Source of the DNA: a virus | UHGV virus genome: UHGV-1558314 | Reading direction: 5' to 3' (one strand) | Length of the DNA stretch: 64,000 bases | Shown here: one piece after another, positions 1-64,000 of the stretch | Numbering within the stretch: position 1 is the stretch's first letter | Layout of the letters: each line of letters begins with the position of its first letter | Notes under the pieces: generated by a model | The model's input: only the letters and a program-made list of their open reading frames with translations | What the model was told of the DNA's origin: nothing | The model's database searches: none | Program-made: the position numbers and the translations under genes

Positions 1-365
1 CAACGAGGCAAATAACGTTCAATGCATTCAACTGCAGGATTGGCTGTCATGTACCACGCAAATTCTGCAGCAGCATTGAGCTTTTTCCATGGTCGTACGT
101 CAATCTTGATTTGCCGCTGTGAAGGGTCCTGAATAACTACAGACACATTCAGCAATTCTTTTGTTCGAGTCACTGTTTGTGCATTGTTGCCCTTTGATTC
201 TACAAACTCACCTCTACAATGAAGTTCATACAAAATTGAGCGAAATGCTTCTGTTGCAGTGTTTTCAATGATTGTCGTCTGTTGATAACATAAATTTGAC
301 GACAATGCTTCAGCATCATTGTACTTTATGCTGTCATTGTCATAAGGTGAATTTTTTGTGTGCAT
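1..365 (-). CDS. partial ORF running off window start (first ~121 aa); weak thymidylate-synthase-family-like region
   Basis: Own minus-strand translation: ATG at 365-363, open to position 1 (MHTKNSPYDNDSIKY...RPWKKLNAAAEFAWYMTANPAVECIERYLPR). Absent from ORF track because truncated. EFxWY resembles the ELLWF/ELEWY helix of ThyA/pyrimidine hydroxymethylases, recalled from memory only. Confidence 0.4.
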   Translation of the reverse strand, partial: MHTKNSPYDNDSIKYNDAEALSSNLCYQQTTIIENTATEAFRSILYELHCRGEFVESKGNNAQTVTRTKELLNVSVVIQDPSQRQIKIDVRPWKKLNAAAEFAWYMTANPAVECIERYLPR

Positions 366-389
366 ATTTTGGGATGTTTGTTTTTGTTA

Positions 390-1484
390 TCATACAACGA
401 CGGTATCTCGTTTGCAATCTGTTCTGTCGAATATCGAGCAACAATATGATGCAGATTGCTCTTTGATTGCAATAGCTTCGTCATTGTCAAGTGATGAAAT
501 ACCATCTATGTATGCTTTTGTATTGCCAGCGATGTCATCATTTGTTAGCAATGCTGCACGACGTTCAGTACCAAAGAAGCCAAAGCACAATTGACGCTGC
601 AATGCTTCACGAGAAATCTTGTCATCAAACTCGGATTTCATGTGTTGCATAAATTCGACAATATCATCAATGTCGCATTGAGTAAAGTCAATGTACAATT
701 TATGCATGTACTTGAATCGTTTGTAGTCTGTTGCAAGAATTTCTGGGTGCACAATGAACAACGTCTTTTTGCTGTCTATTGGATTTGCAATGACTGACGC
801 TTGAACATAATCAACAAGCACGCCAGATTCACGAAGTTGCTCAACTGTTTTGCCAAATATATGCCCAAACGTGTCATCAAACCACTTCAAGTATACTTCG
901 TTGTCTTCATCTTTTGATGCGCCAACAATGTAAATCTCATTGACTCCAAGCGCTTTAAGACGAGTGTCAGATAGCATCGTGTTCAATTGATGCTGCACAT
1001 ACAGCATTGGGCTGCTATGCAAAACTGTTTTGACAATCTCACAAGCAATGTCCATATATGCATAGTCAAGCTTTGCAGATTTTGACACATACACTGCACG
1101 TTGCTGCAATGGCTCAATTGCTGAGCATGTGGTCACAAAGTTGCCAACACATTCTGCTACTGCAATGTCATGCAAGTCATCTGCAATGTACACAATACTT
1201 GACAAGTCATCAAATGTTTGAACAAGTTGCTGAAGCTTTGTTTTGTAATTGCAGAGCATCAATGACTTGATGTTGCAATTGCCAAGCATTGTCTTGATGA
1301 GTCGTTGACCTGCTTCAGTGCTGTCACCAGAAATGACATGCACATCGCAGTCAAACCAGTTCAACATGTCGATTGCATGCCGAACGCCATATTGCATTTG
1401 TTTTGCGAACTTGCCAGATTCATTGAACAGCATTTCACCTGACATAATGCCGTCAAAGTCACATACGATTTGAAGTCTGTCCAT
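390..1484 (-). CDS. HAD-superfamily phosphatase, KdsC-like N-terminal domain plus uncharacterised C-terminal domain
   Basis: HAD motifs VCDFDGIM (DxDG), ISGDS, IADDLHD in the first ~165 aa; pattern resembles KdsC/YrbI sugar-phosphate phosphatases. Confidence 0.55.
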   Translation of the reverse strand: MDRLQIVCDFDGIMSGEMLFNESGKFAKQMQYGVRHAIDMLNWFDCDVHVISGDSTEAGQRLIKTMLGNCNIKSLMLCNYKTKLQQLVQTFDDLSSIVYIADDLHDIAVAECVGNFVTTCSAIEPLQQRAVYVSKSAKLDYAYMDIACEIVKTVLHSSPMLYVQHQLNTMLSDTRLKALGVNEIYIVGASKDEDNEVYLKWFDDTFGHIFGKTVEQLRESGVLVDYVQASVIANPIDSKKTLFIVHPEILATDYKRFKYMHKLYIDFTQCDIDDIVEFMQHMKSEFDDKISREALQRQLCFGFFGTERRAALLTNDDIAGNTKAYIDGISSLDNDEAIAIKEQSASYCCSIFDRTDCKRDTVVV

Positions 1485-1488
1485 GTTG

Positions 1489-1821
1489 CTACAATTTTGA
1501 AGTTAAGTCAATTCGAATTTTGTCTGCGTTGCTTTGGTCAACAAATCTGTCATCAAAGAAACATTCAACTACGACAAGCTTCTTTGAATTCACAAATTCG
1601 ATTAGCGATTTTTGCATTGCATCAAGTTGCTTCATGCATTTACAAAAGCTGCTGTATGACATGATTTGCTTTGGTAACATATCAAATGCGTCTGCAATTC
1701 GCTGATGAGCAATCTTTTTTGATGTTGCAATAATGACATCTGCTTTGTTGTCATTTGCATGATTGCCAAATATCGCAATATGGTAAACTTTCATTGTATG
1801 AGTGATTTTGCTGTTATACAT
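1489..1821 (-). CDS. hypothetical protein
   Basis: 110-aa ORF packed between neighbours; start may be internal (MKVYHIAIFG). Confidence 0.4.
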   Translation of the reverse strand: MYNSKITHTMKVYHIAIFGNHANDNKADVIIATSKKIAHQRIADAFDMLPKQIMSYSSFCKCMKQLDAMQKSLIEFVNSKKLVVVECFFDDRFVDQSNADKIRIDLTSKL

Positions 1822-1848
1822 TTATGTTATATATGCACATTGTGCCAG

Positions 1849-4800
1849 TTAACAAATTGATGACGTGCCATCAGTATTTGCTACAACTGTCAATGCACTA
1901 TCAAACTCATCTTGTTGCAATACATGGTCAACTATGAGTGTTTTGCGAATTGCAGAAAGCTTGGTAAGCAACTGCATCAACACTTGCTGATAATTGATAT
2001 TGTTGACATCATGCTCAGCGCCAACAATCTGCCCATTGCTAAGCTTGCCACTGATTTCGTCAATGAGCAAGATGTTGCCCACTTTGTTTAAGCGTTGAGT
2101 CAAAATGAGATGCACGATTGCAAGACCTGCGAAAGTTCCTTCCATGCCAGACATTTGACTTACACTTCGAATTGACTTCGAGCCCATCAAGTCAATCATC
2201 TTCAACACATTGTTGTCATTGATGTCAAAGAACACTCGGTAGTTCAATGAATCCAGCAAATCATTGAGCTGTGCATTCAGTGATGTTGCAATTGCTGCAA
2301 AGACATATGAAACTAAGCCTCGTTTGCTTGTGCACTGCTTATATGCATTGTACACCAAGTTTGCAATGTTCCACTTTTTCGAAGCTTGCAAATCTTTCTT
2401 GAGAGCTTCAATTCGCACATTGTTTGCTGATAAGTCTGCTTGCATTGTTGCAATTTCTGCATTGATGCTTAGCAGTTTTGAGTTCGCTTCAGTTTCATGC
2501 TGCTTAGCATCATCAATGTCGACTTGCAATGCAGCATTTGTTGTAATATGCTGCTGAGTTTGCTGTGCATGTTCAAGTGCAAATGCTGCAGCAGTCTTAT
2601 CAATCTCAAGTTGTTTAAGCGCAGACTCATATGTCGCTTTCTTATCATACTCTGCTTGAGCAATTTCAAGTTCAGCATTTATTGCAGCCAGTTCTGATTC
2701 TACTGTAGATTTTGATTGCAATACATCTTGCTTTGCTTGTTCAGCTTTACGTTTGATGTCTGCAAGTTGATTTGTGATATCTGCAATTTGCATTTTGACT
2801 GCTTCGACTTCAAGCAATGTTGCTGCAGTAGCCATTGGTTGTGCAATGAATGCATCTAAGTCTCTTTGCGCATTGACTACAGTTCTCTGCAAATCATTGA
2901 GCTTTTCTGCATGCATGTCATATGCTGCTTTGTGTGCTGGATTCAGTGCAGCAATTATTGCATTTGAATCTGTAACATCTATGATTGCTGCTTGCAGTTG
3001 CTCAATTTCATACTTCAAATTGCCAATTTTGACAACATTCTCATTGAATTGCTCTGTCTTTTGCGCACATTCTTGACGCAACTTAGCAAGCTCAGTTGAC
3101 AACCACAGCTTGTATGCTTGTCCTGTGCCAGATGTCAAGTCATTTGTACATACAGGGCATTTGTCGTTTTCAAGTTGCTTTTGCTTGTCTATAACATTGT
3201 CGATGTTTGTTTTTGCAGCAGATATTTCTGTTCTAAGTGCATTTTGAACAGTGTTGATGTCTTCAATTTGCTTTTGCAAAGCATCTATTTTTGCCCGAGT
3301 GTTTGCATTGTACGACTTGCCAAGATTTATCAGCACAGAATCAATGTGCTGCTTTGCTGCATCATATGCAAGCTTTGATTCATCAAGCTTTGTTCTGTAC
3401 AATGACTCTGCATGCGCAACTTCTTTCTGCACTTTTGCAGATAGCTCATTCTGTTTTGTAAGCAGCTCAGCATATGTATTGTGCAGCTGTGAGCCAGATG
3501 CTATGACATTTGTGTATGCTGTATTAGCTTCATTGTCAATATTAGTGAGTTGCTGCTCAATCTGTGCTTTTGCTGTTTGCAACTTAGACATATCTTGCAA
3601 TGCAAGTGCAGCAATGTCAAGCTCAACTTTGTGAATCTTTGCAATGATGCCATCGATATTTGCTGTTGCATCTTCTATAGTTAAGATGTCTGCAGGAATT
3701 TGATGTAGTTTCTTTGAGAGCTCTTCTACTTTTGCACGAGCTTTTGTAAGCTTCGCGGACCACTCTTTTTGATTATCTTGTCGTAACTGCAAAGAGTAAT
3801 TGAGTTCATTGCAAGTTGTATTGAGAGACTCAAGTTCTGCTTTTATTGCAACATCAGTCAATGCGGGCTTACTAAGGCCATCAAACAATGCAGCCTTTGC
3901 AGCATCATTAGAATTGCCAAGCTGTACAAATGTATTGATGCCAAGAGTATCAAGTAGCCAGTCATTCAATGAATTTGAGTCCATTGCAATGATTTGGTCA
4001 AGTAGTGTCTGATTGATACAAACATATCGCGACAATTCCCAGATAGAGCCAAAGATTGCATATAGCGTGTCTTTGATTTCATGCTGCGGCACTACGTAGT
4101 CATCTGACAATCTTACAAGCTGAACAGTCTCATTGACTGCTGACACGTTATCTCGCCATGAGCCATCTGCATTTATTCGAGAACCTCGTTTGAATTTGCG
4201 TTCAAGTGTTCGAATCAATTTGTAGTGAACATTTTGACCTGCTACTACATGCACAAAGACACAAGAAGCTTCAAGCTTATCATATGACTCATTGTCAATC
4301 AATTTGTCATTGAAGTATGTCAAAGCGTTCTGCTTTGTTGCTGCAGAAGACTGTTCAGCGTCAATAAAGCCAGTCAGCAGCCATTTGATAAGTCTGAAGA
4401 TTGTAGTCTTGCCATTGCCATTGTTGCCTCTAACTTGTGTAAGCTGTGCAAGATTGTCAAAGCTGACATCAACATCTTTCAATGCCATGAACTGATTTGC
4501 TTTAACATTTTGAATGACATATTTTGCAACTTCAGTGTCAAAAGACAATTTATCAATTTGTTCATCAATCAATGACTTGAACATGTCAACAAACTGCTGA
4601 GCATCTTCAGTAGCAACTATGGCATTGCGTTCAATGTATGCATTGACCCAGTCAAGTGCAGCGTCTTTAAGCCATTCAGCAGTTTGAACCTTTTGCAGCA
4701 AATTGTCGCCATTTGCGTCTACAGCATTGATTGAATCAATGACAGCAGAATCATACAGAATGTCAATTGCAGCAACAACATATGAACTTACAAGATTCTG

Positions 4801-5775
4801 TGCAATGCGCTCAACAATACCAGACAGTTCGGGCTTTGTGACCTTTGACTTGATTTTGATTTTATTGATGCGGCCAGGGTTGATGAGTGCAATCTTGTCT
4901 GTTTTGACATCATTATCAATTGTGATTGTATGATAATGCACAAGCTGCTCAAGTGGATGCCACTCTACCACAATTCGCTTGTTGTCAATATCGATGTCAA
5001 GCAAGTTGTAGCCATGTTCTGCAGTACCATGCTGTATTGCAGTGTCATTCAACAAATAGTCGCCTTCACCAAAATCTCTGACAATTGGCGAGCCGCAATA
5101 TGTTAATGTCTTATCACCAGCAACCCATATTGCATGCTTATGAATGTCACCCATTGCAACAAAGTTGCTATTAAATTGCATTGCATCTATACGACTGTCA
5201 TTGTCACCACGAACAATACAATCATCAAAGTTGACACAATTCTTTACAGGGTCATGGAACAGCTCAATGACACACATTGATGACAATGCTGCAATCTGCG
5301 ATTCATCAAGTGATGCCCAAGGCGAATATGTGCCACCAGACCACTTCTCATTTTGAGCCCATACTGCAGCAGCAAAACCAGGTGCAAGCAGTTCAACTCT
5401 TGAACTGTTGATATACTTGATTCGCTTGTCATCAATTGCAGTTACAAGCTTGTCAATGCTATCTGTCCACTGCATTTGTGAACCATCACCAGCATCAAAT
5501 GTGTTATCACGTTGCTTCAAATCATGATTGCCAGCAGTAATGACAATTTGAAGCTTGTCATTGACTTCAAGCATGCCTTTGAGCAGCTTAACAAACAGCG
5601 ACTCTTCAAGTGAATTGCTATTCCAATGCTCAAACACGTCGCCGACAATGAATACAAACTCAACTGACTTTGCTTTGTCAATTAGTTGTTTGTTGATGTG
5701 CTCATATTCTACGAAACGTCGTAAATGACCTTGTCGAACATTATATTGAATGTCTGCTATGTGAAGTGCTTTCAT
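1849..5775 (-). CDS. fused Mre11/SbcD-like nuclease and Rad50/SbcC-like ATPase
   Basis: N-terminal metallophosphoesterase motifs (LHIADIQ, GDVFEH, GNHD, GDIHKH); Walker A GNNGNGKTT; long coiled coil with CPVC zinc hook; C-terminal signature SGMEG, Walker B LLIDE, H-loop DHV. Confidence 0.8.
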   Translation of the reverse strand: MKALHIADIQYNVRQGHLRRFVEYEHINKQLIDKAKSVEFVFIVGDVFEHWNSNSLEESLFVKLLKGMLEVNDKLQIVITAGNHDLKQRDNTFDAGDGSQMQWTDSIDKLVTAIDDKRIKYINSSRVELLAPGFAAAVWAQNEKWSGGTYSPWASLDESQIAALSSMCVIELFHDPVKNCVNFDDCIVRGDNDSRIDAMQFNSNFVAMGDIHKHAIWVAGDKTLTYCGSPIVRDFGEGDYLLNDTAIQHGTAEHGYNLLDIDIDNKRIVVEWHPLEQLVHYHTITIDNDVKTDKIALINPGRINKIKIKSKVTKPELSGIVERIAQNLVSSYVVAAIDILYDSAVIDSINAVDANGDNLLQKVQTAEWLKDAALDWVNAYIERNAIVATEDAQQFVDMFKSLIDEQIDKLSFDTEVAKYVIQNVKANQFMALKDVDVSFDNLAQLTQVRGNNGNGKTTIFRLIKWLLTGFIDAEQSSAATKQNALTYFNDKLIDNESYDKLEASCVFVHVVAGQNVHYKLIRTLERKFKRGSRINADGSWRDNVSAVNETVQLVRLSDDYVVPQHEIKDTLYAIFGSIWELSRYVCINQTLLDQIIAMDSNSLNDWLLDTLGINTFVQLGNSNDAAKAALFDGLSKPALTDVAIKAELESLNTTCNELNYSLQLRQDNQKEWSAKLTKARAKVEELSKKLHQIPADILTIEDATANIDGIIAKIHKVELDIAALALQDMSKLQTAKAQIEQQLTNIDNEANTAYTNVIASGSQLHNTYAELLTKQNELSAKVQKEVAHAESLYRTKLDESKLAYDAAKQHIDSVLINLGKSYNANTRAKIDALQKQIEDINTVQNALRTEISAAKTNIDNVIDKQKQLENDKCPVCTNDLTSGTGQAYKLWLSTELAKLRQECAQKTEQFNENVVKIGNLKYEIEQLQAAIIDVTDSNAIIAALNPAHKAAYDMHAEKLNDLQRTVVNAQRDLDAFIAQPMATAATLLEVEAVKMQIADITNQLADIKRKAEQAKQDVLQSKSTVESELAAINAELEIAQAEYDKKATYESALKQLEIDKTAAAFALEHAQQTQQHITTNAALQVDIDDAKQHETEANSKLLSINAEIATMQADLSANNVRIEALKKDLQASKKWNIANLVYNAYKQCTSKRGLVSYVFAAIATSLNAQLNDLLDSLNYRVFFDINDNNVLKMIDLMGSKSIRSVSQMSGMEGTFAGLAIVHLILTQRLNKVGNILLIDEISGKLSNGQIVGAEHDVNNINYQQVLMQLLTKLSAIRKTLIVDHVLQQDEFDSALTVVANTDGTSSIC

Positions 5776-5795
5776 ATTCTAAATGAGATTTAGAT

Positions 5796-5846
5796 TATAT
5801 GTTGATATTGTACAACATGCAAAATGCACTTGCATTTTGATACAAC
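5796..5846 (-). promoter_or_regulatory. conserved intergenic motif copy 1 (putative promoter/operator) upstream of the Mre11-Rad50 gene
   Basis: tatatgttgatattgtacaacatgcaaaatgcacttgcattttgatacaac; contains palindrome TTGTACAA and inverted repeat CAAAATGCA-ct-TGCATTTTG; ends ~50 bp upstream of ATG 5775. Confidence 0.45.
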
Positions 5847-5854
5847 GTATGTCA

Positions 5855-6199
5855 TTATTTTGCAAGCATTTTGCTGATTGCATCTATCACAGTTTCACTG
5901 AGCAAGTAGTAGACAACGCTTATCAGCAATGATATCAGTACTGCAGCTGTGATAAATTGCAACGCATTCACAATTGCACGCACAAATGTTATCTGTGTGT
6001 TGTATGCAAGCACTATGCAGCATAGCACAATAATGACACACCAGACTACAATTGCATATGCAGGCATCAATGAATTTGTCCATATGCAGTACAATACAGT
6101 AGTTAGCATCAAAAATGCTATTGCTCTGATGACTGACACAATGATGTCTATGTAGAGCTTCATTACACGTAAATGAACTCTTGGCTTATGCGGTTTCAT
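5855..6199 (-). CDS. small multi-pass membrane protein (GtrA-like size and topology; speculative)
   Basis: Three to four hydrophobic helices. ORF-track start 6265 overlaps upstream gene; likely start at 6199 or 6163. Confidence 0.4.
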   Translation of the reverse strand: MKPHKPRVHLRVMKLYIDIIVSVIRAIAFLMLTTVLYCIWTNSLMPAYAIVVWCVIIVLCCIVLAYNTQITFVRAIVNALQFITAAVLISLLISVVYYLLSETVIDAISKMLAK

Positions 6200-7437
6200 C
6201 ATGACTTTATGTACAATTCTGCAAGTTGTCTGGTGTACAATCGTGGATTGTGATATGCTTTCCAATATGCAGTAGACTTTATTGCAGCAAGAATCTCATC
6301 ATAATGTTTGACTGCTTTTGCTACAACTTCATCAAGTACATGCAAATCTTCTACACTAACAAGCAGCCATTTTTCTACAATGTCAATGAATTCTTGATTG
6401 CAATTAAAGCCATATTTGTAGTTGCAAGTGTCAAGTACAAGTGGGATGCAGTCATTTGTCAGTGCTTCAAAAAATCTACGAAGACTGAAACAATTCTCAT
6501 CATATGATGGAATGCTTAATGTAAACTTGGCAGTCTTGATGAGTTGCAAATACTCTTCGTATGGAATCAGAGGACCATTGTGCTTCCACTGATTGTTATG
6601 TCGTCTTGTTGTGTACTTGAACAAAAACTTTGAACTGTCAAGCTCACAAAGATGGTCCATGCGTAAAATGTAGTTATAGCGGTCTCTTCTATCAGGCCAA
6701 CTGTCAGTCATTGCAAACACAAAGTCTCTTTGCTTGTCACATTTTGCTGACATACCTCTATGCTGACACATGCAGTACCAATATTGCTGCGATGGACTGA
6801 ACTCGAACTTTGAGTGATGCTCACTGCCATCTTTGCATTGTTGAACGTAAATATTGTCAGGCACAAAGTGAAAGTAGAAATGTCGAATTTGCAAGCCGTC
6901 AATGTAGTCAAGCTTATGCTGCAATGGGTCCTCACAGAAATTGTAACACTGAATGCGTTTTGCTGCAGCATACTCAGCAACTATGAATGTGCACACCCAT
7001 TGCAATGCGATGTCTTCACTCTTCAAAAAGTCAACAAGTGGCTCATTTGGATGCGCTTTGCATTCATTGAACATTTTGTACCACTTGCATTGCTCCATGT
7101 CATACTTGGAGACTGTATTGCCATTAAAAAATGACACAGTATCAATTTTGAATGCCTCAAGTTGTTTATGCACAATGTCGATTGCTTGTGCATATGTGAC
7201 AGTCTCATCAGACATTATTTGTGCAAACTTGATTGGATGCGCATGCAAATTTGCAATTGTGTCTGCTGACATTTTGCGCTGTGTATGATAATCGACATAC
7301 AAAAACTGACACTTGTCTGTAAGCAATTCAAGCATTGCTACAGATTTCCATCGAATTGCTTGAAAGAAATTGAAGTGCGCAGTTTGAAAAATGAGATGCG
7401 TAGGCTTGTCAGAATGAGTCAAAGTTTGCATGGACAA
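6199..7437 (-). CDS. glycosyltransferase-like protein (exostosin/GT47-like C-terminal motif), paralog of 10462..12018
   Basis: Shared motifs with 10462..12018: NFCEDPLQHKLDYID, PSQQYWY, FTLSIPSYDENCFSLRRFFEALTNDCIPLV (S-x-R-x-x-E...C-I/V-P-L-V). Confidence 0.5.
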   Translation of the reverse strand: MSMQTLTHSDKPTHLIFQTAHFNFFQAIRWKSVAMLELLTDKCQFLYVDYHTQRKMSADTIANLHAHPIKFAQIMSDETVTYAQAIDIVHKQLEAFKIDTVSFFNGNTVSKYDMEQCKWYKMFNECKAHPNEPLVDFLKSEDIALQWVCTFIVAEYAAAKRIQCYNFCEDPLQHKLDYIDGLQIRHFYFHFVPDNIYVQQCKDGSEHHSKFEFSPSQQYWYCMCQHRGMSAKCDKQRDFVFAMTDSWPDRRDRYNYILRMDHLCELDSSKFLFKYTTRRHNNQWKHNGPLIPYEEYLQLIKTAKFTLSIPSYDENCFSLRRFFEALTNDCIPLVLDTCNYKYGFNCNQEFIDIVEKWLLVSVEDLHVLDEVVAKAVKHYDEILAAIKSTAYWKAYHNPRLYTRQLAELYIKS

Positions 7438-8594
7438 ATGTCGCAGTTATGTTGATGTTTGTGTTTATTTATGAAGTCATATGTCACTGCAAAAAAGTGC
7501 TTTGCAATGTCATATCGAGTTTTCAAATATGCTGCTTGTCGTTCACAAAATGCTGCATAAATATCTGGGTGTTGTTTGAATGCTGCAATGCGTTGCTGTA
7601 CTTGTTCTGCAGAATGCACATATGACACTTTGCTCAAATATACATCATCTGCAAATAATCGTTTGTCTTTGTCAACTGCGCAATCAACAAAAGTTGCAAT
7701 TCGTGCAACAATTGCTTCACCGACACGATTTGGTATTAGCCCATATTGCTCATATTGCTGTTCGCCGATAGCAATGTGTGCTGCTGCATATGACATTGCA
7801 TATGGCACACTATAAAATGGCACACTAAAATCAAATGAACAATTTGACTGCAGCAATTGTGTTTGTGCATCAGACAATCTACTTGTCAAGTTGCCTGTAT
7901 ATTTGTGCTCACCAAGAAAACTTGAGCGACAGCCTGAATCTACATAGTATCGAATGACTTTGTTTATGCGACTGTCAGATAGCATATGCCAATCTCTTGT
8001 AGCATATATCAAGTCTACTGTTTTTGCGCCAATATGACGAGGCTCTATCGCAACATTGCTGTATGTTGGCAGCATAAACAATGGCAGCCATTTGACATTG
8101 TTGAACACTGAATGCTCATTTGACAAATTCATGCACTGGCTAAGTTCAAGTACTGGCTCATCATACACGCCATGTAGCTCAACTCTGCCTGCATGCACAA
8201 AGTTGACACGCTTAAATGGAAATCGCATATCAGTGCAAACTGTCATTCTTGCTGCAATAGACATTCGCCACATAGCATGCAGCTTAACAACTGCTTCTGC
8301 TTGAGGTCGAGGCAACATATTTAGCAAATCAATCCAGCCGCCCCACAAAATCCAAACATCATTTGAACAGATGTTGAATTGCAAACTCAATATGTCTTCT
8401 ACTGTTGTAGCAATAATGTCATGCCCATTGATGCTTGCAAGGTGTTTTCGTTGATTTGCAATAATAATGACTTGACTGAATGGAGACTCTGGAAATGACA
8501 CAAGCGCTTTTGCAAACAACACGGGTTCTTGCGACACCAAGTTGTTTGAGTATGGGTCGATTATGCAATCAAGCTTGTGTATGAAGAGTCTCAT
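7419..8594 (-). CDS. hypothetical protein, paralog of 12015..13181 (second gene of duplicated module)
   Basis: Shared segments with 12015..13181 (ILWGGW/IFWQGS, MRFPFKRV/LRFDFDKE, LIPNRVGEAIV/LLPNRWVEGVL); overlaps upstream gene by 19 nt. Confidence 0.5.
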   Translation of the reverse strand: MRLFIHKLDCIIDPYSNNLVSQEPVLFAKALVSFPESPFSQVIIIANQRKHLASINGHDIIATTVEDILSLQFNICSNDVWILWGGWIDLLNMLPRPQAEAVVKLHAMWRMSIAARMTVCTDMRFPFKRVNFVHAGRVELHGVYDEPVLELSQCMNLSNEHSVFNNVKWLPLFMLPTYSNVAIEPRHIGAKTVDLIYATRDWHMLSDSRINKVIRYYVDSGCRSSFLGEHKYTGNLTSRLSDAQTQLLQSNCSFDFSVPFYSVPYAMSYAAAHIAIGEQQYEQYGLIPNRVGEAIVARIATFVDCAVDKDKRLFADDVYLSKVSYVHSAEQVQQRIAAFKQHPDIYAAFCERQAAYLKTRYDIAKHFFAVTYDFINKHKHQHNCDICPCKL

Positions 8595-9325
8595 TTTGCA
8601 GATGATTCAAAAAATTTGTAGACATCGCAGTTAGCAATGTGGTCATTCCAAGCATCTTCAGAGTCTGCAACAAAGCCACAATGACAGCGTTTTGGCTGCC
8701 AAACTGGTTCAACTACTGCAGGCATTGCTTCTTCAATAGTGTTTGCAGGTTCATTATCTGCTGGCAATACTTCAACGTCTTCAACTTGTGCTGCATCTTG
8801 TTGTGCACGCTGCTCAATGACATTGCCCTCAAAGTCAAACTGAATGCCAGCTTGTTCTGCTTTTGTACGATTATTACGAGCTACGAACAAATACGCAAAG
8901 ATGAATTCGACAAGCGCTATGGCAAGTGACTTCAGTGCATTGACAAGAAGCATGATGCCTGTTGATAAATGGCCGTCAAAGCTCAAAAACACGAACACAC
9001 ATGTAAAGCATGACATAAACACTGCAATCAGTGGAATGTTCTTGTATTTTGGCAACAAATCAGAGTTGACTGATGTAAGCAACACAACGAATTGATAACC
9101 TATTGCAAGCCAATAGTCGCCAAACACTGCATAGATATGCGTAGTGATGCCAATAAGAAATGTGATAGTCACAATCATAATGAGCAACACACTTGTCAGA
9201 AAGTCTGCAATAGAATTGCTGAGCTTGTCATACCAGTGTTTGTTGACAATTGACGTGTTGGCTACGCGCACTTTACTAAGTGCATCTATGCCGCTTTTGA
9301 TATTTGATTGTGCTTTCATACACAT
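8591..9325 (-). CDS. membrane protein with C-terminal Cys/His cluster
   Basis: Several hydrophobic helices; C-terminal CHCGF...HIANCD. Confidence 0.5.
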   Translation of the reverse strand: MCMKAQSNIKSGIDALSKVRVANTSIVNKHWYDKLSNSIADFLTSVLLIMIVTITFLIGITTHIYAVFGDYWLAIGYQFVVLLTSVNSDLLPKYKNIPLIAVFMSCFTCVFVFLSFDGHLSTGIMLLVNALKSLAIALVEFIFAYLFVARNNRTKAEQAGIQFDFEGNVIEQRAQQDAAQVEDVEVLPADNEPANTIEEAMPAVVEPVWQPKRCHCGFVADSEDAWNDHIANCDVYKFFESSAK

Positions 9326-9331
9326 ATAACG

Positions 9332-9469
9332 TTATATCATATCTACACACAAAGCAAATGCTACTGCAAGTGCAGCCATAATTGCATATACGACTATCGA
9401 TGCAGTATAATCTGATTCAGGATTCCACTTATCAGGTGTGTTAAGCTTGTGATACTTGTCTCGTCTCAT
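9332..9469 (-). CDS. small ORF (45 aa) with C-terminal hydrophobic helix, below ORF-track cutoff
   Basis: Own translation: MRRDKYHKLNTPDKWNPESDYTASIVVYAIMAALAVAFALCVDMI. Confidence 0.25.
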   Translation of the reverse strand: MRRDKYHKLNTPDKWNPESDYTASIVVYAIMAALAVAFALCVDMI

Positions 9470-9572
9470 CTTGAGTCAAAAAATGATGGCTGCTGCTACA
9501 TTTTGTGAAATCATGTGCAGCAGCCATCTGGCAGGTTTCTTGCTTTGTAAAGCTTGGATAGAGGATGGATTT

Positions 9573-9623
9573 TATATGTTGATATTGTACAACATGCAAA
9601 ATGTATTTGCATTTTGATACAAC
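9573..9623 (-). promoter_or_regulatory. conserved intergenic motif copy 2
   Basis: tatatgttgatattgtacaacatgcaaaatgtatttgcattttgatacaac; near-identical to copy 1 (2-3 substitutions). Confidence 0.45.
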
Positions 9624-9631
9624 ATATATTG

Positions 9632-9847
9632 TCATTTTGCACAGTCTGATGCAATTAAATCTTTGTCAAAGCATTCATCTATAATGTCTTCAATAAGATA
9701 CGCTTCGACATTGTTAAGCTTCAAGATATCTACGAGTTTTGCTTTGATATCGCAAGCTAATGCAGATTCGACTGTATGCAATATGACTGATGATACGACA
9801 TGCTTGTCTGTCATCATTTGTAATTGCTGTGGTGTTACTCTACTCAT
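9632..9847 (-). CDS. hypothetical small protein
   Basis: 71-aa ORF abutting the kinase-like gene. Confidence 0.35.
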   Translation of the reverse strand: MSRVTPQQLQMMTDKHVVSSVILHTVESALACDIKAKLVDILKLNNVEAYLIEDIIDECFDKDLIASDCAK

Positions 9848-10416
9848 GCGCCAAGTTCAGCTAAGCATTTCAACACATTGTCTTGCAGACTTGCATTGTT
9901 GTCAATTTCGACAATATGCAATGGTGAGTTCTTTCGCCACTCATCATATGCAGCAATCATTTCATTGCGTTTGCTGACATCAATGTTGACATCACCGCAA
10001 AAATTATCGACAAAATCTGGCACAACATCACGCTTGCATAAGAACACTACGTGCGGCAATGTTGCAAGCTTCTTTTCATATGCTTCAAAGAATGCTTGAT
10101 GCTTATCAGTGTGCAGCTCTTTGTAAAGCGTTGTGTTGAAGATTTGATGCGTGATGAATGAACGGTCACACAAAAACGTTGCTTTGCCAAAGCCTTGAGA
10201 GTCATTTCCAATGAACTCTAAGAAGAAGCGCCAATCATAAAAGAACGCTTCATTGAGGTCCCAAGGTTCGGGCATTGGGTCATCACCTGACTCATGCTGC
10301 TGCCACCAAGAACGAGATGTTCGTTTGCAATTGATAAACCATGGGCGCCACTTCATCAATTCATTGATGAGTGTTGTTTTGCCTGAAGCTTCTACACCTT
10401 CAAATATCGCTATCAT
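9844..10416 (-). CDS. P-loop nucleotide kinase (dNMP kinase / thymidylate-kinase-like)
   Basis: N-terminal IAIFEGVEASGKTT Walker A and FLCDRS (DRY/DRS-like) motif; resembles phage dNMP kinases and thymidylate kinases. Confidence 0.55.
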   Translation of the reverse strand: MIAIFEGVEASGKTTLINELMKWRPWFINCKRTSRSWWQQHESGDDPMPEPWDLNEAFFYDWRFFLEFIGNDSQGFGKATFLCDRSFITHQIFNTTLYKELHTDKHQAFFEAYEKKLATLPHVVFLCKRDVVPDFVDNFCGDVNIDVSKRNEMIAAYDEWRKNSPLHIVEIDNNASLQDNVLKCLAELGA

Positions 10417-10461
10417 TGTGTATTATGTTTGATTTTTGATTACAGTACAACGTAGTTATGC

Positions 10462-12018
10462 TCATTGCACTTCTACGAATGGCTCTTTCAACACAAAGCT
10501 GTCACCATTGCAACATGCGGCTGAGCCATCGTCTGCATCAAGTGCGCATGACATATCAGACTTGCAGAACTTGCAATATGAACATGACCATGCATGACTC
10601 ATAAAGTTGTTTGCTTCACAAATTACACAGCGCTCATGTGAAAGTGTATTGTCGCAATTGTCACAAGACTTCTTGATTGGCACATCTTTATTGATATATG
10701 CAAGATGCAATGCAATATCATACACAAAGTCACCCGTATATTGCTGAATGAAATCAGTGTGCCACAACTCTTTTAACAATTGTGTATGTCTATATGGCTG
10801 AACAATGTCTTCAAGATGCTGCAAGTCATCATCGCTAACCATGAGCTTCTTAATGACAAACTGTTTGAACTGCGGCCATCTGTCAAACATATAGAGTTTG
10901 CATGAGTTGTGCACAAGTGGAACACAGCCAAGCACAATGCTTTCACAGAATCTACGCAAACTAAAACAGTTTGCATCATATGACGGCACAATCAATGTGA
11001 ATCTGCTATGCTTGATGAGTTCAAGGTATGTGTCATATGGCAGTAGCTTGTCTGACAATGGCTGCTGTTGCTTGTCCCTGCTGAAAAATCTGAACACAAT
11101 GCCTTTATCAATTGCATCTTGATTGTGCAGATGCATGAGTTTGTTGATGAGTTCTGTGCGTTCAGTTTTGTCTCGCCAAGTATTCGTCAATGCAAATGCA
11201 AAATTCAGTCGCTTGTCATCAAACGTCGCTTCAATGTCATCCCAAGTTTTGTCATGCAAATACCAGTATTGCTGTGATGGGCACCATCCATAATATGCAA
11301 TAGCGTCTTGTTCTGCTGTAACGTCATACACATATGCAGAATTGTATTCAAGGCCAAGCCCTTTGACATTGTTGCAGTCATGAAAGTACCAATGCTGCAC
11401 TTTGAATATCTTTGATGCACTGAATGCGCTTTCATATGGCCCTGAATAGCGATAGTCAATGTAATTGAGCTTGTGCTGCAATGGGTCTTCGACAAAGTTG
11501 TTTATGACTGTGCCTTGTTGTTTGCCATTAGTCTTGCGAGCATTCAATGCAATATTGTACTGCATAATGACTGACAGCATCTCATACACTACATACATGA
11601 GTGCTTTGTAGACTGAGCCTGCTGCGTCAATTAGCGGCAAATCACGTTTGACTGATGCAGTACCAAATGTCTTGCAATATGCAGAAAATGTATCAAGTTC
11701 TGCCTGTTGAAATGAATTGCATGCGCCATTGAATATGTTGAATGTTGCAATGTAGCTCATATTACAAGATGTCATTGACATATCAAGACGCTTCATAATG
11801 TCAGCAATGCGACATTGAGCAAAATCTGACACATCAACATATTTGACATGATGACCTGATGCAGTCAAGCCAACTGCGACTTCTTTCATTTGTGGCACAA
11901 AGCCTACTACAATGAACAAGTCATCTTTGTTTGCTCGTTCAAACATTGCTGCACTTTTCCAAGTCAATGAATTGAAAAAGTCTATGTAGCCAGTCTGTGT
12001 GATGATATGTGTTCTCAT
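10462..12018 (-). CDS. glycosyltransferase-like protein (exostosin/GT47-like motif) with C-terminal Cys-rich extension
   Basis: NFVEDPLQHKLNYID, PSQQYWY, FTLIVPSYDANCFSLRRFCESIVLGCVPLV; Cys-rich tail (CDNCDN...CVICE...CSYCKFC). Confidence 0.5.
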   Translation of the reverse strand: MRTHIITQTGYIDFFNSLTWKSAAMFERANKDDLFIVVGFVPQMKEVAVGLTASGHHVKYVDVSDFAQCRIADIMKRLDMSMTSCNMSYIATFNIFNGACNSFQQAELDTFSAYCKTFGTASVKRDLPLIDAAGSVYKALMYVVYEMLSVIMQYNIALNARKTNGKQQGTVINNFVEDPLQHKLNYIDYRYSGPYESAFSASKIFKVQHWYFHDCNNVKGLGLEYNSAYVYDVTAEQDAIAYYGWCPSQQYWYLHDKTWDDIEATFDDKRLNFAFALTNTWRDKTERTELINKLMHLHNQDAIDKGIVFRFFSRDKQQQPLSDKLLPYDTYLELIKHSRFTLIVPSYDANCFSLRRFCESIVLGCVPLVHNSCKLYMFDRWPQFKQFVIKKLMVSDDDLQHLEDIVQPYRHTQLLKELWHTDFIQQYTGDFVYDIALHLAYINKDVPIKKSCDNCDNTLSHERCVICEANNFMSHAWSCSYCKFCKSDMSCALDADDGSAACCNGDSFVLKEPFVEVQ

Positions 12019-13181
12019 GATTTGAATGTTTGTTCAAGAATTGTGTAACACTGCACAATCATTACTGCAAGAGCTTTTTGCTGTGCTTGTTTGCAATCAT
12101 CAAAATTTGTGGGCGCAGTGCGTACGCGTGTTTTGCTATTAAGTGTCGCAAATGTCGCGTAGTCATCGAAGCCTATAATGTCAGCAAATAGGGCAATTGG
12201 CTTATAATCTACAAGTATGTTGCAGCAATTTGCAAGTACGCCTTCAACCCATCGATTTGGCAGCAAGTCTGCTTGCACATACAATGAATCACCAACTACA
12301 AGATTGTATGCCGACTGTGACATTACACGCGGCATTGCATCGTATGTGACTTTGTATTTAAGTGTAAAGTTTGGTGCTGCTGATTTAATCGCAGACAAAA
12401 TTGTGTCATCAAGATATGATGTTATGAGACACGTGTCGCACATATGTATGACAAATTGTTCAATCACACTTCTACGATACTCGTCAAGATATGTGAAACC
12501 TGCACAACTTGCACAGCATGCATATTGCTGCTTTATGTCAGCAAAGCTACGCACATGAGCTTCAATTGCATTTTGCATCGTTACTTGTAGTTTAAGCAAT
12601 CTTGGCTCTTTAATGTATTGAAGCTTCAATGCATTGACTGCTGCAATGATTTGCAATGGGGCAAACACACATTGAGACTCATCAAGCCAAGCGTATTTGA
12701 GATTTTTGTGCTGGCATAGATGCGTAATGTTGTCTTTTTGTGATTCTAAGTACTCTTTGTAATTGTGCAATCGCTTTGTCAATGTGCATTCTTTATCAAA
12801 GTCGAATCGCAAATCAGTTGTTAGTGTAAATTTGCGAGCGTTTGACAAACACCATGTTTTGAATGCATTCCACAGAACATCTTGCTGAAATTCTGAGCAA
12901 TGTTCAAGAGCAGCCTTTGAACCTTGCCAGAATATTGCGCAATCATCTGATTTTGCGCACTTCAGCATATCTTGCCATGCATGTATGTTATTGATAATAT
13001 GCACATTATCATACACAAGCTCATCAAGTATTGCATGCTTGTTCTCAGGGTCGCCAAACACATATACAGCATCAAACATTGTCTGCACAAAACCTGCAAA
13101 TGCAATAGGTTCTGTATGCTTAAGATGCTGTACGTCTGAACGCACGCATGTGTCAAATTTCAAAATGAATAGTTTGCTCAT
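12015..13181 (-). CDS. hypothetical protein, paralog of 7419..8594
   Basis: See 7419..8594; overlaps upstream gene by 4 nt. Confidence 0.5.
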   Translation of the reverse strand: MSKLFILKFDTCVRSDVQHLKHTEPIAFAGFVQTMFDAVYVFGDPENKHAILDELVYDNVHIINNIHAWQDMLKCAKSDDCAIFWQGSKAALEHCSEFQQDVLWNAFKTWCLSNARKFTLTTDLRFDFDKECTLTKRLHNYKEYLESQKDNITHLCQHKNLKYAWLDESQCVFAPLQIIAAVNALKLQYIKEPRLLKLQVTMQNAIEAHVRSFADIKQQYACCASCAGFTYLDEYRRSVIEQFVIHMCDTCLITSYLDDTILSAIKSAAPNFTLKYKVTYDAMPRVMSQSAYNLVVGDSLYVQADLLPNRWVEGVLANCCNILVDYKPIALFADIIGFDDYATFATLNSKTRVRTAPTNFDDCKQAQQKALAVMIVQCYTILEQTFKS

Positions 13182-13878
13182 ATACTTTGCAATTATCTAT
13201 TACATGTTGATATTGTACTTCATCTATGATGTGATTTGCAATGACACCATATGAGGCGTCATACATTGGCATCTTCTCATATGACAATGCTGCGTCAAGA
13301 TTGCATATCACATAATTGCAATGCACAATGTCATCTACATTGTCACTAACTGCTACGATATTGACACACTTTGCAAGAAATGCATCATCAAAGTCTACTT
13401 GATTGCATGCAACCTCATAATCTGCTGCGCTTCTTGGGTACCAATATAACTCAATGCCAGCACTACTAAGTAGTCGCAAGCCATCTATGTGATGATACAA
13501 GTCAACAAAATGCACTTGCTTAACGCCTGCTTGCAAAATAAGCTTTGCGCAATCAATGCATGGACTGTATGTTACATACAGCACTGCGTCATTTGCGGTC
13601 GCATTGCCATATTTGCACAGCTTCATCAATGCGTTTGATTCTGCATGCAAAACTTCTTTGTTGGTTTTGATACCTGCCGATGTTGCATGCTCACAACAAT
13701 TTGACATGCCAGTTGGCATGCCATTGTAGCCATCTGAAATTATGCAACCATTTTTTACAAGCAATGCGCCAACTTTTGCTCGCTGAGCATATGAATTTAA
13801 TGACCAAAGCTCAGCCATTTTAAGATATATGAGATTTCGTTGAAACTGCTTTGTTTCAGACCAAGTTAGCCATTTCAT
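13153..13878 (-). CDS. dCMP deaminase (cytidine/deoxycytidylate deaminase family) with C-terminal extension
   Basis: Zinc-binding motifs VLHAESNAL (HxE) and SPCIDCAKLI (PCxxC). Confidence 0.85.
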   Translation of the reverse strand: MKWLTWSETKQFQRNLIYLKMAELWSLNSYAQRAKVGALLVKNGCIISDGYNGMPTGMSNCCEHATSAGIKTNKEVLHAESNALMKLCKYGNATANDAVLYVTYSPCIDCAKLILQAGVKQVHFVDLYHHIDGLRLLSSAGIELYWYPRSAADYEVACNQVDFDDAFLAKCVNIVAVSDNVDDIVHCNYVICNLDAALSYEKMPMYDASYGVIANHIIDEVQYQHVIDNCKVYEQTIHFEI

Positions 13879-13882
13879 ATGC

Positions 13883-15265
13883 TTACAGTGAGTTTATAAT
13901 TTTGATAAAGTCTGTTACAATGTTTGTATGCAACTCAATGAGATAGTTGTCTTGTAATGTCATAAGCTCATCAAGTTCATCTACACTTAATGACTTGAAG
14001 ACTTCTGCACAATGCTTGGCATTTTTGATGTGTGCGACTTTATGATACTTGATAAAGTCAGGACACACACAATTATTCACGTACATACAAGGCAAGCCTG
14101 CAAGCATTGATTCAGTTGCTCTGAATGTAATTGCGTTGCATTGTTTCATATTCTCTTCACACACAATGTATGCAAAGTCGAACTGCGACAAGTATGTTAA
14201 CATGTCAAAATACTTGATTGTGCCATTATAGACATGTGGCATATCAATGTCGATATTGCCGACAACATGAGTTTCGATGTCTGCGCAGCCAAGCAAATCA
14301 ATGACTTCTTGTTTGCGTTCAGCGCACATGTCATTCCAAGCAACCATCGGCATTGCAGTAGTCAACTTGCCTGATTGCAATTTTGCTAAACGTTTTTCGT
14401 TATGTGATGCATACAATGGAATGCCTTCAAGTCTTGCATGCTGAATTGTGTTGACATTGATTTCTGTCAGCATTGACAACGCATTATGCATGTTCTGTGC
14501 TTGTGTGACAACTGTCATCTTTTTGCAGCGCAATCTAAAGTTTGCAATGTGTGGCACGAGTCGTAAATCATACCACAGCCATACAATGTCACCCTTCCAT
14601 GACTCAATAAGCTGCTTGTGCTGTTTGTAGATGACTGACTGACTCATCAAGTCATTCATTGCTGAGCATACAATGTACAACACACCATATTTGTCAATTG
14701 AGTGCTGCACATAGTCAACTGAGCAGCATAGCACATCTTTGTCGAAAAGTTTTGGGTCATGCACTTCTGCATCATCTACAATAAGATGTGCCTTGTATTG
14801 ATGCTGCTTTGTTGCATCAATGATGCGAGCAATTGCAAAGCATTCTCTACTTTGAATGTCTGTCTTATCTTGTCGTGGTTGGTCTTGTGTTCGTACAGGA
14901 TATGCAGGCTTAAGTATTACAGGCACAAAATGTGTTTTTGCAGAATATGGTGCATCTACTGCAGCAAACTCCGCGTTGCATCGTTGTGAATGCAGATGTC
15001 GTGCATATGATTGCAACAATTCATGAATCATTGCAATGTACTCTTTCAATTCAAACAGCTCGTGTACAGTTGCGTTTGTTATGTCGACTACGACAGTTTG
15101 TCGCACAATTGGATACACACAAATAACGTAATCATTATATGATAGTGGAATGCCTATAAATGCTGAGCATCTGTTTCGAAGCCATGCAATGCAATCAGCG
15201 TCAAACACAATTTCATATTGCTGCTGCAAAGCATTTAATTGCGCTATAATCAAATCATTGTGCAT
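13883..15265 (-). CDS. GT-B fold glycosyltransferase (GT1/GT4-like)
   Basis: C-terminal FAYIVCEENMKQCNAITFRATESMLAGLPCMYVN resembles the E-x7-E / EAMA-G-P donor-binding motif. Confidence 0.45.
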   Translation of the reverse strand: MHNDLIIAQLNALQQQYEIVFDADCIAWLRNRCSAFIGIPLSYNDYVICVYPIVRQTVVVDITNATVHELFELKEYIAMIHELLQSYARHLHSQRCNAEFAAVDAPYSAKTHFVPVILKPAYPVRTQDQPRQDKTDIQSRECFAIARIIDATKQHQYKAHLIVDDAEVHDPKLFDKDVLCCSVDYVQHSIDKYGVLYIVCSAMNDLMSQSVIYKQHKQLIESWKGDIVWLWYDLRLVPHIANFRLRCKKMTVVTQAQNMHNALSMLTEINVNTIQHARLEGIPLYASHNEKRLAKLQSGKLTTAMPMVAWNDMCAERKQEVIDLLGCADIETHVVGNIDIDMPHVYNGTIKYFDMLTYLSQFDFAYIVCEENMKQCNAITFRATESMLAGLPCMYVNNCVCPDFIKYHKVAHIKNAKHCAEVFKSLSVDELDELMTLQDNYLIELHTNIVTDFIKIINSL

Positions 15266-15289
15266 ATTCGTATTGTTTTATCATATATG

Positions 15290-15405
15290 AATATATTGTA
15301 CAACATGTATTGAGCTTTTGCACAACATATGTTGTTAAAATATCATCATTGTACAACATAAAGCGCATATTTGCACGTTGTGTTGCTAAAAATATTGTTA
15401 TTGTA
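15290..15405 (-). promoter_or_regulatory. cluster of three TTGTACA(A/C) boxes upstream of gene 13883..15265
   Basis: attgtacaacatg, cattgtacaacat, ttattgtacacaa within ~110 bp. Confidence 0.4.
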
Positions 15406-15440
15406 CACAAAACAAGCAGACTGCAATTGCAGTCTGCTTG
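15405..15440 (-). terminator. rho-independent terminator after gene 15488..16033
   Basis: Perfect 28-bp palindrome caagcagactgcaattgcagtctgcttg followed on the minus strand by TTTTGTG. Confidence 0.6.
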
Positions 15441-15487
15441 CACTTGTTATTAACCCTTAAAATCAATGACACTATGTCAATGTCATT

Positions 15488-16033
15488 TTAGTTTGCGTCC
15501 GCTTCCTGCGATTCAGCTTCAGCAGACTTTTCAGCAAGTTCTGCTTGCTTGCGTTTGTCAATTTCCTGCAAGCAAGTATCAAGTGCAGTAGCATTTTCAC
15601 GATACTGCTCGTCGAACTTCTGTACTTCTGCTGCAGGTGCCTCAAGCAGATTGTTGAGCGAATCCAGTGCTGCAGCAACCTGAGCACCCTTGAACTTCGT
15701 TGTAGATACTGCACGAACAATGTACTTGAACTCGAAGATGCCCATGGTGCTTCGTCCTTTTGCAGCGTCAGTAGCCCATGCAGCAAATGCGACAACATCA
15801 CGCATAAGTCGCATATCAAACTCAAGCTGCGGCAAAACAAGTTCGCACACATTACGTGCAACAGACTTGAGCAATTCGCCATCAGTCGTGACAATCATCT
15901 GCATTGACTGCGATTTGTCTTCGAGTTCTTTTCGAGCTTCACTGAGCAACTTTTCAAGTGCTTTCAGCTGCTCCATTGTCATGTCTTTGAGTTCAGTTGC
16001 AGGCTTTGCTGCAACAGCATTTTTCTTTGCCAT
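15488..16033 (-). CDS. coiled-coil protein, function unknown
   Basis: 181 aa, Lys/Glu-rich heptad-like segments; followed by a hairpin terminator. Confidence 0.5.
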   Translation of the reverse strand: MAKKNAVAAKPATELKDMTMEQLKALEKLLSEARKELEDKSQSMQMIVTTDGELLKSVARNVCELVLPQLEFDMRLMRDVVAFAAWATDAAKGRSTMGIFEFKYIVRAVSTTKFKGAQVAAALDSLNNLLEAPAAEVQKFDEQYRENATALDTCLQEIDKRKQAELAEKSAEAESQEADAN

Positions 16034-16046
16034 ATGAATAAATGTG

Positions 16047-16607
16047 TTATGAGATGATTTTGATGATTGCTAATGCTAATGTTGCTAAGCACAATGCGCT
16101 TAACAGAATCTTCCATATTGTGGCAGAATATCTTAACAATCGTAAGGGCTGTTCTTCTGCATATGCAAGATATTCGAGTTCAGCAACATTTGACATCACT
16201 GTTCTAATGATGCCATTGCCAGTGTAGTTATGTCGAAGTGTTACGACATCAAGCAGATTGTTTTGCACAAGTTGATTGAAGACAGGTTCCATGCGTTCAT
16301 GCATGATGTGCTCAACAATTGCGACTGAGTCAAGTGCTTCAAATTCTGTGCCCTGTATTGTTGCAATGACTTCAGCAGGGAGCTGCGTATGCACAATGAG
16401 ACATCGTTGTTCATTGAACAATGCAAATCCACTGTTCTTCAAAAATGTCAAAAAGTACTCATGCTCAGGGTCATTAAGATAGTCAAGCAGATATTGATGC
16501 CACTTGTTAGCTTCTGCATCAAGCTTGTTTAGACGTCGAATGACACCAAATGGCCATAGAGCCAATTTGGTATTGTGGAGGACGGTTTTATATTTCATAT
16601 GCATCAA
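16047..16607 (-). CDS. hypothetical protein with C-terminal hydrophobic helix
   Basis: 186-aa ORF. Confidence 0.45.
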   Translation of the reverse strand: MMHMKYKTVLHNTKLALWPFGVIRRLNKLDAEANKWHQYLLDYLNDPEHEYFLTFLKNSGFALFNEQRCLIVHTQLPAEVIATIQGTEFEALDSVAIVEHIMHERMEPVFNQLVQNNLLDVVTLRHNYTGNGIIRTVMSNVAELEYLAYAEEQPLRLLRYSATIWKILLSALCLATLALAIIKIIS

Positions 16608-17602
16608 TGTTCAAGATGACATGCACCATTCTGACAGCCCGCATTGCCATCTGACATGCTTGCAAGATTTGCATTGCTGTCACCACCAGCAGCTTGACCA
16701 ATATTACCAGATGAGCCAACAATGCTTATGAGTCTGCTGTCAGACATTGCAGAGCCTGCATTAGCCGAACCTGATTTGCTTGGCAATGATATTCTGGCTT
16801 CATCATAGTTGCCACCAAAAGTGATGTTCAAGTCAAGTGTAGAATCATCACCATCAATATCAATGTTGTGCTCGTAGTCTGTGATGATGTCATCGCCAGC
16901 CCATATATTATCGCCAGAATTAATTGCAGGATATTGCAAGTGTAATGTCAATGGAAGCTTGATGACTGCATCAATGTCTTCTTTGCCATGCGCAATTGTA
17001 TGCTGAGCATCCATAGAAGACACATCGAATTCATATGACGCGCCATGCATAGTGCCCGCCCAGACAAAACCATACATGTTCAACTGATACAGCTTGCTAA
17101 GCAGATACTCGTAAGTCTCAAGCGCAGTTAGCCAATCTGTTGAAAACACTTGAACATTGATTGCAAAATCTACTGGTATTCGTCTCATTGTGCTATACAA
17201 TGCAGCAGGCACGCTGTCAATTGTAGCAATCAAACGAATCTGTGTATCTTGCATGCCAAGCGCTTGTTTGTTGATTCGAGGCGACTCTACTTCAACAACG
17301 CATCGCGGCACAGTTTGAACAAAGTTCTTCGCGTCAACAAATGCATTTTCAAGTGAATTTGTTGGTGTATTGCCAACTGGGCTTGAGCCTTTACCAACAA
17401 GTTCACCTGACCAATATCGTTGGTCGCCAGTGCTCAGCATGTATGTAGGCATATTCAGACGAGCATACAAATCAGACAGCAGGCCAATAAATGCATTACG
17501 AAAGAAGTGCTGAAATGTCACGTCTTTTGCATTGACTTGCTGTTTGATTGCAGCTTGAGCTGATTTCAGCTCAGCCGAGCCTCTGTTCAGTGAATCTTTC
17601 AT
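16604..17602 (-). CDS. hypothetical protein
   Basis: 332-aa ORF overlapping neighbours by 4 nt at each end. Confidence 0.45.
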   Translation of the reverse strand: MKDSLNRGSAELKSAQAAIKQQVNAKDVTFQHFFRNAFIGLLSDLYARLNMPTYMLSTGDQRYWSGELVGKGSSPVGNTPTNSLENAFVDAKNFVQTVPRCVVEVESPRINKQALGMQDTQIRLIATIDSVPAALYSTMRRIPVDFAINVQVFSTDWLTALETYEYLLSKLYQLNMYGFVWAGTMHGASYEFDVSSMDAQHTIAHGKEDIDAVIKLPLTLHLQYPAINSGDNIWAGDDIITDYEHNIDIDGDDSTLDLNITFGGNYDEARISLPSKSGSANAGSAMSDSRLISIVGSSGNIGQAAGGDSNANLASMSDGNAGCQNGACHLEH

Positions 17603-18033
17603 TGGTCAAGCATATCATTAGCAGCTTTTTGCTGCATAACGAGTTTTAGCAAAGCGTCATTGCCCTGTGATTCAAGCATGTTTTTAGCTATGATGAGCTT
17701 GTTTGTGTATGACAACTGGTCCCAACAAAGCTTTGTGTCAAGCTCATAGTATGTGTTGATTGCATCAAACACATCGATAAGCTGCAAAGCGTTTTTTGTT
17801 AACGCAGCGCATTTTGCAATGCACTCATTGTACTTTGTAGGTTCAATGAACTTATATTTGCGAAGTCTTATTCTAATGTACCTGTGATACGAAGACTTTT
17901 GCAAAAACTGTTCTATTGTAGATGTTGCTAATGCTACTACAGTGTCGTCATTGATTGAAAGCTTGTCGTATTTGATTTCAAACCGCTCAAGTTCCGTAGA
18001 TAGCCATTCATTGTCAAATATCGACTTACCCAT
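17599..18033 (-). CDS. hypothetical protein
   Basis: 144-aa ORF. Confidence 0.45.
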   Translation of the reverse strand: MGKSIFDNEWLSTELERFEIKYDKLSINDDTVVALATSTIEQFLQKSSYHRYIRIRLRKYKFIEPTKYNECIAKCAALTKNALQLIDVFDAINTYYELDTKLCWDQLSYTNKLIIAKNMLESQGNDALLKLVMQQKAANDMLDQ

Positions 18034-18057
18034 AGTGTATGAACTGCTTGTAGCGTG

Positions 18058-18375
18058 TTATTGCATATTGTCGACAATCAGTTGTTCAAGTGCAATAGCT
18101 GACAATGCACCAGTTGCACGACCAGCTTCAATGCAATCACGAAAGACAATTGTCGTTGGTACTGAACGAACATTATGAGTGCTATCAAGCTCATCGCACT
18201 CTTCAACATTCACTTCAGCAAATGTCACCTTGCCATTGAATTTCTTTTCAGTTGACTCGAAAATTGGTGCATAGCCTTGACAAGGCACGCACCATGGCGC
18301 ACTGAACTTCACTACAACGAGTTGATTGTTTGCAAGTGCTCGAGCCATTTCGGCTTTATGTTTGAGTTGCAACAT
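18058..18375 (-). CDS. thioredoxin
   Basis: Active site WCVPCQ (WCxPC) in a ~105-aa protein. Confidence 0.85.
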   Translation of the reverse strand: MLQLKHKAEMARALANNQLVVVKFSAPWCVPCQGYAPIFESTEKKFNGKVTFAEVNVEECDELDSTHNVRSVPTTIVFRDCIEAGRATGALSAIALEQLIVDNMQ

Positions 18376-18417
18376 ATCTTTTTATGTTTGTTTGTTGACA
18401 ATATATGTATATTTGCA

Positions 18418-18873
18418 TTACTCATCATCTTCTACAGCAAGAACAGCTTCAAGCAATCTTGCGGTGCCTTTGCTAATGTTCTTGTCTTTGACGTTGGTGA
18501 GCTTTTTAAGGTCATACTGCATGATGCGCTCAAGCTTCTTTGCAGACTTGACTATGTCAACATCTTCAGCACGCATTGCTTTTGCAATTTGTGCAGCAAA
18601 GATGCACTTGTAGATATCAAGTTCTACGAAATCTGCTGCTTTGATGTCCTGTTCTTTGTACAGCTCAGTCAATGCTAAGCCAAACTGATTTGACGCTCTG
18701 TCAAAATCAACTTTTGTTGCGGGCTGTTGTGTTGCATTTGCTACAGCTTGAATTCGCTTTGTGACAAGCAAATAAGTGTCAAACACACCTTTGAGGTCTC
18801 GCTGCTCAACTATAGGCCGCAGCATTTCTTTGATTTCAGTAGAATTGAACGGTTGCATATTGTTTATTAGCAT
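18418..18873 (-). CDS. hypothetical protein
   Basis: 151-aa ORF. Confidence 0.45.
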   Translation of the reverse strand: MLINNMQPFNSTEIKEMLRPIVEQRDLKGVFDTYLLVTKRIQAVANATQQPATKVDFDRASNQFGLALTELYKEQDIKAADFVELDIYKCIFAAQIAKAMRAEDVDIVKSAKKLERIMQYDLKKLTNVKDKNISKGTARLLEAVLAVEDDE

Positions 18874-18891
18874 TTATATTGATAATGTACA

Positions 18892-20487
18892 TCAAAGTTT
18901 GAATTTTTGCACTTTTGCATCTACTGGCATCTTTTCAGCGTCATAGATTCGTTTTCGAGCAGCAAAGTGTTGCATGTCATAATTGCAGTAGCAGTAGCCT
19001 TTGCGAAGCTTGACAAGCATATCACTGTGAATTGTAAGCTTATGTGCAATATCAATAATGATTGCTTTCTGCTTAAGTGGATGCTTACGCAACAGTCGCC
19101 CAATTGACTGCAATGTTACGTTGTCAGATTTGCCAATCATCAAGAATGCAGCATAAAACCAAGCATGCACAGATACGCCTGTAGATAATGTGCCAGTTGT
19201 TGCAATCATGATGTGTCTATCAGGCTCTGCTTCCATCATTGCAAGCATGTCTTTGCGTTCATGCAAGGGTACATCACCTCTAATGATGTGAACAACCTTG
19301 TCAACACCAGACTGCTGTATGAATGTTTGACATGCATCATAGATGTTCTGCACATGGTCTCGTCGTTTGCAAAGCACAAGAGCATTTTTGTCAAGCGAAC
19401 AAATGATTTTTGCAATGAGCTTGTTAGCATCGACGTAGTTCATGCAATGATGTTGTTCTGCTGGAAGCAGTCTTGCAGTGTTATCAAACACTTCAGGATG
19501 CTCTTCAAGATACTGCACAAATGACGCATCATATTCTGCTGAATGCTCAATGACTACTCGTTTAATTTCAAAGTCAGACACGATGTTCTTTTCGAGTGCT
19601 TGAGCTACACCAAATGTACCCAATATTGGCCCAATGTAAGATTCAATTGTCAAACGAGCTGCAGTGTGCTCAAGTGGCAATGAACCAGAAACTCCAAGAC
19701 GATAATGAGCTTTTGTGCAATGACTGAAGATTTCACGAATTGATGCTGCAGGTGCACCATGAGCTTCATCAGTTACAATGAAGTCGAACTGTTCGAAAAA
19801 ATCTGCTGGCATATTAACAAGACTTTGATATGTGCCGACAACCATATCTGCATCTTGCATCTTGTACTCATTGCGAACGCCTGAATGGATTTTGTAGAGC
19901 TTGTAGTTCTTGTTTGCTAAATCTGACTCATTTTGTTGATAGCTGACAACAATATCGTCAAATGCTTGTGACACGAGATGCACCGAGGGCACAATCATAA
20001 GTGTTTTGCCATTGATTCTCTTGCTATCTTTTAAGAAGCGACTAATTACATAAACAAGAGCTGTTTTGCCATAAGAAGTCGCAAGGCGTAAACAGCATTT
20101 CTTGAATTTGCAAGCAGTCAAAATAAACTTGAGCTGGTCGTCACGCATGTCAAATGGCATGTCAAGACATTCTGCCCATTGCTCAAGTTCTTCAAGCGAC
20201 ACAATGCGGTCAAAGTTGTCAATGAGGCCCTCAATCTTGACTTCGTATGGAATTGGCTTACGCAATTGTAAGTCCCAAATACGCTTCCATAAGCCAAATG
20301 GTAGGTATATGCCATTAAACACATAGCAAATTTGCCCATTCCAATCTGTTTTGCGCCCTTTGCGCTTATTGACTGCTGCTGCAACAAAGTTTGGCACTTC
20401 TGCAGTAGCTTCAGCGTATAATTGCTTGGCTTCCAAATCATTTGCTTCGACAATCTGAAGCAAATCACCTATGACTTTGAGTCTCAT
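18892..20487 (-). CDS. superfamily-2 DEAH-box DNA helicase
   Basis: Motif I TSYGKTAL, motif II IVTDEAHGAPA, motif VI-like QSIGRLLR. Confidence 0.8.
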   Translation of the reverse strand: MRLKVIGDLLQIVEANDLEAKQLYAEATAEVPNFVAAAVNKRKGRKTDWNGQICYVFNGIYLPFGLWKRIWDLQLRKPIPYEVKIEGLIDNFDRIVSLEELEQWAECLDMPFDMRDDQLKFILTACKFKKCCLRLATSYGKTALVYVISRFLKDSKRINGKTLMIVPSVHLVSQAFDDIVVSYQQNESDLANKNYKLYKIHSGVRNEYKMQDADMVVGTYQSLVNMPADFFEQFDFIVTDEAHGAPAASIREIFSHCTKAHYRLGVSGSLPLEHTAARLTIESYIGPILGTFGVAQALEKNIVSDFEIKRVVIEHSAEYDASFVQYLEEHPEVFDNTARLLPAEQHHCMNYVDANKLIAKIICSLDKNALVLCKRRDHVQNIYDACQTFIQQSGVDKVVHIIRGDVPLHERKDMLAMMEAEPDRHIMIATTGTLSTGVSVHAWFYAAFLMIGKSDNVTLQSIGRLLRKHPLKQKAIIIDIAHKLTIHSDMLVKLRKGYCYCNYDMQHFAARKRIYDAEKMPVDAKVQKFKL

Positions 20488-20567
20488 GACATGACTTGTT
20501 AAATGAAAAGAGGCTCAGACAAACAATGTCTGTCTGAGCCTCGAGCATCTTTGATGCGCTTGTACTG

Positions 20568-21701
20568 CTACTTGAGCCCATTGATGAATGCTTCAGTTTC
20601 AGCATCCATCGTTGCTGCTGCAGGTGCTGCTGCTGGAGCTGCTGCAGGTGCAGGCTCTGCTGCAGGTGCTGAAGCTGCTGCAAACGGGTCAATAGCTGTC
20701 TGAGCTGCTGGTGCAGTAGCAGGCGCAGCTGCCGGAGCTGCTGCAGGTGCAGGCTGAGTAGTCTGTGCCTGCTGAGCTGCTGACGAATTGATGACAATGT
20801 CAGGCCAGATATCCGACACATCCTTGTAGTTAGCAAGGCGCATCTTAACCTGACGCTTGATGTCATCAGAAGCTTCGTGGTAGCCCCACTCCTTTTCGAC
20901 ATTCGGGTACTCCTTGAGCATGTCGACAATCTGCTGCATGATTTGCTGCTTGTATGCAGGGTCAGTGTCATACTTCGCCTGGTCAACAAGGCTGCCATCT
21001 GCAAGCAGCATCGACGATACGTTGGGCGAAATCGTCGAAGTCTCGTAGTCACGCATTTCAACGCCATTGACGTCTTTAAGCGTAATCTTCAAGAGAATGT
21101 CGTGGCCCTTAACAGGATGGAACATGTCCATAGGCTGAGCGCCCATTTGGATGTCTTCGTCGGTCGGCTTCATTGAGCTCAGCATTCTTTTATACAATGC
21201 AGCAGGGAGTCGATATGGGAGTACTTTCCCAACGTTCTCAGGGTGCACTGAATCAGCTTTGATTTGCACGAGGCAAGTGTACTGACTCTGCATACTGAAC
21301 TCTCGCTTTGCAAGCGCTTCCTGCTGAGCATCCTTGGTATTGATGAGTTCCCAGTAGAACGCCGAAATGGGGCACCAACCGTAGGGTTTCATCAAATTTT
21401 CCGGATTTTCAGGATGCGGATTAGGCGAGCTCGGCGAATTGTAGCGGAAGCCCTGATTATGGCCAGTTGCAAACCAGTAATAACGAACGATTGAAATCGG
21501 TACTGCTGGGTCTGCTAAATTCGGCAATACGCGAATAACTGCACGATAAACTTTGTCCTTTGGCGAATCCTGCGGCTTAGGATTGAAGAACTCAGGTCCT
21601 GCAGAACGTTCCGGCTTAGCAAAGCTTGCTACATTGTCCGGCTGGACATCAAAGATTGACAGCGGCTGATTACCGGTCTGTCCATTTTCAATTTGTGACA
21701 T
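20568..21701 (-). CDS. hypothetical protein with C-terminal Ala/Pro-rich low-complexity tail
   Basis: Canonical ATG at 21701; C-terminus APAAAPAAAPATAPAA...APAAEPAPAAAPAAAPAAA encoded by GCTGCTGCAGGTGC-type nucleotide repeats. Confidence 0.5.
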   Translation of the reverse strand: MSQIENGQTGNQPLSIFDVQPDNVASFAKPERSAGPEFFNPKPQDSPKDKVYRAVIRVLPNLADPAVPISIVRYYWFATGHNQGFRYNSPSSPNPHPENPENLMKPYGWCPISAFYWELINTKDAQQEALAKREFSMQSQYTCLVQIKADSVHPENVGKVLPYRLPAALYKRMLSSMKPTDEDIQMGAQPMDMFHPVKGHDILLKITLKDVNGVEMRDYETSTISPNVSSMLLADGSLVDQAKYDTDPAYKQQIMQQIVDMLKEYPNVEKEWGYHEASDDIKRQVKMRLANYKDVSDIWPDIVINSSAAQQAQTTQPAPAAAPAAAPATAPAAQTAIDPFAAASAPAAEPAPAAAPAAAPAAATMDAETEAFINGLK

Positions 21702-21787
21702 CGCAATAAATTTTTAGAAAGTTTAACAAAAAGTTTGAAATGAACTCTTCAGAAAATCTTCAGAAGTTTATTTGTTATTTGTATATG

Positions 21788-21838
21788 TATTGTGCAACAT
21801 GCATATTCATATTGTATATGAATATGATACAACATGCG
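21788..21838 (-). promoter_or_regulatory. motif variant with 10-bp inverted repeat, upstream of gene 20568..21701
   Basis: tattgtgcaacatgc...atattcatat-tgt-atatgaatat...gatacaacatgcg. Confidence 0.4.
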
Positions 21839-21852
21839 AATATCATTTGCAC

Positions 21853-22989
21853 TTATCTTGCATGACCGCAATCGTACACTGCAACATAACCAGCATCAAT
21901 CATAGTCTGTTCATCTTGACCACAGTCTTCAATGTGCTCTTTTGTCTTCAAATGACACCAGTGCTTACGAATTGTTGACTTGTCATCTGACAGTTGCGGA
22001 TTGAGCACAAAATCAGTTGAGTCTACTTGTTCACCTGCAAGATGCTTTCTAATGGCGTCAATGACTTCGTTGTCATCCATCCATTCGAATATTGTAATGC
22101 AAGTGTAGCCATGTTTGAGAGCAAGTTGAGCTTTGTCGAAGTGGTAGAATTTGCCAACTGGCTTATTGTGTTTTGTGCGCCCAGTTAAATATGCAAAGCC
22201 ATATGTTGCATTGTGTGACCAAAGAGGATTAACTTCAATCAAAAGTTTGCAGTGTTCATTACAATAATCAAGGTCATATGACCATCGTCCAAGATTGACA
22301 TTATCAAGCCCGCAATCAATACCAAGTTCTTGCAGCAATTTGTCATGCCACCAATGGTTTGTTTGCGATTTTATATGACCTTGAGCATTACGGCATTTAG
22401 TAGTCATACAAAACCATGGCACACCATGTCGTTCCATATTGACTTCTTGAACGCGTTCAAGATTGCCGCTCTTATTGCCATAACGTTGCTGTTTTGTTTG
22501 CAATGCAGCATCAATATTGCCCCATGCATTGCCATATCGTTTTACAACAGTTTGTCTACGTTTTTCAACATCACAGCACTTATTGCCATATTTACGCAAT
22601 TTAGTGTCAAATGCTTTTTGTGTATTGCCTACGCCACGTTTGACCCATTTGCGCTCTTTGCCTTGTTGACATCGTTCTTGGTTACCCCATGTGCTGCCAT
22701 ATCGTTCTAAATTTGTTTGTCTACGTTTTTCAACATTGCCTGCTTTGCATCCATATCGTGCTAAATTTGTTTGTTGTTGTTTAGCTACGCAATCTTTGTT
22801 ACGTGCAGGAAATTCAACGCCTAATGAACGTAGACAGCCAATTCTACGATTATAATTACGTTTAATATTGCCGTGTGATGTTTTACAAGGCCCATATCTT
22901 ACAAACTCAGTTGTTCTCAACAACTCATCTCGCTCTTGCTCAAGCTCTGCAATGCGCTTCTCAAGAGCTTCACCAGTTAGTGGCGTCAT
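21853..22989 (-). CDS. homing-endonuclease-like protein: tandem ~20-aa RYG-x4-GN repeats plus Vsr/DUF559-like (PD-(D/E)xK) nuclease domain; paralog of 63182..63886
   Basis: About 7 repeats (NLARYGCKAGN, LERYGSTWGN, LRKYGNKCCD, VKRYGNAWGN, QQRYGNKSGN, MERHGVPW); C-terminal DLDY...KLLIEVNPLWSHN...LALKHGYTCITIFEW. Confidence 0.5.
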   Translation of the reverse strand: MTPLTGEALEKRIAELEQERDELLRTTEFVRYGPCKTSHGNIKRNYNRRIGCLRSLGVEFPARNKDCVAKQQQTNLARYGCKAGNVEKRRQTNLERYGSTWGNQERCQQGKERKWVKRGVGNTQKAFDTKLRKYGNKCCDVEKRRQTVVKRYGNAWGNIDAALQTKQQRYGNKSGNLERVQEVNMERHGVPWFCMTTKCRNAQGHIKSQTNHWWHDKLLQELGIDCGLDNVNLGRWSYDLDYCNEHCKLLIEVNPLWSHNATYGFAYLTGRTKHNKPVGKFYHFDKAQLALKHGYTCITIFEWMDDNEVIDAIRKHLAGEQVDSTDFVLNPQLSDDKSTIRKHWCHLKTKEHIEDCGQDEQTMIDAGYVAVYDCGHAR

Positions 22990-23741
22990 TTCACTTCAGG
23001 TTTTGCTTGCTTGGCCAACTCAGCTTCAGCATTGAACTCTTTGCCCTCAGCTTTCATTGTTTCAGCATAAGTCTTTTCATCAGTGTAACGTTCTACGTCA
23101 TCACCAAGCAGTTTTGCAACTTCATCATCTGCTTCAAACAATGGCTGTGGATTGTCATCATTGTCATCTTTGAGTTGCTCAAATGTGCTGTTATGCTTTT
23201 CTGCAATTTTGATGAGGTCAACGATTGAACGAGTTACGAGTTCACCATTGATGCCTGACTGTTGTTCAGATTGACCAGAGCCTTGTTGCAATTCTGCTTG
23301 AGTTGCTCGAACATTATTATTGAGTGATGCAAGTACATTGGGAAGAGTTCGACAATATGATATATACTGCTGAACCAACGACATTGCATCATTCTGCAGT
23401 TTGATGAGAAATGCAAACTCACCCATGCCTCCGCCTTGTGCATCAATGCGCTCGAATACTGAATCAAGTGCATGCATTGCATAGAACACTTGTTTGCAAA
23501 GTAAATTGATGTTTGTCTTCTCCATCTCGATTGATGCATCGATAAACGGTGACTTAACATCTGCTGCTATGCACAATTTGCGAACTTCGTCAACATATTT
23601 TGAACACTTGTCAAGTGTCTTGTCAAGTTTGCTTCGGTCAAACTGCTTGTAAACTTCTAATGCATCGCTTACTTCTGCAGCATCCAATATTGCATTTGCT
23701 GCAGCCAATTCTGATTCTCTGCTCATCTCAAAATGGTCCAA
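22986..23741 (-). CDS. hypothetical acidic protein
   Basis: 251-aa ORF. Confidence 0.45.
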   Translation of the reverse strand: MDHFEMSRESELAAANAILDAAEVSDALEVYKQFDRSKLDKTLDKCSKYVDEVRKLCIAADVKSPFIDASIEMEKTNINLLCKQVFYAMHALDSVFERIDAQGGGMGEFAFLIKLQNDAMSLVQQYISYCRTLPNVLASLNNNVRATQAELQQGSGQSEQQSGINGELVTRSIVDLIKIAEKHNSTFEQLKDDNDDNPQPLFEADDEVAKLLGDDVERYTDEKTYAETMKAEGKEFNAEAELAKQAKPEVK

Positions 23742-24337
23742 GCTTCAATGATTGCTGAAAAATCTTCAAAGGGCATTGTAGTGTAGCCGGAATCACCCCA
23801 AGATATACCCCAGCTATTCTTGATGATGAATGAGTCTTTTGTATAGCCGACAATTGACACTGCATGACCACCAAAATTGCCATCGCCTTTCCAAAAATGC
23901 TCAGCATCAATGTCTTTTACGAGCATACCAACAAAGACAGGCCCATTTGCTACAACAGCAGATTTGATTTCATCAATTGTGTAGCAACGTCTGTATGCAG
24001 TTATTGGCAATTGCTCTGAGCCCTTTGACATTTTGATTGGCTGTGCTTTGAGTAGCTTAAAGACGTCACGTGGAATCATGCCCTCTTGAGGCTTATTTGA
24101 ACGACGCTCATACAATGCTTTGATGTCAAGCTTGCCTTGCATAGACAGCACAGAAGACCACCAGTCAATCATTGTTGCTGCTGTGTAAGCTGCACACATT
24201 GATGTACTGCCTTGGTCTTCTACTTGAAGCTGAGCAAGCTTATATGCAAGTGGCAAGTCGGTTTTTGCGTCAAAGCGCAAGTCTCTGTCATCTTGTGGTG
24301 ACTGGATGTAGCCCAGTCCATATGTCATCTGTTTCAT
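23723..24337 (-). CDS. papain-family (C1A) cysteine peptidase
   Basis: Catalytic motifs QGSTSMCAAY (Q...C), GGHAVSIVGY (His), IKNSWGISWGDSGY (Asn-Ser-Trp), matching the papain QGSCGSCWAF / HAVAAVGY / NSWGTGWGENGY pattern. Confidence 0.8.
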   Translation of the reverse strand: MKQMTYGLGYIQSPQDDRDLRFDAKTDLPLAYKLAQLQVEDQGSTSMCAAYTAATMIDWWSSVLSMQGKLDIKALYERRSNKPQEGMIPRDVFKLLKAQPIKMSKGSEQLPITAYRRCYTIDEIKSAVVANGPVFVGMLVKDIDAEHFWKGDGNFGGHAVSIVGYTKDSFIIKNSWGISWGDSGYTTMPFEDFSAIIEAWTILR

Positions 24338-24352
24338 ATCAGATAGTGTATA

Positions 24353-24649
24353 TCATTGTTCATGCCAGTGTCCTGTCAAGTCAAACATTGCTTCACGTTG
24401 TGCCTTTGTGCATTTTGCAATGTCGTCAATAATCCAACGCGGAGTGCTTCCCCAGTTGCAATATCGAATATAGCCTAATTGCTCAAGTTCTGCAACTGGG
24501 TCATACGCAAGACTAATTGGCATATTGTATGCATCAAACAGTTCTGGTTTGAGCTTTTGCAACAATATGTCAGCAGTTTTGTTATGTTCAGCAAAGCCAC
24601 AGTAGGTGACTTGACCTGATGAGCTTAACCAGCAAGATTGCATTGTCAT
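24353..24649 (-). CDS. hypothetical protein
   Basis: 98-aa ORF. Confidence 0.4.
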   Translation of the reverse strand: MTMQSCWLSSSGQVTYCGFAEHNKTADILLQKLKPELFDAYNMPISLAYDPVAELEQLGYIRYCNWGSTPRWIIDDIAKCTKAQREAMFDLTGHWHEQ

Positions 24650-25008
24650 TCATTTGGTTGAGGCTCAATTCGCATCACTACACGCACAGAATCTCTATAA
24701 GGATAAACTGACGCAACAATCAAATACCAACGTTTGTCGTCGACTTCGCCATTTGACTTGATGTATGGCGCAGAAGTAGTAATGTATCGAGCATGTTTGA
24801 ATGTCGTATCTACTCTTGCAGCAAGACAGGTAGAATCAGTCGTTTGAGCATGCCACACATCAATTTCTGGTAAATACGTGTTATGAGCATTGCATACACT
24901 ATCAACAAATTCTCGTGGTTGCAAAGTGACAGTTGACACATATATTGGCTTAACTGCAGCGCATGCAATGCATGCAATTGCAATGAACAACAATGTAAAT
25001 CGTTTCAT
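24646..25008 (-). CDS. putative secreted protein or lipoprotein
   Basis: N-terminal signal-like MKRFTLLFIAIACIACAAV. Confidence 0.4.
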   Translation of the reverse strand: MKRFTLLFIAIACIACAAVKPIYVSTVTLQPREFVDSVCNAHNTYLPEIDVWHAQTTDSTCLAARVDTTFKHARYITTSAPYIKSNGEVDDKRWYLIVASVYPYRDSVRVVMRIEPQPNE

Positions 25009-25012
25009 ATTC

Positions 25013-25282
25013 TTAGACGTTTTGTAGTTCTACAATATCATATCGCTTATGCAATTCAGACCAGTCACGAACGTAGCCTGTCATAAAGACATGCAACATG
25101 TATGGCTTGCTGTCAACATACTTGACTGCACCTGCAGCATCTTTGATTTGCTTGGCAGTTAGCCAAACTTCTGCGTTGTTACTTGTGTATACGCAATGAT
25201 ACACAGGCTCTGACAATTCAGTCACTGTGATTTTCTTGCCATTGCGCAATATGCATCGTACTTGTTTGCCCATTGCTTGCAA
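25013..25282 (-). CDS. hypothetical small protein, paralog of 25616..25912
   Basis: Shared pattern ITELxxPVxxC...YLT...H...GYVRxWxEL. Confidence 0.45.
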   Translation of the reverse strand: MQAMGKQVRCILRNGKKITVTELSEPVYHCVYTSNNAEVWLTAKQIKDAAGAVKYVDSKPYMLHVFMTGYVRDWSELHKRYDIVELQNV

Positions 25283-25322
25283 TTTATGATATTGTTAAGA
25301 TATCTACAAAAAGCAATGCACT

Positions 25323-25619
25323 CTACAAAAAGCAATGCACCATAAAACCCAAGAACATAATTATTGCAGGCTGCATGATGCAATACATAAAGAACTGTGC
25401 AGCAATCGGCAATTCATTGAACTTGTTGACTGTGTCATGATTCTTGAACAATGCCAGTACAAATGATATCCCAATTGCATGCTTAAGCGATAACGCAGTC
25501 AATGCGGGCCACACAGGCATCACAAACCACTCCCAGAAGTTCATAATAATGCAGCCATTCAGAATATAGCCTAACAGCATGAACATAATGCATGCAACAG
25601 TTGTCAGAAAGTTTTTCAT
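25323..25619 (-). CDS. small membrane protein (holin-like topology; speculative)
   Basis: 98 aa, about three hydrophobic helices. Confidence 0.4.
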   Translation of the reverse strand: MKNFLTTVACIMFMLLGYILNGCIIMNFWEWFVMPVWPALTALSLKHAIGISFVLALFKNHDTVNKFNELPIAAQFFMYCIMQPAIIMFLGFMVHCFL

Positions 25620-25912
25620 ATACGCTCAAGTTTTATGATGTCAGTTCTTAATGATTTGTATACAGCAAATAATTCAGTCCAGCCTCGTACATAACCAACG
25701 CCAATTACATGCAATGCATGTGCATCTGGTTTTGTATGGCAATGTCTTGCATGAGGCTGCTGTTCAAGTTCTGCTTGTGTAAGATAGACCTTTGATGTGT
25801 CATCATACACAAAACATGGAAATACTGGCTGTGCAAGTTCTGTTATGTCAATGTCTTGACCATTAGATAGCTTTGCAAGATATAATGTATTGGATTGCAT
25901 ATTAGCTTGCAT
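25616..25912 (-). CDS. hypothetical small protein, paralog of 25013..25282
   Basis: See 25013..25282. Confidence 0.45.
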   Translation of the reverse strand: MQANMQSNTLYLAKLSNGQDIDITELAQPVFPCFVYDDTSKVYLTQAELEQQPHARHCHTKPDAHALHVIGVGYVRGWTELFAVYKSLRTDIIKLERI

Positions 25913-25913
25913 A

Positions 25914-26837
25914 TTACATTGAGATGTTAAGAATTCGCTTGACTACAGAATCGATATCATTGTTTGCAGCATTGCACAGTTCCATGCGAACATTAGAATC
26001 AATGAACAAGTTATGAAACGTTGACGCAGCTTGAACAAGATGACACCAGATTGCTCGTCTACACATTGCAAGTTCTCTGTCAGCTTTGCTGCATTGCATG
26101 AGATACGAGTTTGCTCTATCACTGTAATATGACTGAGCATACTTGCATTGACGTTCAGCGTCATTTACAATGTACATGTATGGAGTCTTGACGTCAAAGT
26201 AAATTTTGCAATACAATGACTTGTCATCAATTGCAAAGTCATCAATATTGACAGTCAAATCTGTCATTGCATACGTCAAACCTCTGTCATGCAAATATGC
26301 AAACATTGCAGTATAGCATTGATGCAATGTAGCAATCAATTCACATTTGTCAGTTGACTGAACAACTTTGTATGCTGCTTTGATTGCCTTTGCATATATG
26401 AGCTGCAAACACAGCTCTTTGCGACGCAATGCTTTGCGTTCAAATTGTCGCTCATATTTGATGTGCTTACGTATGCGTTTGCGTTCTGTAAGCAATTTCG
26501 ACAAGTCAATACGAATGTATTTTGATACATTTGTAACAGCGGTGTCAATACTGTGCCACTGTTCAATGTCGTCAATGTCAAGTTCATGCGCAAGTGAATG
26601 TGACACTCTGCCGTACATGTATAAGACTTTGCAGTTGTCATCGCATAATGCATACATACACCATGATGACAGTTCAATGTCATGCTCAAATGTGGCAAAA
26701 TCAACTTCTACTGCAATATTTGCGTTTGTGCATATGCATTTTTGAATGTCAATGTCACTTAAGTACCACTTGAAAAATGAATCGACTTCTGCAGAATGTT
26801 GACTTATGATGCGCTTGAACAGCTTGTTCGATTTCAT
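25914..26837 (-). CDS. hypothetical protein
   Basis: 307-aa ORF. Confidence 0.45.
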   Translation of the reverse strand: MKSNKLFKRIISQHSAEVDSFFKWYLSDIDIQKCICTNANIAVEVDFATFEHDIELSSWCMYALCDDNCKVLYMYGRVSHSLAHELDIDDIEQWHSIDTAVTNVSKYIRIDLSKLLTERKRIRKHIKYERQFERKALRRKELCLQLIYAKAIKAAYKVVQSTDKCELIATLHQCYTAMFAYLHDRGLTYAMTDLTVNIDDFAIDDKSLYCKIYFDVKTPYMYIVNDAERQCKYAQSYYSDRANSYLMQCSKADRELAMCRRAIWCHLVQAASTFHNLFIDSNVRMELCNAANNDIDSVVKRILNISM

Positions 26838-27124
26838 GCTCGTATAAGTTTGATGACACAGTGCCTACAAGTAGCAAAAGTACTCAATATTGTTTCTACT
26901 TTGACACTGTACTGCACATCAATGACACGATATGTGCCACACAATGCAGACATTTCTTGACGACGTTCTGCAGGTACATTGACACTGTCTGTCAAATTGA
27001 TGATTGCACCAATCTGCATAGATGACATGACTGCAAATTGTTCTGGACCTACTTCTGCTTTGCGATATGCGACTTGTTTGTTGTTTTCGCAAATACTGAA
27101 TGCTACTGTATAATCTGGTGTCAT
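26834..27124 (-). CDS. hypothetical protein
   Basis: 96-aa ORF. Confidence 0.4.
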   Translation of the reverse strand: MTPDYTVAFSICENNKQVAYRKAEVGPEQFAVMSSMQIGAIINLTDSVNVPAERRQEMSALCGTYRVIDVQYSVKVETILSTFATCRHCVIKLIRA

Positions 27125-27136
27125 GATAGTCGCGTT

Positions 27137-27616
27137 TTATTCATTATCGTCATCATATCCCATGCAATCTTCAAGACTTGCAAAGTCATCATCAAAGTCA
27201 TCGAATTCAGGCTCTTTATTGCACCATTTGTAAGGTGGATTGTTGAGCAATTCAAGCTCTATTGCATTTGACTGTGCAGAAATCGGAACATATTCGAATG
27301 CTTCGACTGACATATCAAATTTGATGCAATGCAGCCACGGAAACATATCAGTGTCCTCATGCACAATGGGCTGACGAACGTAGTCTTTCATTGCAATGAA
27401 CTTGCTGCTGTTGTCCCAGTCTTCAATAGGAATTTCAAACTGTGATATGGTCGTATGACAATCGTCAAAGAAATTGCAGGATACGCCTACAATAACGTGC
27501 GTGTCTGTACGTTGACGTTCTATTGCAAGAAAGTCGTGTTTCTTGGAAAGATGAACTTCTCCATGCTTCTCTAAAAAGATTTTAAGAAGCTCTTTGTTAA
27601 TGTCATTGATATTCAT
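27137..27616 (-). CDS. hypothetical acidic protein
   Basis: 159-aa ORF with Asp/Glu-rich C-terminus. Confidence 0.4.
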   Translation of the reverse strand: MNINDINKELLKIFLEKHGEVHLSKKHDFLAIERQRTDTHVIVGVSCNFFDDCHTTISQFEIPIEDWDNSSKFIAMKDYVRQPIVHEDTDMFPWLHCIKFDMSVEAFEYVPISAQSNAIELELLNNPPYKWCNKEPEFDDFDDDFASLEDCMGYDDDNE

Positions 27617-27638
27617 TGCTGTAGAGATTTTATGATGT

Positions 27639-27950
27639 TTAATACTGAGTTTTTGCAGATATAGCTACTTTAATTGCTGCTTTAATTTGTTCGATTGCAT
27701 CTTGTGAGAACAATTCTGGCACTGCTAAATAGTGATACCATGATGTTGGCGCTGCCTGCATATCAGTTCGTTTAATTGCGAACCGAAGTTCTTTTGGTGA
27801 ACCAAGGCAACCCATATATTGGCAGCTTATTAGCTTAACTTGCACATTGTTAATGCTGCTATGAATAGCAAGATGAGACAGATTTATTCTGTCATAGAAT
27901 TTTAGATGCTTGAGTTGTTTTTCAATTGCTTTGAATGCGTTTGTATTCAT
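27639..27950 (-). CDS. hypothetical protein
   Basis: 103-aa ORF; last minus-strand gene before the plus-strand cassette. Confidence 0.4.
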   Translation of the reverse strand: MNTNAFKAIEKQLKHLKFYDRINLSHLAIHSSINNVQVKLISCQYMGCLGSPKELRFAIKRTDMQAAPTSWYHYLAVPELFSQDAIEQIKAAIKVAISAKTQY

Positions 27951-28015
27951 TGTTGTAGAGGTTTGTATACTATATTGATATATGATAATTGTACTACAAA
28001 TTTATCAAATTTGCA

Positions 28016-28133
28016 CTGATTTAATATATAATATGTCAATAAATTTCACATATAAAGTCTTTTCGCTTATGAAAACTACTCAACTCTGGTTTGAACGCCA
28101 GCAGTCAATCGCGGGGGGGCTCTTCGTGACACA
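28016..28133 (+). repeat. promoter/leader module, copy A (inverted partner at 31048..31160)
   Basis: About 113-118 bp near-identical to the reverse complement of 31048..31160, with 2-3 mismatches/indels by eye in the upstream part; contains ATG 28069 and G7 tract. Confidence 0.8.
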
Positions 28134-28185
28134 GGCATGCGCATATACGTGCGTGACAATGCTGATAACATTGTTAATGGGCTAA
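28069..28185 (+). CDS. leader ORF (MKTTQLWFERQQSIAGG...) containing a G7 tract; overlaps 28137..28769 in the -1 frame
   Basis: ATG 28069; G7 at 28113-28119; stop at 28185. The frame of 28137..28769 is open from 28095 (TPAVNRGGALRDTGMRIY...). Confidence 0.4.
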   Translation: MKTTQLWFERQQSIAGGLFVTQACAYTCVTMLITLLMG

Positions 28186-28769
28186 CTTGCTATTTGCACT
28201 GTATTGAAACAGGTCGAACACTTCAAAGAGACTTGCACACAAGCAATAATGGTGATGGCGTCACATTTTACATAACTGGTGATGACTATAAGCAATTAGT
28301 CGGCTCAACAAAAGACGCACAATTTTATCTTATTGACACGCCTGATGCTGCAGATATGTCTTGGTCATCTGCAGCATTTACACTTAGATATGGCGCAGAT
28401 ATAGTTAACAACACACTAAATGTCAATATTGAAGCGTTCAAATCATGCGAAGTAACAATAACTAACAGTGGCAATACATGCAGTTGCACCGCAATGCTTG
28501 AATCTGCATTGCCAGTGGCAATTAAACTGTCAACAATTTGCAATACATCAGTAGCATCTAATGTCGATGTGTCAGTTAACATAGCTGCAAATAGCTTGAC
28601 TGCTAATTTTAGAGTTGGCAATAGCTTATCTGCAAAATTGACGCATGTCGGCATATGGTCTATTGCTAATGCTTCTTATGTTTCACCAATATATGAGGGT
28701 GCTATAATTGTGAAAACACTGAACGACATATTTCACGTGTTCATAACAGATAAGACAACACTTGGCTAA
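28137..28769 (+). CDS. cassette protein 1 (210 aa), Ser/Thr/Asn/Val-rich; function unknown
   Basis: ORF on the rare plus strand, directly after conserved leader copy 1. Confidence 0.55.
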   Translation: MRIYVRDNADNIVNGLTCYLHCIETGRTLQRDLHTSNNGDGVTFYITGDDYKQLVGSTKDAQFYLIDTPDAADMSWSSAAFTLRYGADIVNNTLNVNIEAFKSCEVTITNSGNTCSCTAMLESALPVAIKLSTICNTSVASNVDVSVNIAANSLTANFRVGNSLSAKLTHVGIWSIANASYVSPIYEGAIIVKTLNDIFHVFITDKTTLG

Positions 28770-28804
28770 GTGTACATATCTTACAACATTCAAACATATA
28801 GCAT

Positions 28805-28858
28805 ATGAAAACTCCACAATTTTGGTTTGAGCGTCAACAAGGGCTAGCGGGGGGGCTC
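28805..28858 (+). repeat. diverged third copy of the leader module
   Basis: atgaaaactccacaattttggtttgagcgtcaacaagggctagcgggggggctc versus copy A; upstream part not conserved. Confidence 0.6.
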
Positions 28859-28861
28859 TAA
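28805..28861 (+). CDS. leader ORF copy 2 (MKTPQFWFERQQGLAGGL*) with G7 tract
   Basis: ATG 28805; G7 at 28849-28855; stop TAA at 28859-28861; about 75 percent nt identity to leader copy 1. Confidence 0.3.
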   Translation: MKTPQFWFERQQGLAGGL

Positions 28862-28898
28862 ATTAGTCTACCTGCAACTTGTTATTGGCGACGCTTCG

Positions 28899-29327
28899 TT
28901 GTACAACTTTGGCACTACTGAAACAATGGCGATACAAGGTACAATATCGCTTGACAATGTCACAGTTAACATACCAACGTCAGGCTTTCCTATCAAAATG
29001 ATGGAATGCCGCGGTGGTGAAACTCATGCAATTGGTGCGTTAATGATGCCAAAAGCTTATGACTACTCAAACTTTGCTGCAAAAATTGGTTTTGGCTGCT
29101 ATGCAGCAGATGGTCGTGGCACTGGCAACGTTTACAACATCAATGTGTATGCCAACATTAACAACACAAGCCCTGGTGGTAATCCCATACTGTTAACTTC
29201 TATGGCATGGCAATATCCATTAGGCGTTGGTGATAAGCTTACATTGCCAATGTCAAATCCATCTGTCAAAGTTAACAATGGAGATATCGTGTCAATCATA
29301 CTTAAGAATGCAAGGAAAGTCAGCTAA
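28899..29327 (+). CDS. cassette protein 2 (142 aa; ATG start probably at 28926)
   Basis: ORF-track start is TTG at 28899; in-frame ATG at 28926 (MAIQGTISLD...). Frame is +1 relative to leader copy 2. Confidence 0.5.
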   Translation: MYNFGTTETMAIQGTISLDNVTVNIPTSGFPIKMMECRGGETHAIGALMMPKAYDYSNFAAKIGFGCYAADGRGTGNVYNINVYANINNTSPGGNPILLTSMAWQYPLGVGDKLTLPMSNPSVKVNNGDIVSIILKNARKVS

Positions 29328-29351
29328 CTGACAGATGCATCACATATAAGC

Positions 29352-29390
29352 AATGCTCCACTGAGAAATCTCAGTGGAGCATTTTTTGTG
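29352..29390 (+). terminator. rho-independent terminator between convergent genes 28899..29327 (+) and 29412..29822 (-)
   Basis: 14-bp stem aatgctccactgag / ctcagtggagcatt, loop aaat, then TTTTGTG on the plus strand. Confidence 0.65.
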
Positions 29391-29411
29391 CTGTTTGGCA
29401 ATTTTAGACAT

Positions 29412-29822
29412 CTATATGCTATAGTATGCCCTATTGACAAGCAACACATAGTCACCACACAGTAATGCAGCGTACGACATCATGCAATCATCTTGCGGCG
29501 CACTGACATCTGCATATCCTTTTGCGTACATAACCATGTTGTTGTGCACAAAGTCAACTTTAGCATTTGCATAAATTGCATCAGTGCCACGGTCAACTAT
29601 AAATGATTCACCGCGTTCAAGCGCATTTGCATTAATTGTCACGGTAGATGTACCAGCATTAATGCTGTACAATGTATTTGGCACAGCATTAATGCTGGTA
29701 CTTGATACCGTCATAAACTTAGCAGCAAATATGCTATCAACCAAATCACCAAATTGTGCTGAGGTGGGTTTATCTCCGGTTTCAAAATACGTTTTGAGTA
29801 CCGAACGTGTTTGAACTGCCAT
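29412..29822 (-). CDS. cassette protein 3 (136 aa)
   Basis: Convergent with the plus-strand genes; upstream short ORF (29957 down to 29841) carries another G7 tract. Confidence 0.5.
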   Translation of the reverse strand: MAVQTRSVLKTYFETGDKPTSAQFGDLVDSIFAAKFMTVSSTSINAVPNTLYSINAGTSTVTINANALERGESFIVDRGTDAIYANAKVDFVHNNMVMYAKGYADVSAPQDDCMMSYAALLCGDYVLLVNRAYYSI

Positions 29823-30017
29823 ATGTTTCGATGTTTTAAGTTATGCAATGTGACATGAAAGCAACACTGCAAACTTTTCATCGAATGCAATGTCACCTAC
29901 GTTATAACAAGAGATTGAGCCAGATATGTGACCCCCCCAATTCAATTTGAATGTCATAAAGCTTATGAGTTTGTAAATGTTTGTTTTGTTTATATATTTT
30001 GACTGCCCATATGTACA

Positions 30018-30094
30018 TATCAAAACAACATCTTAGTTGTTTTGCATCTTGCATCAAAACAACATCTTAGTTGTTTTGCATCTTGCATCAAAAC
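30018..30094. repeat. tandem direct repeat, 34-bp unit x2.3, each unit with a 9-bp-stem hairpin
   Basis: tatcaaaacaacatcttagttgttttgcatcttg / catcaaaacaacatcttagttgttttgcatcttg / catcaaaac; internal inverted repeat caaaacaac-atctta-gttgttttg. Confidence 0.8.
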
Positions 30095-30269
30095 TCATAG
30101 GCATTGCATTCAAAGATGAAGATTTTACAGCAGACATTGCACTTGATAACGCGTCATTTTATGATGGCCAAACTGCATGGCTAACTGGAAAGCTTCTGGC
30201 AGCATTGTGTTAAGTATAAAACAGTTACATTGAAAGCTAACACAACAGTAAACATCGCCATTTAATGCA

Positions 30270-30315
30270 CATCAAAAACTCCACTGAACAATTAAGTTCA
30301 GTGGAGTTTTTGATG
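30270..30315. terminator. bidirectional hairpin terminator downstream of gene 30332..30985
   Basis: catcaaaaactccactgaac-aattaa-gttcagtggagtttttgatg; stem flanked by A5/T5 so either strand reads hairpin plus U-tract. Shares core CTCCACTGA with the 29352 hairpin. Confidence 0.6.
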
Positions 30316-30331
30316 TGTAGTGTGCAAAATA

Positions 30332-30985
30332 CTACAACATATTCCAGTTTGTTATGTCATACATGTTGAAGCTGAACGCTGATGTGATGTATCCAAGAGT
30401 AGTCAAGATGTCCACACCAACTACAGGGTCATTTGCAATAAGCAAAATACAGTTAGTGACAGACGTATCGACCATATTGTCTGCTTGAAAATCATTGTGC
30501 ATCAACCAGTCAGCAAAGCAGATGTCATAGTACACAGGATTGCCTGCAAATACTTTATCATTTCCAAATGCTTCTGATGGGTGCGACAATGTAGATGCAA
30601 GCAGTTGAATGTCTTCATCTGTGCAAGACGATTTAATGTCATCAAGCACAATTGCTACACGCTGCTCATTTGTCTCTGAATCACCTCTATGAATTTCATG
30701 AATCCAAGGCAAGCATGCAAGTGCATCACCACATGTCAAATTGACATTATCAAGTGTCTCGCCTTGACCTGCGTAGCAATATAAAGTGGAGCCAGTGCCA
30801 TAACGTAGACAGTCATTTATGCTGACATTATCAAGATACACTGAACAAATTGACAATGCACCTGCACCAAGCCTGTTTGCAGGAATTGTCAACTTATATG
30901 TTGGCACGCCATTTGACTGCACTGTAATAGGCGAGCCCGCTAATAATTCACCAGTGTCAGCATCATAGCATTCGACTTCTTGCAT
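30332..30985 (-). CDS. cassette protein 4 (217 aa)
   Basis: Preceded by leader copy 3 (ATG 31110, G7 at 31066-31060 on minus); gene frame is -1 relative to leader and open through the tract (TPAVNRGGALRDTIISGT...). Confidence 0.55.
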   Translation of the reverse strand: MQEVECYDADTGELLAGSPITVQSNGVPTYKLTIPANRLGAGALSICSVYLDNVSINDCLRYGTGSTLYCYAGQGETLDNVNLTCGDALACLPWIHEIHRGDSETNEQRVAIVLDDIKSSCTDEDIQLLASTLSHPSEAFGNDKVFAGNPVYYDICFADWLMHNDFQADNMVDTSVTNCILLIANDPVVGVDILTTLGYITSAFSFNMYDITNWNML

Positions 30986-31047
30986 AGTCGCATATGCAGC
31001 TTCAAGTAGTGAACCATCTGCTTTGTTGATAGTGCCGCTGATAATAG

Positions 31048-31160
31048 TGTCACGAAGAGCCCCCCCGCGATTGACTGCTGGCGTTCAAACCAGAGTTGAG
31101 TAGTTTTCATAAGCGAAAAGACTTTTTGTATGTGAAATTTATTGACATATTATATATCAG
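31048..31160 (-). repeat. promoter/leader module, copy B (inverted partner of 28016..28133)
   Basis: Reverse complement reads ctgatatataatatgtcaataaatttcacatacaaaaagtcttttcgcttATGaaaactactcaactctggtttgaacgccagcagtcaatcgcgggggggctcttcgtgaca. Confidence 0.8.
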
Positions 31161-31171
31161 GCAGCAATATG

Positions 31172-31210
31172 CACAAAAAAGAAGAGCATCGGTTAAAAAC
31201 CGATGCTCTT
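31172..31210 (-). terminator. rho-independent terminator after BACON-like gene 31259..31873
   Basis: Stem aagagcatcgg / ccgatgctctt, loop ttaaaaa; minus strand continues CTTTTTTGTG. Confidence 0.55.
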
Positions 31211-31258
31211 TCAAGTTCTGCTGTGAACTGTTCAATAGTGTAATCTTGTTGTACTCGA

Positions 31259-31873
31259 TTACGATACAGTCCACGGGCAGTTTGCGGTAACCGTAACCGT
31301 AACGGCAGGAGTACCGGCCTGAGGAATCGTGATTTCCTGCTTGTCGAGTACCAGCGTCGGGTCACCAGCAGCCTGAACGATTGCAATCTGAGCAGTCTGG
31401 GCACCGTTGGCAGTTACCAAAATCGATGTCGTGCGCTCGTTAATCGTCAAGTTGGCAGGAATGTCAAGCTCAATGCTGAAAGCAAACTCGGCGTTGGCAC
31501 CAGGGTCACCAGTGATTGCTACGCCATTGTTGGTTTCTACACCAGCAACTGCGTACTTTTTAGGCAGTTCGATAACAAACTCGCCGCCCTCAACGATGCT
31601 GAACGTCAGCTTCGATGAGTTAGATACACCGGTTACGGTAAGAGTACCGCCAGCTTTAGGAGCTGACATCTCTGAGCCGTTGTCAAATGACACGAACTCA
31701 GCCTTTGCAGTCTGCTGTACATTGTACGTTGAAGGCGCTGCAATACCAGCACCCTGAACGGTTACAACACCAGTACGTGCAATACGACCAGTGTGGGCGT
31801 CAGCAGAGTTGGAAATTGAACCATTACCCGAACCAGATGTCGGGCTAAGTTTCAACCATGCGGGTTTAGCCAT
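31259..31873 (-). CDS. BACON-like domain protein
   Basis: N-terminus MAKPAWLKLSPTSGSGNGSISNSADAHTGRIARTGVVTVQ fits the BACON pattern (W..s..sGsG.g......R.a.itv) as recalled from memory; paralog of the two downstream genes. Confidence 0.5.
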   Translation of the reverse strand: MAKPAWLKLSPTSGSGNGSISNSADAHTGRIARTGVVTVQGAGIAAPSTYNVQQTAKAEFVSFDNGSEMSAPKAGGTLTVTGVSNSSKLTFSIVEGGEFVIELPKKYAVAGVETNNGVAITGDPGANAEFAFSIELDIPANLTINERTTSILVTANGAQTAQIAIVQAAGDPTLVLDKQEITIPQAGTPAVTVTVTANCPWTVS

Positions 31874-31931
31874 TGTTCAAAATTGTTATTAAGTGAGTGT
31901 ATATGTTTAACACAAATTCGATGATTGCTCA

Positions 31932-32531
31932 TCAAAGAATTTTCCAAGAAGCGTTTGATGTCAAATTCATTGTGATTGTCGTGCCATCATCATCAACTGT
32001 CACAGATTCTGTACTCAGCACAAGAGTTGCTGCAGCAGCTGCTTGAGTAATGCTAACATTCAATGATTTGCCACCAGGAGTTGTCACTGTCAATACAAAT
32101 GATTTCTGTTCAATTGTCAAATTTTGCGGTATTGTAGCTTCAATTGACCATGCAAACTTTGCAATATATCCAGGGTCATTTGCAATTGCTGTGTCATTTG
32201 TTGCAGCGACGCCATTTGCTGTGTACGCAGTCGGAATGCTAAGATTCGGATTTGTAGTTGCAAACTTAAGTTTTGCTGCGTTAGACTCACCAGAAACAAC
32301 AATTTTTGTGGTTGCCGCAGAAACATTGTATGATGTTGTGCCAGATACAAATTCTGCAAGAGCAGCTTGGTTGATTGTTGCTTGCTTTGTAACTGTTGGT
32401 GTGGTCTTCGTTTGCACAGTCGCAATTGTGCTACGAATGCCTCTGCCGGTATGAGCTCCTGCAGTAAATGCCAGGATATCATTACCCTCACCAGACATTG
32501 GTGAACACTGTGCCCATATAGCTTTTGCCAT
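31932..32531 (-). CDS. BACON-like domain protein
   Basis: MAKAIWAQCSPMSGEGNDILAFTAGAHTGRGIRSTIATVQ; ends with ...NVSITQAAA. Confidence 0.5.
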   Translation of the reverse strand: MAKAIWAQCSPMSGEGNDILAFTAGAHTGRGIRSTIATVQTKTTPTVTKQATINQAALAEFVSGTTSYNVSAATTKIVVSGESNAAKLKFATTNPNLSIPTAYTANGVAATNDTAIANDPGYIAKFAWSIEATIPQNLTIEQKSFVLTVTTPGGKSLNVSITQAAAAATLVLSTESVTVDDDGTTITMNLTSNASWKIL

Positions 32532-32602
32532 TGTTACTGTGCAATTTTTAATTGTTTGACATGATATTTATATGCATTGCTTAAGCAATGTTGAATTGAC
32601 AT

Positions 32603-35600
32603 TTATCGAACAAGGAATGATGTACCAACAACCATATTCGGGATTGCCAAGCCATTGCCAGACTGGCTTACTGCAACTGTGCCACTTGTGTAGCCTGACA
32701 ATGCAGCAGTAATTGTTGCCGACCTGCTGTTATCTGAACCCCAGTTGTTTGCAGCTGACAATGTCGAACCGCTGATTGTGAATGCACCATTGTTCGATGA
32801 GTACGTTGGAGTAACCGCAGCATCTGATGTTGTAGACTGACCTGTCGTGTACTTTGTGACAGTTCGACCTGTCGTAGACAATGTTGCAGTGCCACCAGCA
32901 GCCCCAAAGCTTGTAACAGTTGAGCTGACAATCAGAGTCTTCGTAGTCGAAGTCACACTGTTGGCTTCCTGTGTAGCAGTGATTGCTTTTGAGCCAGTTT
33001 GACCATTCAACGCAACCGTCATATTGACTGTAGCGGTTCTTGCAGAACCAGCAGTTGTGCCACGATTTGCAGCAGTCAATGAACCGGTTGTACTACTGTT
33101 AAGCGTAAAGCCAGTAGTTGTAGCCATACTGTATGAAATTGTACCGCCAGATGTAATAGTAGTTTTTGAACCACTTGTGTACGTTGCTGTCTGCGAGTAT
33201 GCTGGCGTGCCTGTTGGAGTCTTTGTTGCACCTGCTGCAGCAAATGTTGCATATGATGTTGCTGTAGTAACTGTGACTGCGCTGTATGATACACTGTTAG
33301 CTGCTTGATAAACATCAAGAGCTTTTGTAGCAGTCTTAGACCCTTCACCAGTAGCAGTTGCAGTCAAAGTGCCAATCTTTGTACGAGCTTTGACTGTAGT
33401 GCCAAGCGATGATGCGCTGACTTTTGTGCTATACGCAATGCTAACTGAACCTGGCCTTGTGCTGCCAGACGTATATGTAATTGTCTGTGATGCACTGATG
33501 CCAGACATTGATGCAACTTCACCGCCACCAGCAGGAATATCTGACACAGTTCCACCAGAAATTGTAACCGCGCCATATGTCGTAATTGCATTTGCAGCTT
33601 GGTACACATCGACTGCTTTTGTTCCAGATTTGCCATTGACTGTTACTGTAACAGTAGATGTTGTAATCTTTGTGCGGGCTTTAGCAGTAGTGCCAAGTGA
33701 ACTACCAGACACTGCGCCAGTAGACGTTGTTACACCAGTGCCAGACCATGATTTGCTGCCACCAGACGTAACTGTCTGTGTTGAGCCACTTGACCACATA
33801 ACTGATTGACTGAATGACACTGAAGGCGTAACTGAGCCACCCTTTGCAGGAACATCGCTATAAGTCATCGAAACTGTGGGCGTACCATATGTAGCAGCAT
33901 TAGCATTTTGAGATGCAGTAGCAGTCTTTGTTCCACTGATGGCTTTTGTGCCTGCAGCATTGTATGACGCAGTAGGCGTCCATGTAGCTGTTACAGTCTT
34001 TGTGACTGTCAGCGATGTAGTTGCGCCACTTGCAGTAGTGCCTTTTGATGATGCGGTTATAGCACCAGTAGATGTATTGAGTGCAGTGAACAATCCTGAT
34101 GCGCCTGGCCAACTATATGATGTTGTAGTTGACAATGAACCATACGTAGATGCTGGCGCAGTAGTTGAAGTACTGCCACTACTAAAATGGTATGTTACTG
34201 TGTTTGCACCATTTGACGGTGTAGATGTTCCGCCACCTGCAGCAATTGCAGGATATGACATCGAACCAACTGCAATATTGAGTGCAGTCACATAGTTGCC
34301 TGCCTGATAAATCGTGGCAGACTTGCTGGCAGATTTGCCATTCATTGTGACTTTAACAGTCAGTGTGCCTGCAGTAGTCTGGTTAGATATTGCGGTGTCT
34401 TTTGATTGCGCAGTGACTGTTGACGTATACTCAATTGTTCCGCCGCTTGTCAGTGTTTCTGTCGTCTTTTCACCAGTAGCATATGTCGTAGTTTTGACCT
34501 GCGAGTAAGTTACTGTGCCAGATTTTACAGAACCTCCGCTTGCTGCAATGATAGTTGCAGACGGCGTCAAGTTAACTGTGATATCGCTATATGTAACTGT
34601 GCCAGCAGATTGAGCTGCTTGATAAACATCTGCAGCTTTTGATGCAGACTTGCCATTGAGTGCTACTGTGACAGTCAATGTGCCAATCTTTGTTCGTGGC
34701 TTAACTGTTGTGCCAAGTGATGATGCAGTGATACCTGCTGCTGGACTGTATGAAATTGTTGCACCAGTAGTGATGTTCTGTGTTGAAGTTGATGTGTATG
34801 TTGCAGTCTGCGAATATGACACATTGCCGCTCTTAATTGTACCACCAGTTACAGGAATATCTGCTACAGTGAAGCTTGAAATTGTAACTGCGCCATATGA
34901 CACAGTGTTTGCAACTTGCTTGACTGTGCAAGAACCAGTTTTTGTAACACCGCCCTCAGTATATGAGCCAGAAATTGTAATGCTGCGTTCTGCGCCTACG
35001 ACTGTTGTGCGATTTGCTGCAGTTACTGTAGCAGTCGACAATGTAAAGCCAGTTGCTGAACCGCTAAGTGTTGCAGATACTGCAGCAGATGACGTTGAGC
35101 CTGATGCATATGTGTATGACGCTGTTGAAGTGATTGTAGTTGAACCGCCACCAGCTGCCAATGTTGCAGCGCCAGGTGTCAATGTCAAGCCATTCAGCGT
35201 CTTTGAGTTTGCAGTTTGTGTTGCAGTAGCAGTTTTTGTAGCAGACTTGCCATTGATTGCTACCGTAACTGTGACAGCATTTGAAGCATCAGTAGAGCCT
35301 ACATATGATGTGCCCATTGACGTTACAGTCAATGCGCCACTTGTCGTATTCAATGTCCAGCGTGACTTAGCAGTCATTGCATAAGACAATGTAGCGCCAC
35401 TTGTCAATGTGCCACCTGAGCCAGCTACGCCATTCCAAGTCCAAACTTGTGAATATGAAACAGTTGGGTTTGATGTACCACCAGCAGGAGCAATGTTAGC
35501 ATATGAGAATGTTCCAATGACAGGCGTTGCATAGACTTTAGCACCTGCAGCTTGGTTGAACGTAATATCTTTTGATGCAGACTTACCATTTGCAGTGACT

Positions 35601-36931
35601 GTCAAGGTGACAACAAACCCATTACGTGCAACAGTAGAATTGTTGTTTGTCACTGTGACATTCAAGCCAGACAAGCTGTAGCCTGTTGCAGCAGTTTTGA
35701 CGGCAGCAGTCCATATGCCGCCTGACGTGTTACTATCAGTTGAGCCGCTGCTGTATGTCATTGACTGCGTAAATGTTGCAGATGCATTAGCTGCAACAGT
35801 TTGACCTGCTACTGCAAGAGCAACTGGTGTTGTCTTTGTAATGACTGGTGTGCCGTATGTAATGCTGTTGGCTGCTTGTGTAATTGATACAGTAGCAGTT
35901 GCATTGCCATATGACGCTGTGCCGCTAAATGACCGAGCATCACCGACAGTCTTACCACGATTTGCAGATGTTACAGAATTTGCAGATATTGTAAAGCCTG
36001 TTGCAGTGCCTGTAATTGTTGGCTTGACATTTGTTTCAGTAGATGTAACAACACCGTTCCATGTCACAGTGTACGTACCAGTGATGGTTGATGTTCCACC
36101 TGCTGCAGTATGACTTGTTGAATATGTGTTCAAAGCAAGTTTGTACACAACTGAACCTGCAGCTTGTGAGCATTTAACGGTCTTCGATAATTCATGACCA
36201 CTTACAGTCAGTGTTGGTGTAACTGCTGCAGTTGACGTGTTGTTCGGTGTATTGACAGTGATTGTTGCAGGACCTGTGCCAGATGCTTTTGAGACTGACC
36301 AACCTGCAGGTACGCCCGAAATTGTCCATGCAAAGTCAGGATTACAAGAAATTGCGAATGTCTTCGATTCACCCTTTGCAACAAATGACAAAGTTTCTGG
36401 TGATACTGCCAATGTTGCACTTGCACCAGCTTGATTTACTGTAAATGTTGCAGACTTGCCACCAGGCGTTGACAATGTGAAAGTGAATGCCTTTGCAGCG
36501 ATTGCAGTATGTGCAGCAATCTGCACTCGTACAATGACTTCAAATTCTGCATTGACACCAGGGTCATTGTCAAAATTTGTATTAAGCGCATAATCTTTGC
36601 TTGCAACAGTTACGCCAAGCACTGTGCCACTTGCAGTACCGCCAGTACTGCCAAGCACAAGTTTTTGTGCATTTGTGACACATTTCAATGTTGCAATAGT
36701 GCCACCATTTGACGCAATGTTTGTAGATGCAACTGTAGCTCGTATAGTTTCACCAGGAGACTCTTGCAATACTGCACAGTTTTCAGTTACTACTGGTGAA
36801 CCTGTAGTTGTTTGCGCAGTAAAGCTGCCAGACCTGTTATTTCGACCAGTATGCACAGATGCTTTGACAGACAACTGTGAGTTGCCTGTGCCAACATCAG
36901 GTGTAACTGTCAACCAAGTAGGCTTTGCCAT
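32603..36931 (-). CDS. giant Thr/Ser-rich repeat protein with N-terminal BACON-like domain and many tandem Ig-like repeats (probable fibre/adhesin)
   Basis: N-terminus MAKPTWLTVTPDVGTGNSQLSVKASVHTGRNNRSGSF; repeated ~90-aa units ending NGKSASK....YQAAN. Confidence 0.6.
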   Translation of the reverse strand: MAKPTWLTVTPDVGTGNSQLSVKASVHTGRNNRSGSFTAQTTTGSPVVTENCAVLQESPGETIRATVASTNIASNGGTIATLKCVTNAQKLVLGSTGGTASGTVLGVTVASKDYALNTNFDNDPGVNAEFEVIVRVQIAAHTAIAAKAFTFTLSTPGGKSATFTVNQAGASATLAVSPETLSFVAKGESKTFAISCNPDFAWTISGVPAGWSVSKASGTGPATITVNTPNNTSTAAVTPTLTVSGHELSKTVKCSQAAGSVVYKLALNTYSTSHTAAGGTSTITGTYTVTWNGVVTSTETNVKPTITGTATGFTISANSVTSANRGKTVGDARSFSGTASYGNATATVSITQAANSITYGTPVITKTTPVALAVAGQTVAANASATFTQSMTYSSGSTDSNTSGGIWTAAVKTAATGYSLSGLNVTVTNNNSTVARNGFVVTLTVTANGKSASKDITFNQAAGAKVYATPVIGTFSYANIAPAGGTSNPTVSYSQVWTWNGVAGSGGTLTSGATLSYAMTAKSRWTLNTTSGALTVTSMGTSYVGSTDASNAVTVTVAINGKSATKTATATQTANSKTLNGLTLTPGAATLAAGGGSTTITSTASYTYASGSTSSAAVSATLSGSATGFTLSTATVTAANRTTVVGAERSITISGSYTEGGVTKTGSCTVKQVANTVSYGAVTISSFTVADIPVTGGTIKSGNVSYSQTATYTSTSTQNITTGATISYSPAAGITASSLGTTVKPRTKIGTLTVTVALNGKSASKAADVYQAAQSAGTVTYSDITVNLTPSATIIAASGGSVKSGTVTYSQVKTTTYATGEKTTETLTSGGTIEYTSTVTAQSKDTAISNQTTAGTLTVKVTMNGKSASKSATIYQAGNYVTALNIAVGSMSYPAIAAGGGTSTPSNGANTVTYHFSSGSTSTTAPASTYGSLSTTTSYSWPGASGLFTALNTSTGAITASSKGTTASGATTSLTVTKTVTATWTPTASYNAAGTKAISGTKTATASQNANAATYGTPTVSMTYSDVPAKGGSVTPSVSFSQSVMWSSGSTQTVTSGGSKSWSGTGVTTSTGAVSGSSLGTTAKARTKITTSTVTVTVNGKSGTKAVDVYQAANAITTYGAVTISGGTVSDIPAGGGEVASMSGISASQTITYTSGSTRPGSVSIAYSTKVSASSLGTTVKARTKIGTLTATATGEGSKTATKALDVYQAANSVSYSAVTVTTATSYATFAAAGATKTPTGTPAYSQTATYTSGSKTTITSGGTISYSMATTTGFTLNSSTTGSLTAANRGTTAGSARTATVNMTVALNGQTGSKAITATQEANSVTSTTKTLIVSSTVTSFGAAGGTATLSTTGRTVTKYTTGQSTTSDAAVTPTYSSNNGAFTISGSTLSAANNWGSDNSRSATITAALSGYTSGTVAVSQSGNGLAIPNMVVGTSFLVR

Positions 36932-36986
36932 TTTATGTCGTTTTGTTATTTTCTGTGATATTTACACACACAATGTAACTTGCATT

Positions 36987-38915
36987 TTATCGAACATGCC
37001 AAAGAGTGTTCGACTTCACATTGACAGAGCTCTTAAAGTTATTATGACTACATAGCCAAACATGCGACTTATCAAGTTCTGCATAGGCATCTGACTTTAA
37101 GAATGCTTCAGAAGATTTGCTTGTCTGTTGCTTTGTCATTGATGCATCGCCTACAAGCATTGCAGTAGAGCCTTTGTACACTTGTTGCGCGTCATCTGCA
37201 ATCAATGTAGCTTCAAACGGCTGTTGCTGCATAAGCAATGCAAGCGTAGACCTACATGCATCTTTGTCTACTCGTATATGTGTGATTTTGCCAGCAAAGC
37301 CATACAGCTGAACAATGTCTGAGTCATTTGACCAGTCATGCAAAATTGATGTAGACTTAACAACTTCTGTCAAGATTTGCATGTCATTGACTATGGTCGA
37401 TGTTGACAAACTCAGTACAAGTTCAACGTCACCATTGTTAAGATTGCGTTGTCTAATGACTACGCCGTTCCAGCTCTTGCAAATCTTATCATCTACGCTT
37501 GCTAAGCTTTCGCCAGTTTTGACATCAAGCACATGTAACAAGCCAGATGACACTGCAAGCATCAATCTGCCAAGTCGCATCAGTTGCCATGATGCTGCTT
37601 GAGCTTTTGCATTGTCTTCAAGCATAAACAAGCAACATGCAGACCAATCTGACGTATCAAGTGATTTGACATACTCAACTGCAATGTCATTGCCAACTGC
37701 ATTCATATCATAATATGCAGCAGACACTGGCACATATTTGAACGACAGCGGTGATTCATTTACACTGACTGCTTTATGAATGAATCTACGATTAGTTTCG
37801 TACATGCTCAAGTCGACATGCATGTCATTAACAAACATATTGAGAGCAATGTCTTCGACTTGTTCAGTTGCAACTTTGTCTGCATCAAAAGTATCGAATG
37901 TTTTTGTGAGCTCGTCCAAATTAAGTATCTCTTTCACATCATCAGCAACTTGCATCTTAGACTCGTCACGATATTCAGGTCGATGCTCATATGACTTCAA
38001 TGTTAGCTCATAATATGGCGTTGATAACATAATGCCATTTGGATGCTGCACAGATGCGACTTCAAGCATTCGATTTGCTATTGGCACGTAGCAATAGTCA
38101 AATTGCTGCGGCTGCTTGCCAATGCCAAATACTCGTTCATATTCTGCTTTTGGCACATGAGCTGTTATGCATTGTTCAAAATCAATGTCAAATGCGTCAT
38201 ATGTGACTTTGTTCGTGCTAAATTCATTGTCAACGACCATCAACTTCAGCCACTTAACTGCGCCAGTATGAATCAAATCATATGCACGCAATGATGCAAC
38301 ACGATGTTCATCTGACACTTCATGACTAAACCAGATAACAACATGACCAAGCTGACGATTCACAGCATTTACAATGTTGTCTTGCAATGCTATAGCATCT
38401 TGCATGTGCGTGTATGGATTGTACAGATGATTGTCTGATTCAATGACAATTGATGCTTGTTTTGCTGGTGCAAAAATCTCGTCAGCATATGTGACATTGT
38501 CAACAGACTCTTCATTGACTTTGATGTCTTCAAGCACGTATGAGTCATGACGAACATTTGCTGCATCTGTCCATTGCTTGCGCCATGCAATATCAACAAT
38601 CATAATGAACTTGACATACACTGGTTCGTCCGCAGTTGCATATGCAAGTACAAACTCATTCAAATGCGTTGCAGCATCATACACAGACCCAGGCTCAGAC
38701 CACGTCTTGCCTACATCTACAGACCATTTGAACTGCACATTGAGCATTGCATGACATTGCTCAGCATTGTCGACAAGCTCAATGTTATTCAATGAGCCTT
38801 TGATATCTGCAGCAAATTCAAGATACAGCGTAGAATCTTGTCTTACGATGATGCAATCGTCATCAGCCCTTTGTGACACTGACTGCTTTGTTGATTCGTT
38901 TGATGACTTTGCCAT
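36987..38915 (-). CDS. hypothetical protein, probable virion/morphogenesis protein
   Basis: 642-aa ORF in the late-gene block. Confidence 0.45.
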   Translation of the reverse strand: MAKSSNESTKQSVSQRADDDCIIVRQDSTLYLEFAADIKGSLNNIELVDNAEQCHAMLNVQFKWSVDVGKTWSEPGSVYDAATHLNEFVLAYATADEPVYVKFIMIVDIAWRKQWTDAANVRHDSYVLEDIKVNEESVDNVTYADEIFAPAKQASIVIESDNHLYNPYTHMQDAIALQDNIVNAVNRQLGHVVIWFSHEVSDEHRVASLRAYDLIHTGAVKWLKLMVVDNEFSTNKVTYDAFDIDFEQCITAHVPKAEYERVFGIGKQPQQFDYCYVPIANRMLEVASVQHPNGIMLSTPYYELTLKSYEHRPEYRDESKMQVADDVKEILNLDELTKTFDTFDADKVATEQVEDIALNMFVNDMHVDLSMYETNRRFIHKAVSVNESPLSFKYVPVSAAYYDMNAVGNDIAVEYVKSLDTSDWSACCLFMLEDNAKAQAASWQLMRLGRLMLAVSSGLLHVLDVKTGESLASVDDKICKSWNGVVIRQRNLNNGDVELVLSLSTSTIVNDMQILTEVVKSTSILHDWSNDSDIVQLYGFAGKITHIRVDKDACRSTLALLMQQQPFEATLIADDAQQVYKGSTAMLVGDASMTKQQTSKSSEAFLKSDAYAELDKSHVWLCSHNNFKSSVNVKSNTLWHVR

Positions 38916-40413
38916 TTCGAGGATTTATGATTGCAAGTTCAATATCATAGTCGCCGATATGACGAAAATGATGTCTAAAAAGATATTTGTCAGATGTAGC
39001 TTCAATGACTCCACCAGATATTGCATTGCGATATGTGCATGTCCATTTGATGTCATGTGGAGCATAAGCATATGACAGCTCATCTGGGAAGCAGCACACT
39101 TGACTACCAACTGTCACAGTTGCGCCATTGTCAATCTTGCAAAACCTTGTATCATTTGGTCTACGTTGCACTGCATAGTGATGTTGACATTCAAACATAT
39201 CTGATTTGATTGACAAAGTTTGCCAAGGTGATTCAATGAGATATCGAGGCTTTTGAGACTCTTCACTTACAAGTTTACAATGTAACCCAAGATTTTCAAG
39301 CTCTTCAACAAGTTGAGTGTTTGCAATGTGTAGGGTGTAGTGTTTGTCATTTGTGTGTATTTCCACATCATGCTCAGTAGCATCAACGACATCTGCAATG
39401 ATTGTCGCAGGCCAATTGCCAGTCAGCTCAAAGTCATCAAATGAGAAATGCAAATCTGTTTTGACATGCAATTGTGCTCTGCTCATAGGCTCTTTGCTGT
39501 ACGCATACAATGCCCATTGCATTGAATTGTCAAGCATCTGAATTTCTTGCACAGACCATGTAAACTTCACAAATTGTGAATCTGCTTGCAATTCACAGTA
39601 GTCATTGATTTGCTTGAGCAAGTCTTTAACATCTGTGTATGCAATGTTGACTTCATCTGCGTCAACTTGAACGCCATCGACATCGACAAACTCAGACATC
39701 GACATTGCAAACGTGCCAGCACCTTCAATATCAATTTGCATGTTCAGATATGTTGAGCCGTACTGCAACAATCGCATGCAATCAGAATCAATAAGTTTGA
39801 TGTCATTCAAATGGTCAAGCCATAGAACATTTGATTGCGCCTTGTCAAGATTGTAGAGCCATTTTATGATTGAGCCGTCTTTTTTGACATTTTCTGGGTC
39901 AAATACGTTAGGGTCTGGGTAGCTCATGAAATCTGGCACACCCAATGCTTTGCGTGTGCTATAGAACAATGTAGCATTGTTCATGCCTGCAATGTCAATA
40001 GACTCATCAGGCTCTTGAAGCTTTGCAGCAATTTGAGACAATGAATTGCCAGCATATGACTGCTCAAGTGAATGTAGTTTGCAGTCTGCAATAGCAATGA
40101 CGAAGTTTGCTTGCAATTCTACGATGTTCAGTGTGCGTTTGAACACTTGCACTTGACCATAGCAATCTTTGAGAGTCAACACAAGTTCATATGCACCTGC
40201 AGTTGTTATGCCAAGCTTAAGATGCTGTTGAACATCAAGATACGTTCTGTCAAACACAAGCTTGCCAGATTCATCATAGATTTCATATGTAGCTTCTCTA
40301 CAATTTTGTATGAGCGCAGATAAGTCTGCGTCTTTTGATGACCATGCTGCAATTGAAATGTCTATAATTGCTACATTGTCTCTGTAAAAAAGCCCTATAG
40401 GTTGCGGATTCAT
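38863..40413 (-). CDS. hypothetical protein, probable virion protein
   Basis: 516-aa ORF. Confidence 0.45.
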   Translation of the reverse strand: MNPQPIGLFYRDNVAIIDISIAAWSSKDADLSALIQNCREATYEIYDESGKLVFDRTYLDVQQHLKLGITTAGAYELVLTLKDCYGQVQVFKRTLNIVELQANFVIAIADCKLHSLEQSYAGNSLSQIAAKLQEPDESIDIAGMNNATLFYSTRKALGVPDFMSYPDPNVFDPENVKKDGSIIKWLYNLDKAQSNVLWLDHLNDIKLIDSDCMRLLQYGSTYLNMQIDIEGAGTFAMSMSEFVDVDGVQVDADEVNIAYTDVKDLLKQINDYCELQADSQFVKFTWSVQEIQMLDNSMQWALYAYSKEPMSRAQLHVKTDLHFSFDDFELTGNWPATIIADVVDATEHDVEIHTNDKHYTLHIANTQLVEELENLGLHCKLVSEESQKPRYLIESPWQTLSIKSDMFECQHHYAVQRRPNDTRFCKIDNGATVTVGSQVCCFPDELSYAYAPHDIKWTCTYRNAISGGVIEATSDKYLFRHHFRHIGDYDIELAIINPRNGKVIKRINKAVSVTKG

Positions 40414-40424
40414 TATATTGCAGT

Positions 40425-40874
40425 CTATTGATGATTGTTGTTATCGCACTTATTGAGCAACTGGTCATAATACGTTTGCTCTGTCTTACGCTGCTGTTCT
40501 ATCAAAATGATGATTTGTTCCATCTGAATTTCAAACGCGGCGTTTTTGCGAACAAGTGCCTTATGTTGCTCAGCAGTCAATGATGCGTCAAGAATATCCA
40601 ACATATCTGCATAATATGCAGCAATAATTTTGTTGTATTGCTGCATTGCAGTTTGCAATGACTCAAATGACTGGTCAGATAATGTTGACAAAATCTGAAC
40701 ATGCATTTTGTCTGTCAAGCCAATTTTTGCTTGCAGCAAATCACGTTCTGCTGAATGCTTTCTGTCAATGTTGATGATAAACATCATCAAAATCATCAAT
40801 ACAAAAGCTATAACAGTCTTGTAGTTCTTGTCATCAATGAATCGCAGCAAAAATATGTCTAAAAACTTTTCCAT
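40425..40874 (-). CDS. membrane-anchored coiled-coil protein
   Basis: N-terminal hydrophobic helix then coiled-coil-like segment. Confidence 0.4.
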   Translation of the reverse strand: MEKFLDIFLLRFIDDKNYKTVIAFVLMILMMFIINIDRKHSAERDLLQAKIGLTDKMHVQILSTLSDQSFESLQTAMQQYNKIIAAYYADMLDILDASLTAEQHKALVRKNAAFEIQMEQIIILIEQQRKTEQTYYDQLLNKCDNNNHQ

Positions 40875-40876
40875 TG

Positions 40877-42226
40877 TTACTCTGCGATTTCCCAGATTCG
40901 TGTTCGTTTATTTGCTATGCTTCGTACAACAGCATCATCACCTATGTGAACATCCAATGCTCGATTTGACGTCAATGTGATGTTCTTTGTGCCACCAGGC
41001 TGCTCAAATGACAAGTTAGCTTTGTCAAGTTCAAGCAATGGGGCCAAGTCCATGCTTTGGTCAATAAGCCAATCAAAGTACTCAGCGTCAATTTGTGTCG
41101 TGTCAATGTCTGCTTCAGTTACTACAAAAATGTCATTAAGCTTGTTTGGTCTAACAGTGTCACCAATTGGCTCAAATGCAGTGCTTGACAGAAGCATTGT
41201 ATGTGGACGAATGTAAATGATGTCTTCATCTACAAATGCATTCATATCTTTGACGACAATTTGTGCTGCAGGAGTGTATGGCTTTGACGTCACAATTTCT
41301 GCATTGTCTGAGCCATACAAATACCGAGCCATGTAGGATGCAAAAACATCAATGCTGACATCTGCAAAATGAATGTGCTCTGGCAAAAAGACATCTTCAA
41401 GAATCATGACAAGATACTGCAGCTTCAGCAACAAATCTTGATTGTCTGCCATGTTCTTGACAAATTCAGGCATGCCACAATTCAGATATTTGCCAGACGC
41501 TTCATTGTATTCATAGGTCAATTGCAGCAAATTTGTGCGTTTGTACATGCCTGCGTATGGCGAAATGTCATCTTGCAATGACAATAATGTTCTGTTGTTG
41601 CCATCAAGTGATTTGAGCACTTCATAGATGCGAACAGCTTCACTGTAGCCAAGCCAGTCTAATGCAGCATGCAACCCATTGTATGTACCAAGCTTACTGT
41701 CAATGTCATCTCGTCGTATGAGCCACTCTCTTGCTTTGCTATTCTGCAATATGAAGTCAACGACATCTTGTCGAATGTCATTCAGCATCAATGCTTTGTT
41801 GTAGTACTCAAGATAGTCATGACCCATATTAGACATCATGACAAGCAAGCGTTCATCTGCGTCAACGACTGTAGCAGTCACATTGACATGCAATGCAATG
41901 CCATCAACGACAACTTCAATTGCACAAACATTATTGCCAACATCAACAGCGTTGAATATGATGTTTGCAATCATATCATTGTTGACAAGATGTCGAGTAG
42001 TCTTATCTACAAGCAGCAATTCATTGTTCTCGTCAACTGCAAAGAAACTCAATGCAGATGATAGCAATCTGACTGTGCATTCAACATTGTCTGAAAACAA
42101 TGATGCAATGTTATATGTGCCCTTTGACACATTGCCAAGCTCTATGTTAGCGCCGTCATAGATGCGCTTGCCGAATCTGTCAAAAATGTTTATTGCAGCC
42201 ATGTTACAGTTTCTTATCGATGTCAA
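40877..42226 (-). CDS. hypothetical protein, probable virion protein
   Basis: 449-aa ORF. Confidence 0.45.
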   Translation of the reverse strand: MTSIRNCNMAAINIFDRFGKRIYDGANIELGNVSKGTYNIASLFSDNVECTVRLLSSALSFFAVDENNELLLVDKTTRHLVNNDMIANIIFNAVDVGNNVCAIEVVVDGIALHVNVTATVVDADERLLVMMSNMGHDYLEYYNKALMLNDIRQDVVDFILQNSKAREWLIRRDDIDSKLGTYNGLHAALDWLGYSEAVRIYEVLKSLDGNNRTLLSLQDDISPYAGMYKRTNLLQLTYEYNEASGKYLNCGMPEFVKNMADNQDLLLKLQYLVMILEDVFLPEHIHFADVSIDVFASYMARYLYGSDNAEIVTSKPYTPAAQIVVKDMNAFVDEDIIYIRPHTMLLSSTAFEPIGDTVRPNKLNDIFVVTEADIDTTQIDAEYFDWLIDQSMDLAPLLELDKANLSFEQPGGTKNITLTSNRALDVHIGDDAVVRSIANKRTRIWEIAE

Positions 42227-42434
42227 AGTATGACGTAAAGCGATTCACAAATTCAACAAACAAAATCGACAATGCATCACACATGCCAATGAGAGTTGAC
42301 ACGCCAAAATACGCTGCAACTCTTGTGCTCTTATTGAACACTACTCTACTATATACGCCACTCTGCCATGATGGCTTTGCGGTGACAAGCATTGATTGCT
42401 TGATTTTGTCTCTTGTTGTGAAATTCGATTGCAT
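42204..42434 (-). CDS. hypothetical small protein
   Basis: 76-aa ORF filling an otherwise empty 220-bp gap; overlaps downstream gene start by 23 nt. Confidence 0.3.
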   Translation of the reverse strand: MQSNFTTRDKIKQSMLVTAKPSWQSGVYSRVVFNKSTRVAAYFGVSTLIGMCDALSILFVEFVNRFTSYFDIDKKL

Positions 42435-42446
42435 ATTTGTGAATCA

Positions 42447-44057
42447 TCAACATTCTACATACGAGCCATCAGTGTTTTCAACAAGCACTTTGATGCTCAA
42501 GCCCACATCTGTGCCTTGCTGACTTCTTATCAATGGCACAATGTTTTTTGATTGTGGTGCAATGTTGCCCATATTGTCAATGTGCTCGTCATTGCCAATA
42601 AACTGTACATCCACTGATTTGATGACATCAAGCTCTTCAAGTTTTGCAATTGCAGCAGAACGACTAACGAATGTCGATGCATTTGACCATGAGTCTTCTA
42701 CAAATGTTTTTGCAGCATCAAGCAATTGCTGCTTGACGTCTTCTATATTTTGCAGTACTGCGGTCTTTTTGACAAGAATGAGCATCTGATAAAATTCAAG
42801 TTGCACAGTGTCAAATTGTACATCAGTTAGCAGCACATAGTCACCAGTGTTTTCAATAGCATTGTTCAGATATTGTCTATCTATAGAGTCAATCGTAAAT
42901 TCTGCTATTGGCAATGACCAGTAGTCATACACTATTGAGCCTGCTTTGACATACTTGTCTGCAATGTTGGGCACCAGTACAACATGAATTGTCTGAGTCT
43001 CTGTATTTGACCAGACATCAAGTATCTTATACTGGCCAAAACGTGACATGAATGCTCTGATTGAATCTGCTGAGTGCAACACAAGTGCCCTGTTAATTGA
43101 GCCTGCATGTGAACGTATCGATTCGATGTCTTCACCATTGTAACCACCTACAATGTCTGTCAACTGTTCAATGACTAATACACCCTTTGGGCTTACAGCA
43201 GTAGTGTTTGCATCATACATGCCATTGACCCATTCAAATGTTGCATCATTGTCAATCAAAATGTTTCCTGCATAGCCCTCACATGCAGTGTATTCTACAT
43301 TGACGACTGCATTTTGTGCAGGAATTTGACCAGCAGTACCATTGCCAAACACAATCTGTAGTTTGCCATCATATGACCAGCGTTCAATGTACCCCTTGCT
43401 GTATCGGTCCATTTCATCAAACCCTGCATAGCAAGTCCACAGCTCATTGCCAACTGTGACAGTCAATGAATCCTCAGACACAATCAAGTTGCGCTCTTCG
43501 ATAGTGAATGTTGTCATTGACTCACCATCAGAAATATATTGCTGAGACTTGCGTTCACCTTGTCTAACTGCGAATTCATATCGTACACCCGTCAACTCAT
43601 TGTTGATGTTGAGTTGCGCAAAGTCTTGATGCATGTCGATGTAGTACATCAGCGAGTTCTCTTTGCATTTAATTGCAGCATATCGCTTAATGAACACAGT
43701 CGGGCCAAGCTCTTTAACTGCGTCATATGAAAAACTTAATGCAATTTTGCCTGATGCTGCAATGCCACCAACACATTTGTAGCATGCAAGCTGCGCAAGA
43801 CCTCGTACAGATGCAGTTTGTTCTGCAGTAAGCAAGTTGTTTTCTTTTGTGCCTACTACAATTTGCGTAAAGATGAGTGACGCAAGTTCTCTGAAACTCT
43901 GAACAAGAATTCCAAAAATTGTATATTTGCCATACTGCTTCTTTGTAGAGTTCAGCAAATTCTGCAGCCAAGTATCTATAGACTGTGACACGCCTGAATA
44001 TGACATTTGCATTTTCTGCATCCATGTCATATTGTCACGAGTGTTATTTGTGCGCAT
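42447..44057 (-). CDS. hypothetical protein, probable virion protein (start trimmed to ATG at 44057)
   Basis: ORF-track N-terminus (to 44159) reads through a 30-bp tandem DNA repeat (CAHSKRxIL x2); first plausible ATG downstream is M35 at 44057. Confidence 0.45.
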   Translation of the reverse strand: MRTNNTRDNMTWMQKMQMSYSGVSQSIDTWLQNLLNSTKKQYGKYTIFGILVQSFRELASLIFTQIVVGTKENNLLTAEQTASVRGLAQLACYKCVGGIAASGKIALSFSYDAVKELGPTVFIKRYAAIKCKENSLMYYIDMHQDFAQLNINNELTGVRYEFAVRQGERKSQQYISDGESMTTFTIEERNLIVSEDSLTVTVGNELWTCYAGFDEMDRYSKGYIERWSYDGKLQIVFGNGTAGQIPAQNAVVNVEYTACEGYAGNILIDNDATFEWVNGMYDANTTAVSPKGVLVIEQLTDIVGGYNGEDIESIRSHAGSINRALVLHSADSIRAFMSRFGQYKILDVWSNTETQTIHVVLVPNIADKYVKAGSIVYDYWSLPIAEFTIDSIDRQYLNNAIENTGDYVLLTDVQFDTVQLEFYQMLILVKKTAVLQNIEDVKQQLLDAAKTFVEDSWSNASTFVSRSAAIAKLEELDVIKSVDVQFIGNDEHIDNMGNIAPQSKNIVPLIRSQQGTDVGLSIKVLVENTDGSYVEC

Positions 44058-44083
44058 ATCAGTTAATTTGTTTGTATATGTAT

Positions 44084-44160
44084 TCGAATGTGCACACATG
44101 AGAATAGGTCTCTTCGAATGTGCACATATGAGAATAAGTCTCTTCGAATATGCGCACAAA
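44084..44160. repeat. tandem direct repeat, 30-bp unit x2.5
   Basis: tcgaatgtgcacacatgagaataggtctct / tcgaatgtgcacatatgagaataagtctct / tcgaatatgcgcacaaa. Confidence 0.8.
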
Positions 44161-44188
44161 AAGAAGAGCTTGCATATGCAAGCTCTTC
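44153..44188 (-). terminator. rho-independent terminator after gene 44231..44614
   Basis: Palindrome gaagagcttgcatatgcaagctcttc followed on the minus strand by TTTTTGTGC. Confidence 0.55.
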
Positions 44189-44230
44189 CATCGCCAAAAC
44201 CTATCTAATTATGGAAACACCTCTGAAAGG

Positions 44231-44614
44231 TCAAATTATGAATCGTTTTGTGATTGGCCTGAAGTCTTCTGGCAAATCATAACGTTTTGTGATTGTTACA
44301 TCGCAAACAAGCAAATCGTTCATTTGTGTAGCAGATTTTGTAATGAAACAGTTGACAGACCATTCAAACAAATGCTGCGTAACGCTATAGTTTTTGAGTG
44401 CAGTAATGATATGTGATTGAATTGTTGCTGTCGAAATGCTTCTGTGATAAAGCGCAGCATCAATCTTCTCGACATCAAACATAATGTCAATTTCATTCAA
44501 AAAGACACGCAATGAATCTGTTGTTTGCAATTCATCATCTTCTTGAGTTTCTACAAAGTCAATACCTTGTAGCTCTTGTGACATTTGTGATGTATCGAAA
44601 CGATTATCTGACAT
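44231..44614 (-). CDS. hypothetical protein
   Basis: 127-aa ORF followed by a hairpin terminator. Confidence 0.45.
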   Translation of the reverse strand: MSDNRFDTSQMSQELQGIDFVETQEDDELQTTDSLRVFLNEIDIMFDVEKIDAALYHRSISTATIQSHIITALKNYSVTQHLFEWSVNCFITKSATQMNDLLVCDVTITKRYDLPEDFRPITKRFII

Positions 44615-44620
44615 GATATG

Positions 44621-45931
44621 CTATGCTGTTTGTTGAACATTGACAGTCACAAGCACCTGTTTACCAGGCTCCTGCGATTTCATTTGACGTGACACTTCAA
44701 TGAATGCATCAAGCAATTGCGCAGGTGAAACAGTCATGCCTTGCTCCATAAGCTGCTTACGCAATGCTGCGATTTGCTGACTTGCATTTTGGTCATTGCC
44801 AATTGACAACATTAGTGAATCAAGTCGACGTCCAAGTTCTGCAACTTTAAGTTGAATTGACTGCAATTGCGATGCTGAATCTGCAAGTTGACTGATAGCT
44901 TGCATGTACAAATCAAGCGACACGCCATCAATGTTCGACACTTCAATTGGTGCAAGGCCGACATTGCATGAGCTTACTCGAGTGCAAATGCGAAATGCGA
45001 TTGCATTTGCAGAGCCATCATCAGACATTGCTTTCTTAACAAAGCGTTGCATGCTATAGCCTCTGCCACCTGATTCTTCATATCGATTGACAAAGAACAA
45101 TGAGTGCAAGCATCGTGTTTTGATAGATGGATTTGACTGCAGCCAAACATCACAATACAATGCAATGCAATTGAATTCAATGTCTTCATTGAATGTTTCA
45201 TAATCTGAGAACTGCAGCTTCAATCTGTCAACTGCACGGCTCAAACTGTATCGACTTGCAGGTTCTACGACATCTGCATTGTCATAGATTGCTTTTGTGA
45301 ATGTCGTGTCGCCATCTTCAAGACCTTGCGCGTTTTCTTGAAATGTTTCTGGCACATAGCCAACTTCAATGTCTGGATATGTTGCAGCAGTCCACTTTGC
45401 ATTGCATCGCTTTGCATTTGCAGGTATGTACAGATACTGTTCTGTGTATGACATGCCGTTAAGCTCAACTACACCAAAATCTATCGCATTGCCAATGTAT
45501 GTAACAAGCGGCTGCCAATCTGAACGTTGCACGAATGCTGCGCCATCTGCAGTAGACTCAAGTTCAAGAGCAGAAGCCTTTTGAAACATCTTCCACAACG
45601 CAGATTCTGTGAATGTTTCATTGGCAGACTCCAGCAATGACGTTGCAAGCAATGAGCAGTTGTCGAGGTAGTTTTGACACAATGCTGGCACAAGAGCATT
45701 GGCGTCTTCGACCATCGTAGTGTCATTGAACTCTGATGGATGCACAAAGAACTTTTGCCCATTGTGCTCAGCGTCATTGTACCAATCTGGAATGTTCAAA
45801 CAAGCAAACACAGATGGTGACACGACAATGTCGTGATTTAATGTCGCATTTGTCAGTAGCGTATTTGTGTCAGTGAACACAAGTACAGTGCCTTGTGTTA
45901 ACTTTAACGGGTCGAAAACGGAAACTCTCAT
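44621..45931 (-). CDS. hypothetical protein, probable structural protein
   Basis: 436-aa ORF. Confidence 0.45.
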   Translation of the reverse strand: MRVSVFDPLKLTQGTVLVFTDTNTLLTNATLNHDIVVSPSVFACLNIPDWYNDAEHNGQKFFVHPSEFNDTTMVEDANALVPALCQNYLDNCSLLATSLLESANETFTESALWKMFQKASALELESTADGAAFVQRSDWQPLVTYIGNAIDFGVVELNGMSYTEQYLYIPANAKRCNAKWTAATYPDIEVGYVPETFQENAQGLEDGDTTFTKAIYDNADVVEPASRYSLSRAVDRLKLQFSDYETFNEDIEFNCIALYCDVWLQSNPSIKTRCLHSLFFVNRYEESGGRGYSMQRFVKKAMSDDGSANAIAFRICTRVSSCNVGLAPIEVSNIDGVSLDLYMQAISQLADSASQLQSIQLKVAELGRRLDSLMLSIGNDQNASQQIAALRKQLMEQGMTVSPAQLLDAFIEVSRQMKSQEPGKQVLVTVNVQQTA

Positions 45932-45933
45932 TG

Positions 45934-46368
45934 TTATAAAATTGTCAATCGATGCTCTGCATCAGTTTGCTCACTGTTAAATGTCACTGTCACTGAGTGC
46001 TCAGTGTCATTGAAACTTGCAATGCATTCATGCTCAATGCCTGCAATTCGCAAATGCACATCAGCAAAAGTCTTGTCAATTGTTGATTTGATGACATACA
46101 CATATTGCGGTGCTTGTGATTCAAGTCGAGTAACAGTCACATACTGATTGTCTACTTGCTCTTCACTATTTACAAGCTCAGTCAATGTTGGCTTTACTAC
46201 ACTGACATGTGCAAACTGCAATGCTTTAAGTACTGCTTTGCTTCTTGAATCTACTTGTTGCTGATTTGACACCAGCAGTTTGATTGCAGAGTATGGTGTC
46301 TCTACATTAGCATCAATAGTATTGAGTGCAATAGGCTTTACAGTAGCCAAAAATTCTGCAAGTGTCAT
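45934..46368 (-). CDS. hypothetical protein
   Basis: 144-aa ORF. Confidence 0.45.
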   Translation of the reverse strand: MTLAEFLATVKPIALNTIDANVETPYSAIKLLVSNQQQVDSRSKAVLKALQFAHVSVVKPTLTELVNSEEQVDNQYVTVTRLESQAPQYVYVIKSTIDKTFADVHLRIAGIEHECIASFNDTEHSVTVTFNSEQTDAEHRLTIL

Positions 46369-46369
46369 A

Positions 46370-46900
46370 TTATGAAAGCTGAGCCGTAGTGTACCAAGTT
46401 AAGTCAGATTCATTGTACGTCAATGCAATTGTAAGAGCTTGACCAAGTTGCTGTGACAATTGCTTACATGAATCAATGAATGCTTGCATATCTGCATATG
46501 ACTTTGTGTAGAACATGCCCCATTCTGTTGTATTGACTGCGACATTATGAACATCTGCAAGATGACAGACTTCTACAGATGATACATTAAAGTCTGAGCC
46601 ATCTTCATCAACATGATGCACATTGTTTGCGCACCAATACTGATACAAACGAGCTTTGTCTGATGCAGTCATGTCAAACTGCATGCGTTGAGCAATTGAT
46701 TCATCGACATTATCAATGAATTGCTTTGCTGACTTTGATTCAAGCATCGCATGATGCAGTGTATGATTTGCATGCCAGTCTGGAGTGCCGATTGCTACGC
46801 TAAGCTGATTTTCAAACACAAATTGTTGTGCTTGAGCTTCTTCGTAGCATTGTGTCCATGTCTTTGTCATGTTGTTTATCTTAAGTTTGTATATGTACAA
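46370..46900 (-). CDS. hypothetical protein
   Basis: 176-aa ORF. Confidence 0.45.
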   Translation of the reverse strand: MYIYKLKINNMTKTWTQCYEEAQAQQFVFENQLSVAIGTPDWHANHTLHHAMLESKSAKQFIDNVDESIAQRMQFDMTASDKARLYQYWCANNVHHVDEDGSDFNVSSVEVCHLADVHNVAVNTTEWGMFYTKSYADMQAFIDSCKQLSQQLGQALTIALTYNESDLTWYTTAQLS

Positions 46901-46987
46901 ATAATGTTGATGTTGTATTGAAGCATCGCAAAATAAGGCCAGACTACTCGGTTGAGCTTGCCTGGCCTTTCAAATGCATTTTGCTTA

Positions 46988-47884
46988 TTACAGTGTTCCG
47001 CAAAGCAATTCACGTAAATCCATGCCGGCTTGTGTACTGTACTGAGCAATAAGATTACGTTCTGAATCAGACATACTCCAATAAATCTTATGCAGAGCTC
47101 TACGAATAATAGTATGAATGCCAGATGTGCTACAATTGAACTTCTTTGCAAGTTCTGCATGAGTTAACAAATCAGCATCGCCAAGGCCATACACATGTGT
47201 GAGTACAAGCTTTTCATTTTGAGTGAGTTGTTCAAATGCTCTTTGCAGAATCTTTGTGATACGTTTGTGAGCATCTTCGATTTCAAGAACTTCTTGGCCT
47301 GTTTTGAAGTCTGACCTCAAATCATTCTGAACTGGTGACCATGCGTCACCATCTTTGTCAAGTGTAGTGTCATCCTTGCTGATGAATTGCTTGCCTTCAA
47401 GAGCTCTTTCATATGCTCCACGAATACCAGTAGATAATTGTTGACTTGTCAGATTGAGTTCGTCAAGCACATATTTCTTAATCCAAGGATATGCATATGT
47501 GCTAAACTTTGCTTCACGAACTCCTGCAGGCAATACGCCTTCTACGTAATTCTTGGCTGCTATTGACAATCCAAGATTGCCTGCTTGAATGACGTCATCA
47601 AATGGAACCGAGCGTTTGCCAGATGCGAACCATAAGCTTCGTGCAACTGATATGACCAATCTTAAACAAGATTTGATAAGAGCTTCACGATTTTCTTGAG
47701 TCTTCTTGAATCGAGTAACATCACAATATCGCTTTGCAGTAGCCAGCGATTTGACTTCTTCAGGAGTAAGCTCATTCTCCATCCTCATTTGCTTGAGCTC
47801 TTCCTTTGTGTATAGACGTTCTCTTGTGATTCTACCTACGTCCTTTACGTAGCCTTGATTGATTTGTGAATTTGAACCTGCCAT
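46988..47884 (-). CDS. sigma-70-family RNA polymerase sigma factor
   Basis: Region-2-like LRLVISVARSL...FDDVIQAGNLGLSIAAKNY; region-4 helix-turn-helix LTQNEKLVLTHVYGL...LTHAELAKKFNCSTSGIHTIIRRALHKI. Confidence 0.75.
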   Translation of the reverse strand: MAGSNSQINQGYVKDVGRITRERLYTKEELKQMRMENELTPEEVKSLATAKRYCDVTRFKKTQENREALIKSCLRLVISVARSLWFASGKRSVPFDDVIQAGNLGLSIAAKNYVEGVLPAGVREAKFSTYAYPWIKKYVLDELNLTSQQLSTGIRGAYERALEGKQFISKDDTTLDKDGDAWSPVQNDLRSDFKTGQEVLEIEDAHKRITKILQRAFEQLTQNEKLVLTHVYGLGDADLLTHAELAKKFNCSTSGIHTIIRRALHKIYWSMSDSERNLIAQYSTQAGMDLRELLCGTL

Positions 47885-48017
47885 GGTTGTGTAACTTATT
47901 TAGTTTTAATTTGTTATATAAATTTAATCATTTTTTGTCACATATGAAAATGTTTTGCACATTATTGTCACATAAAGTGTAAAAAAGTTATGAACATTTT
48001 GTTAACACATGTAGACA

Positions 48018-49640
48018 TCAAACCATTTCATTCAACTTGTCGACGTTCTTTTTAGCGTCTGCACTTTGTACAAATGCATAGACATTATCATAGACTTTGC
48101 TAATTGCTGCATCTGTGTAATCATAGAAGCTGTGTCGAGTTCTTGAAGTTCTGCCACCTTTGATGCCAAGTGATGCTTTGTCAGAATCTGATGGTTTCCA
48201 ATATGTTCGTCCAAACCCCGTAGATAGAATCATACTTTCCACGCCAGACCTATCTCGTGGCATAGCATGTTTCAAATGGCAAGTTACAATGAAGTCAGTT
48301 GGAAAGTCATCATAGCCAAGCTCACTTGATGCAGGTTGAATGTCAGTCTTCGTTAAGATAAGATTGCCAATGCTTGCTATGGGTCGAAGTGGGTTTCCTA
48401 ATAGCAAGTGCCATTCGCCGATGGCGTCGCCCTTCAACAAACTATTCATAACAGGAATTGCTGGTCGACCAATAGTGTTCAAGAATTTCGCAACAGCAAA
48501 ACGTTGAAATGCAAGTTTAGCAATCTGCTGCAATTTTTGTTTTGCTGCTTCTTTTCCACCTCCGCTTGCATTCATAATGTTTTGAGCAATGCCTTTGAAG
48601 AAGTCTGTGATTGAGTTGAATGAACCATCAAGCGCATCTTGAATGATTGTAGATTCAAGTTCAAGTGCTTTGTTCCAGAATACTGATGGTTGACCGCCAA
48701 CCCAGTAGCGACCACCTCCCCAAAAACGCGCGTCATTGTATGTGCATTGCATCACATTGCTCAACAAGTCAAGCATTGCTGTTTTGGGATTGATTCCATC
48801 AATCGACTTCAATGAATAAAAGAATTTGACAGTCAATTCATGCTCAAAGTTCAAGCCGACATCACGAATATGCGTTTGTGTAATTGAATCAATTGGGCCA
48901 TAGACTTTATTGTGGTCATGTGTCGGGTCTATTGACAGTCGTGCTTTGCCACGCATTTGGTCTTTTGCATACACTGGGTCCATCAATTTTGCTACTCGGC
49001 CCATCCAGCCACTGATGCCATAATTGCCTCCACTGTCACCACGCATTTCGCCTTGCTCCAATGCAGCAGACAATTCTTTCCAACGCATGCCAAAACTGAA
49101 GCTCAACAAATCTTCAAGTTTGTTGTTTTCACCATCAAACCACGTAATCATATGAGCGATTTCAGGTGTTTGCTGAACTGTTGTGTTGAAGATGTCATCT
49201 TGACATGGCTCAGCAAATCTGCGCAATGTTATGAGTCTGTTGTTTGGGATTTGACCAAGAAATCTGCAATATGCAAAGTCTTGCCAATCGTATGTTGATG
49301 CGCCAATGGGGTTGTTAATGATATTTGCTGCAGTAGGCGTCAAGTATTGCAGGCCTTGCAAGTCTTGGTCAAAGTACACAGTTTTGCCATCAGGCAATTG
49401 CGGTGCTGCAAATAGATTCCATGCATTGAACAAAGACTGCACACCTTGTTTTGATGCATCTTCTGCACCACGAGGCATATCAGCATTGAGTTTCTTTTCA
49501 TAAAACCCGTGCTCATAATCTGTCTCTTGTGCAAATGCGCCTGTCAATGTGCTATTATCTGCATTGAGCTTATTGTCTTTTGGCGGAGCTATTGTAGCCA
49601 TATCTTCAAATGTATTTAGGATATGTACCAAACATAACAA
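48018..49640 (-). CDS. hypothetical protein, probable virion protein
   Basis: 540-aa ORF; start may be the internal MATIAPPK. Confidence 0.45.
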   Translation of the reverse strand: MLCLVHILNTFEDMATIAPPKDNKLNADNSTLTGAFAQETDYEHGFYEKKLNADMPRGAEDASKQGVQSLFNAWNLFAAPQLPDGKTVYFDQDLQGLQYLTPTAANIINNPIGASTYDWQDFAYCRFLGQIPNNRLITLRRFAEPCQDDIFNTTVQQTPEIAHMITWFDGENNKLEDLLSFSFGMRWKELSAALEQGEMRGDSGGNYGISGWMGRVAKLMDPVYAKDQMRGKARLSIDPTHDHNKVYGPIDSITQTHIRDVGLNFEHELTVKFFYSLKSIDGINPKTAMLDLLSNVMQCTYNDARFWGGGRYWVGGQPSVFWNKALELESTIIQDALDGSFNSITDFFKGIAQNIMNASGGGKEAAKQKLQQIAKLAFQRFAVAKFLNTIGRPAIPVMNSLLKGDAIGEWHLLLGNPLRPIASIGNLILTKTDIQPASSELGYDDFPTDFIVTCHLKHAMPRDRSGVESMILSTGFGRTYWKPSDSDKASLGIKGGRTSRTRHSFYDYTDAAISKVYDNVYAFVQSADAKKNVDKLNEMV

Positions 49641-49649
49641 AAGCTTGAC

Positions 49650-50141
49650 TTATTCAGTCAAGCTTTGTTCAGAAAGTTCAATAATTTGTGTTTCGTATAG
49701 TCGTCTTAGTTCATCAAATCTTACACAGTTTTTGTCATACAGTGTAGCAAGACCTTGCAATGCTTGTTGTTTGCTTGTCCATACAATGTCAGCAGTCAAA
49801 TCCCATAACCACTTTTGTGCATAATAGAACTTCCAGTCATGCCAAAATGCATGTGCAGTAATTTGCTGTTCTTTATCATCAATGTAGATAAAGTGATGTG
49901 TTGGATTGCCACTTTCAAGATCTACAAATCTGAATGTCTTGTTTGCTACATGCTCAGCAATCCATTCATCAGATGCAATGACTTCTTGCAATGCGCATTG
50001 ATAATAGTAACGCTTTGCAATGTCAAAGTGACGAACAACTACGCCACGAAACAGTGTCCACAGCCAAGGCTCTTCTTCTGAACTTCTAATCCAGTAGACT
50101 TCTTGATTGACTGGCAGAAAATCGTAGTGAACGAGGTCCAT
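49650..50141 (-). CDS. hypothetical protein
   Basis: 163-aa ORF. Confidence 0.45.
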   Translation of the reverse strand: MDLVHYDFLPVNQEVYWIRSSEEEPWLWTLFRGVVVRHFDIAKRYYYQCALQEVIASDEWIAEHVANKTFRFVDLESGNPTHHFIYIDDKEQQITAHAFWHDWKFYYAQKWLWDLTADIVWTSKQQALQGLATLYDKNCVRFDELRRLYETQIIELSEQSLTE

Positions 50142-50144
50142 TGC

Positions 50145-50723
50145 TTACAGATGCACATTGACACTTGTCACAAGGTCGCAATCAATCAATGCTTTGAGCG
50201 TGTCAATTTCATTGTAGCCAAATGCGCGTGTAGCAGCAAGCACATGATTGACATCTACTGCAGCAGTAATGTCGACTACAACAGTCTTGTCATCTTCAAG
50301 TGGCTGCAAACGCTTGATGAGTTGATGCAGCATATCGTCTGCAGGTGCGCTTAGCTGCTGTGCTGGATATGCCGGTATATGCTGCACTGGTTCAATTGGT
50401 GATGTTATTGGCGATGTAGTTGCTGGTGACACTGGTGCAATTGGTACTACATGCTGTACTGGTGCGATGACTTCAGATACAACACTGCCATCTGCAGCAG
50501 TTGTAGTTACGCTTGGAATCACAATTGGCTGAGAAAATACGTCATCTTGAGGGCGATTCCATGTTTCAATTTCAGACAATGCATAAAGACGATTTTGACT
50601 GTCCCATGCCTTATCAGCTTCTTCGTCAATTGCAACAATTGTTCGAATTTCTGCCGTTGCTGGCCTATCGCCGTTTTCGAGCTGTTCAATGACTCTGATA
50701 GGCGCTATTGATGTTCGTGCCAT
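50145..50723 (-). CDS. hypothetical protein (start trimmed to ATG at 50723)
   Basis: ORF-track start at 50780 is a TTG inside the intergenic motif; first ATG is 50723 (MARTSIAPIRV...). Confidence 0.45.
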   Translation of the reverse strand: MARTSIAPIRVIEQLENGDRPATAEIRTIVAIDEEADKAWDSQNRLYALSEIETWNRPQDDVFSQPIVIPSVTTTAADGSVVSEVIAPVQHVVPIAPVSPATTSPITSPIEPVQHIPAYPAQQLSAPADDMLHQLIKRLQPLEDDKTVVVDITAAVDVNHVLAATRAFGYNEIDTLKALIDCDLVTSVNVHL

Positions 50724-50738
50724 GTTTGGATGGTTTTT

Positions 50739-50810
50739 TATATTGTACAATATGCAAAGTGCTTTTGCACTTTGATGCAAAGTACTGCGTACACAACATG
50801 CAATGTATAA
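50739..50810 (-). promoter_or_regulatory. motif variant with inverted repeat CAAAGTGC-tttt-GCACTTTG, upstream of gene 50145..50723
   Basis: tatattgtacaatatgcaaagtgcttttgcactttgatgcaaagtactgcgtacacaacatgcaatg. Confidence 0.4.
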
Positions 50811-50895
50811 ATTTGCATTTGTGTCGCTATTTTATGCTAAGCACCCTGCGTAAAATAGTGAAATGCTTATTTTACGCAGGGTACGTCAGGTTAAA

Positions 50896-53800
50896 TTATC
50901 GTACGATGAATGGCTTGTTGGTATCTTCAATAATCATTGAGCCAATGCCATGCAACTCTTGAGTAACCTCGACAGATACGTCTTGTGCAGTGTTGTACGA
51001 GCACTTGAATGCTGCAACTCGACTAAATGCGTCAATGTCTGAGTAACTGAGTTCATCGACTTGCATTGAGATTTCACCAATTGCTGGCGTAGTCTTTGAT
51101 GGCGTAATTGTGATGTCATGCAGCCAACCCGGATTGCCAACTATGACTGCTGTCAATGATTCGCCATCAATAGGATTGACGATTTCATAGTTGAAGTTTA
51201 GTGTCTTTGCAGCATCATCAGTTGTTGCTGATGCAGGTGTAATGTTGATTGTTGTTACGCCTTTAGCAGCTTGAACAACTTGTGCAGTGACATCTTGAGC
51301 ATTGATGTGAGAGAACTTAACTGAGCAGCTACGTTGTTCTATCGTTAAGTTGCGGTCACATTCAATAGTCAAGTAGCCCTTGCCAGTATTGTCATCGTAT
51401 TCGAAGTTTGTGTCAGTAAATGTGCCGTCATTATCAAGAACTTCATATGACAATTGCTGCCCTGCAATTGGATTACTAACAGTGATTTCGAATTGTGCTT
51501 GAGTGTCAGTTGACTTCAATTGAGCATTCATTGGCTCAACAATTATCATTGATACACCTTGAGCTGCTTGTGTGATGCTGACCGTTACATTGTCAGCAGT
51601 CATGTATGACAGTCTCAAGTATAAGTTACGAGTAGCTGTTGCAGTGTTGATGTCAAGCGCAAATTGTATTGTGCCAGCTGACATGTTTACTGCAGGTTCG
51701 CCAACAAAGCCAGAGCCCTCTGCTGTAACTGTTAATGTTTCGCCTTCAATAGGATTAGTGATGCTAAAGTTAACTGTGAACGAACCGCCATTAGCTGCTG
51801 CGTTGATTGTCAATGGTTCAGCATTGATGACTGTAGCTTCTTTAGCTGCTTGAGTAAGCAATACTGCTACATTGTCAGCAGTTGGATATTGCAGTACAAT
51901 ATTTGCTGTACGAGCAGTTGTTTGCAATGTCTTGTCATAATCAAATGTAATCTTGTCATCAGCAACTTGAACGTTGTGAATCCAACTTTCTGTAGCATAT
52001 GCAGTGACTGCTGCACCAGCAAAGCCATTACGAATTTGATATGCAATTTCAGCTGAACCACCAGCTGCATTAAGTGACATAGAGCTTGTGACAATGATTT
52101 CGGGTCTTGTTGAAACACCTGTGCTGTATTGAACAACAGAAGCTATTACACGAGGCTCAAATATAACAGCATTTGCAGAACCGCCAAATGTAGGTGTTGC
52201 AATCACATAGATTGGCCAAACTCCACTTGATGCGACATTACGTAAGATTGCTTGATAATGCAGTTCATTGCATGCATCTTGCAATTCACTCCACGTTTTT
52301 GTAGTGTCAATTGATGTCAAGCATGCTGGCAATACTGCGCATGTTGATGGCTTATCAGCATCAATTTGTGTTGCAGCACCACCTGATACTGGTCTGTAAC
52401 TCAAGTCGACTTTAACAGATGCATAGCCATTGCCATACACAATAAATGGCACTGTGATATCGAGCAAAATATCTACAGTTGCAGGCATGTTCAGATATGC
52501 TGGCAGTGGTACAAGCGTTTGCATTGCTGTCGTGCCTGGCACATGGTCATCGAATGATTCAACATACACAGGTGGTGTCAAGTCATCTTTATGCGCATAT
52601 TCTGCATGAGTGTGGTCTGAATGTGATACTGTGCTTGCATAACCAGACCCAGCAAAGTCTTTATTGAATGCAGACTTCTTTGCTTCTTCAGTCAATCTGC
52701 CGGAGCCATCATATGTCAGCACAGTATTTGATGAGCCAATACCTGCCGCAAGATGATTTGAGCCATCAATGAAGACATGCTTGTATTGACGTTCAAACAA
52801 ATGAGCATCAAAATTGTCAAATATCGAATTGAACAACTTTTTGACTGCAGATGCTGTAGGCAGATGCTTGTTTGCATTTGCGCCATCGATAATGATGCTT
52901 GACCAATTGTCTGAGCTCTTGAAGATGCTAAGAAGCATATCAACAACTTTGCCAGTAGCATCTGTGCCAAGAACACTTGCACCGGGCAGTTTCATCAATT
53001 GCAAGTCGACTGTTGCAGCAAGTTTAAGCAACTGCTTTGTCAATGTCAGAATGTCTGTGACAACTCCAGCATCTGACAATGCTGCAATGCGATATGACTG
53101 ATTGATGAGTTGCGCAAACTTATATGCACGAATGAATGACTCTCGCTTTGCTTCTGCATCCAAGCCTTTTGCCAAGAACAACTCATCATATTTCAGATTT
53201 GCATATGACAATATGTCAAGCTCATTGACTGCAGATGTAAAATGATTGCGAAGTCTAATGCCCTCATATGACTGCCACAATGCAGCCAAATCAGCAAATG
53301 ACTTGACATGTGAATCATCTGATGCAAAGCCAAATACAAGACCACTGTTAAAGTCATTTTGCAGCAGCATATGCGGAAAAGCATCAATGCCTGGCAACTG
53401 ATTCTTTTTGTCTGCATCAAGACGATTCAGTGTTCGTTGTGTGAGGTCGTAATAGTAATATGGATTGCCCAATATCTGCATAACTGGCTTTGCTACTTTG
53501 TTGTTTGCATTGCCAAGTCCATCGATTTGTGTATCACTCGGTGCAAGCAGAATAACTGAGCTGTCAACGTTATTGTATCGAGGCACGCTTTCAAGCCCTA
53601 TTGACAACGCACCTGTATGCTTGTTTGAGTAGTTGTTGTCGATTTCTGCGCCAGGCTGCCCGTCTGCAGCAATGTTGAACATTGCTGCATATGACTTGAT
53701 TGTGCCGCCATACTTTGTTTTGATGAGCTCTTCAATGATTTGCGTAATGATGACATTCAAGTTATCATTGTCACTTGTCAGCAATTGCAAGCCCGTAAAT

Positions 53801-54303
53801 TGCCACCATTGAGCATCATTTGATGATGCATCATACCAGTACACCTTGCCATCTGGTGCAATGACCCAGTCTGCGTATGACAAAGCGTCTGTATGCAAAA
53901 TGTTGCAAAACGCAGGTTTGTTTGCATCTGAACAGAACTCATTGAATGCTGCAGCATCGACAACTTTTGCAGTACCTGCGTCATTTTGCGTAGCTGACCA
54001 ATCACTGCCAAACACTGTATTTATATCAGCAAGTGATGCGTACATAATGCGGTTGCCTCGATAGCCATCGAAGCCAGGCAAGCCACGGTCGCCAGTTTCA
54101 CCAATGCGACCCTTAAATAGGGGTGAATTCACAATTCTACTGAAATTGTAATTCAAAATTTCACACAACTCTGCATAAGATGTGACTTGAAGTTTTTTCA
54201 GTACAATTGGCTGTGCTTTATGTTCTGCAGACATGTTGTTCAGATATTTTGCTTTGTATATGTATTCGAGACTTTGTTGAGAATCGTCTGTCACTATGTG
54301 CAT
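50896..54303 (-). CDS. tail-fibre-like protein with short collagen-like Gly-X-Y run and C-terminal tandem Ig/BACON-like repeats
   Basis: GRIGETGDRGLPGFDGYRG (6 Gly-X-Y triplets); repeated units ...ADNVTVSITQAAQG / ...AQDVTAQVVQAAKG. Confidence 0.55.
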   Translation of the reverse strand: MHIVTDDSQQSLEYIYKAKYLNNMSAEHKAQPIVLKKLQVTSYAELCEILNYNFSRIVNSPLFKGRIGETGDRGLPGFDGYRGNRIMYASLADINTVFGSDWSATQNDAGTAKVVDAAAFNEFCSDANKPAFCNILHTDALSYADWVIAPDGKVYWYDASSNDAQWWQFTGLQLLTSDNDNLNVIITQIIEELIKTKYGGTIKSYAAMFNIAADGQPGAEIDNNYSNKHTGALSIGLESVPRYNNVDSSVILLAPSDTQIDGLGNANNKVAKPVMQILGNPYYYYDLTQRTLNRLDADKKNQLPGIDAFPHMLLQNDFNSGLVFGFASDDSHVKSFADLAALWQSYEGIRLRNHFTSAVNELDILSYANLKYDELFLAKGLDAEAKRESFIRAYKFAQLINQSYRIAALSDAGVVTDILTLTKQLLKLAATVDLQLMKLPGASVLGTDATGKVVDMLLSIFKSSDNWSSIIIDGANANKHLPTASAVKKLFNSIFDNFDAHLFERQYKHVFIDGSNHLAAGIGSSNTVLTYDGSGRLTEEAKKSAFNKDFAGSGYASTVSHSDHTHAEYAHKDDLTPPVYVESFDDHVPGTTAMQTLVPLPAYLNMPATVDILLDITVPFIVYGNGYASVKVDLSYRPVSGGAATQIDADKPSTCAVLPACLTSIDTTKTWSELQDACNELHYQAILRNVASSGVWPIYVIATPTFGGSANAVIFEPRVIASVVQYSTGVSTRPEIIVTSSMSLNAAGGSAEIAYQIRNGFAGAAVTAYATESWIHNVQVADDKITFDYDKTLQTTARTANIVLQYPTADNVAVLLTQAAKEATVINAEPLTINAAANGGSFTVNFSITNPIEGETLTVTAEGSGFVGEPAVNMSAGTIQFALDINTATATRNLYLRLSYMTADNVTVSITQAAQGVSMIIVEPMNAQLKSTDTQAQFEITVSNPIAGQQLSYEVLDNDGTFTDTNFEYDDNTGKGYLTIECDRNLTIEQRSCSVKFSHINAQDVTAQVVQAAKGVTTINITPASATTDDAAKTLNFNYEIVNPIDGESLTAVIVGNPGWLHDITITPSKTTPAIGEISMQVDELSYSDIDAFSRVAAFKCSYNTAQDVSVEVTQELHGIGSMIIEDTNKPFIVR

Positions 54304-54321
54304 TTTGCATTCAGTCTATCA

Positions 54322-57300
54322 TCATTGCCACTCTACAATGCACCTTGCTGCACCTTGTTGAGCTTCAAATTGCACTGTGATATATGAATTTGAACTGTCT
54401 CTGTTCAATGCAATTGGCATGATGAGCTGACCTGTAAAGACATCATAGAATGTCAATGTTGGTTGCAGCAGTTTTGCAATCAAGTAATTTGCATATTGCA
54501 TTGATTTTGCATTGTCACCAAGCAACTTTGCAAGTGCAGCTACAAGCGATAAACGCTGTTCTGCACCAGCAACATCAGGTAATTGCAGTTCTGCTGTTTT
54601 TGTTGCAGCAACAGACATAATTGCTGCGAACATGCAAAGTTCAAACACTGTAGGGCCTTCGATATGCTCAAATGCGCCATCAAGCCAAACTCTCGACAAT
54701 TGCGTTGACAATGGGCTAATAACTTGTTCTACTGTAAGAACTTCATTGTCAATCAATGCCCACAAATGAACTGAACTTGACTGAGCAAACGCTACTTTGT
54801 GCTGCAAAGACTCATCATTTGCAAGCGCAGACCATTGCGTAACTTGAGTCAATTCAGGCAGACAATATGTGCCATATCGAGTCAAATTGACAAGCAGCTT
54901 ATTTGTTGGACTTGCATTTGCAGGGTCTGCATCAATGATTTGCTGCTGCATAAACTTTTGCATTACTGCAATTCCGTCAAGCGCATTGATTGCATCACGT
55001 TGATTGTAGAATGCTATTGGCGCGAATCTGTGAATCATTGTTTGCATTGTTGGCATGACTTGCATTACAATGCTTGTCATCATTGACTCAAGAATTCGTG
55101 GTCTAACAGAGCCCTCAATAAATGCATCGACGTCATTGTCAAATGTCACAGCAAGCTCTGTTTGTATCATATGTTGAGGCCAACTGTATGTTTCACCAGA
55201 CTCGTATTCAATTGATGGAATGATGTCTTTGACCCAGATGATTGCTTCTGTGTCATTCAGCAAGTTCACTTCAATTACATCGAATAATTGTACAAATGCA
55301 GTCTTATATGCTACTGCACTTGTCCAGTTTGTTATGTCAAGTTTGACATTTGTGCCTACAATGAAGATGTCCTTAATTGAGAACAAGTTTTGCAATGCAA
55401 TAACTTTGATTGCAATGTCAATTGAGCCGTCATCATTTATGACGATTGGCTTGTCTACTGTAGTGCCTTTGTATGGAAAGCTTGCGACAGTTTTGCTAAG
55501 CGGATAACAGTTGAATGCTACATCTACTTGTGCAATTTTGTTGTCATCAAGAGCAACAATGCTTGAATTGTCATAGTAGATGCTTTTGTCAATTGCAGTT
55601 GTTTGCAAAATGCCATCAAGATTGACAAGAGACTGGTCAATGACTTTGAATGGCAGTACAACTGTCAATGTTTTGAACTTGTTGTTGATGACAAGCTGCG
55701 GTTTGCATTCAAATACGCTGTCACTGTCTACTCTGACTACTGCAAAGCGCCAGCCAACATATGATGATGACACACTGTACTCAACGCCCTTGAACAATGC
55801 GAATGCAGTGATATGGTCTGGCTTGGCGTAGCAGTATGTGTAGCATGGCACTTCAAGAACAGCCTTGTCAGTTACAGCAAATTTATGTGTCAGTTTTGTG
55901 TCAAATACATCGATAGTAGTGTCAGCAAACTCTTTTATGTCAATTGCTTCTGTAGCATATGACTTGCAAAGCAGTTTTGCATGCTGATGCTGCAGCACAT
56001 ATTCAGGGCAGCCAGACCCTTCAACAAACCAGCTATAATTAAATGAATCCAGTGCAATGCCTGTTAAGCGTTCATATGGCGCAAACCCTGTGCAGTTGAA
56101 TGCTATTGAATTGTTTGCTCTGTATTGCTTGTTCAACGCATCAGTAGCTTCAACTGCAGCAAAATGGCATTGATGAATATTGGGCTTGTTGTCATCATTA
56201 ACTGCAAGGTCGTCAAATCTGTCATAGACAGAATCAGAAAATATCAATGCAGAGTCTTTTGACTCAAGAGTCTTGATTGCGTTTGGTTGTGAGTTGCCTT
56301 GCAATTGCTTAACATGCTGAGCTATTGCATCAATATATTGCATACGTTTTGACTTTTCTGCTGCAGCAGTCATGTTAGTAGCCCATGCATCAATATCGAA
56401 TTCTGTGTTTGTTGTCAGTCTCAATTCAGACTCATAGAAGCCTGACCAGTCATACACATCATGCAATCTGCAAAGTCTGGCTTGTGCAGCTTGAATTTGC
56501 AGCATGTCAAATGCAATTTTGACTGCAATGTCTGGTAGCACATCATCTACAAGCACTACAAGCGAATCAGTAGTTGTCAATGACTCATCAATTTCTGAAA
56601 GAGTCAACAATTGACGAATTCGTACTTTAATTGTATCAGTGTCATTAAGATGTAGCAACAATGCATTTGCAGTTTGCAAGTACTGTCGCATTGTAGCACT
56701 AATGACAAGTGAGTTGTTGACAGTAACTGCTGCATCAAATTGCACAGTTTGGCTGCTGTACGTGCTTTTCTTGTACATAGACCATGGCAGCAAAACTTCA
56801 ATGTCAACATCATTTGAGTTACAATTTGTCTCAATTCGTAGTCTTGGATTGCTTTCTGCACTGTACTTTGACGATGGCAACACTGTTACAGTGTAGTCAT
56901 ATGTAGACTTTGCTGATGCATTTTTGAATGCTTCAATGAATCTGTCAATGCTTTCTTGCCAGTTTAGACCAAACAAGAATTGATTGTCATCGACTGTTTG
57001 GCCATCTTCCCATGCATACAGACGTTCGCCATCGATGCCAGCATCTTTCATCTGACAAACAACTTGCACATCGACATTGCCATCTACAATGATTTCGAAT
57101 TTTTCACCAGGCGTCATTTTGCCCGTCAATTCCAAATCAAGTGTTCGCTTTCGTGTAAATGTGTTTGGCTTAAGCCCATCATTTGCAGAAAATGATGCTA
57201 CAACAGTTTCTGCATACAGCTTAGATGAATCAAGCAATGTAGGCAATTTGACAGTGTAGCCATCAATGTATGTCAGCAAGCCAAGCGCATCACCAGATAC

Positions 57301-58119
57301 ATATGCATCAATGAATGGCAAATGTGACAATGACATCGTTGGCGTCCACTCTGTCATTTGAGCATCTGACACATACAAGCCGACATATCGATGCTCACCT
57401 GGAGTGACATCTTCAAATTCAAATGACAAGTTGACAATTTGCGAGCATATCAGACCATTGTCTCGCCAAGCTTCTGATAATGCAGCATCAAAGTCATATG
57501 GCGACAATTCTGCGTCATCAATGTTTGGCGCACCAAGTGTGACATCTTTGTATTGCGCAGTGACTGCATCAAAGCCCCATACACGACTTTGCTGATTGCT
57601 GCTATGTGACACAAAACATGCAGCTTCAGACATTGATGCTTGATGCTTTGTCAACTCAACAATGTCTTTCAATCGCCATTGATGAACAAGTACAGCGTCT
57701 TTTATGATGCTTTGCCAATCTGTTGCAGTTAAGTTATCTGAACGCAATACAACAAAGTATTGTGGCATATCTGTCTTTGACAGCAACAATGGTGCAAAAT
57801 ATCTGAACACATTGAGTCGCTTCGTATATCTGCAGCCACACACATATGTCATATCGAACTGTTTTGCAAGTTCGTCATTTTGCTGCATGCCAATGAGTGT
57901 GCTTTGTTGCACATTGCAAATCTTCGATATGCCCCACTTAAGACGAGACCACATTGCAGCAGCATTGTCTGCATATGAGCCTGCATTCGAGTCAAACTCA
58001 AGTGAACTTGAATTTGTAAGTGGCGCAAACTTGACTTTGCTATACATGTCTACAATGCATTGTACATCGCCAGACAGCAATGTATTTGTGCGAAACAGTG
58101 CTTTTGATTCGTGTATCAT
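54322..58119 (-). CDS. large virion/tail protein, function unknown
   Basis: 1265-aa ORF between the fibre-like and TM-rich giant proteins. Confidence 0.5.
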   Translation of the reverse strand: MIHESKALFRTNTLLSGDVQCIVDMYSKVKFAPLTNSSSLEFDSNAGSYADNAAAMWSRLKWGISKICNVQQSTLIGMQQNDELAKQFDMTYVCGCRYTKRLNVFRYFAPLLLSKTDMPQYFVVLRSDNLTATDWQSIIKDAVLVHQWRLKDIVELTKHQASMSEAACFVSHSSNQQSRVWGFDAVTAQYKDVTLGAPNIDDAELSPYDFDAALSEAWRDNGLICSQIVNLSFEFEDVTPGEHRYVGLYVSDAQMTEWTPTMSLSHLPFIDAYVSGDALGLLTYIDGYTVKLPTLLDSSKLYAETVVASFSANDGLKPNTFTRKRTLDLELTGKMTPGEKFEIIVDGNVDVQVVCQMKDAGIDGERLYAWEDGQTVDDNQFLFGLNWQESIDRFIEAFKNASAKSTYDYTVTVLPSSKYSAESNPRLRIETNCNSNDVDIEVLLPWSMYKKSTYSSQTVQFDAAVTVNNSLVISATMRQYLQTANALLLHLNDTDTIKVRIRQLLTLSEIDESLTTTDSLVVLVDDVLPDIAVKIAFDMLQIQAAQARLCRLHDVYDWSGFYESELRLTTNTEFDIDAWATNMTAAAEKSKRMQYIDAIAQHVKQLQGNSQPNAIKTLESKDSALIFSDSVYDRFDDLAVNDDNKPNIHQCHFAAVEATDALNKQYRANNSIAFNCTGFAPYERLTGIALDSFNYSWFVEGSGCPEYVLQHQHAKLLCKSYATEAIDIKEFADTTIDVFDTKLTHKFAVTDKAVLEVPCYTYCYAKPDHITAFALFKGVEYSVSSSYVGWRFAVVRVDSDSVFECKPQLVINNKFKTLTVVLPFKVIDQSLVNLDGILQTTAIDKSIYYDNSSIVALDDNKIAQVDVAFNCYPLSKTVASFPYKGTTVDKPIVINDDGSIDIAIKVIALQNLFSIKDIFIVGTNVKLDITNWTSAVAYKTAFVQLFDVIEVNLLNDTEAIIWVKDIIPSIEYESGETYSWPQHMIQTELAVTFDNDVDAFIEGSVRPRILESMMTSIVMQVMPTMQTMIHRFAPIAFYNQRDAINALDGIAVMQKFMQQQIIDADPANASPTNKLLVNLTRYGTYCLPELTQVTQWSALANDESLQHKVAFAQSSSVHLWALIDNEVLTVEQVISPLSTQLSRVWLDGAFEHIEGPTVFELCMFAAIMSVAATKTAELQLPDVAGAEQRLSLVAALAKLLGDNAKSMQYANYLIAKLLQPTLTFYDVFTGQLIMPIALNRDSSNSYITVQFEAQQGAARCIVEWQ

Positions 58120-58124
58120 GTCTC

Positions 58125-61100
58125 TTATTTGTGTACTTTTATGCCTGCGCCTTCAAGCAATTCGAAGATGTCAATCAATATCGACATTACAGGATTTGAC
58201 GGGTCATCAGCAAACTCTGCATACTTGTCTGCGCCTTCTACAGGATTGCTTTCAGTGCCAAGCTTGAGCATAGGCTGCATTACACCAGCAGTTGCAGGCA
58301 ATGCATTCATTGAGCTGAAGTTGTCTTTGTCAGTGTCCTTGTTCAAGAATGACTCAAGAGTGTCGAACAGCTTCTTGAGTGATTGAACAAGCGGCCCTTC
58401 TATCGTTGCTGCAACTTGTTTGAGTCCTGCAATCATTTCTTGTGATTGCAATGATTTATATTGAATGTCGAGCTTTGTCAACTTTTCAAAGTTGAGTGAA
58501 TTGATTGCAGTTTGAATGTTCTCAATGTTTGTTGCAGTAGATTGCAGTTCTTTATTACGTGTATCCAGGTTGCCATCAGCAAGAACATCAAAGAATGCGT
58601 CAAGAGATTTACCAACTGTTTGCACTCTATATGTGTTAATGCCTTGCATGCCATCAAACATTGATACGATAGCGCCTACTGCAGCTTTTGCTGTTGGCGC
58701 AAATGTCTTTTCAATGTAATTGACATCAATCTTTGATTGTGAGAAGCCTGTTATGAGATTGACAAGTGGGTCAAGAATTGTACCAATGCCGTCAAAGCCC
58801 TTCTTTGCTTGTTGCATGCGTTTCTTGAAATCTTCACGTTCAGCAGCATTTATGCAAGCATTTACAAGAGAATCAATGACTGATTCAAGACCTGCGCCAA
58901 CTTTTGGTAATGCTTCAGACAAATCAATCGTGCCTACGACTACAAGTTCACCATTTCGAGCTTCATATTTTGGGAACACAAGAGTCGCCATGCCCTTGAT
59001 GCCCTCAGACAATTGATATACGAGATTGCCAAGACCTGACAGCGCGTTGATTGCTTTCTTAGCACCCTTTGCTTTGTCTTCAACGCCATCAAGAGCATCA
59101 ACCATGACCTCAATGAACGTTGCAAGATTGTTGCCAATGCTTGCAAGTTCAGCATCAGTCAAGTTGACTTCTGACATTGTTTTGATTGTCTTTGCAAAGC
59201 TAAGCATTGACAAGCCTACAGCACCAAGTGCTGTGGCGCCAGCAAGCGTAAATGGCAATGTGAATGGGTTGCCTGTCACAGTAGCAACGCCTACTAAAGC
59301 TGCAACAGTGCCAGCAATTGATGCAACATCAAGGTCTTTGACTGTCTGCATCTTTTCAAGTGCAGTAGCAAAAACATATGTTGCAGCACCAGTAGCTGCC
59401 ATAGCAGCTGCACCAAGCAATGCAAGTGGACCAACCAAGCCAAGCGCAGTTGCTGCAGCAGTTACAGTAACTACAAATGCACCAAGTGCAAGCATTGTAG
59501 TGCCATCAACAGATTGAGCTTTGACAAGAGCATTTGCATACATTGTAGTGCCGACTGCAGATAATACAAGTGCAGCGCCACCAAGCAACGCAGTCGCACC
59601 CATATTGCCCAGAATTGCAATTGCGCCAACATTTGCTGCAATAAACAAGCCCATCATGACAGCAGTCTCACCATCAACAGCATTTGCAATCAACAATGCG
59701 CCAGCAAGCAATGCAACGCCAACTGAGGTAATTATAAGCGCACCAGCAGCCATAAGCGGCGAGCCCTTGCTTGATAGAGCCATCAATGCTGCAAGTGCAC
59801 CAGTTACAACTGCAAGTGCTGCACCAGCTTTACCCATGTCTTCCCAATCAAGCAATTTATATGGCAACATTGCAATGCCAAGAATGCCAACTGCTGCAGC
59901 CATCACAATAACACCAGTAGCAATTGACAGCACTTGTTTGCTATCTTTTGCTACTCTTGTCATGACTGTAAATATCGTAGCAAGCACACCAATGCCTATG
60001 CCAGCTTTAATCATGTCTTCTTGCTCAACAATTCGCCAAGCAAATACGCCAAGTGCAAGTACACCAACCGCTGCAGCCATAGCAAGCACGCCTACACCAA
60101 GCTTTTGCATATCACCATCTTTGCCAGCAAGACGATTTGCGCCAGCCATTGCCAATGCAAGCGTAGTAATTGTTATTGCAGGCGCAAATGCATATGTGTA
60201 ATCAGGGATGAGTTCGTGCCAAGCCCAAATTGACAATGCAAGCACTGCTATTGAACCTGCAATCATCATCATTTGAGCGCCAATGCCACCCTTAAGATTT
60301 GAGCCCTCTGTCTGCATTTTGCTAAATGCTTCAGCATTACCTTTGCCAGCAAGCGTCATACCAAGACCTGCGCCGGCAGATGATATGCCATTTGCAAAGC
60401 CAATTGCAAGACCCAATGCAACAATGACACCGAAGATTAAGCCAACGGATTCCCAGCTTGCTTCCATCAATTCGCCTGCAGCAACCACTGCAAGCACAAA
60501 CAGAGCAATTGAGCCTGATAGCATCAGCATTTCTTTGCCCACTGCATTCTGCTGGCCTTTCTTGCCGCTGCCTGAACCAAACAACGATTCACCAGACAAT
60601 GCTTTGCCAAGTACCCAGATTGCTCCACTGACAGCAAGTAAAGCAACTGAGCCCATAGCAACACCGTCCCACGACACATTACTAAACAGCATCATTGACA
60701 ATGCGACCATGCTAAGTGCGCCTGCAATCATCATGACGTTCTTTGCACCAGCTGATGCATCTTTGTCAGTGATTTTGCCAATTGCCCAGTATGCTGCAAT
60801 GAATGTCATTGTGCCAAGCGTGAACATTCCAAGAGCTTCAAATGTCACAAGTTGGCCAAACGCCCATATTGTAAGACCCACAAGAGCAATTGCTGCAGCA
60901 GCTTTCATGACAACCTCTGTTGTTCTATCAAGAGATGCCACAAGTGATTCAACTTGGCTGACCATGTCAGCCACTGCAGTCATTGACTCTTTATGAGATT
61001 TCAGAGTTTCAGCAGCTTTCAAATACGAATCGACAAGCTTATTCAAGGCTGTCTCAAATCTTGGAGCAGCCTTTTCAAGCCTGTCGACAATCAAATCGAT

Positions 61101-61847
61101 AGCCTCAAGACCGCTTTCAAGCTGCAACCGTTTGACAGGCGACATATTTGTCAAAGAGTCAATGATTGTCGCAAAAGCAGTAGCTATCGTGCCCATTTTT
61201 GGGTCAATGTTGGGCGCATTGCTTGCATTGGCCTTGCTGTTTGCGATTGAGTCTTTTTCTTGACGTTCTGCAATGACGTCTGCAAATGTTGTCAAGTCAT
61301 CGAGTTTTGATGACATCAATGCAAAGATGTTGCGTTGATTTTCCTCGATAACTTCAAGATAGACTCTTACAAGGTCACAATGTTGTGTAAATTCAGTATG
61401 CTGTGATTCAACATGCTCTGCAATCACATCAAGCAACACAGAAGCATCTGATATGTTTGTTGCAGCAGCTTTGTTTTCAATATGCTCTGCAATGATTTCG
61501 AGCAATGCGTTTGTGTCAGACAATAATGCAGATACTGATGTTGCTGAAGATGATTCGTCTGTTTGCAGTTCAGATATGATTTGAGCAAGACCAGCAAACA
61601 TATTTGTTTCTGCACTCGAATCTTTTTCTTTCCATGATTGATACAAAACTGCACCAACAGTTGAGCACAATGACGCAACAATAGTGTCATTGCCAACAAT
61701 TGACATGAAAGTGTTTTCAAGCTTTGTCAGCTCATCATCACTGACATCAGTCGAAGATGCTGACGACGTGTCAGCATCTTCGAACTCTTGCCAGTTTGTT
61801 GGCTTGTCGCCTGTAGAATCGTAGACGTTTGTTTTGTCTTCAGCCAT
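58125..61847 (-). CDS. giant protein with N-terminal coiled coil and about 20 Ala/Gly-rich hydrophobic helices (tape-measure-like or membrane-spanning ejection protein)
   Basis: Residues ~330-900 are almost continuous hydrophobic A/G/L/V/I/M segments (e.g. AAAIALVGLTIWAFGQLV, IAGALSMVALSMMLF). Confidence 0.5.
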   Translation of the reverse strand: MAEDKTNVYDSTGDKPTNWQEFEDADTSSASSTDVSDDELTKLENTFMSIVGNDTIVASLCSTVGAVLYQSWKEKDSSAETNMFAGLAQIISELQTDESSSATSVSALLSDTNALLEIIAEHIENKAAATNISDASVLLDVIAEHVESQHTEFTQHCDLVRVYLEVIEENQRNIFALMSSKLDDLTTFADVIAERQEKDSIANSKANASNAPNIDPKMGTIATAFATIIDSLTNMSPVKRLQLESGLEAIDLIVDRLEKAAPRFETALNKLVDSYLKAAETLKSHKESMTAVADMVSQVESLVASLDRTTEVVMKAAAAIALVGLTIWAFGQLVTFEALGMFTLGTMTFIAAYWAIGKITDKDASAGAKNVMMIAGALSMVALSMMLFSNVSWDGVAMGSVALLAVSGAIWVLGKALSGESLFGSGSGKKGQQNAVGKEMLMLSGSIALFVLAVVAAGELMEASWESVGLIFGVIVALGLAIGFANGISSAGAGLGMTLAGKGNAEAFSKMQTEGSNLKGGIGAQMMMIAGSIAVLALSIWAWHELIPDYTYAFAPAITITTLALAMAGANRLAGKDGDMQKLGVGVLAMAAAVGVLALGVFAWRIVEQEDMIKAGIGIGVLATIFTVMTRVAKDSKQVLSIATGVIVMAAAVGILGIAMLPYKLLDWEDMGKAGAALAVVTGALAALMALSSKGSPLMAAGALIITSVGVALLAGALLIANAVDGETAVMMGLFIAANVGAIAILGNMGATALLGGAALVLSAVGTTMYANALVKAQSVDGTTMLALGAFVVTVTAAATALGLVGPLALLGAAAMAATGAATYVFATALEKMQTVKDLDVASIAGTVAALVGVATVTGNPFTLPFTLAGATALGAVGLSMLSFAKTIKTMSEVNLTDAELASIGNNLATFIEVMVDALDGVEDKAKGAKKAINALSGLGNLVYQLSEGIKGMATLVFPKYEARNGELVVVGTIDLSEALPKVGAGLESVIDSLVNACINAAEREDFKKRMQQAKKGFDGIGTILDPLVNLITGFSQSKIDVNYIEKTFAPTAKAAVGAIVSMFDGMQGINTYRVQTVGKSLDAFFDVLADGNLDTRNKELQSTATNIENIQTAINSLNFEKLTKLDIQYKSLQSQEMIAGLKQVAATIEGPLVQSLKKLFDTLESFLNKDTDKDNFSSMNALPATAGVMQPMLKLGTESNPVEGADKYAEFADDPSNPVMSILIDIFELLEGAGIKVHK

Positions 61848-61856
61848 AGTGTATCA

Positions 61857-62111
61857 TCAGAACTTTGGCAGTTCAAAATTGTTGTTGAACTTTGGCATTG
61901 GCAGACTTGTCGGCATCATTGACTTTGCTTTGCGCATGTACGCATCTTGTTGAGCCTTGATGCTTTTATGAGTGCTGCTTTGTGAATCACCATCGCCCTT
62001 TCGAGCCTCTTCTTCAGTCTTGATAAGCTCAAGAACATCATCAAGTAGCCATTGATATTCATAATATGGCAATGCGTCCAATTCAGAAAACTGAAGAGGG
62101 CATTTTTGCAT
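61857..62111 (-). CDS. hypothetical small protein (start trimmed to ATG at 62111)
   Basis: ORF-track start 62255 overlaps upstream gene by 128 nt; internal ATG at 62111 (MQKCPLQF...) lies 17 nt after the upstream stop. Confidence 0.4.
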   Translation of the reverse strand: MQKCPLQFSELDALPYYEYQWLLDDVLELIKTEEEARKGDGDSQSSTHKSIKAQQDAYMRKAKSMMPTSLPMPKFNNNFELPKF

Positions 62112-62127
62112 GATGTATATGCGATTC

Positions 62128-63150
62128 TTACAAAAGTTCCGATTCGAGATTTTGAACTGGTTGAAAAATCTGCTTGATTCCCTCTGGAAATCGAAACGGG
62201 GCTTCACCCTCCATGTGACACTTCGGGCAAGTGAACTTGATATTGTTAGATGCAAGAATCATGCACTTAGACAGAATCTTCAGTTTAAGCGGCAATTCTT
62301 TGAATGCATCCATTGCTTGGAACGATTGACAAATTTGCTCAGCTTTCTTGACATTAAGACCTCGCCAATCAGGTGTAAGCCATTGAGCTGCAAGAATATA
62401 TGTCTTTGCATTCATCAATGTATCTTTGTCAAGTGTTCGCATGTACTCTGCAAAAACTTTGCCAACACCAATTGTCGACGGCTTGAGTACGAGTTCGCCA
62501 TACGAACGAGTTTGAACTCGATAGCAGCCGGTTTCAGAATCAATGTATTTGTCCATTGATTCATCGGGCTCATCCCAAGTCATGTTATCAGCAGTCAAGT
62601 CAAGCTTGAAATTATGCTTGCAAGTGCCTGATGAAATTTCCAGCGTAATTGGGTTTGTCAGCTCAGAGTTCTCAGGGAATGTGAGGTCGTGAATCAACAT
62701 TATTAAGCGCCACTTGTCGTGTTCGTATACATCATCAACTGACCAATGATTCATGCCGGACTTGCTGACACATCGAACACACACCTTAACAATGTCGTTC
62801 AAATATGTTGCTGCTTCAGCTGGATTTGCATTGTCATCAAGATTAGACCAATGACGAATTTCACCTGCTCGGCAAGCTCGATAGATAATTTGCAAATCAC
62901 TTGGGTACAGTCGACCTTGCTTAGCAAGCTTCGTCATGTCAACATTGAACCAGCCAGTGTCTGTAACTTCTGATTGACGTGCTCTTTCTGCAATACGCTC
63001 TTGAGCTACTTCAGTTGCAGCGTCAATTGCGCTGTCATTGATTTTTGTAGCTGCTTCAGCTTCTTCTACTGCAGATGCAAGTGGATTGTTTCGACCTGCA
63101 TTCTCACCACCATCTGCTGGAATGCTAAGACGTTTTCTTTCTTGTGGCAT
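62128..63150 (-). CDS. hypothetical protein (start trimmed to ATG at 63150)
   Basis: Internal ATG (MPQERKRLSIP...) avoids a 74-nt overlap with 63182..63886. Confidence 0.45.
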   Translation of the reverse strand: MPQERKRLSIPADGGENAGRNNPLASAVEEAEAATKINDSAIDAATEVAQERIAERARQSEVTDTGWFNVDMTKLAKQGRLYPSDLQIIYRACRAGEIRHWSNLDDNANPAEAATYLNDIVKVCVRCVSKSGMNHWSVDDVYEHDKWRLIMLIHDLTFPENSELTNPITLEISSGTCKHNFKLDLTADNMTWDEPDESMDKYIDSETGCYRVQTRSYGELVLKPSTIGVGKVFAEYMRTLDKDTLMNAKTYILAAQWLTPDWRGLNVKKAEQICQSFQAMDAFKELPLKLKILSKCMILASNNIKFTCPKCHMEGEAPFRFPEGIKQIFQPVQNLESELL

Positions 63151-63181
63151 ATTGTAATGTGTTTGAATGGTTTTGTTTGTT

Positions 63182-63886
63182 TTATATATTTGACAACTGT
63201 TTGCGTTGTAAAATTGCATGACCGCAGTCATATACTGCAACATAGCCAGCATCAATCATCTCTTGCTCATTTTGTCCGCAGTCTTCAACATGTTCTTTTG
63301 TCTTCAAATGACACCAGTGTTTGCAAATAGTTGACTTGTCATCTGACAATTGTGGATTGAACGCGAAGTCAGTTGAGTCTACTGGTTCGCCTGCAAGATG
63401 CTTTCGAATGACATCGATGACTTCATTGTCATCCATCCATTCAAATATTGTTATGCAAGTGTAGCCATGCTTAAGAGCAAGCTGAGTTTTGTCGAAGTGA
63501 TAGAATTTGCTAACATGCTTATTGTGTGTAGTACGGCCAATTAAATATGCAAAACCATATGTTGAATTGTGTGACCAAGTTGGATTGATTTCAATCAATA
63601 ATTTGCAATGTTCATTACTGTAATTGAGGTCATATGACCATCGCTCAAGATTGACATCATCAAGCCCACAATCAATCCCAAGTTCTTGCAGCAATTTGTC
63701 ATGCCACCAATGGTTTGCTCGTGATTTTACATGACCTTGAGCATCACGACATTTAGCAGTCATACAAAAATATGGGACACCATAGCGTTGCATGTTAGTT
63801 GACGCAATTTTTTGCAAATCGCCTGCAGCAGACCCATATTTTTGTCGTTTTGTTGCAACTGCTACTGCAATATTGCCAAATGACAT
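63182..63886 (-). CDS. homing-endonuclease-like protein (short RYG repeats plus Vsr/DUF559-like nuclease domain); paralog of 21853..22989
   Basis: C-terminal ~170 aa are about 90 percent identical to 21853..22989 (WWHDKLLQELGIDCGLD...KLLIEINPTWSHN...); two QKYG/QRYG repeats at N-terminus. Confidence 0.5.
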   Translation of the reverse strand: MSFGNIAVAVATKRQKYGSAAGDLQKIASTNMQRYGVPYFCMTAKCRDAQGHVKSRANHWWHDKLLQELGIDCGLDDVNLERWSYDLNYSNEHCKLLIEINPTWSHNSTYGFAYLIGRTTHNKHVSKFYHFDKTQLALKHGYTCITIFEWMDDNEVIDVIRKHLAGEPVDSTDFAFNPQLSDDKSTICKHWCHLKTKEHVEDCGQNEQEMIDAGYVAVYDCGHAILQRKQLSNI

Positions 63887-64000
63887 CTATATACTTTAAT
63901 GTACCAAACTGGAAATAGGCTATCCTAATGCAAATATAGGATTTTTCTTTGAAAATCCATATTCAAGGTAAAATACAAGTCATTAAAAGTCAACCATAAC

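Follow-up and report, generated by a model that had tools for sequence, protein, structure and literature searches.

An intergenic tandem repeat of variable unit number in a putative control region between polyG-tract cassettes of a large uncultivated phage

A tandem repeat with hairpin potential in the longest non-coding gap of a viral genome raises the question whether it marks an origin of replication or a regulator array, the two functions offered by the original prediction for this locus, or represents another class of sequence. The window, i.e. the whole stretch of DNA analysed here, comprises 64,000 nucleotides of the virus genome UHGV-1558314. Tandem Repeats Finder (TRF) resolved positions 30019-30094 as a single array with a period of 34, 2.2 copies and 100% matches, at a score of 152 that is the highest TRF score of the window, and a repeat search recovered identical 34-nt copies at 30019-30052 and 30053-30086. 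The predicted 34-bp tandem repeat is thus confirmed by both methods. Its extent also holds apart from the start, which had been placed one base early at 30018, and 2.24 is nearer to the copy number than the 2.3 claimed. The array, to which no strand is assigned, consists of two perfect 34-nt units (ATCAAAACAACATCTTAGTTGTTTTGCATCTTGC) and an 8-nt partial unit. Each unit contains CAAAACAAC-ATCTTA-GTTGTTTTG, so that the 9-bp stem described earlier is present in both, with a 6-nt loop; the two palindromes are identical in sequence and located at 30021-30044 and 30055-30078. With up to three mismatches allowed, this 24-mer occurs in the window solely at 30021 and 30055 (0.00 expected from shuffles). 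A 22-nt core, GTTTTGCATCTTGCATCAAAAC, is found at 30039-30060 (core 1) and 30073-30094 (core 2), its hexamer dyad ends lying 10 bp apart and the heptamer TTGCATC appearing twice in its centre. Elsewhere in the window, a second and unrelated 30-nt tandem duplication occupies another intergenic gap (44083-44158).

On a crude gene map built from ORFs of at least 70 aa, the surrounding gap at 29823-30331 is the largest of the window (509 nt), as proposed. It is gene-free in the sense that no ORF of this size maps to it; the term does not do justice to its contents, which include a terminator, a promoter-like element and the short ORF of a polyG leader. The terminator is a strong bidirectional hairpin at 30268-30317 with 22-nt arms of 100% complementarity, a 6-nt loop and a T-run on both strands, and it lies downstream of cassette C (see below). 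Between it and the array extends an orphan spacer of about 170 nt (30095-30267), at the place where relatives carry a divergent cassette, E. The spacer includes the open tail of a plus-strand ORF (30037-30213), and its segment 30100-30213 was rejected as a truncated homologue of cassette E, BLASTP having returned no significant similarity. Four G7 runs are present in the 64 kb, where 0.02 would be expected, and all of them fall between 28.1 and 31.1 kb. The one at 29932-29938 is on the minus strand and downstream of the array on that strand; the array is, as had been stated, upstream of the fourth G7.

Nearly all ORFs of the window are on the minus strand, on both sides of the array, and few of the genes match known families. 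Those that do include a baseplate wedge protein (42447-44159, PHROG match), a sigma-70-family factor with regions 2 and 4 (46988-47884, profile match), BACON-domain proteins (31259-36931 and 50896-54303, family matches) and, within 1.8-21.7 kb, gp32-like, helicase, SbcCD-like and dCMP deaminase genes. The gp32-like protein and the helicase are encoded at 18.9-21.7 kb, 9-11 kb from the array, and the BACON-repeat gene at 31-37 kb (1442 aa) is rich in Thr, Ser and Ala. Megablast of 27-33 kb against the INPHARED phages gave no match, and, BACON apart, PHROGs and Pfam were uninformative on the four cassettes and the genes around them. The encoded set of baseplate wedge and BACON proteins, together with relatives whose contigs measure about 175 kb, points to a large uncultivated phage with a contractile-tail-type baseplate, and the array sits at the distal end of the baseplate/fibre module.

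This part of the module, at 28.0-31.2 kb, is made up of four small cassettes in the order A, B, D and C. Cassettes A (from 28069) and B (from 28805) are on the plus strand, each with a polyG leader; cassette C (30332-31110) is on the minus strand, with its G7 at 31060-31066 and a 217-aa body in another frame. The leaders of A, B and C share a design in which the conserved peptide MKTTQLWFERQQSIAGG is followed by G7 and then by a long ORF in a different frame. Cassette D is encoded on the minus strand (29412-29822, 136 aa) and separated from B by a bidirectional terminator at 29352-29383. Its leader holds a 38-aa short ORF (MTFKLNWGGH..., 29841-29957, minus strand) with the polyG tract at 29932-29938; the short ORF ends 17 nt before the D start codon, which follows the ATG..AAYTGGGGGGG.. 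element after about 110 nt. The arrangement of A and B pointing rightwards, a terminator, and D and C pointing leftwards lies between the copies of a 134-nt inverted repeat, of which the shared 5' coding end forms part. An invertible segment flipping between these repeats was rejected, as the window and three relatives agree in orientation and no invertase was found.

Comparison with relatives suggests that the polyG tracts neighbouring the array are real switches, since A, B and E occur in both frame states in nature. In the window cassette A is out of frame; L041 has it as an in-frame gene of 233 aa, with the tract interrupted to GGGGGTGG. Cassette B, likewise out of frame in the window, is in frame in L038 (B', 165 aa) with a different leader, swapped at the polyG tract. 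Cassette E starts with MQIPRNWGG.. and carries tracts of G9/10/10/10/11/11 across the relatives, of which G9 alone (L001) yields the full 118-aa ORF. The D-leader tract varies as G7/8/9/9/10/10/10, and that of C is G7 or G6, which leaves the body out of frame in all six alleles seen. The leader pattern AACAAGAGATTGAGCCAGATATGTGAC returned no match among metagenome contigs. In 31 IMG/VR loci on other phage contigs that encode the N-terminal motif KTYFETGD, neither an array nor a polyG tract was found upstream, which argues that the feature is lineage-specific.

An AlphaFold model of the cassette D product, built from 37 homologues (pLDDT 88.7), matches the N-terminal domains of CBA120 TSP4, T4 gp9 and T4 gp10, and D accordingly resembles a gp9/gp10-like baseplate adaptor at the level of the predicted fold. 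Its N-terminal 34 aa are nearly invariant in the family and the remainder is diversified, a pattern expected of interchangeable modules attached to the baseplate. In relatives D paralogues stand in tandem, and pieces of the D N-terminus are present in L038. Two contigs of 50-200 kb encode exactly protein D; exact look-ups of the 217-aa and 204-aa proteins retrieved no record, and a search for related loci with the 307-aa neighbour protein found none.

Relatives carrying the array itself were identified in two ways. A search with the hairpin sequence led to one IMG/VR contig of 174,628 bp, where the sequence on either side of the locus shares 93-95% identity with that of the window, and homologues of protein D led to further contigs. 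ERZ27261429, ERZ27240671, ERZ19289331, SRR16279997 and IMG 3300045988 stem from samples with this phage population. Eight alleles were read from genomes or contigs of about 87-95% nucleotide identity in the flanks, seven of them complete and one (L036) incomplete. Read as unit lengths from the E side to the D side, the window allele is 34,34; L001 is 34,34,34,28,28*; L039 is 34,34',28; L040 is 28,34(loop flipped),28; L041 is 29,28,28,34,34; L043 is 28,34',29; L045 is 34,29; and L036 runs 28,28,34 to the contig end. The seven complete alleles all differ from one another, and L036 matches none of them over its readable part. The alleles comprise two to five units in a mosaic of 34-nt and 28/29-nt types with GTTTTGCATCTTGCATCAAAAC as common core; the second type, ATCAAAACTCAAAAGTTTTGCATCTTGC, has a stem of only 6 bp. 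The distance between the first core and the D-side palindrome varies accordingly; for the seven complete alleles it is 73, 163, 101, 95, 158, 96 and 68 bp. The array seen here is the window's allele of a minisatellite of two to five units. The short-read contigs L035 and L036 break inside the array.

The array is fixed in position. On the D side, the 12-nt perfect palindrome ATATGTACATAT (30009-30020, no strand) abuts the array in all seven complete alleles, and on the E side the ATG of E lies 28-30 nt from the first core in each of the six alleles that have E. The window and L036 lack E, and in both the sequence parts from that of the other alleles right at the edge of the array, which in the window is the right edge of core 2 and the divergence point of the window, L001 and L036. 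To the right of this point the window has the orphan spacer, followed by a terminator of its own; cassette E stands there in L001, and L036 passes directly to the terminator of C. The two losses of E look like independent deletions or replacements that ended in the array. As the window and L036 keep the array without having E, a role for E only cannot explain its retention. The relatives are close (about 87-95%), and the shared position may for this reason be mere common descent; conservation among them is no proof of selection.

These data bear first on an origin of replication. In an iteron-type origin, the dyad repeats would bind an initiator beside the A/T-rich stretch of about 45 nt at 29960-30005, which would serve for unwinding in the style of lambda ori, where dyad-symmetric repeats lie beside an A/T-rich stretch. 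The dyad-symmetric units do adjoin such a stretch in the largest non-coding gap, although this is at the same time the promoter-like TATAAA region of cassette D. Against an origin, cumulative GC skew falls steadily over the window with no inflection, and gene orientation does not switch at the array, apart from two short plus-strand cassettes. The sole local rise in skew near the array, at 31-37 kb, tracks the 1442-aa BACON-repeat gene, with negative skew on both sides; a like rise at 50-52 kb lies over another BACON gene. No initiator domain (Rep, O or DnaA-like) was detected by Pfam or PHROGs in about 40 larger ORFs of the window. The genes beside the array are accessory cassettes for baseplate or fibre within the tail accessory cluster, none of them an initiator, and the T4-like replication proteins (gp32-like, helicase, SbcCD-like) are encoded 9-28 kb away. 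Further copies, which the original prediction had proposed to look for, are likewise missing: neither the palindrome (up to three mismatches) nor the core recurs elsewhere in the window, and the 174.6-kb relative contains a single locus. Searches with the core pattern gave no match in genome contigs and, in metagenome contigs, only the ENA contig already known. The window has just two copies, and the number, type and spacing of units differ among near-identical genomes, a variability in relatives that had itself been named as evidence against an origin and that sets the array apart from iterons. An iteron-type origin is therefore rejected on the 2.2 copies in the window and on 28/29/34-nt units reordered between relatives; we keep a very small residual probability for it, because dyad symmetry and an A/T-rich neighbour superficially recall lambda ori. 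A dispersed REP/BIME-like element was also rejected, given the single locus in the window and in the 174.6-kb relative and its absence from genome contigs, as were CRISPR-like and tRNA explanations.

The hairpins might instead act as RNA, the array serving as an insulator or terminator between C and D or supplying modules of the E mRNA 5'-UTR for stability or translation. Both hairpins appear in minimum free energy and centroid folds of RNA from either strand and of DNA (z about -3); in L036 the array directly follows the C terminator; and with the E ATG 28-30 nt past the array, an E transcript that began on the D side would have the array as its leader. A lone perfect 9-bp hairpin is not rare here: the window yields 28 hits, spread over about 13 loci that are mostly terminators, and Markov-1 simulations give about 5. 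Still, the two array hairpins are non-random, as they are duplicated and conserved in relatives. The properties of the stems speak against an RNA element all the same: they are A/U-rich (three G-C pairs of nine) and no U-run follows outside the stem. The terminator scan called 29352-29383 and 31182-31210 and did not call the array hairpins, and on these three grounds an intrinsic (Rho-independent) terminator was rejected. Rfam cmscan of 27500-31500 with permissive filters yielded no match to the array, which was rejected as a member of a known Rfam family; the scan gave sub-threshold miRNA-like matches alone, on the terminator hairpins. The 28-nt units form A/T-rich stems of only 6 bp, and in three unit variants (GCTG in L039, GTTA in L043, CAAATC in L001) the stem is disrupted and the disruption is not compensated, so that the hairpin as such is not visibly under selection. 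Overall, we regard an RNA-level function as quite improbable.

The flipped loop and the abrupt edges suggest another reading, namely that the palindromic units (9-6-9 or 6-6-6) are a recombination site or hotspot, providing crossover points for deletion, insertion or swapping of cassettes. Such a palindrome has the geometry of tyrosine-recombinase core sites. The three right-hand structures in three genomes, diverging exactly at the array edge, agree with this, as does the mosaic character of the whole cluster (the B-leader swap in L038, the tandem D paralogues and the D N-terminus fragments). So does the 34-nt unit of L040, in which the 6-nt loop is inverted (ATCTTA instead of TAAGAT); to judge by its sequence, this is the trace left when a palindrome mediates a template switch or an inversion. 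However, when about 40 larger ORFs of the window were scanned with Pfam or PHROGs, no recombinase domain (integrase, invertase or other) came up. Cassette exchange needs a site per cassette, whereas the 174.6-kb relative has a single locus and the motif is missing at the A/B and D1/D2 junctions. Illegitimate, slippage-type events would be just as likely to produce deletions that end in a repeat. A tyrosine-recombinase core or attC-like site was consequently rejected, with no recombinase in the window ORFs scanned and no site at the other junctions, and a recombination function in the wider sense appears unlikely.

Of the two functions first proposed, a regulator array survives, in modified form: the fixed position between a candidate D promoter and the E start holds up, while the reading changes to that of a hypervariable VNTR allele sitting where two phase-variable polyG cassettes share a bidirectional control region, to which we assign about even confidence. 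On the minus strand, the palindrome ATATGTACATAT contains TGTACA (30017-30012), a -35-like hexamer, and 17 nt downstream follows the -10-like TATAAA (29989-29994). A regular-expression search retrieved TGTACA-N17-TATAAA from all seven complete alleles, and we take it as a candidate D promoter, a prediction at the level of consensus; promoters of the -35/-10 type are plausible given the phage's own sigma-70-family factor, in which regions 2 and 4 are present. The array begins at about -36 of this conserved element, always in the same position, and would occupy the zone of an UP element or class I activator. The E promoter should lie in or beyond the array, as the roughly 30 nt between array and E start are too short, and the array may then represent the E promoter region or the E 5' leader. 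Scans and inspection placed no convincing sigma-70-like or Bacteroidetes-type promoter for E inside the units, and no site with the Bacteroidetes consensus TAnnTTTG was found near the array. The array units were also considered as promoters by their likeness to a recurrent intergenic motif, CATGTTGTACAATAT (ten copies, all on the minus strand). This was rejected, since the unit ranks 19th with the position weight matrix at a score of 9.3, too weak against 23-45 for the instances that built the matrix.

We infer a regulatory effect of the array, and several routes to it are conceivable. Slippage during replication, or unequal recombination, would add and remove units, aided by hairpin formation. 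Steps of 28 or 34 bp, i.e. phase shifts of 6 bp, adjoining the -35 element could alter promoter geometry; a changed unit number would also alter the count of the 22-bp dyad-symmetric sites and could modify the length or structure of the E leader. The array might then act as a third heritable and reversible switch besides the two polyG tracts. Extended in this way, gain, loss or flipping of units would reset a shared bidirectional promoter and, with the two polyG tracts, form a compound locus that chooses baseplate or fibre adaptors stochastically, a scenario that we put forward tentatively and consider rather unlikely in its entirety.

The main rival to a control element is a neutral by-product. 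The array would be a slippage-prone minisatellite that arose by duplication from the E leader (motif ATCAAAACTCA) and drifts without an effect on expression, with any spacer tolerated between D and E. The perfect identity of the window copies, suggestive of a recent duplication, is in line with this, as are the differences between all complete alleles and the uncompensated stem-breaking substitutions. The E leader has TCAAAAACTCAAnTCA twice in tandem and the 28-nt unit begins with the same motif. Further, the unrelated 30-nt duplication at 44083-44158 indicates that intergenic duplications are not rare in this genome. Neutral drift is harder to reconcile with an array kept in all eight alleles, including the two lacking E, and with GTTTTG and CAAAAC hexamers almost invariant over about 26 units. 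Moreover, the array lies directly upstream of the candidate -35 of D and about 30 nt before the E ATG, and with such neighbours a change in length is unlikely to be entirely without effect on transcription. We consider the neutral explanation to be somewhat unlikely.

In summary, the array by itself is an intergenic VNTR, a familiar kind of sequence, found here at a phase-variable phage locus, and the polyG cassette cluster is more interesting than the repeat. The array is of use as a marker of a dense phase-variable cluster in this large uncultivated phage, and may be one of its components. The cluster consists of five small cassettes of tail-accessory type, each apparently polyG-gated, with natural ON, OFF and locked-ON alleles and rapid turnover of content. 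If unit number does tune the divergent promoters, phages would combine translational (polyG) and transcriptional (VNTR) bet-hedging of host recognition, and if the array is a third switch it would constitute a long-unit, promoter-level device for phase variation that has yet to be reported from any virus. Such loci are probably under-represented in viromes, as the array and the repeated N-termini break short-read assemblies.

Compared with known systems, the array shares with lambda-type and plasmid iterons the direct repeats with internal dyad symmetry beside an A/T-rich stretch in a non-coding gap. It differs from them in its two copies, the variable spacing of 28 vs. 34, the lack of an initiator gene or skew change and its location within a late structural module. 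The G segment of Mu and the C segment of P1 are invertible tail-fibre segments. Similar to these, the present locus places two pairs of convergent alternative tail-accessory genes within a 134-nt inverted repeat; unlike them, it has no invertase that could be found, a constant orientation and a switch that apparently operates through polyG tracts. For invertible tail-fibre segments, van de Putte 1980 is cited in PMC12823448. No counterpart of the 34-nt array is known from Mu or P1.

MIRU-VNTR loci of Mycobacterium tuberculosis are intergenic minisatellites used for strain typing. The array resembles them in its intergenic units of tens of bp, a copy number that is near-unique per isolate and the breaks it causes in short-read assemblies, whereas it is a single phage locus whose units combine a palindrome with a dyad core and are flanked by polyG leaders. 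Repeat copy number in M. tuberculosis is phase-variable according to PMC12817950. Among phages, hypermutable polyG tracts have been described for receptor-binding genes of Campylobacter Fletchervirus (Sorensen et al. 2021, Cell Rep 35:109214, listed among the references of PMC10877375), and contingency loci have recently been described for T2 and T4 by Gomez, Barrick and Waters (bioRxiv 10.1101/2025.10.21.683753). Common to those loci and to ours are polyG tracts near 5' ends, tract lengths that vary between alleles, both frame states and a place in the tail/host-recognition module. This likeness concerns the neighbouring polyG tracts and not the 34-nt array, and the abstract and reference-list passages of these sources do not mention a long-unit intergenic VNTR for Fletchervirus or the T2/T4 contingency loci. 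The lineage is also unrelated, with BACON-domain proteins and no INPHARED match.

The closest parallels to the array are bacterial contingency loci. Haemophilus influenzae has TA repeats where the divergent hifA and hifB promoters overlap, and in Neisseria meningitidis TAAA repeats precede nadA. In such loci units measure 1-8 nt, unlike the 28/34-nt units of the phage array with their two-type mosaic; moreover, the array resides in a phage and its effect on expression is putative. The likeness consists in a tandem repeat in the control region, here a putative one, of host-interaction or surface genes, with a copy number that is polymorphic among close relatives, and in a position between divergent genes together with other hypermutable tracts. 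Variable tandem repeats are treated as regulators in a general review (PMC3899988). The features of a promoter-associated VNTR are found here in a polymorphic copy number and in neighbouring genes of host-interaction type, as indicated by the fold of D and the tail module, that carry polyG tracts.

Four polyG-bearing cassettes or leaders are found in the window, at 28069-28769 (+), 28805-29327 (+), 31110-30332 (-) and 29957-29841 (-), the last being the leader of cassette D. In each of these small tail-accessory cassettes a polyG tract is located 20-50 nt past the leader ATG. The 64 kb contain four G7 runs, all within the cassettes of this cluster, compared to 0.02 expected. Cassettes A, B and C are all out of frame in the window. 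In-frame versions are present in relatives: cassette A in L041 (233 aa, polyG tract interrupted to GGGGGTGG), cassette B' in L038 (165 aa), and the divergent cassette E, which is found in relatives only, in L001 (118 aa, tract G9). Across the window and its relatives the shortest tract is G6 and the longest G11. Taken together, the polyG cassettes look like a contingency-gene cluster of the phage.

In the leader of D, and likewise in the homologous leaders of L001 and L039-L045, no reading frame lets the polyG tract join the short ORF to the D ORF. At G7 or G10 the leader encodes a 38/39-aa short ORF that stops 17 nt ahead of the D ATG; at G8 or G9 the stop is shifted some 60-70 nt earlier. 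These stop positions and the lack of a fusing frame are suggestive of phase-variable translational coupling rather than ORF fusion. Protein D itself (29412-29822 (-)) belongs to a family (P0003-P0045; L004-L034) that hardly varies over its first 34 residues, MAVQTRSVLKTYFETGDKPTSAQFGDLIDSALMA, and diversifies over the remainder. The KTYFETGD-type N-terminus is also present in 31 IMG/VR loci of other phage contigs (contigs of 5-49 kb, locus GC 30-62%). The AF2 model of protein D resembles T4 gp9/gp10 and the N-terminal domains of CBA120 TSP4.

Between cassettes C and D lies the hypervariable array of 34-nt hairpin units (30019-30094). In L040 (ENA ERZ27240671 k141_226777, 3727-3760) one 34-nt unit carries its 6-nt loop reverse-complemented, reading CAAAACAAC-ATCTTA-GTTGTTTTG, whereas all other alleles have TAAGAT in the same orientation. 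This flip points to template switching at the palindrome, mediated by the hairpin. At 44083-44158 there is a second tandem repeat in intergenic DNA (2.5 copies of the 30-nt unit TGCACATTCGAAGAGACYTATTCTCATRTG, 89%). It is flanked by a terminator hairpin (~44163-44190) and by the motif ACATATACAAAC, which precedes the baseplate-wedge gene. The order of terminator, repeat and promoter-like motif is common to both repeats; their unit sequences differ. Separately, a perfect 19-nt direct duplication, two copies of TCTACAAAAAGCAATGCAC, was observed at 25303-25340. Another intergenic motif, (TTTTG)CATGTTGTACAATAT, recurs ten times in the window, always on the - strand (~5818, 9595, 9625, 15306, 15328, 15359, 21800, 21835, 50753 and 50799); two or three copies often stand in tandem ahead of gene blocks, at spacings of 22-46 nt. 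The motif probably serves as an early or middle promoter or operator of the phage, and its palindromic centre, TTGTACAA, is related to ATATGTACATAT adjoining the array.

Two strong bidirectional terminator hairpins, at 29352-29383 and 30268-30317, have the stem motif CTCCACTGA in common. At the position of the second, L001 and L036 carry a different hairpin, GACTCAGCAATATTGCTGAGTC, so the terminators travel along with the cassettes. The cluster is larger in the 174.6-kb relative IMGVR_UViG_3300045988_152288, where it occupies the end (L038, 7203-8721) and the start (L001, 1-120) of the contig, so that the assembly breaks at the cluster. It additionally encodes a lipoprotein-like repeat protein of 333 aa, whose signal peptide is directly followed by an in-frame G8. 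The motif coding for the D N-terminus is also present there as two degenerate fragments, and a second D-type gene is cut off by the start of the contig.

A 2.9-kb segment of the cluster is bracketed by an inverted repeat of ~110-134 nt (arms 28024-28132 and 31047-31157, 97% complementary). For cassettes A and C the repeat comprises the upstream region, the leader ATG, the G7 and 13 nt beyond it. The orientation of the enclosed segment is identical in the window, L038+L002 and L041, and a domain scan of roughly 40 of the window's larger ORFs found no invertase. In its architecture, 2.9 kb arranged as A> B> terminator <D <C between inverted-repeat arms, the segment recalls the invertible Mu G and P1 C segments.

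Follow-up and report, generated by a model that had tools for sequence, protein, structure and literature searches.

Intergenic loci with variable numbers of tandem repeats (VNTRs) serve for strain typing in bacteria. In phages, short sites repeated at late promoters include the p4 sites at A3/A2b/A2c of phi29, the Ogr/Delta dyads near -55 in P2/P4, and the direct repeats of lambda CII. The late promoter of T4, TATAAATA, is a -10 element with no -35, and longer transcripts of the T4 genes e, soc, and 49 form a hairpin that encloses this promoter and masks the site of initiation. A report on Borg elements describes rapidly evolving intergenic tandem repeats (PMC9879509). A full-text literature search returned nothing on the phage group treated here, only general papers on VNTRs and on Borg tandem repeats.

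The locus compared here with these systems lies in a 64-kb stretch of DNA (the window) from an uncultured phage, and is read on the minus strand, since that strand carries almost all genes of the window. In minus-strand order, the stop codon of a 127-aa gene (44231), a hairpin with five T residues, the array, a 13-nt motif, and the ATG at 44057 follow one another:

44231..44614, minus strand: upstream gene of 127 aa (ORF list)
44158..44189, minus strand: intrinsic-terminator-like hairpin plus T5 (terminator scan, inverted repeat I4)
44083..44158, minus strand: 30-nt tandem repeat, 2.5 copies (Tandem Repeats Finder, shuffles, strain comparison)
44158-44129, minus strand: repeat unit 1, tgtgcgcatattcgaagagacttattctca
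44128-44099, minus strand: repeat unit 2, tatgtgcacattcgaagagacctattctca
44098-44083, minus strand: partial repeat unit 3, tgtgtgcacattcgaa
44070..44082, minus strand: promoter-like motif TACATATACAAAC (second exact copy, enrichment, invariance)
42447..44057, minus strand: baseplate-wedge gene, 536 aa, with ATG at 44057-44055 (MRTNNTRD...)

The array belongs to the variable-number tandem repeats, since every VNTR property that was checked was found in it, and it is inserted in a terminator-promoter junction of standard type. As in VNTRs and minisatellites, head-to-tail units of tens of bases lie in non-coding DNA, their number varies among strains, and arrays arise independently at the same gap in related genomes. 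Unlike typical VNTRs, it has 1.5-2.5 copies only, its core is more conserved than synonymous sites, and it exactly fills the interval from a terminator to a promoter-like motif. Like the activator and repressor arrays of phages, it places short repeated and conserved sites (cores variable in 0/49 columns) just upstream of a putative late-type promoter, adjoining 44070-44082, with a 30-bp spacing that approximates whole helical turns and with partly palindromic boxes. It departs from them in that the putative site was found at no other promoter in the 64-kb window or in IMG/VR contigs, including the one with the same 13-mer (46885-46897), and in that neither number (1.5 or 2.5 copies) nor phasing (29- or 30-nt units) is fixed.

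The resemblance to T4 is partial. The motif (CATATACAAA; GCATATAAATA in relatives) is A/T-rich and -10-like, reminiscent of the T4 late promoter, and it appears to lack a shared -35, no common sequence being seen 17 nt upstream of it in the window and relatives. However, it reads TACATATACAAAC in the window and GCATATAAATA or TACATATAAAAAG in relatives, not TATAAATA, and the sole sigma factor that the window shows (46988-47884) possesses sigma-70 regions 2 and 4 instead of being minimal and gp55-like. Complementary arms flank the promoter-like motif, as they do in genes e, soc, and 49, the 3' arm covering the AUG; a 5' arm upstream of the promoter and complementary to the initiation region was the sole hallmark of T4 masking found. 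Unlike those genes, this locus has a strong predicted terminator ahead of the 5' arm, and the pairing is not kept in all strains and relatives. The layout also resembles a terminator followed by a restart promoter in tail and baseplate gene clusters, with a GC-containing hairpin and T-run after the stop codon and then the motif; across the clade this terminator is conserved in structure, not sequence, and the spacer of the otherwise standard junction has received the repeat as an insertion.

Tandem Repeats Finder reported the array at 44083-44158 with a period of 30, 2.5 copies, 89% matches, 0 indels, and a score of 124, whereas 60 shuffles of the window that preserved its dinucleotides scored 71 at best (mean 50), so that its head-to-tail copies lie beyond chance. 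The sequence-only reading had described a 30-bp repeat in 2.5 copies located between a terminator and the real gene start, and both statements were borne out, the latter by the hairpin scan and the MRTN start; its range, 44084-44188, spans repeat plus hairpin, and its consensus is the plus-strand reading. Aligned in register, the units read TGTGCGCATATTCGAAGAGACTTATTCTCA, TATGTGCACATTCGAAGAGACCTATTCTCA, and TGTGTGCACATTCGAA, the first base of the array being the last T of the terminator T-run. Within each unit, a box in which purines and pyrimidines alternate (TGTGCRCAYAT) precedes the invariant core, TTCGAAGAGAC(Y)TATTCTCAT.

The 21-nt core had no copy in the 64-kb window besides the two in the array (0 expected), and a search of the window for the 14-nt box gave 18 matches versus 21 expected, which is the chance level. 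An exact-pattern scan of IMG/VR detected the unit core at the same locus of one relative only, and the 174.6-kb L012 contig of that collection carried it at no second place. A genome-wide regulon site was rejected on account of this uniqueness and the chance-level box matches. A restriction-site decoy was also rejected, as TTCGAA, GTGCAC, CATATG, and TGCGCA all occurred at the expected frequency in the window. No sigma-70-type promoter was predicted within the array on either strand, and a hand-picked plus-strand match, GTGCAC-N18-TCGAAT, was weak. For the locus, Rfam showed no family near the gathering score, the tRNA search found none, and megablast against known phage DNA gave no match. The distance from the last TTCGAA to the box at the start codon (40 nt) parallels one repeat unit (30 nt); judging from this arrangement, the array may derive from an old duplication that took in the gene start. 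A second minus-strand frame, 44059-44181, is open across hairpin and array and ends with a TGA that a single base separates from the true ATG (aacTGAtATG); it was taken as a chance occurrence, since it is lost in strains with 29-nt units.

The gene following the array had been called a large virion gene, and its product proved to match a baseplate wedge protein (phrog_219, E 1.5e-21). In tblastn, it matched features annotated 'baseplate wedge' in Tenacibaculum jumbo phages with 21-25% identity, and, in the same identity range, hypothetical proteins from Chryseobacterium and Sphingomonas PAU phages along with uncultured-phage records of 462-735 kb. By these similarities, the uncultured phage, with a genome of ~175 kb, is a distant relative of jumbo myophages, mostly of Bacteroidota. 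The 127-aa protein encoded upstream had no match in PHROG, Pfam, or PDB, although its gene is syntenic and present in all close relatives; PDB held no sequence relative of the wedge protein either.

The mechanically called ORF starts at TTG 44159, encodes 570 aa, and runs through the array; this TTG, within the T-run, is the only in-frame start for an extension in the window. Eleven homologues were found. Five sharing 54-80% identity begin exactly at MRTN, corresponding to ORF residue 35, and five sharing 96-98% identity have N-terminal extensions differing in length and sequence; other cluster members start 0, 14, 29, 34, 39, or 44 residues ahead of MRTN. One DNA unit is read as FEETIL in some strains and as HSKRPIL in others, and all the long extensions begin at an ATG within the terminator hairpin. 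Because distant homologues start at MRTN, the frame shifts between strains, and the extension begins in the terminator, the repeat is not translated, and the real protein is the 536-aa form starting MRTN; exactly this protein is recorded from a contig of 175,564 nt. That the array is instead translated as an N-terminal extension of the baseplate protein is scarcely credible. Gene callers did produce 550-580-aa versions of the protein in public collections, and one frame is open across the array in the window, but the frame, length, and sequence of the extension all differ among 96-98% identical strains, the DNA upstream of MRTN is unrelated in the homologues at 54-80% identity, and translation would have to begin within the terminator hairpin or, in the window, at the TTG of the T-run. 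The CAHSKR-repeat N-terminus, suspected from the sequence to be an artefact, thus turned out to be one, and the gene models can be corrected: public baseplate clusters carry spurious N-terminal extensions of 14-44 aa that spell out repeat and terminator.

The hairpin is a perfect 13+13 palindrome (44188-44163, GAAGAGCTTGCAT/ATGCAAGCTCTTC) followed on the minus strand by TTTTT (44162-44158), and lies 41 nt past the stop codon of the 127-aa gene (44231). It ranked first in the terminator scan of 40-50 kb, with an RNA dG of -22.3 kcal/mol (z -6.4), and it has the make-up of an intrinsic terminator, namely a 12-13 bp stem and T5 located 3' of a stop codon on the coding strand. A hairpin plus T-run occurs in the same gap of four relatives (L007, L008, L010, and L011) with a sequence that is not that of the window, the structure being kept despite the sequence change.

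The motif TACATATACAAAC (44082-44070) adjoins the last partial repeat, and the ATG is situated 12 nt further on. Exactly two exact copies were present in the window, 44070-44082 and 46885-46897, both on the minus strand, after a terminator, and 12-16 nt before an ATG. With up to two mismatches allowed, 10 matches were found versus 2.8 expected, a number reached in 0 of 100 shuffles. The top-enriched sense-strand intergenic 7-mers were TATACAA, ATATACA, and CATATAC (10-14 fold), and CATATA[AC]A gave 11 sense-strand matches, 6 of which fall in intergenic DNA (3.9% of the window), and 2 antisense matches. At the sister junction near 46.9 kb, a terminator is followed by a 33-nt spacer, the identical 13-mer, 16 nt, and an ATG, with no repeat module at the promoter (46885-46897). 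Relatives at 54-80% identity possess GCATAAATA, TACATATATC, GCATATAAATA, or TACATATAAAAAG between their own terminator and ATG, a CATATA-type motif being at the same place in L007-L011; the order of terminator and then CATATA motif is kept at this distance though the sequences differ. These findings point to TACATATACAAAC as the probable promoter of the baseplate gene, with a transcription start that we guess from the motif. No Shine-Dalgarno sequence was seen before the ATGs inspected, which in our own reading of the sequence fits the Bacteroidota-phage affinity. The comparison exposes a transcription grammar of the clade, consisting of a terminator, a spacer, a CATATA(C/A)AA motif, and a short leader without Shine-Dalgarno sequence.

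Other promoter-related elements were noted in the window. A one-mismatch copy of the 13-mer (TACATATACAAAG) is located at 54252-54264 on the minus strand, 39 nt inside the called start (54303) of a 1135-aa ORF, the true start of which may be further downstream since the copy falls inside the called ORF. A second promoter-like class was also exposed on the minus strand, GTGCAA-N17-TACAAT, usually ending in ..GCATGTTGTACAATA and unlike the CATATACAAA class at the baseplate gene. Its sites, all on the minus strand and often in tandem, are at 15295-15376, 27988-28016, 50742-50770, 5814, and 21852, with 4 exact matches versus 0.18 expected; the gap at 15.3 kb, directly upstream of the gene at 13883-15265, contains at least three -10-like copies. 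The sigma-70-family gene (46988-47884, minus strand; regions 2 and 4 by Pfam, phrog_351) is one operon upstream of the baseplate genes, with a terminator and the first TACATATACAAAC motif in between.

The locus was recovered from eight other contigs of the same species-level phage group. The window, L001, L002, L003, L012, and L013 have 2.5 copies, and L004, L005, and L006 have 1.5; it is the 1.5-copy form that is read out in P0014, the protein variant found most often (37 contigs). Protein-length classes follow the same division, 565 aa (including P0014) corresponding to 1.5 copies and 575/580 aa to 2.5 copies. Copy number thus varies between near-identical genomes, and the unit measures 29 or 30 nt among strains owing to a single T indel. 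The same box 1, TTTTGCGCGCAT, is shared by L004 (1.5 copies) and L013 (2.5 copies), and another box-1 type by L006 (1.5 copies) and the window (2.5 copies). Since one box-1 type occurs with different copy numbers, gain and loss are probably recurrent, or alleles recombine. The array, with its 1.5 or 2.5 units of 29 or 30 nt, offers a simple length marker for strains of this uncultured ~175 kb phage.

Constraint was counted over eight distinct sequences, with four-fold degenerate sites taken from both flanking genes, of which 45/122 (0.37) were variable. Variable columns at the locus were distributed as follows:

Hairpin plus T-run: 1/33
Box 1 (13 nt just after the T-run): 6/13
Cores TTCGAAGAGAC and TATTCTCAT plus the last TTCGAA: 0/49
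Motif to ATG: 0/28

The hairpin and the 37 nt that separate the ATG from the last TTCGAA were identical in all eight contigs, and the first box varies like neutral sites. In the sister spacer near 46.9 kb, ~7/33 columns (~0.2) were variable among five strains only, the stretch from motif to ATG being invariant there too. The core is thus more constrained than ordinary spacer, given 0/49 against 0.37 at four-fold sites and ~7/33 in the sister spacer; its invariance could also stem from recombinational homogenisation instead of selection. The number of units is not under constraint.

Outside the species-level group, L007 (80% aa identity) has a near-identical hairpin with no repeat, and L010 has no repeat. 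L008 and L011, relatives with ~55% protein identity, each carry an array of unrelated sequence in the same gap, upstream of the terminator: 19 nt x4.9 at 2722-2815 in L008, and 14 nt repeated at least 2.6 times at 4-39 in L011. Because unrelated arrays occur in the same and in other gaps, this phage group readily gains intergenic tandem duplications. With a single full unit in most strains and none in the nearest outgroup, the array as such can be regarded as dispensable, and it is young as well. Among the other gaps, L008 has a further array, 15 nt x3.1, one gap further up (2211-2256), and the window has tandem repeats at 30019-30094 and 25303-25340. The one at 30019-30094 is a perfect 34-nt x2.2 repeat in the largest intergenic gap (29823-30331), each unit with its own hairpin, AAAACAAC-taagat-GTTGTTTT.

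Taken together, the comparisons establish the element as a non-coding, copy-number-variable minisatellite between a conserved predicted terminator and a conserved promoter-like motif with a short leader. The predicted terminator would end the transcript of the 127-aa gene, and the motif would restart transcription for the baseplate-wedge gene, while 29-30-nt units are gained and lost between near-identical strains. As to function, we favour, with a likelihood we would put slightly short of even, the view that the repeated module is a DNA-level cis-element upstream of the promoter, probably bound by a protein at the core of ~20 nt. If transcription starts ~6 nt past the motif, which is a guess, the cores would be centred near -43 and -73; duplication would add a second putative site and would have at most a quantitative effect, tuning expression. 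That the module is not junk is argued from the core, which stays constant while synonymous sites and the first box drift. Against this, a regulator site is usually common to co-regulated promoters, and the core is unique to the locus; L007 has the same gene without any such module; and no candidate for the cognate DNA-binding protein emerged, the neighbouring small proteins being without family match. The phasing would not be strict, since a 1-nt indel in the unit and changes in copy number are tolerated, and multiplicity is probably not what matters, since copy number varies, the unit occurs at no other promoter, and L007 lacks the array. The earlier suggestion of a regulatory array therefore held in part: the array adjoins a promoter-like motif that is conserved, and its own cores vary far less than synonymous sites do, but its copy number varies freely, its unit is at no other promoter, and the closest outside relative is without it. 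Neutral debris, left by slippage or unequal recombination between the short direct boxes and tolerated without function in a non-coding gap, is unlikely but carries real weight: besides the differences in copy number and unit length between near-identical strains, it would account for the absence of the array from L007 and L010, for the unrelated arrays in this gap (L008 and L011) and in others, and for a unit found at no other place. The invariant cores, 0/49 compared with 0.37 at four-fold sites and ~0.2 in the sister spacer, are hard to square with it unless they were recently homogenised.

An effect at the RNA level is improbable. By this account, an array box would pair with the AUG on RNA that reads through the terminator and block translation, while transcripts begun at the promoter-like motif in the loop would lack the 5' arm and be translated. 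The arms are as follows:

44148..44160, minus strand: 5' arm TTTGTGCGCATAT, which is array box 1 (13-nt perfect inverted repeat I3)
44047..44059, minus strand: 3' arm ATATGCGCACAAA, which contains the start codon (inverted repeat I3)

The two arms are perfect 13-nt complements, the AUG is the partner of box 1 in the predicted minimum-free-energy fold, where boxes 2 and 3 pair with each other (z -7.6), and for 7 of the 8 strain variants the predicted pairing probability of the AUG is at least 0.85. L003 has a weakened box 1, and its box 3, changed to TGTGCATAT, takes over; P0014, the commonest haplotype, keeps the perfect complement; and in L010 and L011 the AUG also pairs with sequence just 5' of their own motif. 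However, the 3' arm is a fourth direct copy of the box, 40 nt past box 3, and since the boxes are near-palindromic the complementarity comes free, as does that of the CAT in the promoter motif, which trivially complements AUG. Within the region, variation is highest in the boxes, the invariant cores are not needed by the model, L012 loses the pairing, and L007 and L008 are without it. There is no covariation in the pairing, since the 3' arm is invariant in all close strains. A strong predicted terminator already stands ahead of the array, and there is no obvious earlier transcript class to silence, since the next upstream promoter has the same 13-mer. A combination of the two levels, in which the number of core sites (one or two) sets promoter strength and the boxes silence transcripts escaping the terminator, is quite improbable; if true, gain and loss of 30-nt units would tune the dosage of the baseplate wedge in natural populations. 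Replication iterons, a packaging site, or a mini CRISPR-like array would likewise be direct repeats in non-coding DNA, and several relatives' metagenomic contigs begin within ~165 nt of the gap, yet such an element is very improbable. No GC-skew inflection stood out at 2-kb resolution, on which ground a replication origin was rejected; there is no AT-rich unwinding region, replication and terminase genes are not nearby, and no Rfam family matched. The array is not CRISPR-like, because the whole 30-nt period repeats, 'spacers' included, instead of enclosing unique spacers. A genome end or packaging site was rejected by inference, as the contig breaks fall in a hairpin palindrome or a tandem array and other contigs run straight across the gap; short-read (de Bruijn) assemblers typically break at palindromes and tandem repeats.

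The significance of the repeat is modest: as a variable repeat it is real but rather ordinary, and it misleads gene callers. Should the core of the favoured cis-element prove to be a binding site, it would provide an entry point to late-gene regulation in this phage group.

Two further features of the window were observed away from this locus. A cassette of ~60-135 nt occurs three times, at 28024-28132 (plus strand), 31047-31157 (minus strand), and 28801-28859 (plus strand); two copies are 97% alike and mutually inverted, and the third is 76% alike. Each contains a short ORF start (MKTTQLWFERQQSIAGG or MKTPQFWFERQQGLAGG) and, after it, a run of G7, and precedes an unrelated ORF in another frame (28137-28769, plus; 28926-29327, plus; 30985-30332, minus), none of the three having a PHROG match. 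The cassette could be a shared promoter with a leader or an upstream ORF, or its G7 run could be where slippage or frameshifting occurs. In addition, GATC was present once in the whole window (at 49919) versus 176 expected, CTAG once versus 73 expected, and CATG 342 times versus 630 expected. Such strong avoidance of palindromes suggests pressure from host restriction systems.

Follow-up and report, generated by a model that had tools for sequence, protein, structure and literature searches.

Genes and features at the locus

The stretch of DNA analyzed in this study (64,000 nucleotides of the UHGV virus genome UHGV-1558314, hereafter called the window) carries on its minus strand an open reading frame (ORF) for a protein of 298 amino acids, which begins with an ATG at position 47884 and ends with a stop codon at position 46988. 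The protein matches the Pfam models Sigma70_r2 (PF04542; 34 bits compared to a cut-off of 24) and Sigma70_r4 (PF04545; 31 bits compared to 24.1), and also TIGR02937 (69.5 bits compared to 42.9, covering residues 65 to 267) and phrog_351, “RNA polymerase sigma factor” (E = 3.8e-26). It thus has the sigma2 domain and the sigma4 domain with a region 4.2 helix-turn-helix (HTH) that define the sigma-70 family, and the proposal from a sequence-only reading of this DNA that the gene encodes a phage sigma-70-family factor is confirmed by all four models.

The factor is not of a standard group 1 or group 2 (RpoD/RpoS-type) architecture. Its scores lie below the cut-offs for these groups (57 compared to 354 for TIGR02393; 53 compared to 379 for rpoS), and Pfam searches detected neither sigma3 nor region 1.1 (PF04539 and PF00140 gave no match). 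When aligned with solved SigA/RpoD chains, the core-binding segment of region 2.2 (DVIQAGNLGL) corresponds to DLIQEGSLGL of SigA, and the melting segment KFSTYAYPWIKKY corresponds to KFSTYATWWIRQA. Both segments are invariant across a 10-member family alignment, and the homolog gp1 of phage PAU is nearly identical there. From these conserved residues, we infer that the protein would bind core RNA polymerase (RNAP) and direct promoter-specific initiation. An AF2 model built from the 10-sequence alignment has low confidence (pLDDT of 51.6) and was too poor for fold searches; in this model, residues 147 to 200 are of low confidence and largely unstructured.

Downstream of the sigma gene, in the order of transcription, are ORFs for proteins of 166, 144, 436, and 127 amino acids, followed by a baseplate-wedge gene (phrog_219, E = 1.7e-21) and genes for larger proteins. 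The 436-aa protein is a homolog of PAU gp14 and PTm1 ORF-171. This arrangement agrees with the earlier description of a sigma gene directly ahead of small proteins and then large virion genes. The same description placed the gene at the head of the structural block, which does not hold because large virion-type genes lie on both sides. Those transcribed before the sigma gene include a tape-measure-like gene (58125 to 61847; phrog_4372) and homologs of PAU gp265 and gp266 with BACON-like repeats (54322 to 58119 and 50896 to 54234, respectively). The sigma gene therefore heads a baseplate sub-module only, and this gene order is common to four metagenomic lineages and Tenacibaculum phage PTm1. 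The 527-aa protein encoded directly upstream has homologs in PAU (gp269), PTm1 (ORF-011), MA9V-1 (MA9V1_019), and Lak phages.

The AT-rich region of about 130 bp noted earlier upstream of the sigma gene is also real, with a GC content well below that of the window as a whole (~0.41). Within it lies a conserved block whose TAAATTTA segment differs by one base from the Bacteroidota −7 box (TAnnTTTG). The block occurs once in the window and is kept upstream of the sigma gene in relatives L001, L003/L004, and L005 and in PAU, and PTm1 and MA9V-1 have an exact TAnnTTTG at this place. The adjoining sequence has a perfect upstream box and the correct spacing of the class A element described below, together with a poor −10 box, and is probably a degenerate version of that element. 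The 87-nt gap 3′ of the sigma gene folds with −29 kcal/mol and contains the terminator hairpin, and relatives carry terminators at the same place. With a host −7-box-like block in the AT-rich region ahead of it and a strong terminator behind it, the sigma gene is its own transcription unit. Transcripts that start at the promoter-like element ahead of the 527-aa gene could also read through into it, as no terminator lies between the two genes. Rfam families and tRNAs (ARAGORN) were absent from the window, and no Shine-Dalgarno sequences were found.

Table 1. Positions of the sigma factor gene, its flanking features, and promoter-like elements in the window
Feature	Position	Strand	Basis
Class A site, 32 nt upstream of SbcCD-like gene 1849-5775	5807-5835	-	Motif scan
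Class A site upstream of 8591-9325 and glucosyltransferase-like gene group	9584-9612	-	Motif scan
Tandem class A sites upstream of 13883-15265 and dCMP deaminase gene	15295-15323, 15348-15376	-	Motif scan
Class B element upstream of gp32-type SSB gene, immediately downstream of two class A sites	21778-21789	-	Motif scan
Second, variant class A site (TTGCACAAT) upstream of SSB gene	21787-21802	-	Motif scan
Class A site upstream of SSB gene	21824-21852	-	Motif scan
Baseplate sub-module after sigma gene: 166-, 144-, 436-, and 127-aa genes, gp6-like wedge	42447-46870	-	PHROG, homology, synteny
Class B element upstream of baseplate-wedge gene 42447-44030	44071-44082	-	Motif scan
Class B element TACATATACAAA(C), 16 nt before first baseplate-operon gene 46370-46870	46886-46897	-	Motif scan
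Intrinsic terminator directly 3′ of sigma gene: GGCCAGGC...GTCTGGCC then TTATTTTG	46929-46967	-	RNA fold
Sigma gene; protein with region 1.2-like N-terminus, sigma2 (residues 69-143), linker (147-200), sigma4 HTH (216-267)	46988-47884	-	Pfam, NCBIfam, PHROG, alignments
AT-rich intergenic region, 133 nt, GC 0.23, without strong hairpin	47885-48017	-	Sequence, fold
Conserved block TGATTAAATTTATATAAC, contains TAAATTTA	47913-47930	-	Cross-lineage comparison
Putative degenerate class A-like element GTGCAAAA-N13-TGACAAAAA	47930-47960	-	Comparison with class A sites
Two ATGTGACAA(T/A)AA direct repeats, 30 nt apart	47932-47973	-	Sequence
527-aa conserved hypothetical gene directly upstream of sigma gene	48018-49601	-	Homology
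Weaker class B-like element GTACATATCCTAAATAC, after terminator 49640-49666, upstream of 527-aa gene	49612-49628	-	Motif scan
Class A site GTGCAAAAGCACTTTGCATATTGTACAAT, sole one in virion block, upstream of 50145-50723	50742-50770	-	Motif scan
Class B element upstream of probable start (54234) of 1112-aa BACON-like virion protein	54253-54264	-	Motif scan

A small sigma subfamily in jumbo phages of Bacteroidota

A megablast search with 8 kb around the sigma gene against 50,697 phage records gave no match, and thus no close DNA relative is present in that set. The 174.6-kb genome IMGVR_UViG_3300045988_152288 is 99% identical at the sigma gene. At the protein level, the closest named homologs are 27 to 32% identical and come from Sphingomonas/Sphingobacterium phage PAU (gp1), Tenacibaculum phage PTm1 (ORF-168; phmmer E = 4.7e-13), and Chryseobacterium phage MA9V-1 (ORF23). 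PAU gp1, which itself scores under the Pfam cut-offs, is 32% identical (BLASTP E = 2e-22) and, like the other named homologs, shares an insertion in region 2 with the protein of the window. At E ≤ 1e-62, full-length matches comprise only four clusters at 50% identity among 1.84 billion representatives. The protein of the window also shares with gp1-type factors the segment YAY(P/A/H)WIKKY and a conserved neighborhood, which is syntenic with PAU gp265 to gp269 and gp14 and with PTm1 ORF-171, ORF-173, and ORF-177. By its sequence, the protein is thus a member of a small subfamily confined to jumbo phages of Bacteroidota related to PAU, PTm1, MA9V, and Lak.

Other clade markers of PAU, PTm1, and MA9V-1 are likewise encoded in the window, including a gp32-type single-stranded DNA-binding protein (SSB), a UvsW-like helicase, and the PAU gp265 to gp269 and gp14 homologs. 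The PTm1 sigma gene is similarly positioned before a baseplate module, although there nucleotide-metabolism genes precede it, whereas in PAU tRNAs and capsid genes come after gp1. Sigma homologs of jumbo phages without their own RNAP have already been cataloged (PMC7824862, PMC13282480). Specifically, Iyer et al. 2021 (PMC7824862) described RpoD-like sigmas in RNAP-less “group 2” jumbo phages, and listed minimal and RpoD-like sigmas, and also gp33, in this jumbo-phage group. A Bacteroidota host is indicated by the lack of Shine-Dalgarno sequences, by the BACON domains of proteins encoded in the window, and by the cultured relatives, all of which infect this phylum (for the PAU host, see PMC3738902).

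Two classes of promoter-like elements

The motif TTGTACAA occurs eight times in the window compared to 2.6 expected copies, a number reached in 1 of 100 shuffles. Five of these copies and two variants belong to a bipartite element of 29 nt (RTGCAAA-N13-TTGTACAAT) that lies on the coding strand and that we call class A; the remaining three are isolated matches within coding sequence. The −10 box of class A is a canonical TACAAT. All seven class A sites lie on the coding strand within intergenic DNA, which makes up 5.9% of the window. Six precede genes for replication or nucleotide metabolism, namely the SbcCD-like gene, an ORF cluster at 9.5 kb, the operon of 13883-15265 (two sites), and the gp32-type SSB gene (two sites), and none lies upstream of baseplate, fiber-like, or other large virion genes. 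The seventh precedes a two-gene unit of hypothetical proteins, and L001 carries this element at the orthologous position.

Class A is conserved with lineage-specific variants: TTGTAGTACAAT in L128, TCGTACAAT in L129, TGTAGACTAT in L127, and GTAGTATAAT in PAU. A search of IMG/VR with the exact 14-mer ATGTTGTACAATAT returned only single chance matches. A hairpin over the upstream box was also considered as a terminator and discarded, since it lacks a T-run behind it and is missing at four of the seven sites.

Virion genes are preceded by a distinct, single-box element, TACATATACAAAC, which we call class B. Its exact form TACATATA is found seven times on the coding strand compared to none on the other strand of the window, and five of these copies are intergenic despite the small intergenic fraction. 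When up to one mismatch to TACATATACAAAC is allowed, sites are found ahead of the baseplate operon, the wedge gene, the gene for the 1112-aa protein, and the SSB gene. The site ahead of the wedge gene comes after a terminator (44162 to 44189) and three tandem repeats of ~31 nt. Class B is also present in relatives L001, L003, and L005, and is conserved as far as PAU and PTm1. In 100 kb of PAU there are 24 copies of TATACATA, all oriented with genes, including copies upstream of the genes for the capsid decoration protein and terminase, and a perfect class B element precedes gp1. In PTm1, class B elements precede the head completion and tail sheath genes.

Promoters of the host type (consensus TTTG...TAnnTTTG for Bacteroidota) are absent both from the window and from 100 kb of PAU. 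The scan of the window gave three matches compared to 2.3 expected, none of which is placed correctly. Likewise, E. coli-type sigma-70 promoters are not enriched (32 matches compared to 26 expected). The PTm1 sigma gene, which is the last gene ahead of a class-B-driven baseplate operon, has a full host-type promoter (TTTG-N18-TATTTTTG) that ends 28 nt before its ATG.

Which promoters the sigma factor may read

Because neither class A nor class B matches the Bacteroidota host consensus, a phage factor is needed to read them. Our leading proposal, which we hold at a little under even confidence, is that the sigma factor of the window acts on the host core RNAP in a middle or late role and that class B is its likelier target. 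The factor would bind the host core enzyme and displace the host primary sigma, and the reprogrammed polymerase would then initiate at phage-specific promoters that the host holoenzyme cannot use. The class B sites, which lie ahead of virion genes (baseplate, fiber-like, and others) and also of a few replication genes, would be the likelier of these promoters, and such a middle/late sigma would act without a −35 contact, as phiEco32 gp36 reportedly does.

Between the two promoter classes, class B is slightly favored, as inferred from several comparisons. In the family alignment, regions 2.3 and 2.4 of sigma2 are invariant, which parallels the invariant TACATA core of class B. The recognition helix of sigma4 differs between lineages, and this variation fits a promoter without a −35 box. 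Moreover, the window and ~120 kb of the relatives' loci yielded neither a second sigma nor a gp55-like protein. Searches by phmmer with T4 gp55 and the gp55-like protein of Atu_ph07 matched no ORF of the window or of the relatives, and tblastn searches of phage records with the same two proteins gave no PAU-clade records among the matches listed. A 244-aa ORF located beside the glucosyltransferase-like gene, at the position syntenic with T4, was considered as a gp55-type sigma and rejected because it encodes a membrane protein. Against class B as the target, it lacks a T at the last position of the −10 hexamer, and region 2 of the sigma factor looks RpoD-like.

A less probable arrangement, though one that deserves serious attention, is that the sigma factor reads class A (RTGCAAA-N13-TTG-TACAAT, which includes TTGTACAA) and serves “middle” genes for replication and nucleotide metabolism, with another factor reading class B. 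The box spacing of 16 to 17 nt and the canonical −10 box (A2, T6) would suit an RpoD-like sigma2 and sigma4, and the intergenic placement and lineage-specific conservation of class A sites noted above also support this assignment, as do the degenerate class A element ahead of the sigma gene and a class A-like element ahead of PAU gp1. In L127, the −10 box of class A starts with G rather than T (GACTAT, GATAAT), and this −12 T-to-G change coincides with a K137R change in the sigma factor. Residue 137 aligns with E. coli Q437, which we take to contact −12. This covariation appears to favor class A, although it is a single event with a chance probability of ~1 in 3. Also weighing against class A is that its GTGCA(A/T)(A/T) box is conserved between lineages in which the sigma4 helix differs at the positions that read −35 in sigma-70 (H-T, R-M, N-A), and that the class A-like sites of PAU and PTm1 have no comparable upstream box.

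If the sigma factor were indeed devoted to class A, the reader of class B might be, for example, an unrecognized gp55/gp33-type late system. Such a system, encoded outside the 64 kb, could read class B instead, since class B is similar to TATAAATA, the late promoter of T4, and the replication module of these phages is of the T4 type (gp32, UvsW-like helicase, and clamp loader).

The sequence-only reading had proposed a late-gene sigma whose promoters are TTGTACAA-type motifs, and had suggested a search of motif placement in which copies found only upstream of early genes would speak against it. That search came close to this outcome: of the seven extended sites, six stand ahead of genes for replication or nucleotide metabolism, one lies in the virion block, and none precedes a large virion gene. 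Although TTGTACAA occurs more often than expected and belongs to a genuine promoter-like element, and although the class B site at 46886 together with a preceding TTG gives TTGTACATAT, identical to TTGTACAA at 7 of 8 bases, we consider this version very improbable. The motif belongs to the bipartite, replication-gene class A and is very probably not the late promoter of this sigma. Because of this placement of the motifs, the idea of a late sigma remains viable through class B, and its assignment to TTGTACAA is unsupported.

Possible packaging of the sigma factor

A separate matter, which concerns delivery and fits either promoter assignment, is whether the sigma factor, as a late product, enters the capsid and is delivered into the host together with the DNA, such that it would switch host core RNAP from the first minute of infection. 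The GenBank record of PAU gp1 carries a depositors' note, “internal capsid vertex protein (mango) subunit 2,” and Hua et al. 2017 (PMC5646251) reported unexplained density beneath the five-fold vertices of PAU. The sigma gene is located within the virion block, where synteny is conserved, and is joined without a terminator to the 527-aa gene, which is itself preceded by class B; in PAU, the perfect class B element stands ahead of gp1. In this reading, the factor would be virion cargo: it would be translated from a late transcript shared with the 527-aa gene, kept beneath the capsid vertices, and enter the cell along with the genome. Host core RNAP reprogrammed by the sigma factor could then immediately transcribe the incoming DNA, in which no promoters of the host type were found over the 64 kb.

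We regard packaging as unlikely, however. The capsid note is a database entry on a distant homolog, and a literature search found no publication behind it; the MA9V-1 paper presents SDS-PAGE only, without virion mass spectrometry. PAU gp10 (“mango subunit 1”) and gp9 have no homolog in the window, and neither gp10 nor gp270 (“internal capsid protein”) resembles the 527-aa protein or the sigma factor. Furthermore, the host-type promoter of the PTm1 sigma gene implies ordinary early expression, and the window covers 64 kb whereas the whole genome is at least 175 kb long, such that host-type early promoters may lie elsewhere. Finally, the notion that the protein is a sigma-derived structural component that has lost its transcription role is highly doubtful: it would accommodate the capsid note and the low Pfam scores of PAU gp1, but the core-binding segment, the DNA-melting segment, and the sigma4 HTH scaffold are invariant across the family, and the protein of the window scores above curated cut-offs.

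Comparison with other phage transcription systems

A sigma factor that acts on host core RNAP at class B promoters, as we prefer, has its nearest functional counterpart in phiEco32. The gp36 protein of this phage is reportedly a two-domain sigma that directs the host core RNAP to abundant middle and late promoters with a single −10-like box, and the early genes are said to be read by the host sigma. This is our working model, as a functional resemblance only, and phiEco32 differs in being a small podophage of another host phylum.

The T4 late system (gp55, gp33, and the gp45 clamp, acting at TATAAATA promoters) is similar in that a phage-encoded specificity factor serves virion genes alongside a T4-like replication module. 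In addition, the core of class B in the relatives (TATACATA in PAU) is one position off TATAAATA, and both lack a −35 box. However, gp55 is a sigma2-only protein with an NP(F/H)AY...NAF motif, whereas the sigma factor of the window has a sigma4 domain and no sequence similarity to gp55 of T4 or Atu_ph07. The T4 middle system, in which MotA and AsiA appropriate the host sigma, recalls class A in combining a −10 box with an upstream box near −30/−35 before replication genes, but MotA/AsiA homologs were not identified and the −10 box of class A is not of the host (Bacteroidota) type.

In Bacillus phage SPO1, sigma-70-family proteins replace the host sigma A in temporal order (PMC13401047). The SPO1 cascade uses gp28 for middle genes and gp33/34 for late genes at bipartite promoters with their own −35 and −10 boxes, whereas only one sigma is visible in the window. 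If the note on PAU gp1 applies, there would also be a likeness to the N4 vRNAP and the virion RNAPs of phiKZ and AR9, in that transcription specificity is delivered with the DNA, although these phages package whole polymerases. We know of no description of a sigma factor packaged alone.

No regulon has been defined for the sigma factors of the clade related to PAU, PTm1, and Lak, which includes abundant gut megaphages of Prevotella. The locus described here offers one conserved sigma factor and two clade-conserved promoter classes, unlike the Bacteroidota host consensus, as testable candidates. Packaging, if true, would constitute a new route of host takeover, with a packaged sigma factor instead of a packaged polymerase. 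If the assignment of sigma to promoter were settled, it would provide a promoter grammar for annotating the temporal programs of uncultured phages.

Identity and setting of the sigma factor

The 298-aa protein encoded by the sigma gene matches the Pfam models Sigma70_r2 (34 bits against a cut-off of 24, residues 69-143) and Sigma70_r4 (31 bits against 24.1, residues 216-267), the NCBIfam sigma-70 superfamily model TIGR02937 (69.5 bits, cut-off 42.9), and phrog_351 (E = 3.8e-26), which confirms the sigma-70 family membership proposed by the sequence-only reading. Its scores fall far under the NCBIfam equivalog cut-offs for RpoD, RpoS, RpoH, and FliA, and the Pfam and NCBIfam profiles detect neither a region 3 nor a region 1.1 domain in it. 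When the protein was aligned to solved SigA/RpoD chains, the core-binding segment (DVIQAGNLGL versus DLIQEGSLGL) and the melting/-10 segment (KFSTYAYPWIKKYVL versus KFSTYATWWIRQAIT) were found to be conserved. The sigma4 residues that read the -35 hexamer in sigma-70 are all replaced (CSTSGIHTII versus VTRERIRQIE). The protein clearly belongs to the subfamily typified by gp1, the sigma homologue of the cultured jumbo phage PAU; this subfamily is small (four clusters at 50% identity, E<=1e-62, among 1.84 billion representatives). Neither a gp55-type nor a group 1/2 classification applies. Sigma homologues in jumbo phages lacking an RNA polymerase (RNAP) were already known and are assumed to redirect the host RNAP (PMC7824862, PMC13282480).

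Nearly all genes lie on the minus strand, and thus transcription runs from high to low coordinates. Virion-type genes extend from 64 kb down to ~30 kb and include two proteins of >1100 aa and one of 1442 aa, whereas a T4-like replication and nucleotide-metabolism gene set occupies the DNA from ~29 kb down to 1 (gp32-type SSB, UvsW-like helicase, dCMP deaminase, glucosyltransferase-like gene, and SbcCD-like gene). One ORF in the latter part is an apparent fusion of an SbcD-like metallophosphoesterase with an SbcC-like ATPase, matching phrog_35725 (E 7e-113) and phrog_77; the corresponding T4 proteins, gp47 and gp46, are separate. Because virion-type genes come before the sigma gene, it does not head the structural block as had been suggested. 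What it does head is a baseplate sub-module, in the order 527-aa gene, sigma, terminator, ~170-, ~150-, 436-, and 127-aa genes, and wedge gene. Three other metagenomic lineages, with sigmas 55-61% identical, share this order. The sigma-to-wedge stretch is also the same in phage PTm1 (ORF-168, its sigma homologue, to ORF-173), although nucleotide-metabolism genes lie upstream of sigma there. In PAU the same backbone is interrupted and reads gp265-269, ~30 small genes, gp1, tRNAs, capsid genes, and gp14.

No close relative at the DNA level was found among phage records; a 99% identical sigma gene is present on an IMG/VR contig of 174.6 kb. Protein homologues place the window in one clade with PAU, the Tenacibaculum phages PTm1/PTm5/pT24, the Chryseobacterium phages MA9V-1/2, a Flavobacterium phage, and the Prevotella Lak megaphages. 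Three features make a Bacteroidota host very probable: the window has no Shine-Dalgarno sequences, its proteins carry BACON domains, and the cultured relatives all infect Bacteroidota. The “Sphingomonas” host of PAU is really a Sphingobacterium (PMC3738902).

Coordinates of features in the window
Feature	Position	Strand	Remark
Sigma gene	46988-47884	-	298 aa
Hairpin + U-tract	46929-46967		3' of sigma gene
Gap upstream of sigma gene	47885-48017		133 nt, 23% GC
Baseplate wedge gene	42447-44030		gp6-like
Tandem repeats	44083-44158	-	three copies, last partial
Terminator	44162-44189		
Tape-measure-like protein	58125-61847		virion part
Class A site in virion block	50742-50770		before 192-aa + 163-aa gene pair
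Class A palindromes	5815-5840, 9592-9617, 50750-50775	-	
(C)ATAAAAC region	25013-27950	-	
SbcD/SbcC-like fusion ORF	1849-5775	-	1308 aa
Inverted repeat	28024-28157, 31047-31157		~110-130 nt, 97% complementary
Third, partial repeat copy	28801-28859		direct, 76% identical
ORFs with repeat at 5' end	28137-28769, 28899-29327, 30332-30985	+, +, -	
Tandem duplication	30019-30086		34-nt unit

Two classes of promoter-like elements

The TTGTACAA motif occurs in eight exact copies (2.6 expected), three of which are isolated coding-sequence matches. On the coding strand, the other five and two variants can be aligned over ~30 nt to give RTGCAAA-N13-(A)TGTTGTACAATAT, a bipartite element that we call class A. 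All seven sites are intergenic, in a window with 5.9% intergenic DNA. The boxes are 16 nt apart, and TACAAT has the canonical -10 shape. Six of the sites lie ahead of genes for replication or nucleotide metabolism, a placement that does not support the proposal that these motifs are late-gene promoters; the seventh, in the virion block, has a counterpart at the orthologous place in a relative's locus (L001). Relatives keep class A upstream of the same kinds of genes in lineage-specific forms: GTGCAAA-N11-TTGTAGTACAAT (locus L128), GTGCAAA-N13-TCGTACAAT (L129), GTGCATT-N12-TGTAGACTAT or TGTAGATAAT (L127), GTAGTATAAT (PAU), and possibly TTGTTTAATACAAT (PTm1).

At three of the seven sites, a palindrome spans the upstream box and spacer (e.g., CAAAGTGCAAAAGCACTTTG). 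It is missing from the other four and might serve a dimeric regulator as an operator. Separately, PAU carries five copies of a hairpin with the conserved loop AAACTGAAACTT (25502, 26336, 35801, 39405, and 219304; PAU loci L136 and L133), whose stems differ yet stay complementary in four copies. GTAGTATAAT comes immediately after every one of these hairpins, a pairing that resembles a terminator-promoter cassette; the copies lie in the region of small genes and upstream of gp1.

A Gibbs sampler run on regions upstream of structural-block genes in the window and in three relatives returned (TTTG)TACATATA(C/A/T)AAAC, a single-box element (class B, core TACATA) without a -35 box. The coding strand has seven exact copies of TACATATA (five intergenic), and the other strand has none. 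The element often lies right behind a terminator T-run, 16-50 nt ahead of a start codon. Four genes have a site with <=1 mismatch to TACATATACAAAC in front of them, namely the first gene past the terminator of sigma and those for the wedge, the 1112-aa protein, and SSB. Weaker copies stand before further genes, among them the 527-aa one. Across the clade the core is conserved. PAU has 24 TATACATA copies in 100 kb, every one in gene orientation; they include sites ahead of the capsid decoration protein, terminase, gp264-268, and some replication genes. PTm1 has ATACATA(T/C) before head completion, tail sheath, and other genes. The PAU form differs at one position from the T4 late promoter TATAAATA. 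Between a terminator and the wedge gene's class B element lie tandem repeats of a ~31-nt unit, GTGCACAT(A)TTCGAAGAGACYTATTCTCATRT, that may be a regulator binding array.

DNA flanking the sigma gene

The AT-rich upstream region of ~130 bp described earlier is indeed present. It contains a block, TGATTAWATTTATATAAC, that occurs once in the window, is conserved in all lineages and PAU, and carries TAnnTTTA, one base away from the host box. The block occupies the same place as a host-type promoter before the PTm1 sigma gene. The region also holds two ATGTGACAA repeats and a degenerate class A element with a perfect GTGCAAAA box, correct spacing, and a poor -10. The sigma gene and the 527-aa gene have no terminator between them; the class B element of the latter is weak, and the hairpin 3' of sigma is strong.

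The Bacteroidota promoter consensus is reportedly TTTG-N19-21-TAnnTTTG, after Bayley et al. 2000. A scan with this consensus gave no enrichment in the window, PAU, or gut relatives. The PTm1 locus is enriched (six -7 boxes in 759 nt of upstream DNA, 0.9 expected), and its full host-type promoter ends 28 nt ahead of the sigma start codon. In the window, an A-rich (C)ATAAAAC recurs 10-20 nt before the start codons of several small genes inside operons, where it may signal translation initiation of the Bacteroidota type and not act as a promoter.

Repeats at the block junction

The two arms of an inverted repeat and a third, partial copy each combine an AT-rich promoter-like part with a common start (ATGAAAAC..., MKTTQLWFERQQ...) and with a G7 run (GCGGGGGGGCTCT), and they lie at the 5' ends of three ORFs. 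The shared ATG is out of frame with at least ORF 28137-28769. These repeats could reflect homopolymer phase variation or frameshifting, or a ~2.9-kb invertible segment located where the replication and virion blocks meet. The two flanking long ORFs show no paralogy. An intergenic G8 run (CAGGGGGGGGCATC) in the 19500 upstream region of L127 recalls the G7 runs. Nearby, a 34-nt unit (ATCAAAACAACATCTTAGTTGTTTTGCATCTTGC) is perfectly duplicated in tandem and has its own hairpin in each copy.

Which elements the sigma factor reads

We tentatively favor class B as the target, at somewhat short of even probability. Both sigma and class B are conserved across the whole clade, and the TACATA core is invariant just as the sigma2.3-2.4 segment is. 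Class B is also the commonest phage-specific element in the cultured relatives, and the PTm1 sigma is the last host-promoter gene ahead of a class B operon. Lineages with a common GTGCAAA box differ in the sigma4 recognition helix, which makes it unlikely that sigma4 reads this box; that fits a promoter lacking a -35 box. A two-domain phage sigma acting on a single-box promoter reportedly has a precedent in phiEco32 gp36.

Class A is a somewhat less probable target, favored by its canonical -10 (A at position 2, T at position 6) and sigma-70-like spacing. In the one lineage whose class A -10 starts with G, the residue aligned to E. coli Q437 is R in place of K, which also favors class A but is one event only. 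A further point for class A is that class B looks T4-like and so suggests a gp55/gp33 system, possibly encoded outside the visible 64 kb; minimal and RpoD-like sigmas as well as gp33 are reported in this phage group (Iyer et al., PMC7824862). Neither the window nor the relatives' loci yielded a gp55-like protein or a second sigma. The remaining probability falls to sigma reading both classes or neither.

It is improbable, though of interest, that sigma is packaged in the virion and injected. In the depositors' PAU GenBank record, the sigma homologue gp1 is noted as “internal capsid vertex protein (mango) subunit 2”, with gp10 as mango subunit 1, and unexplained density lies beneath PAU vertices (Hua et al. 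2017, PMC5646251). However, we found no publication behind the “mango” annotation in the literature and no gp10 homologue in the window, and the PTm1 sigma is apparently expressed from a host-type promoter. If the annotation is correct and applicable here, a packaged, injected sigma would account for the lack of host-type promoters in both the window and PAU. The interest of this system rests mainly on its two-class promoter grammar and on this packaged-sigma lead.

Follow-up and report, generated by a model that had tools for sequence, protein, structure and literature searches.

A 1240-residue protein, encoded on the minus strand of a 64,000-nucleotide stretch of virus genome UHGV-1558314 (the window), is very probably a tail tape measure protein. 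Its gene is most likely the tail-length ruler of a contractile-tailed Bacteroidota phage of about 175 kb. The window belongs to a metagenomic phage of that size whose kin are the jumbo myoviruses PAU, PTm1/PTm5, pT24, and MA9V-1/2, all with hosts in the Bacteroidota. Contigs of about 175 kb encode a protein identical to this one, and a scan of IMG/VR for related loci found one near-identical locus and four short fragments. An earlier note, made from the nucleotide letters, had described the protein without giving its strand and had proposed either a channel-forming ejection protein or an unusual tape measure; the reading frame does run from ATG to stop as described there. The observations establish the open reading frame, its hydropathy and repeats, its orthology and synteny to genes of cultured myoviruses, and the ratio of ortholog length to tail length. 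The protein represents an unannotated tape measure family whose hydrophobicity is far above that of the lambda, T4, and TP901-1 proteins, yet precedented. The run of helices is a tandem repeat that relatives share and that at least one accepted tape measure protein also has, so the protein is a striking case of a known kind, not of a new one. Table 1 lists the features of the gene and its surroundings.

Table 1. Features of the tape measure gene and of neighboring genes in the window.
Feature	Residues	Position	Strand	Basis
Whole gene, putative tail tape measure protein, 1240 aa	1-1240	58125..61847	-	ATG-to-stop ORF; ortholog of MA9V1_009
Acidic helical N-terminal region	1-311	60915..61847	-	54 D+E vs 23 K+R
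Conserved N-terminal motif (VYDSTGDKPTNWQEFED...)	8-27	61767..61826	-	Among most conserved 20-residue windows of clade alignment (0.64)
Hydrophobic block: 19 non-amphipathic Ala/Gly/Leu-rich helices	312-882	59202..60914	-	Hydropathy, hydrophobic moment, insertion-energy scans
Seven tandem ~57-residue two-helix units	314-752	59592..60908	-	jackhmmer unit profile
~85-residue helix/beta-hairpin/helix unit, single copy, core FPKYEARNGELVVVG	930-1007	58827..59060	-	Unit profile E 2.5e-20
Helical C-terminal region	1008-1240	58125..58826	-	Clade alignments, AF2 secondary structure
84-aa ORF directly upstream, conserved partner (about MA9V1_007 / MA9V2_060)		61857..62111	-	phmmer E 1e-4 to 7e-6
340-aa conserved protein, C-terminal CxxC		62128..63150	-	phmmer E 4e-39, 9e-20, 3e-18; PHROG 36717 (no assigned function)
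Downstream ORF of 1265 aa, mixed alpha/beta, ortholog of MA9V1_015		54322..58119	-	phmmer E 4e-25
1135-aa protein, ortholog of MA9V1_016		50896..54303	-	phmmer E 9e-18; sub-threshold BACON match
Baseplate wedge subunit (gp6/J-like)		42447..44159	-	phrog_219 E 1.7e-21

A 19-residue Kyte-Doolittle scan finds 19 hydrophobic segments in the 571 residues of the block, in close agreement with the roughly twenty consecutive Ala/Gly-rich helices over some 570 residues noted before; outside it the scan finds a weak segment at residues 50-68 and a segment at the C-terminus. In composition the block has 19.7% Ala, 12.8% Gly, and 12.6% Leu, and charged residues make up 9.8% of it, against 23-24% of the flanks. 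Hydrophobic moments of 0.04-0.19, with mean Eisenberg hydrophobicity of 0.59-0.87, favor membrane-spanning-like helices over amphipathic ones. Fifteen runs of at least 17 residues in the block lack Asp, Glu, Lys, Arg, His, Asn, and Gln altogether, and for 12 block segments the Hessa insertion energies sum to 1.5 kcal/mol or less. For lambda gpH and the TP901-1 tape measure protein (TMP), identical methods count 2-4 Kyte-Doolittle and 0-2 Hessa segments. The hydrophobicity of the 1240-residue protein is far above chance or typical background. The proposal that its membrane likeness far exceeds that of a typical tape measure is borne out by comparison with lambda, T4, and TP901-1. The feature is extreme but has a precedent in gp22 of the Arthrobacter phage Circum, which has the same number of Kyte-Doolittle segments and nine Hessa segments against 12. 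In AF2 models the block helices have a median length of 24 residues and a start spacing of 29 residues, and Trp residues occur at the helix ends. Homologs of 59% and of 29-39% identity keep the block. In this protein the charge of 12 loops strictly alternates; such alternation was rejected as a family property, since it is not kept in the 59%-identical homolog.

The profile of the two-helix unit detects 5-8 copies in relatives, and in our protein the seven profile-detected copies are followed by about three more degenerate ones, up to residue 882. Autocorrelation of hydropathy peaks at a lag of 58-60, with a value of 0.355 against a shuffle mean of 0.18 and a shuffle maximum of 0.352. A BLASTP self-comparison of the protein found no internal repeats; unit profiles and autocorrelation alone revealed them. 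The second repeat type, the unit of about 85 residues, is present in 1-8 copies in 74 relatives and contains both the window with the highest conservation in the clade (0.74) and the sole beta-hairpin of the AF2 models. Variation in the length of the protein across relatives is thus modular, as is typical of rulers.

Both termini are conserved in the clade. The N-terminal motif is a candidate for the docking end of the ruler, by analogy with the TP901-1 TMP, which cannot do without 154 residues at its N-terminus and 60 at its C-terminus (PMC5099701). The extreme C-terminus (ADKYAEFADD..NPVMSIL..), conserved in clade alignments, is likewise a candidate for the end that docks at the baseplate hub. 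The earlier note had placed a coiled coil at the N-terminus. AF2 does model residues 1-311 as helical, at low confidence and with one helix of 71 residues, but heptad periodicity there is barely above that of shuffles (9 of 300 reach it) and a 3.6-residue period is stronger, so that a coiled coil there is weakly supported. The soluble helical flanks of the block together span about 670 residues. DSSP assigns 80% helix and 1.3% strand to the full-length AF2 model; with pLDDT of 52 (full-length) and 59 (C-terminal), the models served for secondary structure and are too poor for inference of fold or three-dimensional arrangement. Foldseek found no match in PDB at E <= 0.001, and its matches in BFVD, orthologs as well as many "tail tape measure" entries, had TM-scores of 0.1-0.2.

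Orthologs occur in several cultured jumbo myoviruses. The protein matches MA9V1_009 (phmmer E 4e-56) and PTm1 ORF-027/028 and, through these, PAU gp97. MA9V1_009 and MA9V2_061 are 1082 residues long, PAU gp97 is 1096, and pT24 BPT24_118 is 925; in PTm1/PTm5 the ortholog is ORF-027+028. They carry labels such as "hypothetical protein", "gp97", and "ubiquitin-like proteins"; none is labeled as a tape measure. A look for virion protein data turned up SDS-PAGE for MA9V-1 and proteomics for none of the orthologs. (PAU is a Sphingobacterium phage, also named as a "Sphingomonas" phage; MA9V-1/2 infect Chryseobacterium, and pT24 infects Tenacibaculum.) The family comprises 92 relatives, with 7-26 hydrophobic segments and 1-8 C-terminal units. 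Our protein has the full-length architecture of the family, and homology extends beyond the hydrophobic block; phmmer matches within the family reach the soluble C-terminal domain (for example, query residues 892-1139). Direct searches of GenBank phages, by tblastn with the protein and by megablast with 24 kb of the window, returned no matches, and GenBank phage matches appeared solely when more typical family members served as queries.

The genes around the putative tape measure gene map one-to-one onto MA9V-1, the 340-residue protein corresponding to 006, the 84-residue protein to 007, the 1265-residue protein to 015, and the 1135-residue protein to 016; a 540-residue ORF corresponds to 019 (E 8e-112). 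MA9V-2 has the same gene order (305 residues, 58 residues, ortholog). The orthologs in PAU, PTm1, and MA9V-1 sit downstream of two genes, the annotated sheath gene and a tube-sized gene (about 185 codons) conserved among all three, and upstream of large tail/baseplate genes. This position is the tape-measure slot. A tail-module position ahead of baseplate/hub genes is found in PAU, PTm1, and MA9V-1/2; the pT24 gene has a different context. The window itself shows the downstream half of the order, with the 1265-residue protein, the 1135-residue protein, and then the gp6-like wedge. Sheath and tube genes are not adjacent to the gene here; they are absent from the window and from the 10 kb upstream, which carries terminase and ligase genes.

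The gp6/J-like wedge lies in the same transcription unit as the 1240-residue ORF and thereby marks the unit as a tail/baseplate module. The 1265-residue protein, which has no match in Pfam, PHROG, NCBIfam, or PDB, is from its position a probable baseplate/hub component. MA9V1_016 was annotated as a short tail fibre by its authors (PMC10537231 Table 2). The 1240-residue ORF is the only all-helical giant ORF of the module; those of 1442, 1265, and 1135 residues are beta-rich or mixed and were rejected on composition as alternative rulers. Homologs of the 340-residue protein (PAU gp93, PTm1 ORF-022, MA9V1_006, MA9V2_059) show that it precedes the tape-measure-like gene in every cultured relative examined except pT24. 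The 84-residue ORF sits 16 nt from it, in the +1 frame, and has no family match; a chaperone role for it is a guess. On reading through this pair, no slippery site for a G/GT-type frameshift was noticed.

Annotated tape measure families were reached in part. PHROG 4372, "tail length tape measure protein", matches residues 525-896, within the hydrophobic block only (E 6.3e-10), and it matches 10 of 30 relatives. P0077, a distant relative, shares homology with annotated TMPs from 475 phage records. Alignment to Circum gp22 by hhalign gave a score of 125 and a probability of 98.3%, but a reversed-sequence control retained half the score (63, at 90%), and we therefore downgraded this match to suggestive. 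All sequence links to annotated TMPs pass through the hydrophobic block alone and are due in part to composition. Scans with Pfam and NCBIfam models of the protein, its neighbors, and 30 relatives found no informative family; for the protein itself no Pfam family reached E <= 0.1, none recurred in the 30 relatives, and none of the TMP models (PF10145 PhageMin_Tail, PF06791 TMP_2, PF09718; TIGR01760 / TIGR02675) matched it. Profile comparison by hhalign gave probabilities of 0.2% for T4 gp29, 0.2% for lambda gpH, and 0.8% for the TP901-1 TMP, and the clade profile, searched against PDB sequences, returned noise only (FtsX, E 0.02).

Ortholog length predicts tail length at 1.53-1.70 Å per residue. 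The ratio is 1.57 for MA9V-1 (170.3 nm, 1082 residues), 1.53 for MA9V-2 (166 nm, 1082 residues), and 1.70 for PTm1 (150 nm, 883 residues from the split gene ORF-027+028); Circum gp22, a curated TMP with 19 hydrophobic segments, also gives 1.53 (228.1 nm, 1492 residues). These are four negative-stain tail lengths taken from the literature. Deprived of the hydrophobic block, these proteins would be too short to span the tail as an alpha-helix, and the Circum value shows that hydrophobic blocks count toward the ruler. For the phage of the window, the sequence predicts a tail of roughly 190-195 nm. Of the two proposals made earlier, the unusual tape measure fits orthology and synteny with the tape-measure slot, the ruler ratio of the orthologs, and the mostly alpha-helical secondary structure, while a separate ejection protein that is not a ruler finds no support.

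We consider it somewhat better than an even chance that the protein combines the function of a tape measure with a membrane step, as follows. During tail assembly, several copies would be stretched along the tube lumen, essentially all alpha-helical, as the ruler ratio suggests. With the C-terminus anchored at the baseplate hub and the N-terminus at the top of the tube, the 1240 residues would set the predicted tail length. In the virion the block, as about ten units of two helices, would be laid end to end rather than folded into hairpins, its helices hiding their greasy faces by packing together and possibly onto a chaperone. By analogy with T4 gp29, T5 pb2, and HK97, sheath contraction might drive the protein out before the DNA, and its 24-residue helices could then fold anew into hairpins that span the host cytoplasmic membrane and form or line a DNA conduit. 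T4 gp29, a protein of 590 residues, has a coiled coil at its N-terminus, a TM segment, a domain built as a helical bundle, and a docking loop at its C-terminus; the TM segment has been placed in membrane-associated density at the tip of the tube, and a role as the genome channel is proposed for the protein (bioRxiv 10.64898/2026.03.06.709160). By this analogy, channel formation after ejection is plausible.

More speculatively, the array might be a device with two registers, in which the 29-residue spacing matches the rise of a tube ring while in the lumen and the helices form a conduit of hairpins after ejection; nineteen helices per chain would amount to 57-114 per tail for a trimer or a hexamer. 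Such a conduit, again as a tentative proposal, might be unusually large and self-sufficient, serving the passage of very large genomes across the cytoplasmic membrane of Bacteroidota. Equally tentatively, the array might be an expansion specific to the jumbo-myovirus lineage, in comparison with the single TM segment of T4 gp29.

A tape measure with no role at the membrane is a serious if less probable alternative. The array would then serve only for self-packing in the lumen and chaperone binding, and the protein would be discarded or degraded after ejection. The ruler ratio, which means that the block is used as an extended helix in the virion, agrees with this, and a 29-residue spacing at 1.5 Å per residue, about 43 Å, is close to the rise of one tube ring and could explain the periodicity without a membrane. 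The conserved upstream pair (340 and about 60-85 residues), present in all relatives examined except pT24, could be chaperones, and the alternation of loop charge is not conserved. In TP901-1, removal of the TMP's second hydrophobic region left infection unimpaired, and the authors favor a chaperone-binding role (PMC5099701). Against it, the segments are fully apolar, with favorable insertion energy in 12, helices of about 24 residues with Trp at their ends are what spanning of a bilayer selects for, and the T4 gp29 segment has been placed at membrane-associated density.

That the protein is instead an ejected pore-forming or pilot protein resembling podovirus ejection proteins, some other protein setting tail length, seems improbable to us. 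Its extreme hydrophobicity, the lack of matches to classical TMP families, and the position of the gene after terminase-proximal genes rather than after sheath and tube would all suit such a role. However, the tail modules examined hold no other helical giant ORF, ratios of 1.53-1.70 Å per residue in three phages would have to be coincidence, and no long-tailed phage is known to carry an additional ejection protein of such size besides its TMP. Least probable is a polytopic membrane protein outside the virion, made in the infected cell and merely encoded among tail genes, which might act in lysis, in superinfection exclusion, or as a platform for assembly. Co-translational insertion would be expected to show what is seen here, nineteen TM-like helices whose loop charge alternates strictly over 12 loops, but the alternation is not conserved in relatives, and neither a signal peptide nor similarity to a transporter family was found. 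Moreover, the extensive soluble flanks have conserved termini, the block, in contrast to a folded transporter, repeats a simple unit in tandem, the tail-module position is kept across four phage lineages, and the ruler ratio holds.

The tape measure assignment provides a function for a conserved gene that all cultured PAU-like jumbo phages carry without annotation or under a wrong label and for which Pfam and NCBIfam have no model, and it supplies a predicted tail length for an uncultured gut-type phage. The natural series within the family (7-26 segments, 1-8 units), together with MA9V-1/2 or PTm1, suits two questions: whether hydrophobic repeats of tape measures insert into membranes or are only packing and chaperone elements, and whether tail length steps by one repeat unit. 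The work adds to an active question and does not open a new one.

Among known systems, the podovirus ejection proteins (T7 gp14/15/16, P22 gp7/16/20) are carried in the virion and re-fold into a trans-envelope conduit on infection. They are stored in the capsids of short-tailed phages and are not rulers, and no search found a sequence relation between them and our protein. Lambda gpH and the TP901-1 TMP resemble it as long, mostly helical proteins of about 1.5 Å per residue with essential termini, lengths varied through repeats, and some hydrophobic segments, but these are five to ten times fewer: two in gpH and four in the TP901-1 protein by the Kyte-Doolittle scan, or six for the latter by TMHMM. 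Both phages have frameshifted chaperone genes of the G/GT type upstream, and none was noticed here on reading through the upstream pair. T4 gp29 is, like our protein, the proposed ruler of a contractile tail, but it is half as long and has one predicted TM segment (residues 207-246) against 19. The cultured orthologs share the helical N-terminus, the two-helix hydrophobic array, the helix/beta-hairpin/helix units of about 85 residues, the helical C-terminus, and, except in pT24, the upstream 300-340-residue and small genes; our protein is longer, has 19 hydrophobic segments against their 14, 11, and 7, and has one unit of about 85 residues against two. Circum is a siphovirus of a Gram-positive host, and its gp22 lacks the unit of about 85 residues, shows no similarity to our protein beyond the hydrophobic block, and has less strictly apolar segments (4 uncharged runs against 15, and 9 Hessa segments against 12). 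Circum gp22 nevertheless matches our protein in its 19 Kyte-Doolittle segments, in a two-helix periodicity of about 57-60 residues, and in a turn motif common to both, D/S-W-E/K-x-L/M-x-K-G/A.

The reading frame under study encodes 1240 residues, as the earlier note had proposed, and runs on the minus strand from an ATG at 61847 to a stop codon at 58125-58127. A Kyte-Doolittle scan with a 19-residue window found 19 hydrophobic segments within residues 312-882, a stretch of 571 residues, in close agreement with the approximately 570 residues and 20 helices given in the earlier note. Ala makes up 19.7% of this block, Gly 12.8%, and Leu 12.6%, and charged residues account for 9.8% versus 23-24% in the flanks. 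Its helices are not amphipathic, the outcome that the earlier note had named as counting against its reading: the segments have hydrophobic moments of 0.04-0.19 at mean hydrophobicity of 0.59-0.87. No charged or strongly polar residue occurs in 15 stretches that are 17 residues long or more, and the summed Hessa insertion energy is favourable for 12 segments. Loop charge alternates strictly across 12 loops, a pattern that is not conserved among relatives. Residues 1-311 are acidic and predicted to be helical, but heptad periodicity there is marginal, being matched by 9 of 300 shuffles, so that the coiled coil previously noted is plausible yet weakly supported.

A unit profile shows that the hydrophobic block is a tandem array of two-helix units of about 57 residues, detected seven times in the target (residues 314-752) and five to eight times in relatives. 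Hydropathy autocorrelation peaks at a lag of 58-60, and in the AF2 secondary structure the helices of the block have a median length of 24 residues and a spacing of 29. Two AF2 runs gave low-confidence models (pLDDT 52 and 59); Foldseek comparison with viral models returned orthologs and 'tail tape measure' entries, but at TM-scores of 0.1-0.2, and a PDB search found no match. After the block comes a conserved helix, beta-hairpin, helix unit of about 85 residues, found as a single copy in the target (residues 930-1007) and as one to eight copies in each of 74 relatives; the clade's most conserved window falls within this unit. The extreme N- and C-termini are both conserved in the clade, as expected of a ruler that docks at its two ends; in the tape measure protein (TMP) of TP901-1, the first 154 and the last 60 residues are required (PMC5099701).

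An exhaustive HMMER search collected 92 relatives, most of them 880-1320 residues long, whose matches run from the block into the soluble C-terminal domain and therefore indicate true homology. Close homologs are scarce: 11 share at least 95% identity and a further one 59%. An identical protein occurs on metagenomic contigs of about 175 kb, and IMG/VR holds one 174.6 kb contig (96% identical). Searches by tblastn with typical family members as queries reached orthologs in cultured jumbo myoviruses, namely Chryseobacterium phages MA9V-1 and MA9V-2, 'Sphingomonas' phage PAU, and Tenacibaculum phages PTm1, PTm5, and pT24. The true host of PAU is Sphingobacterium (PMC3738902), so the known hosts of the ortholog-carrying phages are all Bacteroidota. 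The family lacks annotation and is restricted to PAU-like jumbo myoviruses that infect Bacteroidota. In PTm1 the ortholog is divided between two ORFs with a 4-nt overlap (ORF-027/028 of AP019524, 10373-13023 of the PTm1 locus), the second labelled 'ubiquitin-like proteins' in what looks like a misannotation, while the pT24 ortholog, BPT24_118 (7192-9969 of its locus), is a single 925-aa ORF. Either a frameshift or sequencing error could account for the PTm1 split, or the ruler may truly consist of two pieces.

An annotated tail sheath gene and a conserved tube-sized gene of about 185 aa, common to all three phages, stand upstream of the ortholog in PAU, PTm1, and MA9V-1; a conserved protein of about 300 aa and small ORFs precede it, and very large tail/baseplate proteins follow. 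This gene order is the canonical tape-measure slot. MA9V-2 has the local order of the target (305 aa, 58 aa, ortholog); the pT24 context differs, the ortholog standing alone on its strand. Neighbours of the target map one-to-one onto MA9V-1 genes (see table), among them MA9V1_016, annotated 'short tail fiber' (PMC10537231). In PAU, PTm1, and MA9V-1, roughly 10 kb at most separates the sheath and tube genes from the tape-measure-like gene that follows them. In the target phage both are absent from the window, whose tail region spans 42447-64000, and from the 10 kb upstream (L002 1-10000), where a terminase (opposite strand) and a ligase are found. The tail module has thus been rearranged relative to the cultured relatives.

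Coordinates and matches of the target and of other genes in the window
Feature	Coordinates	Strand	Match	Method or E-value
Target, 1240 aa	58125..61847	-	MA9V1_009	phmmer, E 4e-56
84-aa ORF	61857-62111	-	MA9V-1 007	phmmer
340-aa protein	62128-63150	-	MA9V-1 006	phmmer
1265-aa protein			MA9V-1 015	phmmer
1135-aa protein	50896-54303	-	MA9V1_016	phmmer
540-aa protein			MA9V-1 019	phmmer, E 8e-112
HNH/homing-endonuclease-like ORF, 234 aa	63182-63886	-	phrog_559, phrog_3339	weak
Sigma factor	46988-47884	-	phrog_351	E 3.8e-26
1442-aa protein	32603-36931	-
Second homing endonuclease	21853-22989	-	phrog_3339	E 3.7e-10
Metallophosphoesterase/SbcC-like fusion, 1308 aa	1849-5775	-	phrog_35725	E 7e-113

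All window ORFs of sizeable length are on the minus strand, and the genes include a gp6/J-like baseplate wedge, a sigma factor, a helicase, an SSB, and an SbcC-like nuclease. The RNA polymerase sigma factor is embedded in tail/baseplate genes; MA9V-1 has an RpoS-like ORF23 a short way downstream of its tail genes. The second homing endonuclease adjoins the SSB and helicase genes. The HNH-like ORF lies upstream of the tail module, and in a phage whose tape-measure ortholog is 95% identical (P0005) a different 436-aa ORF occupies that slot (7352-8662 of its locus L002), so the stretch between terminase and tail genes may be a site of mobile insertions. The 1135-aa neighbour has a BACON-domain match below threshold (E 5.9e-4, 20.2 bits against a cut-off of 25), consistent with a Bacteroidota host. 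The 1442-aa protein is rich in Thr, Ser, and Ala and consists of about a dozen beta-type repeats in tandem, which close with '...GKSASK..VYQAAN'. It has neither a family match nor a hydrophobic segment, so a role as fibre or decoration protein is probable. Head fibres occur in the relatives PTm1/PTm5, and mop-like tail fibres in PAU. Directly before the tape-measure-like gene stand the 84-aa ORF and the 340-aa protein, which has a C-terminal CxxC and belongs to PHROG 36717, of unknown function. Their position is kept in PAU (gp93), PTm1 (ORF-022), MA9V-1 (006/007), and MA9V-2 (059/060), and they are candidate chaperones for so hydrophobic a protein.

Published tail lengths of cultured phages allow a test of the trait that defines a tape measure; divided by ortholog length, they give 1.57 Å per residue for MA9V-1 (170.3 nm, 1082 aa), 1.53 for MA9V-2 (166 nm, 1082 aa), and 1.70 for PTm1 (150 nm; 883 aa as the sum of ORF-027 and ORF-028, a single 925-aa ORF in pT24). 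Ratios of 1.53-1.70 Å per residue are those expected for an extended alpha-helix. The hydrophobic block makes up about 45% of MA9V1_009, and the remainder would be too short to span the tail, so in the virion the hydrophobic helices should follow one another in line rather than fold back. For the target, a tail of about 190-195 nm is predicted.

Pfam and NCBIfam TMP models did not match the target, and profile comparisons detected no similarity to T4 gp29, lambda gpH, or the TP901-1 TMP. The target has a match at E 6e-10 to PHROG 4372, 'tail length tape measure protein', as do 10 of 30 relatives; 475 phage records contain annotated TMPs with homology to P0077, a distant relative; and hhalign pairs the target with gp22 of Arthrobacter phage Circum, a curated TMP, at 98.3% probability over 332 columns. 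All three links pass through the hydrophobic block. Reversed Circum gp22 scored 63 versus 125 forward (local shuffles about 30), so about half of the signal reflects composition and periodicity, and the profile match is no more than suggestive.

We conclude with good confidence that the target is a tape measure protein. The assignment draws mainly on orthology, synteny, ruler ratio, and architecture, which favour the unusual tape measure that the earlier note had offered as an alternative; the sequence features, repeats, synteny, and ortholog ruler ratio are direct observations. The protein would be stretched along the tube lumen, from a C-terminus at the hub to an N-terminus at the upper end. 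Its apolar helices would associate with one another for shielding, perhaps helped by the conserved 340-aa and 84-aa proteins upstream. Upon contraction it would be expelled, and the 24-residue helices might then enter the cytoplasmic membrane as hairpins, forming or lining a DNA conduit. The 29-residue helix spacing corresponds to about 43 Å, which fits a bilayer span; this is also roughly one tube-ring rise, so the value does not discriminate between membrane and packing readings. The main rival, that the block serves solely in packing or chaperone binding, a role argued for the TP901-1 TMP (PMC5099701), seems to us unlikely here. For T4 gp29, a DNA conduit in the cytoplasmic membrane is now proposed (bioRxiv 10.64898/2026.03.06.709160). 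The identification permits annotation correction and tail-length prediction, and MA9V-1/2 and PTm1 offer a tractable system for the role of tape-measure hydrophobic repeats.

The hydrophobic repeat content is extreme, yet the protein is of a known kind. By the identical scan, lambda gpH has two hydrophobic segments and the TP901-1 TMP four (six by TMHMM; PMC5099701), versus 19 in the target and a family median of 14 (range 7-26); T4 gp29 has one TM segment (bioRxiv 10.64898/2026.03.06.709160). The claim that the target is far more membrane-like than a typical TMP thus holds against these three, but the target is not unprecedented, since Circum gp22 (1492 aa) also has 19 segments by the same criterion. 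With a 228.1 nm tail, Circum gives 1.53 Å per residue, which demonstrates for an accepted TMP that such hydrophobic blocks contribute to the ruler. The target is still at the extreme when stricter criteria are applied, with 15 uncharged runs versus four in Circum gp22 and 12 Hessa segments versus nine.
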